64,000 nucleotides of DNA from Phoronis australis. Its lineage: Eukaryota; Animalia; Phoronida. Where the stretch lies: positions 62,001-126,000 of the forward strand of contig NMRA01000484.1 in assembly GCA_002633005.1 (NCBI GenBank), read 5' to 3'. Shown here one piece after another: positions 1-64,000 of the stretch. Numbering within the stretch: position 1 is the stretch's first letter; each line of letters opens with the position of its first letter. The translations under genes and the position numbers were made by a program. Under the pieces are notes generated by a model. It did not search any database, was not told where the DNA came from, and worked only from the letters and a program-made list of their open reading frames with translations.

Positions 1-502
1 TTTCTTGTTTCCTTCACTTTACAATGCTTAGGACATGCAGTAGTGTTGCACAAAGATGGATGGAATTATACAACTGTTGTTACATGTAAATCACGTTTAA
101 GATCTCAACCTCGGCGCCTTGCAGGGATGCTCTCTACGTTTGTCGCCAGTATAATCTGTGCCTAAGTTGCACCACCTGCTTCGGGCACCTTCTCCCCGTT
201 GATTAAGAATAATTACCGCGAGAACTTTAGGGGGCCACGGCCCCCTTATCCCTCCTCCACATGTAAATCTGCCACTACGTTTGAAACGTGATTGTCTGAT
301 GCTATTTGTGCCGGTTTGCACAACTGCGCAGTGTTTTTAATACCAGTCAAATCCATCCAAGGAGTGTAATGTATTCTATGTACACTCTTTGACCCAGGAA
401 AGCCGAAACCGGTGAGTCGGTAACCTGACTGAGACGAACCCGGTTTTGGATATTGTAAGAGGTGGGTCGAGGGGGTCGTGGGTAGAAGGGGTTGTGAGTC
501 GA

Positions 503-566
503 GGGAGGGAGAGAGAGAGAGAGCAACAGAGAGAGAGAGAGGGAGAGAGAGAGGGAGAGAGGGAGA
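503..566. repeat. (GA)n-rich microsatellite running into an assembly gap
   Basis: ggagagagagagaga...gggaga directly before the N-run at 567-1252; GA resumes at 1253. Confidence 0.9.
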
Positions 567-1252
567 NNNNNNNNNNNNNNNNNNNNNNNNNNNNNNNNNN
601 NNNNNNNNNNNNNNNNNNNNNNNNNNNNNNNNNNNNNNNNNNNNNNNNNNNNNNNNNNNNNNNNNNNNNNNNNNNNNNNNNNNNNNNNNNNNNNNNNNNN
701 NNNNNNNNNNNNNNNNNNNNNNNNNNNNNNNNNNNNNNNNNNNNNNNNNNNNNNNNNNNNNNNNNNNNNNNNNNNNNNNNNNNNNNNNNNNNNNNNNNNN
801 NNNNNNNNNNNNNNNNNNNNNNNNNNNNNNNNNNNNNNNNNNNNNNNNNNNNNNNNNNNNNNNNNNNNNNNNNNNNNNNNNNNNNNNNNNNNNNNNNNNN
901 NNNNNNNNNNNNNNNNNNNNNNNNNNNNNNNNNNNNNNNNNNNNNNNNNNNNNNNNNNNNNNNNNNNNNNNNNNNNNNNNNNNNNNNNNNNNNNNNNNNN
1001 NNNNNNNNNNNNNNNNNNNNNNNNNNNNNNNNNNNNNNNNNNNNNNNNNNNNNNNNNNNNNNNNNNNNNNNNNNNNNNNNNNNNNNNNNNNNNNNNNNNN
1101 NNNNNNNNNNNNNNNNNNNNNNNNNNNNNNNNNNNNNNNNNNNNNNNNNNNNNNNNNNNNNNNNNNNNNNNNNNNNNNNNNNNNNNNNNNNNNNNNNNNN
1201 NNNNNNNNNNNNNNNNNNNNNNNNNNNNNNNNNNNNNNNNNNNNNNNNNNNN
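567..1252. other. assembly gap (N run)
   Basis: Run of N. Confidence 1.
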
Positions 1253-1784
1253 GGGGAGAGGAAATTTTGAAATAACTTTAATTGCAGTAAGCCATCTAAG
1301 TCAAAATCTATTCTAACAAACTAGGCCATAGTCCCAGCTCTCCTATTTGAAAATAGCCTTAATAACATGTTAGTCACCTTGTGTCAGTGCCAGGAAAATA
1401 TTGTGTCCGTACCTTTCCTACTCCCAAGTCGGCTGCTTTTTGAAAGCATTCGAGGATAGCCAGCGTATGTTACATGTATCTTATTCGCTTGGCTAACTTG
1501 TTCACAGCTACTGTCTACATTCTTGGATGGGTGTGCAAGAAATTGGCAAGGGTCAATACTCCTGCATGTAAACCAGCAGGCAGCAGTTAGGAATCGAGGA
1601 TTTGGAAAGCCAAGTCAAGCGGCAAGAATAAAACTTGTCAAAGTGTCATCATAATGAGACAATTCTTGGCATGTTACTGAATCATTTTGTGCACCGCAAA
1701 CAACAGTTTTTAGCGAGCTAGGACAATGCTGAAAGCATGAACTATTGAATTAGTGTGAGACTTCACAACAGATCGACTGACAAG

Positions 1785-3525
1785 ATGTCTGTCCCTTCTT
1801 GCATTCATGTCTCAGATTTTGCTCAAAATTCTGAGCTCCTGGAATTTTCAGATATCACGTGTATGTGGTCTTAAGCTATTGCAAAAATGAATCTTCACTG
1901 AGTGCAAGAAAATTATCATTGCTGAGTTGTTAAGTTTTTGTGAAAAAACAGAGCTCTTCTATCACAAGCAGTGTTACAAACATTTTGCGCACGTAACAAA
2001 AAATGACAGAGCTCTTAAAAAAGAAAATGACCAAACTGATGAAGGAAACAATCTTGAACTTACTAGAAAATTAAGGAAATTATCACTGTTATTTCCATTT
2101 ATCAGTGCTCAAAGAATTGTATATGTGTTACCACCACAACGTATCACTTGCCACAAATCAAAGCCCATGACAGAGAATTTCACAAACAAAAGAAAAAATG
2201 AAAACCTGTTCCAGTTCCAAAAATTCACTTGTATATAGGCCTTCCTATTCTTAATTTGAAAAACTGTCATTAATGGTGAAAAATTATTAGTTTAAGCCAG
2301 CGAAAAGAGAACTATTTTACTTGCATTATTAGCCGGCCTAATCTCAAAATCTCCTGGCAGTAGTTTTTACCTACATGCTAGTGATCAGCACTGCTTTTTG
2401 TTGAACTTCCAAGCCCATTTTCAGACCGTTTTATGCAGAAACATGAGCAGTGTATGGAATTTGAGAACAATAACCATGGAAATATAGTCAGTGTTCTCTA
2501 ATTCATTATCTTGAAAATTTAAATGTTGCTCACATTTCAGAGTCACTCATTTTAAGATTCTTGAATTGAGAATTTTTAGCGTAGGAAAAATTTTACTCTT
2601 CCAAATACATGTATGTGCTATTTAAAACGGAAACGTCACAAGAAATTTTAACTCCACGGTAAATAATACGCTTTCCAATTTCTCACAGAAACTATTGCCA
2701 AAATGACCATTCCTCTATTTTCAAAGGCTGAATAACATTATTAACAACGATTATTTTTTCTATGTTTTGAATTGTTTGAAGGCAACTGTACAGTGTAATA
2801 AATGATAGTAATGATGCTCATTTCTCTTAATACTTACTTTTGCTGACCACTGACGAAATAAAATTTCACTTGTTGGCGACACTGTGTGCTAAAGTGAAGA
2901 GCATTTTGCTTACTTGTTTCAGTAAAAGGTATTGCTGTTTAGACAAAAGAGTATTGAGGTTGACAAAAACATTTTTATTCAGGGTAGGGTGCAGACTTGC
3001 AGAGATATTTTTAGAACTTTTTCATTAACGTTGGGCTCAACATTTGTGTTTCCTGGTCAACTCATGGAAGCTTTTGTGCCTTTGTATGCAAGCTGTACGT
3101 CATTTCCTCATCAACAGTTAACAAAGCACGCTACCACATATTCAAGTTGAAATCTGTGATAGAATCATCTCTGCCTCCTAACAATGAGTGTTTGCTGTTA
3201 CATGCCGAAAGAGCAAACTACCTGGGTACCATTCACAAATGAGCCTTGCAACAGCATGTCAGTGCACCATTCCCAATTGGTGACGGGTGGCTTTTGGCGA
3301 AGGACAGTCTGACTGCCCTTAGCCCCAGAAAATGTCATGAAAAATGTTAATTGCAAGTGTAAATAGAGTGGTTGTGATACAAAAATGTGCTATTGTGTGA
3401 AGTGGGGCATGCCATGCTCTAGGTTGTGTGACTGTCGAGATTGTGTGAACACGGTATCTCAAGAAACAACTTTTTATGACAATAGCGATTATATAAATTA
3501 TGAGGGAGTGGATGAAGAAAGATAA
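1785..3525 (+). pseudogene. Decayed, internally deleted Academ (AcademX-like) transposase/XPG/Cys8 ORF
   Basis: Hand translation gives N-terminal MSVPSCIH... (1785) and ...ELFYHKQCYKHF (ORF 1927-2238). C-terminus (~3060-3525) reads LMEAFV.LY / NKARYHIF...SLPPNNECLLLHAERANY...GW...APENVMKNVNCKCK*SGCDTKMCYCVKWGMPCSRLCDCRDCVNT, the LPP-H-RA-Y + GW + Cys8 finger tail typical of Academ proteins. Stops and frameshifts present. Possible termini TAGTCCCAG at 1329 and TGACCCCTTA near 4057 do not match each other, so ends are unresolved. Confidence 0.7.
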
Positions 3526-3624
3526 CAAGTTTGTGCTATGTTCTTGAAGTACTTTCAATAATGGATAATATTGACAACATTTCATCGTGCTCGTGGCTGT
3601 CACGACTGCACGGTGTACCGTTAT

Positions 3625-4040
3625 AAAGAATGCCACCCGATTTAATTTGTCGTTTTTACCGTCTTAATCGGTCTATATCCACATCGCCTCTTATACGTTC
3701 GACCTCACTTTGCCGAGAGGTGTCGCGTTAACCTGTGAGGAAGGTGAGAAGCGACGCAGCGACGTCAGTGGTTCGTCTGTAGCGTGAATGGCGCCATATT
3801 GCGATGCATTGGTTCCCGCTTGTCCGAAGTATGAAGCTGCGAAGAAAGCGGGTATATCGTTTTTTCGACTTCCTCGAGAGCCCGAAATGCTTAGGAAGTG
3901 ACTCGCGGTAGTGAAGAATGAAACGTATTCTGTTAATAGCAAGTACATGTATGAGGACGTGAAACATCTCCGTGTCTGTCTTACGATTTCACAAAAAACA
4001 GGAAAATAGGGGTAATCGGTTCCAACAATTGGCATTCTTT
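3625..4040. mobile_element. MITE-like non-autonomous DNA element
   Basis: Left AAAGAATGCCACCCGATT; right AATCGG(ttccaacaat)TGGCATTCTTT, an inverted repeat with a small insertion. About 340 bp are homologous to 60585-60925. Confidence 0.65.
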
Positions 4041-6468
4041 CCGTGAGTGACCCCTTAAGAATACATCTATGTCAGTAAAAGCACGAATAGGGAGGCCACT
4101 TGAATTTCGGCCCCCTTCAAAGCTGGGCTCCTAAACGTTCTACATTTTCAAAAATCAGAAAATGCGCAGCAATTGAAGTTATCTGTGAGGTCATCAATTT
4201 ATCTCAAGTGATATTCAATTTCAAAAAAGCAAAAATAGAGCTACAGCTGTCTCTGTTATCCCTTGCCAGAGGGGCCTCTGGAAAAACAAAGTTTTGCATT
4301 CGCAAAATTGCCTTTTTAAATTTAAAATCCAATGAATTAATGTGCTCGGTAAATCTTCGCTTCAAAACTTTTCAAAATACATTTAAGTATGAATGATTAA
4401 GTGCAGGTTTTCAAGTGCGTTTCGACGACCTATGCCGCAAAAACGGAGACGCTAACCACAATGTCCTGGAGCGGTAAATGATTCACTGATACTGAGTTGT
4501 CATCCGTATTGGCACTAGTATCTCTTTTCTCCACTGTCCCCAAACCCACGCCTATGTTTGACCCTGACGCCTGCATTTTTGGGGGTGGGAACGTGCCACC
4601 CGACTCCACGATCGAGCTAAATGCTCCCGAAAGCGGCGGTGCGGGTTTTCCTGATGTTAGCAAGAGGATGGGTACTTTACCCTATCCCCAAAGTCACCAA
4701 TCACGTGGTTTATATGTTGTGCCACTGTTGCTTTTGGTTACCCTAGCTAGGGACGGTGCCATTCTTTTCAGCAAGAGGAATTTGAGTTATTTTCAATTCT
4801 ATTCTTGTTTGAAAAATTATTGTATTCTAATTTTTTCTCTCGCTCATGGCAGTTTTATCAACATAATTGCCAAATATGAGAAGATTCCAACCTAAGGGCG
4901 TTCCTGAGCTGTTCGGAGTTCGGATCTCAACTACTATTCAAACTAGTGACAAATAATAAGTTTGTAAGACACCTAACGACCAAAATGGAGCTCAGACTCT
5001 ATTCGAAATGGGTTCTGGCATATAGATATTGCATCGCAATTAGATTGCAATTGGAGTAATCGTCGCACCTCGAGAAAGGTCTTACGGCTGCCATGCTCAG
5101 TGCTGCATGTCGGGAAGTGAACGACACTAACGTTCTATCTATATATTCGGCACCAGGTGGCACTCTCAAAACAGAGGTGATAATGGCGCTCAAGTTGGAT
5201 TCCGTTTCATTTATATACAGTGATGGGTAGTTTTTGCTCAGTAGGTGAACTGGTAAGGTGCAATTTTCATAATATTTTAATCACTCGAAAACTCTATGAT
5301 AAAAAGTGCTATGCTATTTTATTTTAAACGAGTATGTTGTTTTTCTTTGCAGTATTAATACCATATTCATAATCGTCCATTGCTTTACTGCACACTGTCA
5401 CTGGCCTCTAAGCTCAGGCCTCACTCACTCACTCATAGTCACACATTCTAGTCAGAGTGATAGACAGTGGCCACCGTCTATATTTGAACTACAGATGGTG
5501 TAGCTCCTATAGGAGCTTCATATGCTGGAAGCTTTTCGGCAAAGTATGCCTCACGCTGTCTAAAACATCAAAGTCATGTTGTTATAAATACTTTTTCCAA
5601 TAGAGGGACAACTTAGGCTTAGGACGCTGTCGATGTCTTTAATTCCTTCCAACTTCAACAGATACTCCCATTATCAAGGTTTTTCTTTGAGTAGCACTCC
5701 GTTCAGTTCCCAAAATTGGTAACTGGCCGTCTCTGGGCACGCTTTCTATTAAGAAAAACACGAATATGTGTTGCCGTTTTTGCATAGATTTGACATTTTT
5801 GCACCATTCAGAGGCCATTTTTACATGCAAATAAACTCCCGTGCAAGCATACAGTTTGCGGTGCGTTCGTGGGTTCAGTTTAACTCTCCGCGTTGCTCTT
5901 GTTATGAATTTTGGTAAATAGCTTTTTATTAAAGACACGATGACATTTTCCTGTTTTAGGGTGAATTCGATATATGCTCCTCCATCTGGTGTTCATTTTC
6001 ATTGTTTTCAAGTCTCGTTTTGCGTCTGCCCTTCTGTCCTCTGATAATGATTTTGAAAATTTGCGTTGATGTTTCAATTTTGAAGAGGCCGGCTGATGAG
6101 GAATTCGAACGACTTGGGCTACCGTGGCGCCTCTTAGTGGTGGCATGTCCCAACCCATCTGCAGGAAACTTATTTATTTAAAAACATATCTAGACGCACA
6201 CCGTTTGCGGTGGAGTCGTGGGTGCATTTTGACTTTTCGGGTTGCTCTTGTACAAGAAGTTTTGCCCAGTAGATTTAGCGTAATTAAAGTGGAAACTTAT
6301 GAAACAAAAAAACCCAATGGCAACCGAAATAAGAACTAAGTCATGTTTTACCCGACTGGGTGTAAGTTGACTAGAATCTTAGATTTTTGAAGGGTGTTGC
6401 GTTTTAAAAGATGTGCTCGTGTGGAGCATTGCAGCAAGATACTTGCTCTGTTTTATTTTTGATGCCCG

Positions 6469-6795
6469 TATGGCATTGAAATGGAATCGTGACAGGACTG
6501 TGAAAATAAAATTAACAACATATTGACTGATTACCTAGAAATCACGAAGCCAATCGAGATTGAACGAAACCATCGCCTTGGATTTAAAGGAAATCCTTAG
6601 TCAACGTGAAACCTACAGTCGATCGTCGTCAAGTTGCAGATATTTAAATACCAACACCATCTATGGTTTTCGTGAGGGTTTCGTTGAATCTGTTCTAGAA
6701 AAAATACAACATCTCAAACCACTCTTGCTGAAGTCTGGATGAAAGGGAAAACTTGCTTTCTGGTGCTACCATAAGCTACGGGTAGAAAAAAGTTA
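6469..6795 (+). pseudogene. Decayed non-LTR retrotransposon ORF1 fragment (RRM + CTD, CR1/L2/L1TD1-type)
   Basis: YGIEMES*QDCENKINNILTDYLEITKPIEIERNHRLG...SIVVKL...ESVLEKIQHLKPLL...KGKLAF..YHKLRVE matches GIxE..IERAHRLG..PIVVKF..GKxAxxxYDKL. Confidence 0.65.
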
Positions 6796-7016
6796 TACAT
6801 GTACATATGAACATACAAAAGACGACATCGTTCTTACGTCGTTTGATAACGAATGTGTTTTCGGGCGAGGGCTTAAAATATGTGTTTTTTATGTATTTAG
6901 TATCGTTTACAAACAATTACAACAACAAACAAACAAAACCAATAAGTACACCATTCATTCACGCATGCACACCTCAGGAAGACCATTCTCATTATCTCGT
7001 TTAAGGTAAATATGTT

Positions 7017-8108
7017 CTACACAAAGTTAACATGAACAATAAATTTTTCCCATTTTGCAGAGAAGCTGTCATGTACAAAGTTTTTATGTGCATTTAATTT
7101 TTCAGCATTATAGTATTCATAAGTTTTTGTAAGGAACTTGAGAAAATTAGGTATATTTTTGTGACATCTCTCTTTGTAAATGTACTGTTTAGCTAGTAGA
7201 AGCAAAATGTTAAATAGAAAATCATGCGTCTTATAAAGTCCAAGAATAACAATATCATATGACAGACAGTTGGGAAGCTGAATGCCACACTTTTGAAGTA
7301 GCTTTCCGAATTCCTTCCAGAAATCTTGTACAAAGCTACATTCCCAAAAAAGGAGTGACAGCGTCTCTGGAGCTTTATTACAAAAGGAACATAGATCCGA
7401 ATCCCTAACACATATTTTGACTAAAAAGGTATTTGTTGCAATAATTCTATGTAGTATTCTAAGTTGGAACCATCTAATATGGGGATCCTTTGTAATTTTG
7501 TAAGGTAAAGCATATATTTTCTTCTAATCTAAACTATCTCCTAGCTCTATTTCCCATTTACACTCTGACTTAGGTTTCTTAACGTTTTTAAAGACTGAAC
7601 AAATATGTCTACAACCCTTCAAATCTTTCCGTAAGTGAGTAATTGCTAAAGACATGCAAGGAGAGTAGACATTAACACTTTTAATTTTATTTTGAAATAG
7701 ACTTTTTTGAAACCTTCTTAGAACAGAAACAACATCATTATATTCTACAAAGTTGGTTTTCACGTCGAACCTATTTTTCATATTGTTTAGACTAACAAAA
7801 TCACCATCAGAGGTATACATATCTCTAATAAATCTTAAGCCTTTTACAAACCAAGGCTTATAAAAAACACCTGTGCCTCCGATCGCCAAGTTACTATTAA
7901 ACCACAAAGGTTGGTTCAAAAAGTCCTCTTTACTTGCAACAATTATTTTCTTGTAGAAAGATAACATACTTTCAAATACGTCGCGCCAGTAGGAATTACC
8001 AATTAGAGTTAACTTCGACTTAATAAAGTCATCTCCAAATGAAGCAAAATTCTTTAAGAACGGGTAGAGTGCGTACAGTAATTCACCACTTTTAGACGCA
8101 GGGCTTTC
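7017..8108 (-). pseudogene. L1/Tx1 ORF2 C-terminal part (zf-RVT region)
   Basis: NQPLWFNSNL..GLRFIRD, WFQLRILHRIIATN, CSFC..PETL..LFWECSFVQDFW, LLLLAKQYIYK..FSAKWEKF; stops and frameshifts. Confidence 0.85.
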
Positions 8109-8680
8109 NNNNNNNNNNNNNNNNNNNNNNNNNNNNNNNNNNNNNNNNNNNNNNNNNNNNNNNNNNNNNNNNNNNNNNNNNNNNNNNNNNNNNNNNNNNN
8201 NNNNNNNNNNNNNNNNNNNNNNNNNNNNNNNNNNNNNNNNNNNNNNNNNNNNNNNNNNNNNNNNNNNNNNNNNNNNNNNNNNNNNNNNNNNNNNNNNNNN
8301 NNNNNNNNNNNNNNNNNNNNNNNNNNNNNNNNNNNNNNNNNNNNNNNNNNNNNNNNNNNNNNNNNNNNNNNNNNNNNNNNNNNNNNNNNNNNNNNNNNNN
8401 NNNNNNNNNNNNNNNNNNNNNNNNNNNNNNNNNNNNNNNNNNNNNNNNNNNNNNNNNNNNNNNNNNNNNNNNNNNNNNNNNNNNNNNNNNNNNNNNNNNN
8501 NNNNNNNNNNNNNNNNNNNNNNNNNNNNNNNNNNNNNNNNNNNNNNNNNNNNNNNNNNNNNNNNNNNNNNNNNNNNNNNNNNNNNNNNNNNNNNNNNNNN
8601 NNNNNNNNNNNNNNNNNNNNNNNNNNNNNNNNNNNNNNNNNNNNNNNNNNNNNNNNNNNNNNNNNNNNNNNNNNNNNNNN
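8109..8680. other. assembly gap (N run)
   Basis: Run of N; probably hides part of LINE ORF2 and the left end of the inserted element. Confidence 1.
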
Positions 8681-10659
8681 CAAGCCAATTTTTCATTTTG
8701 TGGTGGTTAGTTTTGATAAGAACATTGATGTGGTAAATACAGCTACCTCAAGTTTGTGAAAAAGAGATTTCCAGTGTTGTCAGCGATATTGCGAAATCAC
8801 TTTTTCGCAGTGAGACTACATCACCTTAAATGGAATTCCCTGACTTTATGGGCTTTGTGTGGTTGACTCTGTCCTGTAGCAATTAGAGTGTTGAAAATAT
8901 CTAGAAGGCAATTTTTATTAGAGTCATAACATTTGCACTTTTGACTGTACAGTTATCTTTGCATTGTGTTACGAAAACATATTTTGTAGTACACAAGTTT
9001 CTGGTTGGTATTTTATATTTTTTCACAAGGAATATTTTCAACTTAGATGAGTTGTCTGTGAGGTACGCAATTTTCAAATAAGATAATGAATAAAATTGTC
9101 AAACATTGTTTTATTTTTTAGAAGTACGTGTGATCTTCCAATAAGTGATTACTTTTTAAAAACCTGTGCAGAATTTGATTTTTACTCTTTATTTAAAGGA
9201 GAATAAATCCATAAACCAGCATTGTCTAGAAATTTTACTCAAACTACATATTACAGGGTTGGGGATTGGAATCTGAATACAACAGAGTCTGAATCCGTAC
9301 CATGAGCAATACAACACAATACACGGATATAAAAATTTGGTGTTTAGGTTCCACGGAAAGGATTCGTGTGCGCGGTAATAGTTACTAAGGTGCGTGGTCA
9401 TTGTTTGTGGATACTTTGGGATTCCTCTTCAGTGGTCATTCACGGGAAACTTGGTAGCATAGAGAACAATAGATTAGCATCTTCATTGTTCCCGTTGTTA
9501 TAATAAAGATAAAATGACGAGCACGTATCGGCAACGGTCTGATGTACGCAAGATTCTATATCCATGCGACCTGTGTTGTTATATCCAACAATGACACAAC
9601 AAAGGAAAACAATGATAGGACCGATGGGCGAAAAACAGGCGACGAGTTGCCACGGACAGTGGTGGAGTTTGTATTGTCATTCGAATGTTTTAGCGAACTG
9701 CAAACCCGGTACTTCGTCAGGAAATTTTCTGCGGTCTTTTGTTTTAAGTCGTGGGAAAAAATGCGGTCATGCCACCAAACTTATCATTGATTTGACATTA
9801 TAATGCATTGCATGAACATTTGATCAGCAGAAAATCTGACTTGAATATGTGTGAAGAAATACCCATGAGGAAATTGCAAAGTAAAACAACGGTAAATCAA
9901 AATAACCTACATTTGTCGAGTTCATGTCTAACCCTGTTCACTGTGGAGGACACAATCGGCTTTTTACAAAAGTTATGCATGGTATTTAGGGGTAATATAG
10001 CCTTAAGTGATAAGTAGTAAAACGTTCAAAACACTGAGGAGGAACTAACTTGTTGCAAAATATCGAAAAACATGAAGGACAATCGGATTTTACGGTGCTC
10101 ACGCATCGATCTCAGATATATGAAAATTTCGCATTTTAGTACATTTGAGGTGCCAAAATGTACAACTAATAAACTGGCTGACAAAGTTTTTATTTTATGC
10201 AATGAAAGTAACATGTTTTGTCAACATTTTGGCTCAGTTTCATTCTCATAACAGTGGGGGCAGATTTGGTACAGCAGTGTACTGAACACAACCTCAAAAT
10301 GGCATAACGGGGGGCAGTGTAGTAAAACTACTAAATTAGGGTGGTAAATCGGAATCGTGTTTCAAGACATATGTGTAACAATCTATAGGATCCAATAAAC
10401 AATGCCAAGTGAATAATAAATCAATAGCATTCATTCAAGGAAAAATATGAACAGTTAAAACTGGACAGTTTTTATGCCGTGAAAACATGGCTGCGAAGCC
10501 GTAAAATGTGTTTGAACCTATAACTTTAGAAAAACGCAATATTTTCAAGAAATGTTTTACCGCTGTTTATAGATCCCATAGGACTACATACGTGCCAAAT
10601 TTGGTGAAAATCGGCTGACCCCCACCTTGCCGCTCATGGTTGGTGCTCTCGTGGACTAG
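8681..10659. mobile_element. DNA transposon inserted into the LINE RT; Academ-like terminus
   Basis: LINE RT frame stops abruptly at VTVIKY* (10656) and resumes only beyond the gap. The insert ends ...CCAAATTTGGTGAAAATCGG...CTCGTGGACTAG (TAGTCC on the reverse strand). Confidence 0.6.
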
Positions 10660-13139
10660 TACTTAATTACCGTTACTCTACCAAACGGCGTTAAATTTCG
10701 TCGACTCCAATTTTTTAGTAAACACTTGATCTCAGTTATTCTTGCAGTGAAGTTCTTATGCGTCATATTATCCAATTGAGTGTCAAAATCCACCCCCAAA
10801 AATCTAAAAGATTTTTTTGTCCAAGACAAAATTTCTTTTGTAGGAATCAAGTCATCAATACCAGTTTTACTTCCAAACCATATGGCTTTTGTTTTATCCA
10901 CCTTCACTTGGAGACCGGAGACACTAGCAAACAAATGTAGTACATCCAGTGTGGTAGTCAATGACAAATTCGACCCATCCAACGTAATTGATGTGTCGTC
11001 CGCATATTGCGAAATCAAATATTCCTTATTCCCAGCAACTACACCGGCAATATTTTTATTATTCTTGATTAAATACGCCAAAATCTCCGCGCACAATATA
11101 AAAATGTAGGGAGACAATGGGTCACCTTGTCTGCAGCCTCGCGAAATATTGAACCAAGAAGATGGGTGACCATTTACGACAACACAGGACTTAATATTAC
11201 TGTAAAAGACTTTCACCCACCTTCTGATCGACCAACCAAAATTAAGGAACGATAAAGTTTTTTGAACAAAATTCCACGACAATGAATCAAATGCTTTCTC
11301 AAAATCAATCAGTAAAAGCAATCCAGGTTTGTTAGCTGCTTGGGCATAAAACATTAAATCATATAGCACTCGGATATTTTCGTTCATATTTCTTCCAGAA
11401 ACGAAACCTGTCTGGTCCTTACTGATTACTTTTCCCAAAACGGATTTTAACCGTTCAGCAACTGCCGAAGAAGCCAATTTATATGTCACATTGAGCAAGG
11501 ATATGGGTCTCCAGTTTTTCAAATAGTGTTTACTTTTATCTGCTCCCTTAGGGATGCAGGTGATCACTCCCTCTTTCTGTGTTGAGGATAACTGGCCAAC
11601 AGCAAAACCTGTATTAAGTGAGCGAACAACGAAATGTCCAATGTCAGCCCAAAAAAATTTCAAAAATTCCACTGAAAAACCATCAGAGCCTGGGCTTTTG
11701 TTGTTTTACATTTTTTCAAGCATTATGTGACTTCTTCATATGTAAGAAGACCTTCTAATTTTTCTTTTTCTGTCTCATTCAGCTTGGAGACACAAACATT
11801 ATCAAGAAGAGTTTTTAAAGAAGTATTGTTAGTCTGTCTATGATTGTATAGATTTTCATAAAAAGTTTGGTTTCCTGAATAACCTCTTCTTCACTATTGG
11901 TTTTAATATTGTCAGATTTCCACAAAAAGGCATAAACTTACTTGTGTAATGCCTATTTTCCAAGTGAAGAAAATATTTGGAAGGCTTTTCACCTTCTTCA
12001 ATCCATCTTGCTCTCGACCTAGTCATAAGACCTCTTAACTTATTTTGCCTTAGCTCGGCAAGTAAATTATTTTTTTGTTCCAGTAGTTCCCTGTCAAGGC
12101 TTAGACTTCTTTCCAACAAGCTTATTTCTTTGATAAGTTGCTGTTCAACTCAATCACTTTTTCTTTTTAAGTAAGTAGCAAAGGAAATTGTTTTGCCGCG
12201 AATCTCCATCAACAACGATTCAAGAAAAAATTGATCATTTATAGACAATTGTACATCTGAATTACTTGTACTGTCAACAGTCTGAATGTCGTCAGTCATA
12301 TACTGTTGTTTAACTAATTTAATAGTATTCTTGACTGCAGCAATATACTCAGAGTTCTTTAGGAGAAAATTATTAAACTTCCAAAATGATTTTCTTCTCC
12401 TGGAAACATCACTTTTAAAAAAACCGTTACCATTGAATGATCGGAATGGCAACCGAATTCTATTATGGAGTCGTCAATATCAGCTAAAAGGTTTTCAGAA
12501 ATTAGAAAAAAGTCTAGTCTGGATCGTTTACTTCCAGCTCTCCAGGTATATTCTTTACTACTGGGTTTAGTTCCCGCCACACATCAACAATAGACAATTC
12601 TGTACAAATCTCCATCAACTTAGTCCGTGACTTTGGGTTATTAACCTGTCGATAATTAAGCGCGTCCTTAGACTGATCGAGAGCAAGATTAAAATCGCCT
12701 GCCCAAATAACAGAGTAATTTCCTATATCTTGAATATCTTGTTTTATTCTTTCAAAAAAGACGGCGAGTCCTTATTTGGACAATACGTATTAATTAACGT
12801 AATTCTTGTCTTATTAATAGTAATATCCAAAATTAATTTATTACCATTGTAGTCTTGCCTAATGTTATGTAATTTATGCTCAAAAGTGTTCTTAAAGAGG
12901 ATCGCCACTCTACGGGAGTTTGAGGAATTTGAATTGGAAAAACATTCATATCCCCACATTGATCTAATATTGTTTTCTTCTCTCTTAGTAAAGTGTGTGT
13001 CCTGTAGGCAATATATGGAGTATTGTTTTTCTCCTAAATAATTGAGTACATCTTTTCGTTTTTCATGGAGACCCAGTCCTCTGCAGTTCAATGACGTTAC
13101 TTTAAGTTCACCTGTCATCATTACAACGGTTATGCACAT
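10656..13139 (-). pseudogene. L1/Tx1 ORF2: APE endonuclease + reverse transcriptase (frameshifted)
   Basis: SLNCRGL..CLQDTH (APE), SRLDFFLIS..SDHS, WKFNN, RSRARWIEEGEKPSKYF, NWRPISLLN, LLLIDFEKAFDS, GCRQGDPLSP, QYADDT, FRFLGV across ORFs 12744-13139, 12359-12580, 12150-12452, 11856-12119 and 10656-11672. Confidence 0.95.
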
Positions 13140-14108
13140 ATATCAAATGACAATCAAATAATAATGGTACAATCCTGACCCATTCACACCGCATACACAC
13201 AAAACAAAACAAAAACAATACAAGCACATCCACGAGCAGATCATAGATTTCACAGAGTACAACATGTGAAATATGATGTAACATAGGATAGAAAAACTGA
13301 TCCTCATGGTAAGGCTTATTCTCCCAGTATTTTTCATAATGAGACTATAATAAAAACATTTAGAAGCATTGCCCACACGGTCACATACAAAAAACAAGTA
13401 GAACGAAATTTAAGGATAACTACATTTCGGTAAAGTGATTTGGCTCTGTAGTATGCGTTTGAGACTTGTCGGGACGCCCGCACAGAGCAAACAGATGACA
13501 CACATAAAATAGTAAGGTTGCCCGCACTCTGTGGCTACACGCAATACAAAGCACTCTCATAAATGGCCTCCCAGATAGATTGCCCAGCATGAAGCTACAT
13601 GTACATGACGCTTAGAGCAAAATAGAACAAAATAGACCACAACAATAAGACTACGCGACACGGTTGTCACGAACTTTGACATAGCCTGAGTAGCAGGTAT
13701 ATGTTAGCTGTGAATACGATACACCTGTACGTTGGGCACAACGGCTAACGTGAAGAAAAAAAATAGGCTAATCATATACACAGTAATGGCTACCGGAAGT
13801 ACGGGAAGTACGTTTGTACTGAAGTCTCTCAACAGGGTCCCAAGTACCTGACAATTATCGTACGCTACACTTGTAGTTTGGCAATTGCACATGGAGTACA
13901 GAAGCAGTTAAAGGTTAAATGGATAATACGAAGCATTGGAATTACCGTATAACTCAATCAACTTTACGGAAAAAGGAAATTAAGCCATCTTTCATGCAAA
14001 CTATAGTACAAAAGTGAGTAATCTTACCAAAAGCTGAATACAAGACGTTGGGAACTATTGCACTACTGTATTATGTTCTGGCTTGCGTGTTTAATGTTGA
14101 TCTGAGAA

Positions 14109-14926
14109 TTAGATGCCCTGTAAATCTTCCATGCTGCTCACCGGTTTAATTTCATAGCCCCAGTTCTTGTAATAAATTCTTCCATCATATGTCCAGCAAC
14201 TCTGAATCCGGGCGCCCAGGTCTCTACAAGCCTTGTACAACTGTGCTCGTTTTTTGGTCAGATTCTCGTTAACGTAGATCTTGCCAGCTTCAGTTTTCAA
14301 TTTCTTTTTATTTCTCATGAATTCGGCTCTTGCATTGTAATTCGTAAATTTCACTATAATTGACTTCGTCTTGGCATTACCTTGGATTTTTTTACCTAGG
14401 CGGTGACTGTGACATATGTCAGACTTCTCAACGGTAGCACCAATTCTTTTAGCTAGACCAATAACAATGTCGTCTGTGAACTCCTTGTCAGTTTCTTCTA
14501 TTCCACTGATTACAACGCAGTTTCGGCGGCTATACTGTTCAAGGTCATCCAAATCATATTCCAACCTGTGTATCTGAGAGCCACTTTCTTGCTTCAGCTT
14601 GTCGAGTTGATTTTCAAGTGTTGTTATTTTTTGTCCTTTTCAGCCATTTTTTGATCGTATTGAACCTCTAGTGCTTTATACATCTCAGACAAACCAGCAT
14701 CAATTAAGGGCTTTATCATGTTTGTAAACAGTTACTAGATATCTGAGTCCATGAGTGCCTCCTTTAGTTCATCTTTCACCGAGTCTTCTTGGTGACGTTT
14801 TGTCCCTTTCCTGTCAATATGGCTGCCTCATAGGTTTTTTGACGTCGAAGCTCGGAGTTCACTAGAGTTTCGGCTTGGTGTTCTTTTTCTGCCACTTGTC
14901 GGGGTCTGGTCGTTATTCCTAATCAT
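14109..14926 (-). pseudogene. LINE ORF1 (coiled coil + RRM + CTD)
   Basis: LEQYSRRNCVVISGI..SHRLG..SIIVKF..YVNENLTK..WTYDGRIY. Extends upstream through stops and a frameshift to an ATG at 14926 via a heptad-like segment. Confidence 0.85.
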
Positions 14927-15187
14927 GTGAGATGAATTACTGTCGGTTCTGTCTTCAAACTAAATTAATTTCGTTTTTGTTAGATGGGAGAGTCCGCACA
15001 AGTCAGAAAACCAACTTTCCCGCCATGAGGTCACGTGTCTCTCCATGATAGGAAGTGTCTGTGATGGTCGAGCTTCCAAAATAGACAACGAGTGGGCGTA
15101 CTTTATATTTTGACTTATGTTGCTCCAGAATCAGCTACTGTTTCTAGCAATGCGCTTGGGGGGCGGTAGTTTGAAGGTAAAAGAAGA

Positions 15188-15398
15188 TTGAAAATATCAC
15201 TCAATTACAAGCTACTTTAGTGCGCGAGGTGCATATAATACTGACTGGAGACTTTAACGCTAGGAGTGGCTCAACCACAGATTGTATATTAGATGATTTT
15301 TTGATATTCCTAGGGATTCACTTGATGGTAATGCTAACAATTTTGGGAGATGATTATTGCAGTTATATAAAACGTTTGATATTCACACAGTGAATGGA
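15188..15398 (+). pseudogene. APE endonuclease fragment of a CR1/L2-group LINE
   Basis: HIILTGDFNARSG...RDSLDGNANNFGR*LLQLYKTFDIHTVNG. Confidence 0.75.
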
Positions 15399-15449
15399 TG
15401 ATATGAGAATGAATGACACCAAAACTAGCGATCATAAAATTTTAAATCT

Positions 15450-16420
15450 TATTGACGGATTATTGTAATCATAACTCGTATTCACACACTCAGTCTAAAC
15501 GCCCATTCTAACTTTTAGTGTTGCGCCACAGAGAAAATAAAGTTATATTGAAATTGAAAAATTGATAGTTGACATGTGTTAATTTTTGCTTTCAAAAACA
15601 AAAGAAAATATTTATTTACTAAAAAAATATTGGAATAATCGGAGTTGTTTATAACAAATTAACCCACCACAGATATAGTGTTGGTACAAAACCTTTAGAC
15701 AACTTCAGAAGATGGTTCATCTACAAAATAAATAAGATAAATAAAAAACAAAAACACGGCTATTTAAAAAGGGTTTTGAATATTCTGTATAGACGTTTGG
15801 TCAACAACAACGAAAGGCTGGATATTACGTACGCGAAACGAAATTTAAAAATCTAGCTAAGAGAAGGGTTAAGCAAATGATAACTCACCACTAACTCGCA
15901 CGAGGACGGAGCATGGGATTTATCGCGAATTTGTTTGGTAAAGACACTAAAACTAACGACCGCTGTTTTTCAGAGTTGGTCGACAGATTAATGTAATCGC
16001 AACTCGTATACATATATTTATATTTAAAGTCTAAACGCGCATTTTAACTTATCGTACGGAGATTTTTAGATTGAAATTGATAAATTGGTAGCTGATGTCT
16101 GTTAAAATGTTTGCTTACGGAAAAAGAGAATAAGAATTTTGAAATAATCGGAATTGTTTACGATAAACTCACCACATAGGTAGTTTGGGTGACAAACCTT
16201 TATGCAACTTCAGAAGATGTTTAACATACAAAAAGACAAAAATAATAAAAAACAAAAATGTTTTGAATATTGAATAAAGACGATCTACAAAATGAAATAA
16301 AAATATAGAGTACAGACGGTTGGTCAAAAAAAACGAAAGGCTGGATACTACGTACGCGAAACGAAACTTAAAAGTCTGGCTAAGAAAGGGGTTAAGCAAA
16401 TGATAACTCACCGCTAATTT
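15450..16420 (+). repeat. Diverged tandem duplication (~525-bp period) of a decayed coding-like unit
   Basis: 15450-15897 vs 15980-16420 share blocks such as ACGAAAGGCTGGATAYTACGTACGCGAAACGAAA and GGGTTAAGCAAATGATAACTCACC. Confidence 0.8.
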
Positions 16421-16637
16421 GCAAACTCTGATCTATGAATAGTTTGTATAATCGTCCATCTCTATTCCGTTTACTATATCGCCGGCGTTCTAGGTCTTTA
16501 TGTACACATTACCTAGCACCTAATAATATATAGACGATAATTTATTTGCGACGCGTATATGCCCAGTGTTTGGAGTAGGGTTTGTGTCAGACTAGGTTTT
16601 ACGTGATGATTATGTAAGATTTGCCAAAGCTCAGACG

Positions 16638-18150
16638 GTAATACCTGTAATAATACCTGTAATACCTGTCACGGACAGGATCATTGGGGATATGCTGGTG
16701 CATTAATCCCCTCCCCAGACCATCCCCGTGACAGCAGAAGGCGCAGAACTCCAGGGCTGGCGTTGCCTGTAAGCATTTGATTAGACAGCACTCGGGCGCG
16801 GCCCTTCTAGTGACTCTTCGCAGCATGGCCATAAATAATACCGGCTTCGAGCAGGCGGCTGCCATCATTGAACTCAGCCAGCTGGGATGCAGTCTGCTCG
16901 AGGTTGCGTTTGCGAGCCAGCAGCTTAACGTCAGCCGAATATAAGTAGAAGGGTTGGTTGGTGGTGCATAAGCCAGCGAGGTAATCTGCACGCTCATTAA
17001 TCAAGACACCGGCGTGGCCAGGTACGAAAGACCAGATCACAACATGATGAGGCTGGCGTGATCGGAAGACACCCCAGTTGGCTGGGAGGTTTCCAGATTG
17101 AACTTTCATCAACATTGCCATGGAATCGGTGGCAAAGATAATGGTGTGATTCTCCACGTCTAGAAGTGACAGCTCGGTTAGGGCACGTTGTATAGCCTCA
17201 AACTCCATCCGCGTACTGCTTGTGTATATATGGTGGCAGCCACTACCTTCCGCAATGATGTTGTTAGCATAGCGTATTTGATAGCCCCATCCCGCACGAT
17301 TAGTTTCACCATCGAAGGATCCATCAGTTGCTACAATGATGGCATTAAAACCGCCAAGATCACGCCATTGCTGATGGCACAATGCTTGGGCTACTCCAGG
17401 AGGCCATTCCCGAGCTTCCCTGTTGAAAGCAATGATGACATTCAGTTCCTCACCAAGTTCTTGTACTGGCAGCCAAGCAGCACTTTGCGCGATCATGTGT
17501 TCGCCGATGAGACCCATGGTTGCGTTGACAGCAGCAACAGTCCACGAGCACCTGCTAAGTCTTTGGTGGGAGGCATTGCGAAAAGGTCTAGGACGAAGTC
17601 CATAAGTTTCTGTTGCAGGGACGGAGTTCACGCACCTGTCAAGTGCAGTCTTCACATGACTGTTTAATGGATGGAAGGGGCTTAGAACAGCCTTGGCTAC
17701 AGTAATACCTTGTAGAAGGGATTGTCTGTCTGCAATGCTGGGAATACCGACAAGGTAACGTAATGCTGTGACTGACGTAGATCTCGTACATCCAGTGATG
17801 ACGCGAAGACCAATGTTCTGGAGCCTCTCAAGTCTGTTGATTTGATTTTTACTGATGTTGATCATGGGGAGAGCGTAGTCGAAGACCGAAGTGACCAGGG
17901 CTTTATAGAGCATGACGAGGTGCCTTTCCTCCGCCTTCCGACCAGCCGCAGCCCTAAGGGCATTGATTCCTCTGTTAGCACGGCTGATCATACTGTTAAC
18001 TTGAGTTGTGAAGTTGAGCCTGCGGTCAAGTTCTACACCCAACTGACGCATGTGGTCAGATGTAGCAATCAATTTCCCATCGTAGGTAGGGCAAGGGAAA
18101 TCATCAACACTCAGGCGATTTTCCAGAGTACAGAAGAGAGCTTCACACGG
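16638..18150 (-). mobile_element. 5'-truncated Ingi/I-group LINE: RT thumb + RNase H
   Basis: LGVELDRRLNF..LYKALVTSVFDYA..LERLQNIGLRVITG (RT end); ATDGS..SSTRMEFEAI..ATDS..VPGHAGVLINERADYLA (RNase H, D-E-D-D present). Frame continues past the stop at 16807 (KGRARVLSNQMLTGNAS..) to TGA at 16681; (ACAGGTATT)n tail at 16638-16669. Confidence 0.9.
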
Positions 18151-19270
18151 TGCTTTTTGTATATTCGAAAACGTGACGTCACACTTCGCATTCATCCGTC
18201 TTTTATTCACTTTTGTACGCCGTTAGTAATTCTTGGTTAAACACAAAAAGTTTCTTTTCCCTCTTAGTTGACCACACTATTTCCAACACTATGTATACCT
18301 ACCTGCAAGCAAGGGGCGCGTTCACCTACTTTTATCCCAAAAGACGAGTGTTCGACGACGGCGTCACCACTGGACCTTTGAACATTTAATTCGGACATTT
18401 GATAATTTGCTATAGACTCCTTTTCTGAACGTCTTGATGATTTTATATTCGAATGATGATTTTGCAGTGTTGGTTTGTCATTAATACACGTTTAAACGCT
18501 ATCGCTTTTATGTTCTGTGTTAGCTGGTCGCCTCTTATTATTAGTATTAAGAGCACGATTCGCTTAGTACCGTCGGGTCCTGGTTTAGACTTTACGCGAC
18601 ATCTGTTGTTGAGTTGGGTGGTTATCCCCTTTTGTATACGCCTTTGTTTTTGATCTATGAGACAGAACACACAATATACAACGACGACACTCGGCGCACA
18701 CGAACTAAGTTTTGTTCTTATTCAGCATCCCTCTTGTTTCGATTCTCGATCCGTTGCTAGGAGCCGCAAAACGGGCATCTAGCTGCCTCTCTAACGGGTC
18801 CAATTAAACCTATTACGTCATGAGGTGTAAGGTCATGGACAAATCCGTCCGGTAGGCGGATGGTGTCCCTTCCGATTGCAGTTATTCCACGTGATCTTTG
18901 ACCTTTTCCTTTCACATAGGTGACCTTTGACAGAGACCCTCCCAAACAGGCGTCCAAAACCTCTTACTATACTACTGACTGGGTTAAATTTTTTACGCTC
19001 TACATGAAAACACTCACTACCTGGAAACTTCCCTTAAGGATTACATGTACTGAGTTACTCTGAAGATTTTATTTTCACAGTTTTATTCCTAGGAGTGAAC
19101 ACAGAACGCGCAGCAATGTGTTCTTACTCCGAAGGGCTCGGAAGGCTCTAGCCTTGGTGCGAAGCTGTTTACTAAATTAAATATACAAATTTGTTCCGAT
19201 TTGGGTAAAACTGACCAAATAAAATCTTCTTTGAGTAATCCAAATTAATTACCGGCGTTGCAACAATTGA

Positions 19271-20030
19271 GGTGTGATCTTTTGCCTCGGCTTTCGGCGC
19301 AATGAAATATTGCATCACCTATGAGCAAGTTTCTTTTTCCAAGATTCTTCAATCAAATGCTCTCACACGAGGTTGCGTAAACGTCACAACAAATGATCGT
19401 AATGTGTTTCACTTCATTATACGTTTTTTAAAAGTTTGATAACAATAAAACAATTTTTAGAACAAATTTTGCCGCCGGCGATGTTGTCATCATGTCGTTG
19501 GAGATGTCGAAAAAGTCTAGAAATGGCGCATGTCACGAATGTACTACTTTCAAAACGACGACATACCTTTCTTTGTTAAAAAGGCAGAGAATTACGCAAG
19601 AAATGACGTTGGATATTTTTCGCTTAAATGGCTGTAACGGGCAAGGTGAGTGTCAGTTGACTCCCAGATTTTGCAAGCACACCCGCCGGTCTTTACCTGA
19701 TATTGATACAATTTTCACGACGAGGTGACAAGCGTAACTATCCGGGCTGTGTACAATTTCGAGGTTTGTCGGAGCTCAATACACAGTAGCACCTTGCTGT
19801 ATTTTGACGATAGTCTTCATACATCTAGCTGGCTTGATAAGAAGGATCTAACTTCGAAATGATTTCTTACGCTGGATGTGACAATAAATTCAGAATGATG
19901 ATGGACAATGGCTGACACAGTAGCCGATCACTTTCTTCCGTTTTCATGCGCCCAAGATCTTAATATCTCCGCTAAAATAAACTTTTGTTGTATCGCGTTA
20001 CCAACATATTACGAAATTGTAAAAAAATAA
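19271..20030 (+). mobile_element. Left part of a TTAA-ended (Kolobok-like) non-autonomous element
   Basis: Colinear inverted homology to 56450-57229; terminus TTGA|GGTGTGATCTTTTG vs TTAA|GGGGTGATCTTTTG. Confidence 0.75.
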
Positions 20031-23000
20031 AATGAAAGCGCTCCGAGGAGCGACACTTGGCGAAATTAACCAAAAAATCACGTTAGAGATGACCAGAAAA
20101 GACGACGACAGAGATGATGACGAATATTACAGCTATGAGGACGATGGTGACGATGATGGACAGTACAAGTTATGATATCATTCATATGACGAACGTAGAT
20201 GTCAGAAATCACTAAGAGATAGGCTACAATCTTGAGCGACACTTGTCGAAATTAACTGAAGAAAAGACGACGTCGGAGATAATGACGAAGATGACAAATA
20301 TGATGATGGTGGAGGAGGAGATGAACAACATCACAACATTCATATGACGAACTAAGATGTCATAATTCAATGAGAAATAGGCTGTAGTCTAGTTCAATAG
20401 AAGCTAACCCAACATCAATGCAGCAAGTGCGCTCAACAAAGGAACAGCGTTATCAGAAAATCTCAAATAACTAAACAAGTAGACGCTTTAGCAAAAAATG
20501 GAAAACATTTTCTGAAAGCCCGTTCAAATCTCTATCCAAATTGATAGTATCACACAATTCCGTAATTTTTTTCGGAAAAAATGAAATCTTGCGTTTTTTA
20601 AGAAATTTAAAGTGAAATATCTCGAAAACGGTAAGTCTGAGAAAAACATTGTTACAGTTCATTTGAAAGAGTATACCTTAAAAAATCCACATGCAAAAAT
20701 TCACGTCATTTTCTCCTCCCTTTTAAGTGGCACTTCAGCACGACTGAAAATAGGTCAACATGCGCCAGATCCGCCATCTTGAAAGCAAATTCCGACTTTG
20801 TAAAATAGCAAGTTATAAAAATTATAACTGCAAAAAATCAAAGAAATTGGTCTTATATTGCGCCCTCTACAGGAGAAAACGTTTTTTCCTGAAATCGAGG
20901 TGCGCATGCACGAATGCCAATATTTCCGCCATCTTTAAACGGAAGTAAACAATTTCCAGTACACATGTAGTGCACATGCAGTCCTTTGTGTTGAGTTTCA
21001 AACGTGTAAATAAAAATGTAGCCTCCAGAAGCCTTTGAATCTTAAAATGAAAACAAAATGGCCGCCACAGCCGCCATTTTGGATCCGATTATGACGAAAA
21101 ACAATAGGCTTCCAATACTTCCGAACGTAGAGACCAGACATCAGTAAGCATAGGCTACAGTCTTGAGCCACACTTGGCGAAATTAACTGAAAAGACGACG
21201 ACGGAGATGATGTCGAAGATGACGAATATGATGACGATGGTGATGTTGCTGCAGAACATCATGCCATTCATATGACGCACTTAGATGTCATAAATCAGCA
21301 CGAAATAGGCTACATTCTTGTTCAATAGAACCTAAACCAACATCAATACAGTAAGAGCGCTCAACAAAGGAACAGCGTTTGCAGAAAATCTCAACTCGAA
21401 AAGTAGACGTCCTAGCGAAAAATGAAAAACATCTTCTCAAAGCCCGTTCAAAAGACTACCTAAATTGATGGTATCACGAAATTTCGTAAATTTTTCGAAA
21501 ATATTGAAATTTTGCTGTTTTTTTTGAAATTCAGAGTCAAATAACTCGAAAACGGTAAGTCTGATAAAAAATGTTGCAGTTCATATGAACTAGTATACCT
21601 CAGACAATCCACATACAAAAATTCAAGTCATTTCCTCTTCCAGTTTAAAATGACGCCCCAGCTCGATTGAAAATGGGTTAAAATGCGCCATATCCGCCAT
21701 TTTGAAAACCACTTCCGGTTGAGCGGTACTCGATCATAGCTATATATTTAAAACTAATACACGAAGAATTTCGAAGTAATCAGATTGATATTGCGCCCTC
21801 TAGAGGAAAAAACATTTTTTACTCGAAATCGAAGCGTGCATGCGCCGAGGCCGATATTTCCGCCATCTTTGACCTGAAGTAATTTTTTCCAGCACATCTG
21901 TACGACTTGCCTTGTGTAACAACCGTGCCGATTTTCATTGTGTACGCGAAAAATTGCGGTCTCCATGACACTTTTGACCTGAAAATGTACACAAAATGGC
22001 CGCCATGTCGGCCACCTTGAATCTGATTATGACAATAAACGATAGGCTTCCTAGACTTTTGGGTCCACAAATTATGTGCAAATTTCATTAGAATCGGATG
22101 AAAAATGCGACTTGTATCGTGCGAACAAAAAAAACGAGAGCGCTCGGAGGAGCGACACTTGGCAAAATTACACGAAAACAGGACGATGAGGAGGAGGACG
22201 ACGACGATCATGACGATTAGCGAGAAAGGAAAAATATCTGATGAAAGCCCGTTTAAAACTTTATCGAACTCTACAGATTTCTGATCGGTTAATATACATG
22301 GCAAGAAAAAAGAGCATTTAATCAAAATAAAAGAACAATAGATGGCGCAACATAACGTACACAGCTTAACAATACATCAGAGCAGCAAGAACAATCTAAC
22401 GAACAGTGCTAGGTGGGTCATTCGGGGTCAACAAACCAGTCTGAACTCGGACGATGCTAGCTGGGTCATTTGGGGTCAACTTGTACAGGCATAACCAAAA
22501 CAAAAGAGAGCCGGCCAGCTGTGTGTGCTTGCATTGGCAATGCAACGGAGACCAAACGAACAGAAAATCTCGAAAAATTCAAAAAGTAGACGTCGTAGCG
22601 AAAAATAGAAAATATCTTCTGAAAGCCCATGCACAACTCTATCTTACTTGAACGTTTTGCAACATTTCATAACTTTTTGGAAAAAATTGAAATTTTGCCG
22701 TTTTTTTGAATTTCAAAGTCAAAAAGCTCGAAAACTGTAAGTCTGAGAACTACGCTCCCGCGATCTTTTTGAAAGAACATACTTCAAGGAATCCACATCC
22801 AAAAATTAACGTCATTTGCTCTTCCCGTTAAAAACGCGATCGCAGAACGATGGAAAACGTGTGAACATGCGCCACAGCCGCCATCTTGAAAGTGACTTCC
22901 CGTTCAACAAAATTTCATAAAACTCATTAACCTCAACACACACTTGACGACTTTGAAAATGATCTGTTCGCAAATATGGCCTCGACAGAAGAAAGCGTTT

Positions 23001-26000
23001 TTAGCCATATTTCGCGGTGTGCATGCACCACTTCCAATATTTCCGCCATCTTTGACCAGAAGTCAACGGTTTTCAACACAGTTGTAGCACATGTGTTCTG
23101 TATAAATCGTACTACGTTTCAGCCCTGTACCTTGAAAAATGCGGCCTCTATGAGCATTTGACTGTGAAATCAGAAACAAAATGGACGCCACGTCCGCCAT
23201 CTTATTTCCGATCATGACCAAAAGCATCAGCGTTCCAGTACTTCCTAATCTACATGTTGTGTACAAATTTCGTGAAAATCGGACGAAAATTGCGACCTGT
23301 AGAGAGCGAACAAAAAAAAAAAAAACTTGCTGTCAGACCAACATACTTGGCGGAAGACTTCCGCCAAGTAATAACACGATAACATTCAAGTGACTAGCGA
23401 AGAAATCAAATAGAGAGCATAAAATCAACTACAAGAAAGAACAATAGATGCCGCAACATTGCAAAATAGGTGGCGCTATATGACAGTTTGCAGAGCAAAG
23501 TTATGTTTCCAATAAGTGTTTGGCCTGGAATTCTAGAATCTACACTAGGACAGTGCTGGCTGGGTCAGTCGGAGTCAACTAGGCATAACCAAAACAAAGT
23601 GAATTGAAAGCCAACCAGCTGCGTGCTTAAATGGGTGACCGAAGGAACAGCGGTATCAGAAAATCTCGTATGATTCAAAAAGTAGATGTTGTAGCGCGAA
23701 ATGGAAAATATTTTTTGGAAGCCCGTGCAAAACTCTGTTTAAAGTGATATTTTGGCAAAAATCAAAAAAAAAAATCGAAAAAATTGAAAATTTGCCAGTT
23801 TTTTTTTAGAAATTCAGAGTCAAATAACTCGAAAACCGTAAGTCTGAGAAATACGCTCTCGCAGACTTGTTGAAAGGCCATACTTAAAAGAATCCATATT
23901 AAAAAATTCACGTCATTTGCTCTTCCCGTTAAAAACGCGACAGCAGAACGATTGAAACCATGTGAACATGCGCCACAGCCGCCATCTTTTAAGTGACTTC
24001 CGGTGCAATTAACTTTTATAAAAGCTTATTAAACTCAACAAACACGTGACAAGTTTGAACGTGATTGGTTCGCAAATTCGTCCTTTACAGGAGAAAACGT
24101 TTTTGGGCATATTTCGGGGTGCGCATGCGCCACTTCCCATATTTCCTCAATCTTTTACCGGAAGTCAACTATTTTCTGCACACTTGTTGCACATGCGTTT
24201 GTGTAAAAACAACAGTTTTGGTGACTTTTTTGTAAAACAAGTAATATGGTCCCATCAGTGCCATTGTATTGGACAATATTACACTCACATTACATGTTTT
24301 GCTATTGTAGATTAATTGTAACCGTGAAATTTAAAAAATGTAAAGAGACACCTAGTGGCAAAAATGCAAACTAAGTCAGAATGTTACTAGGGAATTATCC
24401 TGGCATTGTCTGGCAACAAAAATAACACAAAACACTTGAGACTGGGCACAATGTGTGCCTCAATGACTAAAACATTGACTAATGGTGTAAAATACAGCTT
24501 GTTTGCATAATGCACCAGAAATACGCTATAGTACAAAAACACATAGTTGAATGATCTCTGTGAATGTGCACTTGCAGCGTTCATCATTTAGTACTGTCAA
24601 TGGAGATGCGGTAATTGCGGCTGCCATACTGTACATTTTAACTGCAAAGCTCCACCGCCGAGGAGCCAACTATGGTCGATTAGAGAGGGTACAGCACTGC
24701 ACACTGGTGATTGGCCCGCAGGCAATGAAGGGTCAAACACTAAGTCCTCGTTTGAAGGCGGGCAGGATTTGGGCAAATTTTTGATTCAAAATATATTATA
24801 ATGGGCTGTGTTAATTAGAGTCAGCAAGTGAATTATTGAACACTAGCCTCAATTCACTTTAGTATCTCTTATTGTGGCACAAACTACAACAGTGAGTAGC
24901 TTCAACAATATGCCTGTCCAAATAACTCCATGCACACCAGCTTTCTGAAGAACAGCTTCAAAGTCTTGCTTTAGTTTTGAAAGGCAAATGACATCTGATT
25001 ATGTTAGAAGCTTTGATTCAATGAACTCCAAACAAAACTGTAGAAATACATCTCTGATAACTGTGGATTCGTCACTCTTCACAACCGTTGTCTTTCTATT
25101 TTTTATAGCATGATGATCTGTGATACTTGGCTTCTAAGACACAAGGTCTTTTTTGAATTTCATTTGCATATTCAGGGCTATGGACTGAGCTGTAGCTTGC
25201 GATACAAGTCCAACTGAAGAAAAACCCGAACTGTTAACACTAATTTAACATTCAACTATGAGTGAGTTGGCATGCAACTTTTTCAGACGGACTTATCAGG
25301 AACTGATCCACCACCAGCCTAACAAATTTACATGCCGTCTGATCTGTAGCCTAAAATGTTATCTCGTCTAATAATTAGATTAGTTGATGCAACTGAGAAT
25401 AAATCAGCTGATATACCATTGCAGTGATTGAAATTTATTTTTTTTAAATCAGATGCTCAAACCATAGTCAATCGATTTACATTTAAGGTAATCAACGTTT
25501 GACGAAATGGACAGTGGCTTCCATAGTCCTCAAATTTCGACGGCGTCGATGGCCACTTCGGCACTTTAATTTAATTATCATTGCAGCTTCCTAAGTAATT
25601 AATGTTTACAAAAAATTGAGAAGAGGTTCCCCCTAACCCAGGACTACGGCAGGGGATGACGGCCACTTGGGCATGTTGTTTGCAACCATCTACTCCATTT
25701 AACCTCCTCAAAAAACTTTTGACTTAAAGTGCTTTAAAATCACATCCACAGTATAACGTCATAGGATTATCCCTTAGCGCAAGCAGTGTCGATGTGGCAA
25801 CTGAACAATGGAGTGTTCGAAAAACAGGATTGCAGGAGTATTTGTTTAAACTGGGAACAAATGGAAATATTAACAACCTCTTCAGAGGCATCTCTCTACG
25901 AGGTACTTCTAAACTGATAGGAACATAATTTGCCGAAAAACATCCGGCATATGGAGTACCTATGGTATGATCATCGTCTCTACTGGGTCAGCGGTATTGT

Positions 26001-26964
26001 CTAAGGCCTAGGCAGCCAAGGGGCTGATCAAGTTAAAAAAACAACTGGTGATAATACTGAAAAACCCATGGAAAACACCAAGATGTACTTTTGAAAAACA
26101 CGTACCTGTTTTTGAAAGCTATTACTTCTTTCTCTTTCTTGAAATGTGGTCCATAACATACTTTTCCTGATAACAAATGATGCACTTATGTGTCAGAATG
26201 TTCCTATCTTGTCCAGGTTAAATGCATGTTTCATATTTTGGAAGTATAATTGATTTTCTTGGGAAATCTTGGATAACATCTGTATCACTTTCAGCAACTT
26301 CAGATTTATTACTACTGTTGGTGCCTTGAAACGTTGCTATGCCGTTCTATGTCCTTTCAATTTTTTGGTCTGACACATGGTCTTCTAGTATACAGCACTC
26401 AGCAGTATACTGTGTAGGCTACACCAGGACATGCAGCTGTTTTCTGCACAAACGTTTGTGACACATCTTCTTTTTGATCTACTGATCTACAGAGTTCCAC
26501 AGTCCATCAGCTTTAGTCAAGAAGCTTTCCTAAGCTTATTTAGGCTCTGACATCACAATTTTGTGCTGTGTAATAAACCTTGAATTATTCAGTCACCACA
26601 CTCCATGGGAGCAGCCATATCGAAGTAATTAAGCACAACAATACAATCTGGCTCTCTGATTGGTCAATTCAAAAGAAAAGCGCCACCAAGTGGCAGGAAT
26701 GTGCATCATATTTTGTGCAACAAAAGCACCTTTTTTTAAAGAAGTGCAAGTGTAGACGTGGGAACATTTTAGTATTTGATTTATAGGTATATTATCTAGA
26801 CACATCGAAAAAACTAGGTTGCCCACCCAAAGTAATCACAAGGATGAACGGTATGAGATCTGGCCCACCGACTATTACAGGGGAAAACGTTTTTGGCCAT
26901 ATTTCGTAGTGCGCATGCGCCACGTCCAATAATTCCGCCAATGATTTTCTGCACAGTTGTAGCA

Positions 26965-27730
26965 GCAAAAGGTACCCGCTCATCCAAATCCTTTACGGCA
27001 AACAGATGGCGCTGGATGCAATGATGCTTTACTAACAGGCAGCGCTGCTTACAGTCATGTGACATTCTTGTGTGAACTGAATCTTGTGTTGATAGAACAT
27101 AAAATGCAGACGTTTCTACTTGGTAAACCATCAGCCATGGCTAGTCCGGTCTGCTGGGCTCAGTGTTATTGGCTAACGAGACAGTGAACGAAAAAGAAAA
27201 TATCGCTGAGAATAAAACCTAACATGTATATCACCATGTATAATTCAAGCATAATTTAAAAAATATAGTGGTTATATTTCAACCTAATTAAAATTATGGT
27301 TGTGAAGTTGCCAAAATCTCGCCGGGCGGAAAAGTGGCCGGGCCCGGTTTAGTAGCCTCACCATGGTCACGTTCATTGAATATATATTTTACCCCAGCGT
27401 TTAGGCCGAGCAACCACAACAGCGTATATTATTAACACTTTCACCTTAATTATATGTTATAAATAGTTGTTACAAATGGGGTTTTAAACATGGAATGTCG
27501 GACACAAAGATTTCTTTTCCACACAAATTCGCCACTCATCAGGACATACACTGACTGGTTCATAAACTCTCGTGACCTGTGGTTACAGTCAGCAGCAGCA
27601 GAACTTAGGTCAAGGTTCTTCGTTAAGATTCTCTGGCAGACAGTCTTACTTGAGCGATAAAATGACACGTGATTGATGAAAAGCGCCATCTGTTAACCGT
27701 AAAGGTTTTGGATGAGCGGGTACCTTTTGC
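26965..27730. mobile_element. MULE-like MITE
   Basis: 49-bp TIR GCAAAAGGTACCCGCTCATCCAAA... (3 mismatches); 9-bp TSD GTTGTAGCA/GTTGTAGCT; interrupts a Helentron core that resumes at 27731. Confidence 0.85.
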
Positions 27731-29249
27731 GTTGTAGCTCAGGCGTTCTGGTATAATCGTACTGATTTTCAGCCATGTACGTCGAAAAATGCGGCCTTTA
27801 CGAGTAATTGACTGTGAAATTGGATACAAAATGGCCGCCACGTCCGCCATTTTGTATCCGATCAAACCAAAAACAATAGGCTTCCAGGACTTACCAATCT
27901 ACACGTCGTGTGCAAATTTCGTGAAAATCGGACGAAAATTGCTACCTGTAGAGTACGAACAAACAAAAAAACGAGGAGCGAAACTTGGCGAAATTAACCA
28001 AAAAGATGACGATAAAGATGATGACGAATATGACGACGATGTTGGCGAGGATGAACAAAAGAAGTAATAATAACATACACATGACGAACATAGAAGTCAG
28101 ATATCAGAAAGAAAAAGGCTACAGTCTTGAGCGACACTTGGCGAAATTAACAGAAAAGACAACGACAGAGATGATGACGAAGATGATGACGATGATGACG
28201 AATATGATGATGATGGTGGCGATGATGAACAACATCTCCACCTACTTTTATAGAACGTACATGTACAATCAACTACAATAAAGAACAATAGTTGGCGCAA
28301 CATGACGGACGAGCCATGCCTTACAGTAGGAGAGGGCTGGCTGGTTCAGTCTGGGTCAACTAGGCATAACCAAATCAAAGTGAACTGAAAGCCAGCCAGC
28401 TGCGTGCTTGCATAGGTGACCGAAGGAACAACGGTATCCGAAAATCTCAAATAATTCAAAAAGTAGACGTCGTAGCGCAAAATGAAAAATATGTTTTGAA
28501 AGCCCTTTTAAAACTCTATATAAATTGGTAGTTTAGCAAAAATCCAAAAAAATTTCCAGAAAATTGAAAATTTGCCCGTTTTTAAGGAAATTCAAAGTCA
28601 AATAACTCGAAAACGGTAAGTCTGAGAAATACGCTCTTGCAGACTTTTTGAAAGGCCATAGTTTAAGATATCCACATGCAAAAATTCACGTCACTTGCTC
28701 TTCCCGTTAAGAATGCGACACCAGAACGATTGAAACCGTGTGAACATGCGCCAGAGCCGCCATCTTGAAAGTGACTTCCGGTTCAATAATTTTATATAAA
28801 AGATTTTTAAACTCAACAAACACAGGTCCAGTTTGAAAGTGATTGGTTTGCAAATGCGCCCTCTACAGGAAAAAAAGGTTTTTGGCCATATTTCGGGGTG
28901 CGCATGCGCCACTTCCAATATTTCAGCCATCTTTGACCGGAAGTCGACGATTTTCTGCACACTTGCAGCACATGTGTTCTAATATAATTGTTCGGATTTT
29001 CATCCATGTCCCTTTGAAAAATGCGGCCTCTACGAGCATTTGACTGTGAAATCGGACAGAAAATGGCCTCCACGTCCACCATTTTGTATCCGATCATGCC
29101 AAAAACAATAGGCTTCCAGGACTTTTGGATCTACACGTTTTGTTAAAAGTTCGTGAAAATCGGACGAAAATTGCGACCTGTAGAGTGCGAACAACAAAAT
29201 GAAAACGCTTCGAGGAGCGAAACTTGGCGAAATTAACCAAAAAGATTAC

Positions 29250-30740
29250 CATGCTATGAACATTCCCACTAAATAAAATTGGTTCTAACCCCGGTGTTTA
29301 AGGTAAACGGCGGGGTATGGAAAATTGAACTAGACCGTATTTATCCACCTTGGCTGAGACGCGCTCGGCTCATGGTCAAAGGGATGCCGCCAAGCTGCTC
29401 TATTCATCGAGTCACGAGCGAGGATAATTGACTTCGCTCATGCGGATATGATCAGCTGATTACAGTCTAACCTAACAACTGTACTTTTTATGGAGAGAAT
29501 TTTACGTAGTTTTTACTGTAATATTTGAAAAGAGGAGCGAAAACAAATACGAATACAACTTTGAATTTTTCAAATCGGCCCAGGATAAGAGATTTTGCAA
29601 CACAGAAACACTCACGATTACTTTCATTCGGCGCGCACGAATACAAAAATATAGGACCCAAGTTAGGATTGTATAAATGTAGAACTACTCCGTGTGTTAT
29701 TTAGGTTTTGGAAAAAATGCATTTTAATACTCAAAATACGTTTTGTATAGCTATTACAAGCTCTAAAACGACTTTGTGTAATTTCATTGAGATCGTTCTT
29801 TGTCATCCGTCAAACCGGAAACTTCCGAGATGTGACTCTGCGAGCGCACTCACCTTGCACGTTACAGCCGTTTAAGTGAAAAACAATCTAGTAAACGCCA
29901 TTTTCTTGCATAATCCTCCGCCTTTTGTAACAAAAAAGTCTATCGTCGATGACCCGCACACGCACGCTCACTCACTCTCATACGCAGACGACCTTCAAAA
30001 CAAACGTCACGTGACAACAACATGTGTGTTCATCCAGAGATTTTTCTCGTGTTGTGGAGTACGATGTAGCGCACATTTGGACTTAATCGCAATTAATCTG
30101 GACTCCACAGGAACTTTAAAAATTGTAAAACATCAGGAAGATTTCAGGTAATTTGTTGAGTCGAAACTATATTTTTATTCAAGAGTACAAGTTTTCCTAT
30201 TGACGATCGCGATTCAGCGACGCATCAGTCGGCAAGTTTTCGCCCTGTGATGAGCACAATTTTTTGAAAAATTATCGTAATTTAACAACGGAAGTTGATA
30301 GCAATGCACCACAATTTTGTAGAAAGGCTGTCATAGGCTACAAATACGTCACAGAGCGTAAATTTGATGAATCCTAGCTTCCGATTTTACCCGTTTGGGA
30401 AACCGGGTTTCAACTGCCGTAGGCTCACTACAATAAGCGTCCCCTCCCCGTGAAATGAATTTTTCTAAGCGTTTGTTTGAGCCAATACAGTATACAGCTT
30501 TCCACCAAGGCTAGGTGATGCAAGACATTATTACTTGTTCTTTGTTGCATTAAAGTAACTGGTCTTGGCTAATTATCATTTTATGGCCTGGTCATCCATT
30601 CAGCCCAAAGTAGTTCCAGACGTGGCTTATCAGCCAATTATTCACGCATGCTGACTCACAATAGAAGCCTGATAAGAGTGAAGGTGGATAAATGCAGTGT
30701 TCCTACAGTTTCTTGTTTTAGCGGATGTGTTCACGACATG
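29250..30740. mobile_element. Unclassified TIR element with CATG ends and 3-bp TSD
   Basis: TAC|CATGCTATGAACA ... TGTTCACGACATG|TAC; removing it restores the array motif AAAGAT(t)ACGATAAAGATGATG. Confidence 0.75.
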
Positions 30741-33700
30741 TACGATAAAGATGATGACGAAGATGACGAATATGACGACGATGGTTGCGAGGATGAACAA
30801 AAGAAGTAATAATAACATACACATGACGAAAGTAGAAGTCCGAAATCAGTAAGAAAAAGGCTACAGTCTTGAGCGACACTTGGCGAAATTAACGGAAAAG
30901 ATAACGACGGAGATGATGACGAAGATGATAACGATGATGACGAATACGATAGTGGTGGTGGCGATGATGAACAACATCACAACATTCTAATGATGAACTT
31001 AGATGTCATAAATCAATAAGAAATAGTCTACTGTCTAGTTCAATAGAAGATAAACCAACATCAATGCAGCAAGAGCGCTCAACAAAGGAACAGCGTTATC
31101 AGAAAATCTCAAATAACTCGAAAAGTAGACGTCCTAGCGAAAAATGGAAACCATCTTCTGAAAGCCCGTTTAAAATTCTATCTAAAATGATGGTATAGTC
31201 TAATTTCGTAAATTTTTCGGAAAAAATGAAATTTTACGTTTTTTTTAAGAAATTCAAAGTCAAATAAATCAAAAACGGTAAGTCTGAAAAAAAAATTGTT
31301 AAAGGACATTTGAAAGTATATACTTCAAAGAATCCGCATGGAAAAAGTCTTTTTCTCCTCCCGTTTAAAATCGCACTCCAGCATGACTGAAAATCGGTCA
31401 ACATGCGCCAGATTCGCCATCTTGAAAGCAACTTCCGGTTTTTTTGGCTTGGTATAATAGCATGTCATAAGAAACTATTACCTGTAAAAATTCGAAGGAA
31501 TTGGTTTGATAATGCGCCCTCTACAGGAGAAAACGTTTGTAAGCCAAAATCGAGGTGCGCATGCGCGATTGCCGATATTCCCGCCATCTTTAATCGGAAG
31601 TAAACAATTTCGAGTATAGTTGTAGAAAATTTCCGGTCCATTCACTGTGCCGGTTCTTGGGCTTTTACATAAAAAATTGTAGCCTCCAGAAGCATTTGAA
31701 CCTTTAAATGAAAACAAAATGGCTGCCACAGTGGCCATCTTGAATCTGATTTTGACGAAAAACGATAGGCTTCCAGGACTTCCGGATGTACGTGTTACGT
31801 GTAAATTTCGTAATGATCGGACGAAAATTACGACCTGTATCGTGCGAAGAAACAAAAAAAAAACACGTTATAGATTACGAGAAAAGACAACGACAGATAT
31901 GATGACGAAGATGACAACCATGACGACGATGGTGGCGATGATGGACAATGCAAGTTATGATATCATTCATATTACGAACGTAGAGGTCAGAAATCTCTAA
32001 GAAATGGGCTACAGTCTTGAGCGACACTTGGCGAAATTATCCAAGAAAACAAGATGTCGGAGATGATGACGAAGTTGACGAATGTGATGATGGTAGTGGC
32101 GATTATGAACAACATCATAACATTCACATGACGAACATAGATGTCATAAATCAATAAGAAAAAGGGTACGGTCTAGTTCAATAGAAGCTAAACCAACATT
32201 AATGCAGCAAGAGCACTCAACAAAGGAACAGCGTTATCAGAAAATCTCAAATAACTCAAAAAGTAGAAGTTGTAACGGAAAATGGAAAACATCTTCTAAA
32301 ACCCGGTCAAAATTCTATCCAAATTGATAGTATCACACAATTCTGCAAATTTTTTCGAAACAAATGAAATTTTGGGTTTTTTCTTAGAAATTTAAAGTAA
32401 AATATATCGAAAACTGTAAGTCTGAGAAAAAAAAATGTTCAAGTTTATTTGAAAGGGTGTACCTTAAAAAATCCACAGCCAAAAATTCACGTCATTTTCT
32501 CATCGCGTTAATGTGGCACCTCAGCACGACTGAAAATAGGTCAACATGCGCCAGAACCGCTATCTTGAAAGTAACTCTCGGTGTTTTGGCTTTGTATAAT
32601 AGTATGTCATAAGAAAGTAATACCTGTCAAAATTCGAAGGAATTGGTTTCATAATGCACCCTCTACAGGAGAAAACGGTTTTAGGTCAAAATCGAGGTGC
32701 GCATGCGCGATCACCGATATTTCCGCCATCTTTAACTGGAAGTAAACAATTTCCGGTATACTTGTAGCAAACTTCCGGTCCATTTACTGTGCTGATTCTT
32801 AGCCTTTTACGTAAAAAATTGTTGCCTCCAAAAGCATTGTGAACCTTTAAATGAAAACAAATGGGCGTCACAGCCGCCTTCTTGGATCCGATTTTGACGA
32901 AAGACAACAGGCTTCCAGAACTTTCGAAAGTACGTGTATTGTGTAAATTTCGTGATAATCGGACGAAAATTGCGACCTGTATCGTGCAAACAAACAAAAA
33001 AAAAAAAAACTTAGTGGAAGAGCAACATACTTTACGAAATTTATTTCGCCAAGTAAAAACGAGAGCGCTTTGAGGAGCGACGCTAGGAGGAATTAATCGA
33101 AAGACGACGATGGGGAGGGCGAGCACAATCAAGACGATCAAAGCGGCAATTATGAATAACGCGATAACATTCATGTCACTAGCGAAGAAATCAAATAGAG
33201 AGCATAAAATTCAACTACAATTAAGAACAATAGATGGCCCAACATGACGGAATTCCAGTCTAGAGTAGGACAGTGCTTGCTGGGTCAGTCGGTGTCAACT
33301 AGTCATAACCAAAACAAAGTGAACTGAAAGCCAGCCAGCTGCGTGCTTGCATAGGTGACCGAAGGAACAGCGGTATCCGAAATTCTCTAATAATTCAAAA
33401 ACTAGACGTCGTAGCGCAAAATGGAAAATATTTTCTGGAAGCCCGTTCAAAACTCTATCTAAATTGATAATTTGGCAAAAATCCAAAAAGTTTTCGAAAA
33501 AAAATGAAAATTTGCCGTTTTTTTTAAAATTCAAAGTCAAATAACTCGAAACGGTAAGTCTGAGAAATACGCTCCCTCAGGCTTTTTGAAAGGCCATACT
33601 TCTAGGAATCCACATGCAAAAATTCACGTCATTTGCTCTTCCCGTTAAAAATGCGACACCAGAACGATTGAATCCCTGTGAACATGCGCCGCAGCCGCCA

Positions 33701-34254
33701 TCTTGAAAGTGACTTCCGGCTCAATAATTTGCTATAAAATCTTATTAAACTCAACAAACACGTGACCAGTTTGAAAGTGATTGGTTTGCAAATGCGCCCT
33801 CTACATGAGAAAACGTTGTTGGCAATATTTTTGGGTGTGCATGCGTCACTTCCTATATTTCCGCAATCTTTTATCGGAAGTCAACGATTTTCTGCACACT
33901 TGTAGCGCATGCGTTGTAGTATAACATTCTGATTTTCAGCCATGTACGTCGAAAAATGCGGCCTTTACGAGTATTTGACTGTGAAATCGCATTCAAAATG
34001 ACCGCCACGTCCGCCATTTTGTATCCCATCATGACCAAAAACAACAGCGTTCCATAACTTCCCGATCTACACGTTTTGTGCCAAATTCGTGAAAATCGAC
34101 GAAAATTGCGACCTGTAGAGAGCGAACAAACAAAAAAATTGCAGTCAGACCAACATACTTTGCGGAAGAATTCCGCCAAGTAAAAAACAAACTTGATGGA
34201 AGACCAACAAACTTGGCGAAATTTATTTCGCCAAGTAAAAATACTTTACTGTGG

Positions 34255-34570
34255 GAATGCGCGATATACAGCGTGATGAAGTGATGCTCAAGAGCGGATG
34301 AGCGCAAATGCGTGCTGCTTGTTGAGCATTCCCCGGCATGAAAACACTTGAGCTCGTAAAACATCCAGCGTTGTATTCTGATTTTTATGCAAAATCACTG
34401 TAACGTTGCGAATTTTGTGGTTGTTGCATAATGTATAAAAGCATCATATCTAGAGTTCGAAATTATGTTTTCGCGATATCATTTAACGGTTGATTTTGCC
34501 ACGCCGTCTGCAATTCAACATAAAGTTTACGTTTTTGTAGATTGATTCAATTTTACCACCTTTCAATAAT
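34255..34570 (+). mobile_element. Continuation of the TTAA-ended element split by the array
   Basis: Inverted homology to 56100-56430 (GGATGAGCGCAAATGCGTGCTGCTTGTTGAGCATTCC). Confidence 0.8.
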
Positions 34571-34630
34571 GTCATAGTTGGTGTACTTTCCGTTAAACCA
34601 GTTAAGTTCCCATTGTAATTTTCAGAGACC

Positions 34631-35105
34631 ATGGCTTCCGCAGACAACATCACATATGACTGCGTCCTGATATTTCACAAGAATGACAGAAAAGAGGCAT
34701 CGGCATACCTAAGAGAACTCCAAGGTCTGAAAATAACAAGCTGTCTTTACGATGACCCTTCGGCAATCCCTAAAGACGAGCTATACGAGATGGATAAGAT
34801 TTCGTACTTACTTCAATATTGCCGTGTATGTTTGGTATATATGAGTGAATCATTATGCAGACAAACAGACGAGGACAGACAAGCACACGAGGACAAACAA
34901 GCAAAGCATGTTGTCTACATGGCTCTGGATGCTATTTTGGATGACGAAGAAAGTCAATTCAAAAACAAGTTGATTCCATACTACCCTACAACTAAGCAAA
35001 ACCTCAGTGCCAGATGGAGGGCTTTGAGGCCAATAAGCGGACTACAACGAAAGAGTCACTATTATGAAAATCATCTAACTCAGATTTTTCCGGAACTCAA
35101 ACAAG
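34631..35105 (+). CDS. First coding exon of a TIR-domain protein (TICAM/TRAM-like TIR)
   Basis: Acceptor taattttcAG at 34625, Kozak-like accATGG, intact frame with YDCVLIFH..D...A, ITSCLYDD, CRVCLVYMS, MALDAIL..KNKLIP, ALRPISGL..YENHLTQIF; donor CAAG|GTATGA after 35105 (phase 1). Confidence 0.8.
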
Positions 35106-37084
35106 GTATGAAAGCTCGTCAAGGTCCCATGCAACTACACCCTACCCTTTCAACTTTGAAAACGTTGATAAAGCCCGATCACGCGTTGTTAACCCTTATT
35201 ACGTGGTTAGAGGATGTTATAAGGATCCAAGAAGTACTTACCCCATAACTAATACACAATCCAGACTCGAAAAAATTTAAATGAACGCGCCACGCACGAT
35301 TCGCACCCGACGAACGACCGCCATTTTGAAATTGTTGCGAACCCGGAAGTATAATTCATTCAGGAACCCAGGCTAAGAAAACGCCGTCAGTGCGACTGGA
35401 GCAGTGCTGGTTACCAGCCTTCAAATGGGGATAAAATAATCGACATCACGCCATAATTTTAATGAAATCAAAACACGGATAATTTTATCGAATTTGCTGA
35501 AGAAATATGGCGAATAAATTTTGACAGAAATTATTTTGCCGGACTCGGGACCGCAGCCACTCGGACCCGGTGCGGATCGAGGCCAGACACTGGCGAACGG
35601 TAAAGGCATGCGGTTGCAAGCTGTTTTGTCGAAGTAAAATGGTCAAATCATAAATGCTGCATATATTCAAGGGTAGTTTCAGACACTTGCATGAAATTAC
35701 GGGCTGGTTAGTCCTGTGTCACACTGCCGCGGCAGACCTTAGTTAGCCTCAGTCACCAGCTACCAGTGAAGACTATAGTCAAAATATAGCTTGTTAGTAG
35801 GCCTATACAGCTTTTGCGCCAAGGCTACCCTTAGGCCTAACTGGTCGCTGGCCATAAACACAAAAAACACGAAAATTGAACAAAGTTTCTTTTTTGTAGC
35901 AACGTTTGTCAAAATGTATCAATGTTAAAACTTCACAAATTACAAAGTAGCCGATTGAACATGCCTTTCAGTTCAGCAAAAGTCGCCATTGTCGGTGCCG
36001 TCGGAAATGAGACGAAGTCCAACGGGAAGTGTGAGCACATTTATCACTTAATGAGTAACAACTGCGAGGCGGATATTTGGTGAACACTGTTAAATCGTGC
36101 AGAATAGTAAGTAAAGATATATCTAACTAAATTTCACCGTAATTTGTTGGCAAAAACAATTTACACAAAGTTTTAAACTCGTAACTCATCCCGCTGTCCT
36201 CCAATATGGCCGACGCGATCCAAACAAAGTGACCCAAATTTCGCCACAAAACTTGCAATAACTTTACAGTGCTTGCCCCGATTTTGATACTTTTTCGATT
36301 TTTACTGAGTAGAATGTACTACCTTTCCGATGATAGCAAAGTACTTTTTCAAAACGAGGAAAAAAATAAAACCCAAAAAAAATTGGTTCGACCCATATTG
36401 GTTCCTAGGTTCGACCCGCCTACGTAAGGAACTAAACACCAATGCTATTTTAACATACTAAGTACGCGTAACATTCCAAAAAAATCAACGACCACTAACT
36501 ACAAACTATAAATACACTACATATGCAAACGAATCACGATATATTACTAATAAAACAAAATAATGAAGACTTTTCGAGCAAGCCATAGCACATTCAGTTA
36601 CAAGGAAAAAATGGCGGCGTTCATGACAAGTTCCTGAACTGATGAGCCGGAAATGTGGGTACGGAAATAACCGATGACATCCGGTAATCATACGCTCAGA
36701 GAGAAGGGTCAAATGCTGTTAAAAAATCGCTTTTGGCAAGAAAGGCGAAAAGAATATAAAGAAAGGTTGTCGAAAATAATAATTGATGTAGTAATTATTT
36801 TCGGATACTGGAACCACATGGGCAGTTTGCATGAAGGACTTTAAGTAGCGACTCGATTTTCACACTAGGTGGTGTTAGCGATTGAAGGTGGCTGTTCTTA
36901 AATCTGAGTAGTGCGTGAAAATTGAGAGTAGAAAGTCGTTCTTCAGCATAGGAGTGTCTGTTGGTTAAAAGTTCCACGTGACTCACTCAATACATGCTGT
37001 ATACAGGTAGGACCATTGTCTCACTAGCGCCACTGTGTGACTGTGTTTCCATTGCGTGCTTCATTTTTAAAGTATGATGAACTA

Positions 37085-37350
37085 AGGTGTAGATATTGTG
37101 GGATTGCTAGGGAGGACAGGGTACATGTATGTCAGTGCTGTAATGTGACAAGGATTTAAAATGAAATACACTCTTTGCTAGATTGTACTCTGTATAGAAA
37201 CATCTGCTAGAGATACTTAACGACGAATATTAATAACGTTGATTTTGGAAACGTTATTAGTATTGTAAAATCTCAAAACTGTAATGACTTGATAAACATT
37301 TGTGAATACTTGGTGAATACTGAGAAGAAAAGAAAGGCATTGTTAGGTAA
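37085..37350 (+). pseudogene. 3' fragment of a CR1/L2-group LINE ORF2 (C-terminal zinc knuckle)
   Basis: RYCGIAREDRVHVCQCCNVTRI*NEIHSLLDCTLYRNI matches R-C-x2-C..EDExHFLLxCxxY. Confidence 0.65.
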
Positions 37351-37432
37351 AATAATATAATGCAACGGTTTTTGCTTCCTAATAGCCGTGCGGTGATAGT
37401 TATTGTCTATTAATTTCATCGTAATGTGGGTC

Positions 37433-37780
37433 AGTGGAATTCTTTACAGTACACCATGACCATATACATCCGCTGGAGTTCTTCACTGTACACCATGACC
37501 ATATACACCCACTAGAGTTCGTCACTGTACTGCACTATTCACCCAATGGAATACTTCACTATACAAAGTTACCAAATACACACAGTGGAGTTATTCATTG
37601 AATAGCATGACCATATACACCCACTGAAGTTCTTCACTTTACACCGTGACCATATGCACCCAGTGGACTTTTTCTCTAAATATCATGACAACATACGCCC
37701 GGTGGAGTTCTTCACTGTACACTATGACGTTATACACCCATTGGAGATCTTCCAAGACCATATATACCCAGTGGAGTACA
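37433..37780 (+). repeat. 39-bp minisatellite, about 9 diverged copies
   Basis: Unit TACACCATGACCATATACACCCAGTGGAGTTCTTCACTG. Confidence 0.9.
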
Positions 37781-38533
37781 TTGATTTTGTCAACAGGAAG
37801 ATTCGCCTCCTTTATTTTGACTTACAATGTAGTTTATAAGTTAACGATCTGGAAAAGGACCGTCTTGGATTACATAGCATTAAAACTCTCGTTTGTACCG
37901 GCGATAACAAAGTGTGTGATATCATTTTGAAAATTTGTCACATTTTTATATCTTATTCATGTAGGGAAGGCACAATATTTCAGATGACGCATCCACGGGT
38001 ATTTGTCCAGTTTACATGTATCATACTTTTTGAAGTCGGTGTTGCATTGGAAAGACAAATACAGAAATGTAACCGAAGGAAACTTAAATGGTAAAGAATC
38101 ACACACCAAAAATCATGTCACTCCAGTGGCACGAAAACCAGGCAGCAAGTTTGCTAGATGGATAATTTACGGCATCATGGGTAAATGCAGCGAGATTCGA
38201 GTGTCGCCGTCTAATCCGGGACGGCCTTATTGACTATCTCGGAGGGAGCCTCAAACATTGGAATCATACATGTATGTGGTCTCCACTCTGTTTTAAATGG
38301 TATATACCCCTTCGTATTGGGGAATTAAGCAATGCACATAAATAGTGATTTGTGCAGTCAAACCACGAACATTCGATATAATATTCAGTATTTTCTGTGT
38401 GACGTTTTAATTTGCAATCAAGCGTATTACGCGTGTGTAGTAATGTACTCCTTAACTTTACTCAGAAATGGAAGAACTTTGTATCGAACGAGCTTAGTCA
38501 CACCTTAATATGTTTATTTTTCCTTTTCTGTAG

Positions 38534-38692
38534 AACATTTGCCAAGCCATCTGAAGGGTAACGTTTTGATCGACACCAGCAACGATTCACATGGCGATCC
38601 GCATGGCAAACCTCGAGGTGATCCGTCCAATAATCCTCCAATCGACCATGGGTCCCTTGCAGATACAGGTGACTTTAAACGTGACAGCCTTA
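38534..38692 (+). CDS. Probable second coding exon of the TIR gene (low-complexity D/H/P/G linker)
   Basis: Strong acceptor tttatttttccttttctgtAG; phase-1 entry gives E-HLPSHLKGNVLIDTSNDSHGDPHGKPRGDP...; phase-1 donors after 38668 (ACAG|GTGACT) or 38692 (CTTA|GTGAGT). Confidence 0.65.
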
Positions 38693-41651
38693 GTGAGTTT
38701 ACGTTTTACATTCTCTTATTAGCAAAATGACGCTATTGTCAGCTACTAATCAAATGACAAAGAGTAGCATTTGAATTGAAAGTTGACTTGTTATCAGGTG
38801 GTTGAGAGCTCGATAATCGTTACAACTTTCTAAGGAAGGTAACAGAAAATAACAGGATATGAATTTTTGCTACTTACGAGGGCCATTTAAAACCAGTCTC
38901 TAACGAGCGATTAAACAATGAAGTACTATTTAACGCAGCACATAAACACACTTTGTGTATCAATTCTGGGCAGGAGCAGGTAGTTGAGTGCGAAGAAACA
39001 TGTGGTTTGTGGGGAAAGATATGTGTGAAATTTTAGCTTGCAACCTCAGAAAAGAGAATGTTGTTTAAAATTAGAGAAAGCGCCCATAAAACTTATCAGG
39101 AAAGATGACCGTCTACCCTACCTGTTTGTACAGTGTAGCACTTACATGTACATTGCGAATCTTACACGAGTCTTAGGTTTACGACCTGGGCAAAACCTCT
39201 TGAATACTGAATTACCCTTGAGACAGCAAAGCTAGACAGCCTCACTGCATTTCCTGAGTTGGGGTTCGTCTCCGTTTGAATGAAGTTGGATATGTAATTC
39301 GTCGCCGGAGATGGGTTCGTTTAGACTGGGAGTACGTACATGTACAGTTGCGACAACCGATTTGTCAATCACAACCTTGTCACTTAACGGAACTCCGACA
39401 TTGTTTGGTTGCCGCGTGTTTGGTTGTCTTAGTGTTTGTCAGAAGATAAAATATATTAAGGCGTATGGATTTCTTCTTTGAACTATATTGTGATTCGCCC
39501 ATGCAATATCAAAACATTATGTACTCCTTATTATTAACCACTGGTGTCATGTGAGAAAGTCTACAATTTTCATTCTATAGAAATCATCCATTCAAGTGAA
39601 AAACATAACTGGATCATTTGCATGGATACGTAATTTAACAGGTTATGTGAAACCTCATCAAAATTTTGGGTGTTTGGCTAAAAAGTGTAACGTCTGTTAA
39701 AATTGATTAATACAAACTACCACTGACTGAGTATCTGGTATAATTTAGCAAGATCGAGGAAGGTATATTCGAAAAATAAAAATCCTTCCAAAGTGGAACA
39801 TTTTAAAACGATTCCCAACAGCTGTTTCAAGAATAATGGAATGTAAGTTACTCATTCAGTTGTAGCATTATGCAAATCAAAATCAACTGTACATAGAAAG
39901 TCCAGGAGTCTGTTTATTTTGATTTGCGTTCGCTGTTTAACGAACAGTGCATAGATGATGTGGGAGTTTTATTTCAATTTGACTGTCATTTCAAAGATAG
40001 GCCTACGATGTTTAGAACTTAGCAAAATTTGGACATTTTTCTAGGATCACATTAAACATGGGTTCTGACTATAAATTTTGAATCCAACTTCTTGTATGTT
40101 TCTAGGAAAAGACAGCAGCGTGCATCACCCTGGATATGTTCAATCGGAAAAAACGGTAAAATTAAATGAAATATTGTACAATAATTAATGCAATATTGAT
40201 ATTTGATCAATTTCAAACATGTCAGATAGAAATTAGACCATGAGTTCAAATTAACCCCATAGCCAATGCACACAAAATATCTCCAAATCATCCCAACGGA
40301 AGTTCTTATCGAGCTTATTTCCGTGTGTCCCTTTTTGCAATGGCTGAAGACATACATGTAGAAGACTCTCAGTTCTTTCTCCGCCAGCCCAGTGATCATT
40401 TCTGAACTGAGTAAGAAACACATAAGATCAATTTTTACACCGGAAAGTGGCATGAATAAAACTTGATTTTGTCGCGAAAGAAAGCTTGTCTGGGGGTTGG
40501 GTGCCACCTTAACTTAAATAAAACTTTCCGAGATTCCATACAATTTAAGAATGTCGTGTTTTGTTTTGATCATGTAACAAGAGCGGAGGGAATCGATCGT
40601 GCTCGGGAACACAAAACTGGCAATTTTAACTTATAGCAAACCTATTGCTTTAGAGAGCATGGTACTACTCTAATTCCACTAGAAACAGTTACCAAGAATC
40701 TCAACGCCACTACCACAGACTACGGTGTTGGCGACTCAGTTATAGGAGAATTATGATAGTCTAACTTAATTGAAAACGGCTAATCTGCCTGTCCGAGCGC
40801 AAGAGTATAACACGATTTTTATCTTTCGGACAATCTGGTTGAACCAGAGTTCAACCGAAAGCCCAAAACGTGTCAAATACCAGTTGGTAGCTACAAGTAT
40901 ACATATTAAAGCGACACTGTTGATTTGGTGGATTATTCGTTGGGTTTACTTCCTCCTTAAATGCAAATGGGCGGAAGGTCACTAACAGAGGTCCTGGATT
41001 TTTTGTGGAGTTCTTTGCAATCTGATTTGTTTCCTCAACATTTCTATAGCGTGTGGACGAAGTGCATGTTCCCGAATGCCAATTTTATGTTTAACAACTG
41101 TGTAAACTGCTTTTTGACGAAAGTACAATTTCATGTGAAATTGAATAACACTTCCGCTTCGTAACGTTCTATTAAGTCTGTGTGTATCTGTTTAGGATAA
41201 GTAAAACCAATTGGTTTAAATCTGACGGGTGTAAAACTTTCCCACCTGTAAACAATCTGACTGAGACTCCAGCAGCCGATTTCCTAAAGGTTGTTAAAAT
41301 TAAACCTGGTTTAAACTGGACTTAGAGCCGGTTTAAAGATAATCCGTAGTTCATAAAGAGGTGGTTTAACTTTTAAACCAGTGGTCTTGTAAAACCTGGT
41401 TTAACTCCAGTTTAGATCTGGTCTAAGTCACTTTTCACTTAAACAACGAGGTTTATATTCTTTAGACCTGTATTAAGATCTTAAACCAGGTTTAACTTTA
41501 GACCTGGTCAGTCCCAGGCTTAACACTGACACAGACTTGTCGCATGTTATAGGTGAATGATATAACGTGGTGTGCATTTACGACTTAGTTTTAGAGCGAG
41601 AATGGACTATTCTCAATTTTCAGTTTAGTGGCGACACAACACCAAACGTAG

Positions 41652-41790
41652 CAGGGGCGGATCCATGATTTTTAAGGGGGATCAAGGATTTTTAAATAGG
41701 GGCAACCATGTCAAAATTTTGAAAATTATAGATTTGTTATCACTAACATCAAGGGAAAAAGGGTTCCGGACCCCCTTGGATCCGCCTATG
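41652..41790. mobile_element. Short MITE, copy 1
   Basis: CAGGGGCGGATCC...GGATCCGCCTATG flanked by CGTAG/CGTAG. Confidence 0.8.
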
Positions 41791-42646
41791 CGTAGACCAG
41801 TGCGTGTTACAGGGCGTCCTTCGGATTCCTGTGAATACGACTGGTCGAACATGGCGTCATCGTCGTAAGCGCCAAGGGTTGACTGAAGACGGCATCTGCT
41901 GATTCTTCTGACCGAGTTCCACCACCAGTGGTCTCCTATTTAATGGTGCCAGACAGGGGTCCTGCCCCCCATATGGCCGCAAAAATAAACACTAAATTGA
42001 CACGAACACAAGTTCGGGCACTTATTATGTTTCGGCTAATCTTGAGCATGTACTGTAATGTGTGCACGTGTGTTGGACACGGACATTACATTTTTCCTCA
42101 TGAGAAAAGCTTTTACACTTTTTTTGCAAATGTCTGCATTGATTCTACTACTGTGTGCCATTGTGTGCCTCCATGATCAAGGTTTCATTGAAGCAATTCA
42201 ATAGTTTCTTTGTTGGGTTAATCCAGAACAACACAGTAGGGTGGCTTGGATACGTTAAACCCAGTCGATTTGATTGGGCTGATTAAAAGTAAAACCTGGT
42301 TTATACTTGATTATACCATGTTTTAAGATAATCTGCATTCCATAAAGGTGGTTCAACTTTTAACCCAGTGGTTTAGTAAAACCTTGTTTAACTCCAGCTT
42401 AGACATGGTTAGAGTCAGTTTTCATTTCACCAACGAATTATATACTGTCTAGACCTTTATTAAGATCTGAAACCAGGTGTAACTTTAGACGTGATCATAA
42501 CCAAGTTTAATACAGTTAAATATGACAGACTTGCACGATATAGGTGCAAATGAATGATGCCGCGGTGTGTATTTATGACGCTGTTTTAGAGTTAGAATGG
42601 ATTATTTTCAATTTTCTCTTTTACAAATACACATAACCAAACGTAG

Positions 42647-42800
42647 CAGGGGTGGATCCAAGATTATTTAAAGGGGATATCAGATCAAAGTTTTTTTTTT
42701 GGAGGGAACCAAGTCAAAAATTTGAAAATCAAAGGTTTGATAGCACTAAAATCAAGTGAAAAGGGGATCTGAACCCCTCGACCCCCCCGATCCGCTTATG
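42647..42800. mobile_element. Short MITE, copy 2
   Basis: CAGGGGTGGATCC...GATCCGCTTATG flanked by CGTAG/CGTAG. Confidence 0.8.
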
Positions 42801-43946
42801 CGTAGACCAGTACGTGTTGCAGGGTGTCCTTCGGATTCCTCAGAATTCGACTGGTTGAACAGTGCATCATCGTCGTAAGCGCTACGGGTTTCACTGAGGA
42901 CGGAATCTTCTGATTCGTTTGGCAGAGTACCACCTCCATTAGTCACCGATTTAAGGTTGTCGGGCAGGGATTCTGCCTCCACATTTAGCCGTGAAAAATA
43001 AACGCTAAAATCACACGGAAAAAAATTTGAGCATTTGTTATGCCGCGGGAAATCGTGAGTATTTGCACAGACATTACAAAATGAAAAGTTTCTCCTGATG
43101 ATATCCTATAGCCAACACCATTTTTCACACTCACGTCGCTTTGGCAAACCTCTCTAATATATGATAATATGTCAAAAGTGGGATATTTAGATGGTGTTGC
43201 GCGAGGGAGGAAAAAATGAGAGCGGGGCAATTATCTGGTTTGATGACTAAACTTGCCGAGAAATCACTGATTGCATAGAATCGTACCTCTAGTTTCCCAT
43301 TTGATGAATTATATTAATAAAGTGAAAATGAAGCAATGACATTAGGTTTGATTTGATAAGTACAATTCTCGACCAAAACTCAATCGAGCAGGCACCCGGA
43401 AACTCTCAATGCAAACTCTCGCAGCTGGTCTCGGGCTCGCAAGCTCCAGTAATATAATACATAGGTCACGAGCGGAAGCTGGTATTTCAGGGCAGAGATC
43501 TATGATACAAGAAGTTCAACTCGCCAGCATGCTGTAAGGATTTACCTCGTCAGATAAATGTGTGAGACACTCATCTCGCGAGGCAAAATTCCCAAAATTC
43601 GTTTAAGCGCAAAAGTGAGTTGTGTTTTGCGCTCGTTTGCATTCGAGGCTCATACATGTAGATCTGCGTCGGTGTTGGGCACTAGTCTCTCAAGTTCATC
43701 GCGTAACCAACTTGCTGTCTTCATTACTAGTGGTAATGTTTGTGGACCTGAAATGAAGGATAACAGCAGTGTTGGAACGATTTACTGAAGCATTTTAATC
43801 ACCGTTTCGCAGCATGGTGAGCCCCATGACTGAAGCATCCCCTGCTAGCATGATCAACTAATAGCAGTTAATATAGTCACATCTCGATAAAAAAAAAACA
43901 ATTCTAGCTTAGTTTGTGGGGATAAAAAGTATCGTTTTTTGTTAAG

Positions 43947-43988
43947 AGTTTCCGACAACTGGACTGGAGGATACGCCAACAAACACAG
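43947..43988 (+). CDS. Candidate 42-nt phase 1-1 micro-exon of the TIR gene
   Basis: tttttgttaAG|(E)FPTTGLEDTPTNT|GTGACT; frame-preserving, same ACAG|GTGACT donor context as the 38668 donor. AAG acceptor is weak. Confidence 0.3.
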
Positions 43989-46897
43989 GTGACTAGATTT
44001 AATTACCTGTTGATTGAATTTATCTGATCAACATGTGTTAGAACTCAATTTAAAATTTTCAATGACATAGTTTCTTAACTCCGAATTCTTGTTCCAAAGA
44101 CGGCATTGGTTCATTAAAAAGTGAATGGACACGTACATGTACAGTATACAGTGTAACCGGTCTCAAAACATGTCTTTGAAGACAACCTGCAGGCAGAACA
44201 CTTAGAAACTCAAATTAGCCTATGGAAGTTTGAAAACAAAACGCTGTATGTGTTAGTACTATGAGTGCCTCGTGAAGCAGAAGATAATACGTCTGTTCTT
44301 CACTACTGATCGGGTTGATTCGCCTGTGTGTTTGCAATATTTTTCAACATTACTTATTTTCAGCAGTTATTCCTCAGTAGTTGGCATTATTCTTAAGTCA
44401 CGATCGGAATGCAAATTGCGTCAGTATTGAGACACGGCCTTTGAGGCCACAGAACAATTCTTGATTGGTTTTGCCTAGCAAAACACACACAACTGGACTT
44501 GTCGGAATTCGAATGTAAAGAGTGAAATGTTCGGAGAATTTTCCCTGCAAAATCCCTACAGATGAGCACATTTAACTTTATTGTGTCTAGTATTTTCGTA
44601 AACTTCGCTCCTTCTGGAAAGCAACGTGGGGTGAGAAAAAAGGGACAACAACATCAAATCGGCACTTTTCGCAGCGAAACCACCACTTAACTACTGTTAC
44701 ACGACGTAAGCCAACATTATATTATGAAAGCAAATTTCCTACAGATTCCAGAAATAAGACCCAAAAAGTAATATTAATTGACTTTTTGCAATGGCTGCTA
44801 GTTTGAGGAGTACCTGAAATCGCAGCAAATTTCTCAGTCGCTACCCACCAATGTACAAATGAAACAGGGGGTCGCGATCTTAAGGACGAGGACAGTTACA
44901 GCCGAGAAAGTGATCCCTTTCTTAAAATGTTCAAAAATTACATGCAACACATACCTTAAAACTGCCCCCAAGGAACTTGCTGTGTGTCAAAATGACTTAG
45001 ACTGTTAAGTGGAGCTAAATTGCATAGACCTAATTCAAGCGGCGGACATTAAAATCCAAAGTGAGGCTCACTGCGATAAACAAGCGGAAATTGACATTAC
45101 GTGAGTTAAATGGTCTGTTTTAGAGACCAACCTGCATATTTAATCTTAAAAATGTGTCGATAATTAACCACAGAGACGTAGAAAAACATTTTAGAGAACA
45201 AGTCAATGTACCAAAGAGCTTTCTGACGAAAGGGTATAAGTTATTTTTCGTAAAACTAGGTTTGAATTATGAAAAGTAAATATGACCAAACTTCGGATAT
45301 CGTGGTGTTACGGATTAGGCATTATGCTGAGTGCAGGGTTAAGTTTCTTCTAGTAAATTGTTGATATAAATGCTTCCTACACGAACCAGGTCATCTGCTT
45401 GCATTGTTGACGAGTTGAAGATATATTCGACATTGGTGACTCGTTGCATTGTGCTGTCATGTGCAAATAGTCACTTCTGGTTTACTTTGTTGATGAAGAA
45501 TGTTAACATCAAGCATATAAACTAGGTTCTCGTGAGGTAGGGACTAGCGGGACTATGCGTTGATTTGTCATTGATCTGAAAGAATAATCGATGTTATTAG
45601 ATATACTTTTACGAAAATAAAAAATAGTTACGTAATTGAAAATAACAATTATTTGACCATCAATAGCATGGTTTTACGTCTCGTGTGATAGATTTCAAAT
45701 ATCAATCTGGTCCAAGTTGAATTTTAAAATTGAAATACCTTATTCGTTCAATTTCGGTTAGCTGGACAAAGCAAGCATAGTTGTCATGCTTCTTCAGGGG
45801 CCTCGTTTATCCGAGGGGAAGGTGCTTGTGCTTTCTGAGAGATACTTTTTTTGCCGAGTGTGGGGAAAATCTACCTGCAAGGTCTTATAGGCTCTGTCTC
45901 AAGTAGTATTTTTGTGCTTTTTCAAAGTGTCACCTGTGTGGTTACGGGTGATTTGAACTTCAGACAGAACTTTTCAATCACTAGGGCATAGAATTTTTCC
46001 AGGTCTCGTGGGGTGAATTTCGGAGGATTTTTCAGTATTCTTTGAAGGGGAATAGGGCCGATAGTCGGCCCCAAAATCGAGAGATTGAGGGCCCTGTCCT
46101 TTTTGGAAAGAAAAATGCATCATGTTTCCACCCGTAGTCATAAAAACACAGCCAGGGTGGCCAAATATTCTCCGCCCGTCAGGCTGATGATGCTCGAAAA
46201 CCGAGATGCCACAAAATATGCTCTAACTTTTCGAACATACACTGTATATATAAATTTCCTTCCTCGCGGCGTGTGGCAGCAACCCAGCACTTCCGAATCT
46301 CAACGTGGTGAGGGATTGTAAAACAGACAAAGTTGAGTGTCCGTATTTTTTCAAGGCCTTTGAGCAACCCGGAATACAACCTGTAGGCCAATAAGCCAAA
46401 AGCTATCGTAGCGAGCCTCGTTTTGGAACCCGCCTCCTGTCGGCGTGAATTAGGTCTATACTACACTAAGAGTCTTGCATAAACGCATTGCAGAGTAACT
46501 TGTTTGCAGAGCCTGGAAATATCAAAAGTTCTTGAACACTGTTAATCACAGAATAAAGTGTGTAGGTCTAAATACCTCTTTGTATCTTGATATTTATCTG
46601 ATTTTCCATAAAGTGTCATGACCTTTGGTCATAGGCGGCGCACCATACTGGACTGTGCCGCCCATGGTCTATGGGTGCTGCACCACAGGGGGCAGATGGG
46701 CTATTGACCCACTTTTTAGGGCTTCGCCACCCACGTTGGTTACTGAAATTTCCAATAGACTAGGGTGACCGATGCCATTCGATAGCAGGAGGGTGATGAT
46801 GTGTTTCGTTTACGTCCACTGGTAGCGACTTCCACAGAATGTTACCCGCCATCTCGGGTGTCACCAGATGCACACTGCTATTTCGTGATATAGTCTG

Positions 46898-47786
46898 GGA
46901 TGGTACTGAAAACCCCTCGACCCCCTAAACCCCCACACCCTTTGACCCCATCGACCCACGACACCCTTGACCAACAACCCCGTCGACCCACGACCCATGG
47001 CCCACGACCTCCCCCTCTACCCACGAGGTATCTGTGCGCTTTTTACATATTTCATAGTCTTTATAGGTCGCTTGGCGACTTTCCCATAAAGACATACATG
47101 TACCTAAGTGCGAGTCTGCTCTGGCTCAAGACTGGTGATTGAAAACAGAAAGTGGCGTGAGAACGCCGGTGGTCTCGAATAACGCAATGTGAGCGCGCTA
47201 TCGATGTCGCGGAAATAGTTCCACGAGCAGCTATGAACGGTACAGCTCTAATAAACTTAGGGAGAGAGTACGTTAACGTGAATGTACATAATTTCATATT
47301 TTTTATTATTTGCTTTATACTTGATACTCGTTTAAAATACACACCACATAACGTTGAAATACTTTTAAGTTAAAAGTTTGTTTCTTCAAACTGTATTTAC
47401 TGGTGAAATTACAATTTTGTCGATTCCTCGCACTCCGCAATTCACTGATGAGCAGACGAGACGATTGCAATCTGCCGGAAACGTCATTTGTAAGATTGGC
47501 AGGTCTTTCATTTGATTAGGTCGTGTTCTTTTTTTCCGTTTTTGGCTTTCAAACTTGCCGAATCGACTGCTTTAGTTGCAAAAACGGAAAAGCCAGCCAA
47601 GGTAACGCCCAACTCATTGGTCCTACAAGTCACCATTTGTTGTACATGTATGTTCATATCAAGTCGAGCTTGTTTTGACTGGGTCGACGGGGTTCTGTGT
47701 GGTGGGTCGAAGGGGTTATGAGCAGAGGGGGTCGTGGGCTAAGGGGGTCAAATGGTGTGGGGGTCGAGGGTGCTTTAGAACAATCC
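46898..47786. mobile_element. MULE-like MITE with C-rich subterminal repeats
   Basis: GGATGGTACTGAAAACCCCTCGACCCC vs inverted GGATTGTTCTAAAGCACCCTCGACCCC; 9-bp TSD TATAGTCTG/TATTGTCTG; related motif at 461-505. Confidence 0.85.
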
Positions 47787-50600
47787 TATTGTCTGTGTCC
47801 CACAACGCAAAGACATCATTCATGCTCTCAAAACTGCTTAAAAGCATCCAACATTTTCTTGCCCAATGAAAATGGAAATGCTTCTTAATGTAACAAATCA
47901 TCCAGTCAAAAGCCAATCTAGTTTTGACAGTAATAACGAAATATAAGAGTATAAGATATTTATGACAATGATATATATCTTGATTAAAGTAAAATATCAA
48001 CCACAGTAATACATGTACACAATAGATCCACACAATTCCCGACGCTGACACATAAGCTATCTAATGTTGTTAATTAAGTAGGGTGTATTGAATGAAACGC
48101 ATCATACAATTTACGGATGTGTATTGGCATGACTGATCGGATTTTGAAACTTAGACTTAATGAAACATTCCAAGGATAAACAGAGTTCTGTCAACAGCCA
48201 TAATTCTTGACAATGTTAGAATTTTAGATCAAGATGCTTGTAAATTCCGTCTGTTTTTATAGAAAGTTTCAAAATAATAGAACACAAGCCCTAGCTCAAA
48301 AGATTGTCGCCATCATATGACATCCAGACATTCACTGTAATTTTACATCCATACCCATACCAAAAAAGGCCTTCCTGCAAACACTTGCCACAAGTTTGCC
48401 GCAAAGTTGCCGCAAGCTTGTTGTAAAATTTTCTGCAAAACAGCTGCAAACACATGGAATCATCTCTGACCAAAGAGTGGATGCAAATTTCCTGCAACCC
48501 AGCCGCAAACATTGCTGCAAGCTTGCCGCATGCTTGCCGCAAATATGCAGTAAATTTTACCTTGTAAATGAAGTTTGCCGCAAGCTTCCTGCAAACATCT
48601 TTACGTCCTTATATGGAACAGTTTCTATAACCCATCTGCATACATTGCTGCAAGCTTTCCGCAATTATCTTCATAGGGTTATATAGAAGTTTCTGCGAAC
48701 CACCTGAAAAAAGATTGCTGCAGGACTACAACATAATACTTGAATTGTGGCATTAATAATTTAATGTAGAAATGTCATTGGCAAATAAAGTTATTGTATG
48801 CCCGCTTGTTAAAACAAGAAAATACAGAATCAGCTGCATACTGGATTTAACATGATTGTTTTCAATCTAATGTATAATGACTGGAAATGGATCCAAAATC
48901 ACTTGACAATGAATAACAGAAACTATAAAAGTGTCTACACTGGCAATTTGTAATACTACTTGTATTACAATCAAAATTTTTTCTAAAGAGAACAACTTGA
49001 ATGTATGCAAACCTTAATTACAATGTACCAAGAAGTTTTATTTTTAACGCACGACAAAGTCTATGGTAATTTCAACATTGATATCATTTACCTGACTAAA
49101 CTAACAACAGCAACACAGAGCGTTGCAATGCGCCCACGGCCGCACCACCAACGGGGTGTTTATTACCACTGAAAATGGCGCAAAATATGTCGAATACCAG
49201 TGGAGAAAACTATGAAATCAGACTCTTCCTCCGTGGAAAGGCATACTTAGAACAGCATGCCGAGCACATTTAAGTATTTTATTTTAAATTATCTCATTAC
49301 TTATCAACTGAAAAAATCACTCTTAACAATTATAAACGTATTTATTCTTCCAATCTGTCTAATACTTCATTGATTCCTATTTTTGCTTCTCAATATGGTT
49401 TCATGAAGCACCAGTCTACCGAATGGATTATTGTTGAACTTGTATGTTGAAATTTGCAATATTTCGACTATAGGGATATCATCCAGCAGCAACATTCATT
49501 TATCGAAGGCATCAAATCTAAATTACACCTTTCCATTCTACAATATTACCATGGTGTTGAAAAGAACAATTACAGAGGTAAATGTCAAGTTATAGTCATA
49601 CTAGTAGACGTTCTAAGCACATTCTACTCCAGACTAATCTGCATTACAACAATCACTGGACAGGTGTTGCATAGGGATCATGGGATGATCGCTCCAATTT
49701 TCTTCCTTCATTGTTCTAACCAACCGTGAGATGCTGTGTATGCCGTTTGTTCCGGTATTTTCAACTCAAACTTGTTGCCTCACAACCTCTGCTGTGTGCC
49801 TGGCTTTCATCAAGTACATTATGTCGTTCAATATTCATATACCTAAATATGAATGCTATTTCACTTTCCATAAAAAGGCATTTGTGGTAGCAATATTAGA
49901 ATCTCAATTACGTATTTAACCGAAATTTGCTCTTGCTTATGTATGAACCGACAGTTGAACTTGTGTTCAGTTAACCAGTATGACTGCAGAGACTGAGAGC
50001 TGGCATATGACTGAAGGTGATGGCAGTTAAAACATCTAGAGGTAGTTAATATACAAGTATGCAAATCTTAGTTTGTGCCCAATACTTGCCGTGCATTAAA
50101 CCAAAATAAAAATTAAATTTGGTGTTCCCTCCTGTGAATTAAACAGTCAGCGAGTGATGTTAAAATTCACACAGAATTAAGTTTTACTGTCTCAAGTTAA
50201 GTGATTAATTAGAAAGTCTGGTTACATGTAACTTGACAAGGTTTTGGAAACATATTTGGTTCTGGTCTCAACCCAGACTCATTTTGAAATCTGTGCTATA
50301 CTTTTACCAAAACCATCATAACCTTCAATTTGGCTGAATCAGTTAGAAAAGCAACTTCCTTTTGTTAGTAAGACCAAAACTACTGATTCATGAATGAAAT
50401 CTAAGTACTTAACAATCACATCAAAATAAATACAAATTTAAAATCAAAACTCACATCCATACAGCTCTTTAGTTATCCATGTAGAGTCTATGCTGTACGT
50501 AACCTTGACAACCACATGCTTTCCTTGATAACAGTCCCACCAGTTCAACATGTTGCTGGGTTAGCATAAATACTGTAATTTAAATAAACAATCAACTCCC

Positions 50601-51611
50601 CTAATATATTCCGAGAAGTGGAGGTCCGACTTGTAAACAATCATTGAGTGACGGTCTATTTGGATCGGGTTTACAACTACAGTCGTATACTAAGCGAACA
50701 GGTGTTGTTTTGGAGTCGGGTCTAATGACAGGTCGGTGGGGGATGAAATGTCCGTTGCGATCACTTGAGGCTGGCTCAATGATACCTTTTGTCAACTGTT
50801 GCTCAATGAGGCTTTGGCATTGTCTACGTATTTCGGGGTCCAAGTGTTTCACCATGGCGCGTGTACGGGAGTAGCAGATGCCATAATTAGTAGGGAGAGG
50901 TGGATGATCTGATTTCCATGGCAACTTGACTTCATACTGGTCAGAGGTTTTCGTGATTGAGTCATAGAACAAATTTAGATTGTCGTCTTTAGCGGTTTCA
51001 TCTTGTTTAATGCCAATGTCCTCTAATTTCCAATACCTTTCTAGATTGGGCGGATTTGTCTGTGTGGACAGGAAATTGACTGAGGTTTGAGGGTTATCTG
51101 TGTTGGAGTTGAGGGGGCCCGAAATGAGGTATCCTAGGGAGGAGCTTACGGCTACTGGCCCGGTGCCGCGTACTACTTTGTCATGCACAAAGTTCCAATA
51201 TTGGTCAGCACCAATGAGGATATTGACCTCGAAGGAGCCATCTTGAGATGGGCTGTGCGCAAGACGGAGACCCTTGAGGTGTCTACATTGCCTGAGGCTC
51301 GACACATCGATTTGTAATGGGGTGGTAACCCGAGGTACTACGACTACTTCAACGGGTTTACAGTCACCATTGAGGGTCGACACGAATACGGTGGTGACGT
51401 CATAGGTCTGGGTAGACTGGGAGGTTGCCCCGAATGTGGTTACACGAATGTCTTCCGTGTGCGTGGGCTTCAAATTCAACTGGAAGGCCAGTGCGGATGT
51501 GATGAAGGATCGCTGTGCACCTTCATCAAACAAAATGTTGGTCGTAGCAGGTGGGGACTTTCCGTTGCTAACGGATGCGGTGGCAGTCTTCAGCAGTACT
51601 ATGGTGTTAGA
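50601..51611 (-). pseudogene. BEL/Pao LTR retrotransposon pol fragment (aspartic protease + start of RT)
   Basis: VLLKTA..ILFDEGAQRSFIT, ILIGADQYW, YWKLEDIGI, YEVKLPWK, FIPHRPVIR..KTTPVRLVYDCS..SLNDCLQVGP; truncated near 50610. Confidence 0.9.
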
Positions 51612-51786
51612 NNNNNNNNNNNNNNNNNNNNNNNNNNNNNNNNNNNNNNNNNNNNNNNNNNNNNNNNNNNNNNNNNNNNNNNNNNNNNNNNNNNNNNNNN
51701 NNNNNNNNNNNNNNNNNNNNNNNNNNNNNNNNNNNNNNNNNNNNNNNNNNNNNNNNNNNNNNNNNNNNNNNNNNNNNNNNNNNNNN
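51612..51786. other. assembly gap (N run)
   Basis: Run of N. Confidence 1.
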
Positions 51787-51915
51787 TGTGGGATCCAAAA
51801 TGTGGGGTATTAGCGGGTTAACTAGATGAGGTGGCTCGATGTGCTGAGCAGAGAGCTGATAGAGAGCGTCTTAATGCTTCGATATATTTAATCAAACTGA
51901 GTCCTACACGATACA
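51787..51915 (-). mobile_element. Possible 3' end of the BEL 5' LTR plus PBS-like start
   Basis: Minus strand ...ATTAAA...TACCCCACA|TTTTGGATCCC resembles an LTR end (ACA) followed by TTTTGG. Confidence 0.35.
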
Positions 51916-54900
51916 TACATCTGTTAAGTTCCAAGAAATGATTCATGCCCAAATACATATACATTGTGGTTAAGAGAGGAAGAGAGGATGGGTTACAAAG
52001 AAAGACTGAACACACACAGAGTGAAAGTTGCATAATAAATAATAGTTCCTAGTATACATTCTTGAGGTTTAGAAAATCACACAAAACAGGAAACCTGAAT
52101 TAAGCATTGGACGTCAAGTCTGTCATTAAAAACAATAAATGTAATTGATTTTATAATTGATTATAAACATCCCTAAACCATGTTTGACAAAAACAATGCT
52201 AAATGCTCTTGAAAAATAAAAAGGAGTAATTTTTGGCAATTATTTTTGTCCGAAATAGACAAAATTTTACTGTAGCTGCAGTGGCTGCTACCACCTGATT
52301 ATTGGATAATTTCAAATGTTGGAAAAGTACAATTTGCTCTAAAGTCTAATACTTGGACATTTTGGTAAAATTGGATGATCATATATTTGTGTGTGGTTTG
52401 TATTGATATTTATTATGTTTCTTTAAACAGCATGCAGTTAACACTGCCTTTGATATTTTAAAGCAATTGCATTTAATATTTTGCTGTACTGACAGCATTA
52501 AGAAATTTGAAAATTTGTTAAGTATGGTGACTGAATAAAAACAAAAAAATCATGCAGATGCAGTTATATTCTCCAGTGTTTTGGGTCACGTTTAGATATC
52601 TTTGAGCATTTGCTGTTTTTAACAATGTAACTTACCCAAGAGTAGGTCACATTTAGATAAGTTATCTAACATAGGTAACTGCCCTGCTTAGGGTCTGGGA
52701 TTCGAATTTTCTTTGAAATTTAGAAAATACGAAAACAATCCCATATTTTCTAACATTGTTACAATCTTAATGCTAACATTTAAACATTGAAGTTTACTGC
52801 AAATGTTGTGTAAGCACTTTTTCACATATTAAGTTTGTTGTAGTCTTTCCACAATTTTTCATTTAAAGTTTCCTGCATTTTACCACAAAAATCTTTTATC
52901 TACATGTTTCCTGAGAAAACTTTTTCAACCAATAAAGTTTCCTGCATCTTTCCTGCAAAGACTTTTTCATCAATAAAGATTCCTGCAACTTTCCGTAAAC
53001 ACTTTTTCATCAATAAAGTTTCCTGCAACTTTCCCGCAAAAACTATTTCATCAATAAAATTTCCTGCAACTTTCCCGCAAACATTTTTTCATCGATGAAG
53101 TTTGCCGCAGCCTTTCCGCAAACACTTTTTGAATCACCAAGTTTGCCGCAGCTTTCCTGCGAACTTCAGTGTAGGAAGCAAGCTTGCGGCAATGTGTGCG
53201 GCTGAGTTGCGGCAAACTCTGGCAAACATTGCGGCTGGTTTGCTGCAAACAAAATTGTTTGCCGCAAGCTTGCGGCATGTTCGCTGCAAGCTATCTGCAA
53301 ACATGGTCTTTTGGTATGGGCATGTGTTGAATGTTGTGTGTATTTGTTCTCTTGGTATTGCGGCTCAGTTGATTACTTGTACATAAATTTACATAACCTC
53401 GGTAGTAAATTATGTCCTAATAATACACCTGAAACAAGAGAAATAGCATTGTTGACAGGTATTACTGCGATAATAAATATCAGTGCTTCTTCAGCTTGAC
53501 GTATAAGAAGGCATTGCATGTCTTTTGTGGGTTTTTAATATTTTCATTGTTAACGGTTGCAAATATATGTTATTGTCGCGTGTAGTGAATGGAGCGTTAC
53601 AGTCACAAACACTGGCAGTTAGCACGAACGGAAACCGTCTTCTGACATGTGGAAAGCCACAATAAACTGACTCAGAGCTGAAACTTGCTTTTCTTCTGCA
53701 GACGAAACGGGAAGAGCAAATGCAAGAAGGTCAACCGAAAGAAGAAATGTATGGGGCCAAAACAGGTCAGGAGAAAAATGCTTGAAGTTGATAAGTCTTT
53801 AGTTAATAATACTGACTGACTGCATAGACATCTCATAGAAGACATCTTAACTCTAACAAGTACTGAAATTTCCAACTGTATTGTTAACACTTGAGGAAGT
53901 TACAATGGAAGTAACACCGGTATCAGTCAGTGGTTAGTGTTTTGGTGATGACAATGATGGCATAATAACTTTACGACCAGTAAGTCCCTGATAAGGTTGA
54001 ATTACGACATTTTGTTTCAGACGTTTACCCAAAACACCAGCAAGGCGTACGTTGAACAGAATATTTTGTCTGATTTTGAAACGTGGATTTTGAAACGTGG
54101 ATTTAGAAACGTGTGTTCATATACTGGTTAAAACGTTAGTTTTGTCGCAAGCACTTTCGCTAGCAGCAAAAATGCCAAGAAATACGTTCTTGTAGACTTC
54201 AGTTACACCAAAAGTACTGACAGTTTCGCTACCACTTTTATAGCCAAACTGCTTGCTTCAAAGGAAAATCATACGACTTAAGGAGTCAATATACCACCTG
54301 ACCCTCAAAAATTGCAACAAAAGTTTTACTGTGGTTTTATGCTTTACTGGGTATCCTTATTAACGGGAAAACGCCTACCAAAAACTGACCACCGGAAATG
54401 GGTTAAAACTGCATTATTTCCAAGATGGCCACCACGACGTTTCGAAATCACCAAAAATAGATGTAACTTTTTCAATAATTGAGATAGAGACATAAATTTT
54501 GGTTTTAGTCTATGGTCTTAGGCGGTGAGCAACTCACTGGTGTGCTTGAAATTAAGATATGATCAGTATCTGATATGAAATTCAAGATGGCAGCTAAACC
54601 TCTGGAGCAAAAATCACTATTTGTCCATTATATCGGGTGGTCAAAAATAACGTTTCGAATATTTACCTTTATTTTTTTTGAAAAAACATTCATTGAAGTT
54701 GCACACAATTTGCAAAAGTGCATATCAATCCATCGCCATAACACCATAAAAACATAATACTACACTGTGTTTTCGCTCCAGGACAGGAATGATACTTTGT
54801 AACTCAAAAAGTCAATGAAAATTAGATTATTATACTAAGTGTCATCTTCAAGGATGGAGACACTTGACAATCAATTTACTCAGGTGCATATTTTCAAGGG

Positions 54901-55789
54901 TTGTGTCATAAAAATGTCTTGTCAGTTGGATGCTACATTTTGCGAAGTAAAGATGGTGTTTTCAAGTGCTGAGATCGAGTTAATTGTGGATAATTACAAC
55001 ATGTTTTACACAAAGTCCTGATCGCAATCTAATGAACCGCAGCGGAATGTGTATCAAGGTATAGTTTGTATTATGCCCAATAACATAAACCTGCAAAGCT
55101 TCTTTACTTAAAAGGGTTCTATCAAAATCAAAACGACTGAGCAACAGGTGCTAGTAAAGTGTTCATTCGTCGATGTGAAGCATGAACGATAAGGTTACAT
55201 TTTCATCCATGAGTGTTGTGTTCATTACACGAACTGCCTCCGTTCAACCCTCGTCAGTGTTTTCAAGTTCTTCAGAAACTTGATTTAGTGGATTGTCACA
55301 ATATGTCGCCAGGAACAATCCACATGTAGATGTATCATGTAGATGAACATGTAAACCAATTCTATCTGAAACTGCAATGGGGCGTATGGCTACAAGATGG
55401 GGTGCAGTTGCAGTGCATCATCTTCAGGAGTGTCTGGTGCAGCATTCATGACAGTCATGATTGGTACGAATCGATTGTTTCCTAGTCTCCTGTCCCAGTC
55501 TAAAGGATCCAAATCTTTTGCCGTCCCTATCTAAACAGTGACCTAGACAATGACCTCTAGCTGGTAAACGGGTGCTCTCTCCTCCAAACATTGTGATCAT
55601 CGCTTGGCTGCCAAGTTGCTCTACACTGAGGGGCTCACAACTTTCGTGGTGAGTGTGTCTGCTCAGAACTGGAGGACTTGGTCATTTTCACGAGTTTCTG
55701 AGAGACTGATTTCTTTCCGACGCCTTATACACGAGACATTGGGTTGCATCCTTTGAAGCAGTGCAGCAATGGTAGCTACAGCACACATC

Positions 55790-55990
55790 ACGAATTTTTG
55801 TCCGACCGGTCGGAAATTGGTCGACGACCGGTCGAAGGCCGGTCGTCTAGCCGACCCGCAGCCAACCAACAACGGTCGGCTATGAGCCGTCTGCTGAGTC
55901 GCCTCTGTGGTCGGCACTTGGGTCGGCTAAGTGGTCGCCTAGCGCAGACGACCAATTTGGATTAAGCGTGTCCTTGGTCGGCATTTACCA
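55790..55990. repeat. GGTCG/CGACC-rich repeat cluster, probably a DNA transposon subterminal region
   Basis: Many GGTCG and CGACC motifs in both orientations, e.g. TCCGACCGGTCGGA. Confidence 0.5.
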
Positions 55991-56099
55991 TTTTATGAAT
56001 AAGCGGATGAACTTTGACCAAACAAACAATTAACTGTTCGCTGTTCGTTCAGCAGTGGCAACTCCGGCCTTGACATCAGTTTATCAACTTTAGTTCAAC

Positions 56100-57229
56100 T
56101 ATTGAAAGGAGGTAAAATCGAATCAACCTACAAATATGAAGTGCGTGACATTACACCAGCATAAAACTTTATGTTGAATTAATGGCGGCGTGGTAAAATC
56201 ATACGTTAAGTGATATCGCGGAAGCATAATTTCTAACTTAAGATGCGAGACTTTTTATACAGTACATTATGCATAAAACCAAGAACTAAATTTGAAATTT
56301 TACAGTACAATTGCATAAAAATCAGAATACAACACTGGATGTTTTCCAACATCAAGTGTTTTCATATAGCGGAATGCTCAACAAGCAGCACGCATTTGCG
56401 CTCATCCGTTATTGCTCTTGATCATCAAACACTTTACCAAAGATAATTATTGTTTATTTTCTGTATAATTTCTTAATATGTTGGTACAGCAATAGAACCC
56501 AAGTTTTAGGAACAACATAAACAATGGTTTGAACATAGCGCCGATATTAAGATCATGGGCGCATAAAAACGGAAGAATGTGATTGGTCTGTAGTGTCATC
56601 CATCATCATTCTGAATTTGTTGTCACTTTCGCAGTACAAATAGTTTCGAAGCTAGAGCCTTCCTATCTAGCCAGCTAGCTGTATTAAGACTATTTTCAAA
56701 ATACAGCATGGTGCCACTGTGTATTGAGCTCAAACAGACCTCGAAATTTCACACAGCCCGGAAAGTTACGCTGTCACCTCGTAGTGAAGCTTGTATTAAC
56801 ATGAGCCAAAGACCGGCGGGTGTGCATGCAAAATCTAAAAGTCAATTGACATTCAACTTGCCCGTTACGGCCGTTTAAGCGAAAAACATCCGATGTCATC
56901 TTCTTGCATAATTTTCTGCCTTTTGTAACGAAAAAACGTATGTCGTCATTTTGAAAAGAGTTCATTCGTGACACGCGCAAATTCCAAAATGTTTTCGACA
57001 TCTCCCATTAGATGATGACAACATCTCAGCAAAATTTGTTCTAAAATTCGGTTTACTGATATCAAAATTCCAAAAACATATAATGAAGTGAAACCATTTC
57101 TGATCATTTGTTGAGACGTTTACACACTCCCGAGGGAGAACGTTTGATTGAAGAATCTGGGAAAAAGAAACTGGCTAAGAGGTGACGCAGTATTTCATTG
57201 CGTTGAAAGTCGACGCAAAAGATCACCCC
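56100..57229 (-). mobile_element. Uninterrupted copy of the TTAA-ended (Kolobok-like) element
   Basis: Ends GATCACCCC|TTAA; contiguous homology to 19271-20030 plus 34255-34570. Confidence 0.8.
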
Positions 57230-60200
57230 TTAACTTTAGCAGCAGAATAATGGGGCTATTCGGAGAATCTACAATAACTAGAGGGTGCGCGTGTACTAGT
57301 GGTGATAGATTAACAGCCTCGATTTCGCGAGCCCTTTAAATACATGGTGAAATGACTTGCATCCGTCCCAACTGAATCTGAGATTGCGTGAAAAGGGTGC
57401 TTCTATGAGAGGAAGTAAGCACGACCTCATACAAGGTAAAGCTTGCAATTATTTTAACGATTATTCCATAATTATTCTACCGATACCTGTTAACTGAGGT
57501 ACTCGCCGATGTCGACTTCGCGGCAGTCAGTCGCCAGTCTGGTTAATCTTGTTCGTTGTGATATGCGATACGATACATGACGTAGCAATCGGGATCTTTT
57601 CGTACATCAAACCAGTATTATTGTTAGGAATGATTTCTAACAGTTTATCAGTGACAGTTACATCAATCAATGCTGAATGTTTATGCTGTCAACTCGATAC
57701 AGGTTAATGAGTTAAGATTACAATTCAAGCCCAATGGCAAAGGGTACATCAGTGACAAATATAAATTGCATTAGACTATTTGTTTACTCCCTATCATATG
57801 TCTTCTGGAAATCTATTACACGTTGAAATTGAAATCTATCACGTCAGTTTTCACCTAACCTTTGGTTTTTAGGTTTGAGGGCTTTTACCGTGCAGAGGAG
57901 ATATGCATCGCTTCTGCACTGTCCCTGGATGGACAAAAAATGGTTTTTAGCATTTGACTGCAGCTAACCAATAACATCTTCCCATCCAGTGCAGATCTGT
58001 TGTCAAAGCCTACTTTCAATATTAGAGACAACAAACAAAGCCTTTGAAAAGGAAAAGCTATTTTTAAAGAAAAGTAATGTAAGTCATTTTGTTAATTTAC
58101 TTATTCAGGTCCTTAGCGGGGGATTGGCATAGGGGGTTGGGGTTGTAATATTTGGTACCAACTGGATGTGTGGAAATAACAGGTAATACATGTTTGGGGA
58201 AAAGAGCATGGTGAGGTAATTCTTAACCTTCATGAAGTTCCTTCAAGTTGATTTCATGGAACTGTTTTGCTACTTGTATCAATTATAAACCCATGAAAAA
58301 TGAAAATATATTACATTTTCTGAATTCACAGTGACTGAAAAGTCTTAACTCATGCCTTGGAATGTTGCAAGTCGTTATAAATGACTGCAATGTTTGTGAA
58401 AATTGCATTTTTGATGGTGCCTTACGATTTGTACTTACCCTTAAACAACAGAAAGATTATCCATCATTTTTAAATGACCCAAGTCTTCATTTCTTCTATT
58501 AGAAGAAAAATTAAAAGTCTGAGAAACGGTTCCCTCAACCTTACTCAACCTTAGACTAGAAGTATGCTTGACAGACCCATGAACCTGTAATCTGAGTTTA
58601 AAATTGCTGAAAGTATCAAAATTAAAAAGGCTTGAAAATGAGTAACAAAGGTTTGAAGTTGTCTCAAAAACTTATATATTTTGCAGACAAGTGATGTCTT
58701 TAAAGAATTGTTATGGCTAGGAATAAAAAATAAAGACACAGTTTTATGCAATACTTATTATATACACCCTTGGTTTTTGAAAATAGTAATTATTTAATTT
58801 TGTGTGAAACTGTAGAGCAGTCACCATATATTTTTGAAAAACAGGGATAAAATTTTGATCCAAACTGGAGTACTTAATTATTCATATTTCAATATTTGTT
58901 CCAGGTTCAGTGACATTTTAAGGCCACTTCAAGCTGTATCATAGACAAGCTTTGTTACTTCGTTCTCTTCCCACAGCACTTCCACACACCAGAGTGCTGC
59001 ATGGCACAATGTACAAGTCAGTGGCCCTAGAGAAATGTGAATCGCAGTACTAAGTTACCATAAGACAATGTTCCAGTGGACTGTCTGTGTGTTCAGACGA
59101 ACTTTATCTGACAGCTAAACAAATAAGCCTTGTTAGTGAGGATGCCCTTTCATAGGCAATGAGTCATGTGTGGACAATAGCTTATTTCCTTTCTTGGAAG
59201 AAACATGAGGGACTGGTGCTAAAGAAGACCTAGTGACACTCTGGTCTAGTTCAGGGTCTGATTTCGGGCTCAAAACGATTCAAGTGATATGCTGCAGTGT
59301 TTAGCTTCAAGGGTCTAATTGTGGATGTTATTGAGGCTGAATGAGGTTACATGAAAGAAAGACACGTGTTGAAACAGGACCTTTTTTCCAAGCGCTTCTA
59401 TAGGACATTGAAACTAGATCCCAGTGAAATGAAAGCCAAGAGCTGAGTGACATTTAATTTTCCTTTCACGAGAAAGGCTTTATACTATTGGTAAAAACTT
59501 TTCAATTTGGTACACATTATGGGGAAATGACATTCAGTGACTGCATCGATTGTCTTATTGTATGTTTTCAATTGTAGCTAAATGGATAGAAATCTGCTAT
59601 GTACAAGATTCGAGAATAGACAATTATGAATGCATTTAAAAACAAATGGCTAACTGAAAAAGCACTGAAAGAAACAACATTGCGACGGAGTCCATAATCA
59701 GGCATATCAGGTGCTGAATTTCTGTGACCCAAGTATTTGTTAAATTTTCATCTGCTACCACGCGAACACACAGGCACACCAGAAACAAAACGTTTTCATC
59801 TTAATTTCCATGGCAAGCATCTGCTTACCACAATGTTCAATGCTTCATTTGCGTTTTTAATAGCATTATTTGTTGCCATTGACCGTCTCAATAGTCACCG
59901 TAGGTTGCTTCTCCTCGCGCAACTTAAATATATCAGAATAAAAACTTGGACCAATAATACCTTGTGTTTTTTTCAACTGAAGTATTCACACGTTCCTTAA
60001 ATAAAAGGCGTATGAGGTCATGTTGGGCTTGGATTGTTTTTGTCAATTTTTAGAATAATAATATTTTTTAAAGTATAACCTTGGCGTCCGTAAATAGAGA
60101 GCTCTAACACAATCGTTATAATTCTAATATTTTGAGTCTCACTCAGGTAAAAAATGTTGCGATTACAGATATGGACTCAAGGTCATGGTCTCATCTTTGG

Positions 60201-60584
60201 GATCGGAAATCCAACTCATTCGTTGAGTGTGAATGTCAGTATAATTGTTATATATTGTGTGCTTACATCGTCGTAGTAGCTCAAGGATGGAGACAATGCT
60301 TGGCTATTCGGTCATATGTCGATCACTCGGTTTGTCAGTCAGTTACCATTTTTTATTAAAAATGTTGTACAATGGTTTTGAAAAACTTCCAGGAGAAAGG
60401 TATCGCGTTTTCAAGCCACCCTTCTGTCACTTTTAATCTATGCGTTCGCAAGTTGTATGTCAGTACTTCCACGCCCACGAAGTTGACGGGTATTGGAAGT
60501 CAAAGAACTCGACCGCATTTGAAAACGCAAAGCAAATAGCGACCCCTCCTTGGACGTTTGCATCCACGAGTGCTTTATTAGTTT

Positions 60585-60925
60585 TAAAGGAGAATGCCAC
60601 CCGATTTAATTAGTCTTTTTTGCCGTCTTAATCGGTCTAGATCCACATCGCCTCGCATACCTCACCTTGCCAAGAGGTGTCACGTTAACCTGTGGGGAAG
60701 GTGAGAAACTACGCTAGCGACGTCAGTGGTTCATATGCAGAGTGAATGCCGCTCTGTTGCGGTGCATCTTTCCCGCTTGTCCGAACTAAGCAGCTGCGAG
60801 GAAAGCGGGTATATCGTTTTTTACTTTCTCGAGCGTCCGAAATGCTTAGGAAGTGGCTCATGGTAGTGAAGAATGAAATGTACGTTGTAAATAGCAAGTA
60901 TGAGGCCGTGAAACATCTCCGTTTC
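60585..60925 (+). mobile_element. End of a DNA element related to 3625-4040
   Basis: TTAAAGGAGAATGCCACCCGATTTAATT...; homology runs to GTGAAACATCTCCGT. Confidence 0.7.
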
Positions 60926-63498
60926 TGTGGTCTGCAGACGTCGACAGTGCCTGACGAATGCCAGCTTACCAAATAACCGTCCATACGTTCCGTTGTCTGA
61001 GCTTGTTCACGGCGCCTCTAGTATTTCTTCGTCACAGTATTCTTGTTCGAATTGATAGCCTGTAAAATTTAAGTATCCACCATCCGCGAAGTCGGGACTG
61101 ATGAACTCTCGCTCTTCCTAAGTCGGGATTGCAAGTTATTACTGAGCGTTCTGTTTCAACTTAAAATGAACTATTCTCACCCTAACCAATACTTATATAA
61201 ATCTGAAACAAAGTCTATGTCATTAGATGCAATTTGTAATGCCTTTGGAGTGTTCGTGAGTGCAAACGATTTGAGAAGCCTGCACTGAATAAATCACTGC
61301 GTTACTGGCTTTAGGTGCAATAAAACTAATTGACGGAACACCGAGGCCGTGTGAGCTCATGCTAATTTAGTTCTTGCTGGCCAGGTGTTAGGGGAATCTT
61401 TATTCTTACATTTAAATTACTCAAATAATTATTGTCAATGTACAAATTCTGCCCTGACGATGCTGTGTACAAAACAGAACCTCAGCCGGGAATTCGAGGC
61501 CCCGACGAGTAAGTAGATTTGCAGTTTCGTGGTAACTTACAAATATAATTACGTGCACATTACTTTGGCTCTTTAGTATAGCATTTTCTTGACCGGAAGT
61601 TTAGTTTCCACTGAACTTTGGCTGGTTGATGTTCGTGATGTCTGATCAGTTTCCGAGCTACTGTTCCGCCCGGGATAAGGAGTCAACCCGGCCGGCCGCG
61701 ACGGGCCTGATCGGGCTCCGAGCCACTGGCCAGGATAACAAGCGTTTTGTGTTTAGAACTCAAAAAATCACAAGTCTAAACAACACAGATCTAGGTTCTC
61801 ATTTCTGTATCTCACAGAAAATACTTCGAAAGTATCTCAGAACAGACCCCAAACTCCTGCTACGGACCTTATTGGCCTGCCGAACTTTGTAGGCTACGGT
61901 GAGAACAAATACCAATAAATCCGTAAGAGCGAAATAAGAACATGTTTTTATAAGAACTTGGTGTATTTTTAAGGGTTTTACATCGAAGTTTGATGATTTA
62001 TTGGTGTTAAGCAATGACTTAAAGTGTAAATTGCAAGGTCTAAGTATGTTAAATTGTAATAATATTTTCAAGATATTATTAGTTGGATATATCTTCTTCC
62101 AATTATCATGTTATTGTGTCTGAAGTTACGTTAAAAAGCGAAAATTAAAAAAATCCGCGAAAAGTTGACCTTTGACACCGTGACATGGTGTTGGGGAACA
62201 CAAACTAGATCATATCCCACAATGCATTTTACCGCCCATACAAAACAGTGGAAGACGAACAAGGAGCGTTCAATCTTGGCGTGATTTAGACATGATACAT
62301 CGGTGTGTGTGCGCCAACTGTGCTAACACCAGCCAGGTGGAAGTCGTGAGCCCATTTAAACTCTAAAAAGACAAGCATCTGGCTTCGTAATGGCAGGTTT
62401 ACAGGTGGAAGGCGTGACCCTATTTAGGTTTCCCAAAGACAAGCATCTGGCCGCGAAATGGCACGTTTTCATGTGCATTGCTCGTCATTGGAAAATGACT
62501 GTCGGAGTCGGCCATATCTGTCGGAGCCGAAATATGCTCCGACCACATTGAGGACGGCTGCTTCGACGACAAACATATCATGAAGTTTGAAGCTGGTCTT
62601 GTGAAAAGGTAAGTTATCTTCATAATTTATGGCTTAGATCCATGACGCTTTCTCAGTGCTTGAACTATAACGATCTTTTTTCGCGGTCAACAATTGCTGA
62701 GTGTTGCCGGTGGTATTTCTTTGGAATGTTGCCCAGTAGGCTATTTGTTGATTCAACTGTTCTTGGTGTTGTGTGTGTAGCAGCGCTAGTTGAGCACCAT
62801 GTTGACGCAATGCAATTTCATTTGCTGATGGTTCTCAAAGTCAAGTCACACGAAGTCAGTAAGGATCATTTAGGGTATCATATTTTTGAGAATCATTGTC
62901 TTCAGCCAAATTAGAGTGGAGATATACACCTGGTACTATGGGGAGAGCAGCACTTGGGGGGACCATACCTTCAGCCCCCTATGGTGCGCACCGCCCATGC
63001 CGATGGGCGGCCCAGCTCTGAAGTAACTACATACTATAGCCCTGTTGTAGATGTGCTTCCGGTGAACCTTCAGCCCCCTATGGTGCACACCTTGCCGGTT
63101 TTATGGGGGTCGTGGGTTAGATTCCTGAGTCGGGTAATCGCGACTATTACTACAGCCCCCCGCCCCCAGCCCCCTTCGAGGCTATGGTGCGCTTCTGAAT
63201 ATCAGAGACCACTGTATTTGAGCATCAGGAGGTTCTTTGTGGGGTTTTGTCAACCAAGTAATAGATGGTGGTGTGCTGACAAAAGTTTGAACTGTTCTAA
63301 CGATGGTACTTAAGTTGCACCGTTTTGATTATTAAAGTAACCTGCTTCAAAAATAAAACAGGGTTAACTCTGGTTTTGGCCTTTGCTTGAAGGTTATAAA
63401 AGTAGGCGAAAACTTGCACTTAGGTGACGTCGTGTTTAACTTAAATCATTGATTCAAAAAGGTTTTTTACTTTAAATTGCAGTTGTTGTGCTTTTCAG

Positions 63499-63680
63499 AG
63501 TATGTGAACGAAGTAAGGAAGAATACCTTACACTTGTTGCGAAATAAAAGAGAAGCCAGTGACCTCGAAATTTGTTTGGAAATTGTTGCCCCTCCAATGC
63601 TGAGTGCTGGTGCTCCAGATGTGTCCAAGGAGGAGGCCGTGGCATGGATGAGGAGCCGATATCCAGACAAATTCAATTAG
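63499..63680 (+). CDS. Probable terminal coding exon (phase 1), possibly of the TIR gene
   Basis: Acceptor ttgtgcttttcAG; open protein-like frame EYVNEVRKNTLHLLRNKREASDLEICLEIVAPPMLSAGAPDVSKEEAVAWMRSRYPDKFN*; higher GC than the flanks. Confidence 0.5.
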
Positions 63681-64000
63681 ACTGCTTGTTATGTCAATGG
63701 ACAGTACTGATATTTCTTTCCATCACATACATGACAATGAATGATATTGGGGCACGAAAAGACTGACGACCCACACAGGTACCTTTTCGCCCCCTTACCG
63801 ATGCATTATATGGGACGGCAACAGTTTACTGCTAATCAAATAAACCTAAAAGCTATGCCACAATATTTATAGTCATTATATTGAAGTAACATTGAAATGT
63901 TTCAATGTTAGAACATAGTATGTCGCAGGGTTTATACAAAGCGGACAGCCATATGGCACGCTCAAAAGTGTTTCACGATTTCCAGTACTGGTACTATAAA

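What the first reader, a model, noticed from the sequence alone, without database searches (positions are those of the whole stretch)
34626..38692. Intact TICAM/TRAM-like TIR adaptor gene in a transposon-dense invertebrate locus
Seen: an uninterrupted 158-codon exon with good splice signals, among otherwise decayed ORFs. Known: it follows the TIR beta/alpha order, and its end (KNKLIP...ALRPISGLQRKSHYYENHLTQIF) resembles, from memory, the TICAM2/TRAM end (NSVIP...ALQTINAL....FPTQVERIF) more than MyD88 or TLR TIRs. TICAM-type adaptors are best known from chordates. Inference: an N-terminal TIR plus disordered linker, with no WCxxE motif, suggests a scaffolding immune adaptor of an uncharacterised invertebrate family rather than an NADase.
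Basis: partly seen in the sequence, partly recalled or inferred. Interest (0 to 1): 0.72.

Follow-up and report, generated by a model that had tools for sequence, protein, structure and literature searches.

The report
Orphan TIR-like gene, not proven TICAM
This is a spliced animal gene with low-level transcribed relatives whose first coding exon likely encodes a very divergent TIR immune-signalling domain, likely without enzyme activity; it is likely one more of the many lone TIR proteins of invertebrates, and nothing found here ties it to the TICAM/TRAM adaptors.

Summary
The exon is real: 34626-35105, AG/GT ends, 158 codons from ATG 34631. RNA shows transcribed relatives at 80-90% identity (9 reads, 1 contig), but no read at 90% or more on this exon and no 35105^38534 joint. 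Their 5' ends point to an unreported non-coding first exon ending at 30147, which makes the domain N-terminal. Standard searches find no TIR and no relative among 1.84 billion proteins. A custom TIR_2 profile scores it weakly (12.1 bits, 0 of 2000 shuffles), and best once a visible 18-base tandem duplication is skipped. In that register the catalytic glutamate column holds alanine 98; a rival register uses glutamate 81. Fold searches do not single out TICAM: TRAM, TRIF, SARM1, TIR-STING and MyD88 tie, and TICAM-type motifs are missing. Verdict: probably a fast-evolving, lineage-restricted, non-catalytic orphan TIR gene, a known kind in invertebrates; TICAM orthology about 10%. Interest 0.3.

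The parts
30000..30147 (+). Likely non-coding first exon (5' end not defined; start given is approximate), donor GT at 30148
   Evidence: All RNA records that reach the exon's 5' end start aligning at 34620-21, six bases inside the intron, and the contig has a loose 5' end. The only TTTCAG|GT donor in the window is at 30147; its last nine bases fit the loose end (1 match, 6 of 100 shuffles). Pattern chosen after seeing it. Joined in frame it has stops before ATG 34631. Not shown by reads laid on 30147 itself.
34626..35105 (+). First coding exon: 5 bases of leader, ATG at 34631, 158 codons, phase-1 donor
   Evidence: Sequence; splice ranks; 9 reads and 1 contig of relatives at 80-90% identity.
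34655..35092 (+). Predicted divergent TIR-type domain, residues 9-154; BB-loop proline 47, strand C serine 72, alanine 98 at the catalytic column, strand D proline 116
   Evidence: Custom TIR_2 profile; ESM Atlas nearest named clusters TIR_2/SEFIR at 0.84-0.87, lead only. N-terminal half better supported than C-terminal half.
34856..34908 (+). In-frame tandem array of an 18-base unit (about three copies, 14-16 of 18 bases alike) that lengthens the helix C region by about 12 residues; carries Glu81 and Glu87
   Evidence: of 146 possible 12-residue skips the five best for the TIR profile start at residues 77-82.
38534..38668 (+). Predicted second coding exon, 135 bases, phase 1-1, Pro/Asp/His/Ser/Gly-rich linker; weaker alternative donor at 38692
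   Evidence: Splice ranks and open frame; not covered by RNA.

Best explanation
This is a spliced gene of a small family with transcribed relatives; it likely encodes a cytoplasmic protein that begins with a very divergent TIR domain, likely lacking the catalytic glutamate, and so would act as a non-enzymatic scaffold or decoy that binds other TIR domains in innate immune signalling. Shown: the coding exon and its splice signals, transcribed relatives, no detectable homologue in the public protein sets searched. Inferred: a non-coding first exon at 30147, the TIR fold (about 0.8), alanine 98 at the catalytic position (about 0.75 given TIR), splicing to the linker exon at 38534. From family knowledge only: TIR-TIR assembly with receptor or MyD88-type TIRs, and an adaptor or inhibitory role as proposed for orphan TIRs of molluscs and shown for amphioxus TIRA and TIRC (PMC11103948, PMC6043800, passages).
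For: Transcribed relatives keep the frame and the hydrophobic strand A pattern while changing fast: 12 of 18 altered codons among codons 7-33 change the residue, none to a stop (only differences away from the contig ends were listed, 21 of 28). At least two sequence types appear among the four runs. A 70-sequence bacterial TIR_2 profile scores the exon 12.1 bits, 0 of 2000 shuffles reach it; a whole-domain profile alignment gives Z 3.2-3.5, 0 of 300 shuffles. Skipping residues 79-90 raises the score to 15.4 bits and extends the match through strand D, and the best of 146 skips fall on the DNA tandem repeat. MAFFT with 30 TIRs gives a colinear alignment with the gap at that repeat and the glutamate column on A98. 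A profile of 30 anticodon-binding domains gives no signal (994 of 2000 shuffles reach it). Both Atlas searches return TIR_2/SEFIR clusters.
Against: No TIR hit in Pfam, NCBIfam, PADLOC or PDB sequences. The 30-sequence profile was not significant (70 of 1000 shuffles), nor hhalign (44 and 128 of 200). On the 70-sequence profile 1 of the 747 other window frames scored higher (12.6 bits) and 3 of 30 true anticodon-binding domains reached 12.1 or more; 2 of 60 real control segments reached Z 3.2. The C-terminal half alone has no signal (397 and 293 of 1000 shuffles). The 70-sequence MAFFT alignment and a crude profile aligner prefer the other register, with E81 at or near the glutamate column, and AlphaFold left free in the C-half also made residues 93-98 a strand; that model matches anticodon-binding domains (Z up to 8.5) better than TIRs (Z up to 6.9). 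This copy itself was not seen in RNA. No binding or activity was tested.
Confidence: 0.5

Rival explanations
1. It is a true member of the TICAM (TRIF/TRAM) lineage and signals as a MyD88-independent adaptor.
For: In the poor single-sequence model TICAM-1 TIR was the only TIR among the listed rows, rank 11, E 1.0. In the better model TRAM gave the longest TIR alignment (109 residues, Z 6.5). No catalytic glutamate in the preferred register.
Against: All these scores are non-significant or tied with SARM1, IL-1RAcPb, TIR-STING, TRIF, SEFIR, TIRAP (Z 6.0-6.9); TRAM is rank 29 by Foldseek. No Pro-Gly BB loop, no N-terminal extension, no RHIM, pLxIS, TRAF or myristoylation motif. No TICAM was retrieved by phmmer from PDB or 1.84 billion proteins. 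Papers place TICAM in chordates only (PMC9440496, PMC6043800, PMC9334734).
Confidence: 0.1
2. It is a catalytic TIR that cleaves NAD+ or makes cyclic ADP-ribose, with Glu81 or its duplicate Glu87 in helix C and residues 93-98 as strand D.
For: Alignment A2 puts E81 in the invariant glutamate column; AlphaFold built helix 80-86 and strand 93-98 without guidance there. Most non-TLR animal TIRs keep the glutamate and many make cADPR (10.64898/2026.04.20.719644, sections 5 and 8).
Against: E81 and E87 lie 9 and 15 residues after Ser72, whereas 40 of 48 scored reference domains have 12; no WxxxE; this register drops helix D and strand E and leaves about 40 residues unexplained; both glutamates sit in a recent tandem repeat; the strand A serine is isoleucine. 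Model confidence there is pLDDT 56-60.
Confidence: 0.12
3. This particular copy is a silent or decaying duplicate of an expressed family member; the protein work is done by the relatives.
For: No read at 90% identity or more on the exon, almost none on the linker exon; a repeat insertion inside helix C; no convincing further coding exon downstream in the window; dense repeats around it.
Against: Frame, start and four splice sites are intact; the relatives are also barely expressed (9 reads), only 18-19% of three runs was read, tissues are unknown, and some reads near 90% may be divergent alleles of this gene.
Confidence: 0.16
4. The exon encodes another alpha/beta domain that shares the first three strands with TIR, such as an anticodon-binding-like domain.
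For: Top structural matches of the half-guided model are HisRS/ProRS/GCN2 anticodon-binding domains, Z 7-8.5; such domains can score 12-14 bits on the TIR profile.
Against: No sequence signal on an anticodon-binding profile (bacterial set, not diverse); Atlas neighbours are TIR_2/SEFIR; Z near 8 is common for models without a clear match (note); the half of the model that decides the topology has pLDDT 42-60.
Confidence: 0.12

Closest known systems
Orphan TIR / TIR-only proteins of invertebrates (21 in greenlip abalone, 57 in oyster, PMC11103948; 17 TIR-only in Aplysia, PMC9334734; ecTIR-DC families as cited in PMC6321704)
   Same: Lone TIR-type domain with no transmembrane, leucine-rich-repeat or death domain seen; multi-copy; proposed adaptor or decoy role.
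   Different: No sequence relative found, too divergent for Pfam; assignment to a numbered ecTIR-DC family not testable here; the 3' exons are unknown.
TICAM2/TRAM and TICAM1/TRIF (and lancelet TICAM)
   Same: Predicted non-catalytic cytoplasmic TIR, BB-loop proline kept, domain in one exon, disordered flank.
   Different: TIR starts at residue 9 with no N-terminal extension; no Pro-Gly; no RHIM or other TICAM motif found; no sequence hit; structural scores tie with other TIR families.
TIR_2 (PF13676) / SEFIR-like domains, including SARM1 and oyster TIR-STING
   Same: Order and spacing of strands A-D and helices align colinearly once the repeat is skipped.
   Different: Alanine at the catalytic glutamate column, isoleucine for the strand A serine, 12-residue repeat insertion; score far below the Pfam cut-off.

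Membership tests
TIR domain superfamily | Significant match to a curated TIR profile (PF01582, PF13676, PF08357) | tested here: not met
   No hit at E up to 10, with HMMER filters on.
TIR domain superfamily | Conserved core pattern of strands A, C and D in TIR order | tested here: met
   Weakly: 12.1 bits, 0 of 2000 shuffles; colinear alignment; controls show the score is not decisive.
TIR domain superfamily | Five-stranded parallel sheet with five helices | tested here: inconclusive
   Single-sequence model pLDDT 37; half-guided model pLDDT 67, N-half imposed by the TIR alignment, C-half weak; TIRs and anticodon-binding domains both match.
TICAM (TRIF/TRAM) | Placement in the TICAM clade by phylogeny | not testable with these tools
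   No TICAM or other animal TIR sequence was returned as a usable protein by any search.
TICAM (TRIF/TRAM) | BB-loop motif E-D-F-x-x-P-G of TRIF-like group 37 (PMC7075850 section 55) | tested here: not met
   Proline 47 is in the column, followed by lysine; no Pro-Gly in the predicted 211 residues.
TICAM (TRIF/TRAM) | TRIF N-terminal domain and RHIM (PMC9440496), or TRAM's myristoylated N-terminal extension (recalled) | tested here: not met
   Domain starts at residue 9 after in-frame stops; motifs absent from the two predicted coding exons. A RHIM in undiscovered 3' exons is not excluded.
TICAM (TRIF/TRAM) | Structure closer to TRAM/TRIF than to other TIRs | tested here: inconclusive
   TRAM Z 6.5, rmsd 5.3, 109 aligned; TRIF 6.2; TRR-2 6.9; SARM1 6.5; MyD88 5.7: tied within about 1.
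Catalytic TIR NADases (SARM1, TIR-STING, bacterial TIR_2) | Glutamate on helix C pointing into the pocket | tested here: inconclusive
   A98 in the preferred register; E81 in the rival one.
TLR / IL-1R / MyD88 | Transmembrane and ectodomain, or death domain, before the TIR | tested here: not met
   In-frame stops precede ATG 34631 in the inferred first exon; rests on that exon being correct.
Invertebrate orphan TIR / TIR-only proteins | TIR as the only recognisable domain of the full-length protein | tested here: inconclusive
   True for the two predicted coding exons; the 3' end was not found.

The most novel reading that the evidence does not exclude
A lineage-restricted, fast-evolving family of N-terminal TIR adaptors, invisible to Pfam and without relatives among 1.84 billion proteins, that descends from the TICAM line outside chordates and gives this animal a MyD88-independent signalling branch.
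Probability: 0.08. Interest if true: 0.68.

Novelty: new member of a known kind. Interest (0 to 1): 0.3.

Why it matters
As read here it shows that invertebrate TIR repertoires are undercounted: this gene escapes Pfam and every homology search tried, yet has transcribed relatives. That is useful for annotation but expected, since orphan TIR genes are numerous in invertebrates. It would matter more if a tree put it with TICAM in a non-chordate, because the MyD88-independent branch is held to begin with lancelets (PMC6043800, PMC9334734), or if the repeat-borne glutamates proved catalytic.

Tried and rejected
Homologue searches with no result: word-index search for longer and near-length proteins (0 of 126 and 0 of 10 candidates), phmmer over 1.84 billion representatives (0), JGI metagenomes (0 of 82 stretches), GTDB genomes (1 of 52, a chance match on the opposite strand of a transporter gene), plasmids (3 weak chance hits). 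No paralogue in the window by tblastn. No genome is held for the window, so copy number and 3' exons beyond the window could not be checked. No RNA holder was listed by the index; same-label runs were laid instead. Single-sequence fold and its two searches were uninformative. The prediction of self-assembly was not available, so binding was not modelled. The whole 15-base loose end has no match in the window at 3 mismatches; only its 3' part fits 30147. Likeness of the minus-strand frame 42752-43105 to the linker exon rejected (838 of 2000 shuffles). No Rfam family in 29000-44000. Earlier findings of this scan: none. Literature searches for TICAM-like adaptors outside chordates gave none in the passages read; one listed paper with one use of 'TICAM-like' (PMC7960669) was not read, and the 2017 ecTIR-DC survey was seen only second-hand. 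Supplements: those of PMC9440496 were listed, not read; those of the bioRxiv preprint on animal TIR catalysis were not seen and hold about 16,000 eukaryotic TIRs that may include relatives.
Full report
Observation. The window is animal-type genomic DNA, about 39% GC, with remains of LINE-like reverse transcriptases, an RNase H and a DUF1758 retrotransposon protease and an array of decayed 1-kb repeats from about 20000 to 34190. That it is an invertebrate is inferred, not shown; no genome is held. Length alone proves little: 51.5% of 200 simulated sequences held a frame of 158 codons, 6% one of 209, the length of the whole open frame. Splice sites are good by a hand-set matrix: donor 35105 ranks 36 of 3691, acceptor 38534 is in the top 0.2%. 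The second exon keeps the frame and encodes a Pro/Asp/His/Ser/Gly-rich stretch; it more likely ends at 38668 than 38692 (ranks 25 and 280 of 3691). Of three phase-1 candidate exons downstream only this one is convincing, so the 3' end is unknown.

Expression. The index listed no RNA holder. I laid three raw RNA runs (11.0-12.8 million records each, 18-19% of each run) and one contig set with the same species label. At 90% likeness nearly all depth fell on repeats, no joint 35105^38534 was listed, and the bin with the second exon had depth 0, 0.19 and 0.10. At 80% likeness 9 reads and 1 contig lay on the exon, all under 90% alike. The contig has 28 differences in 140 bases; of the 21 listed, which touch 18 codons, 12 codons change residue and none becomes a stop. 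The runs differ from one another at these sites, so at least two sequence types exist. These are paralogues or very divergent alleles. So the exon belongs to a transcribed, fast-changing family, but this copy was not itself seen.

A missed first exon. The records that reach the 5' end all begin at 34620-21, six bases inside the intron, and the contig continues with unlike letters. That is expected if the upstream exon ends in the same six bases as the intron. The only such donor in the window is at 30147, and its last nine bases fit the loose end (1 match; 6 of 100 shuffles give one; a longer pattern 0 of 100). I chose the patterns after seeing the match, and had no lay left to test it. Joined in frame, this exon has stops before ATG 34631, so the domain would start the protein, which argues against a TLR, IL-1R or MyD88 layout.

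Is it a TIR? Curated libraries say nothing and no relative was found in 5.8 billion clustered or 1.84 billion representative proteins. The ESM Atlas returned TIR_2 and SEFIR clusters at 0.84-0.87, which the tool calls a lead only. I therefore built a reference from bacterial TIR_2 domains, which behaves as a TIR profile against the PDB. With 30 sequences the exon was not significant (70 of 1000 shuffles; hhalign 44 and 128 of 200). With 70 it scored 12.1 bits, 0 of 2000 shuffles, and Z 3.2-3.5 in a whole-domain alignment. Controls temper this: 1 of 747 other window frames scored 12.6, 2 of 60 real protein segments reached Z 3.2, and 3 of 30 anticodon-binding domains reached 12.1. The signal lies in the first three strands; the C-terminal half alone has none. 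The best independent support is positional: the exon holds about three copies of an 18-base unit at 34856-34908, and of all 146 possible 12-residue skips the five that most improve the TIR score start at residues 77-82, extending the match through strand D. I put the TIR fold at about 0.8.

Structure. Folded alone the exon gave pLDDT 37. I then supplied only the N-terminal halves of 69 TIR domains so that AlphaFold would choose the C-terminal register itself. The N-half is thus guided and proves nothing by itself. The model had pLDDT 67, 42-60 in the C-half, and made residues 93-98 a strand. Foldseek found nothing at E 0.001; TLR2 ranked first (E 0.016), TRAM 29th. VIA-align ranked anticodon-binding domains first (Z up to 8.5), then TIRs: TRR-2 6.9, TRAM 6.5, SARM1 6.5, IL-1RAcPb 6.4, TIR-STING 6.3, TRIF 6.2, MyD88 5.7. 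By sequence the exon has no likeness to an anticodon-binding profile (994 of 2000 shuffles). The fold test is inconclusive and does not pick TICAM.

Catalytic site. Two registers compete. In the first, the repeat is an insertion, proline 116 marks strand D and the glutamate column holds alanine 98. In the second, glutamate 81 takes that column and 93-98 is strand D. I prefer the first: it explains the whole exon, agrees with the DNA repeat, and in the second the serine-to-glutamate spacing is 9 against 12 in 40 of 48 scored references. This matters because most non-TLR animal TIRs keep the glutamate and many make cADPR (10.64898/2026.04.20.719644; abstract, passages, sections 5 and 8 read).

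TICAM membership. TRIF-like TIRs carry an E-D-F-x-x-P-G BB loop and were found only in jawed vertebrates (PMC7075850; outline and sections 9, 10, 35, 55 read); TICAM is traced to lancelets (PMC9440496, outline and first part of Results; PMC6043800, passages) and was not found in Aplysia (PMC9334734, passages). Here the proline is kept but not the glycine, there is no N-terminal extension, and no RHIM, pLxIS, TRAF or myristoylation motif in the predicted 211 residues (motif patterns recalled). A tree was not possible. It may work like TRAM, as a non-enzymatic bridging TIR, but it should not be filed as a TICAM.

Mechanism and verdict. Most likely the protein's N-terminal TIR joins TIR assemblies of receptors or MyD88-type adaptors, as scaffold or competitor, with the linker leading to unknown downstream parts; this step rests on family knowledge (orphan TIRs in PMC11103948 and PMC8609888, ecTIR-DC in PMC6321704, amphioxus TIRA and TIRC in PMC6043800; passages only) and was not tested. 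Confidence 0.5; rivals are a silent duplicate (0.16), a catalytic TIR (0.12), another alpha/beta fold (0.12) and true TICAM orthology (0.1). Lone TIR genes are common in invertebrates (21 in abalone, 57 in oyster; PMC11103948), so this is a new, unusually divergent member of a known kind. Interest 0.3.

Noticed in passing
window 30573-30750 (+): A short open frame scores 12.6 bits on the TIR_2 profile over strand C to strand E, as high as the exon itself. It has no start or clear splice sites and runs into a repeat; probably chance, possibly a decayed TIR fragment in the first intron.
   Followed up: partly
window 41294-42049 and 42283-43062: Tandem duplicate of about 1 kb, 76% alike; the second copy has a 117-codon minus-strand frame (42752-43105) with no Pfam hit; RNA reads join the copies in other arrangements, suggesting a dispersed repeat.
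   Followed up: partly
window 20000-34190: Array of decayed 0.7-1.1 kb repeat units, 70-87% alike, interrupted by unique stretches, one of which holds the inferred first exon.
   Followed up: no
window 7017-14639 (-), 16807-18222 (-), 50601-51809 (-): Retroelement remains: endonuclease, reverse transcriptase and zinc-binding pieces of a LINE; a frame with RNase H; a DUF1758 aspartic protease piece.
   Followed up: partly
window 53702-53765 and 61818-61898 (+): Short exon-like stretches with good splice scores; whether either belongs to this gene is unknown.
   Followed up: no
window 35179-36850: Repeat inserted 74 bases after the exon's donor; heavily covered by RNA reads of other copies at 90-95% likeness.
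   Followed up: no
window 37432-37777, 48290-48690, 52779-53330: Degenerate short-period tandem repeats in introns or intergenic DNA.
   Followed up: no
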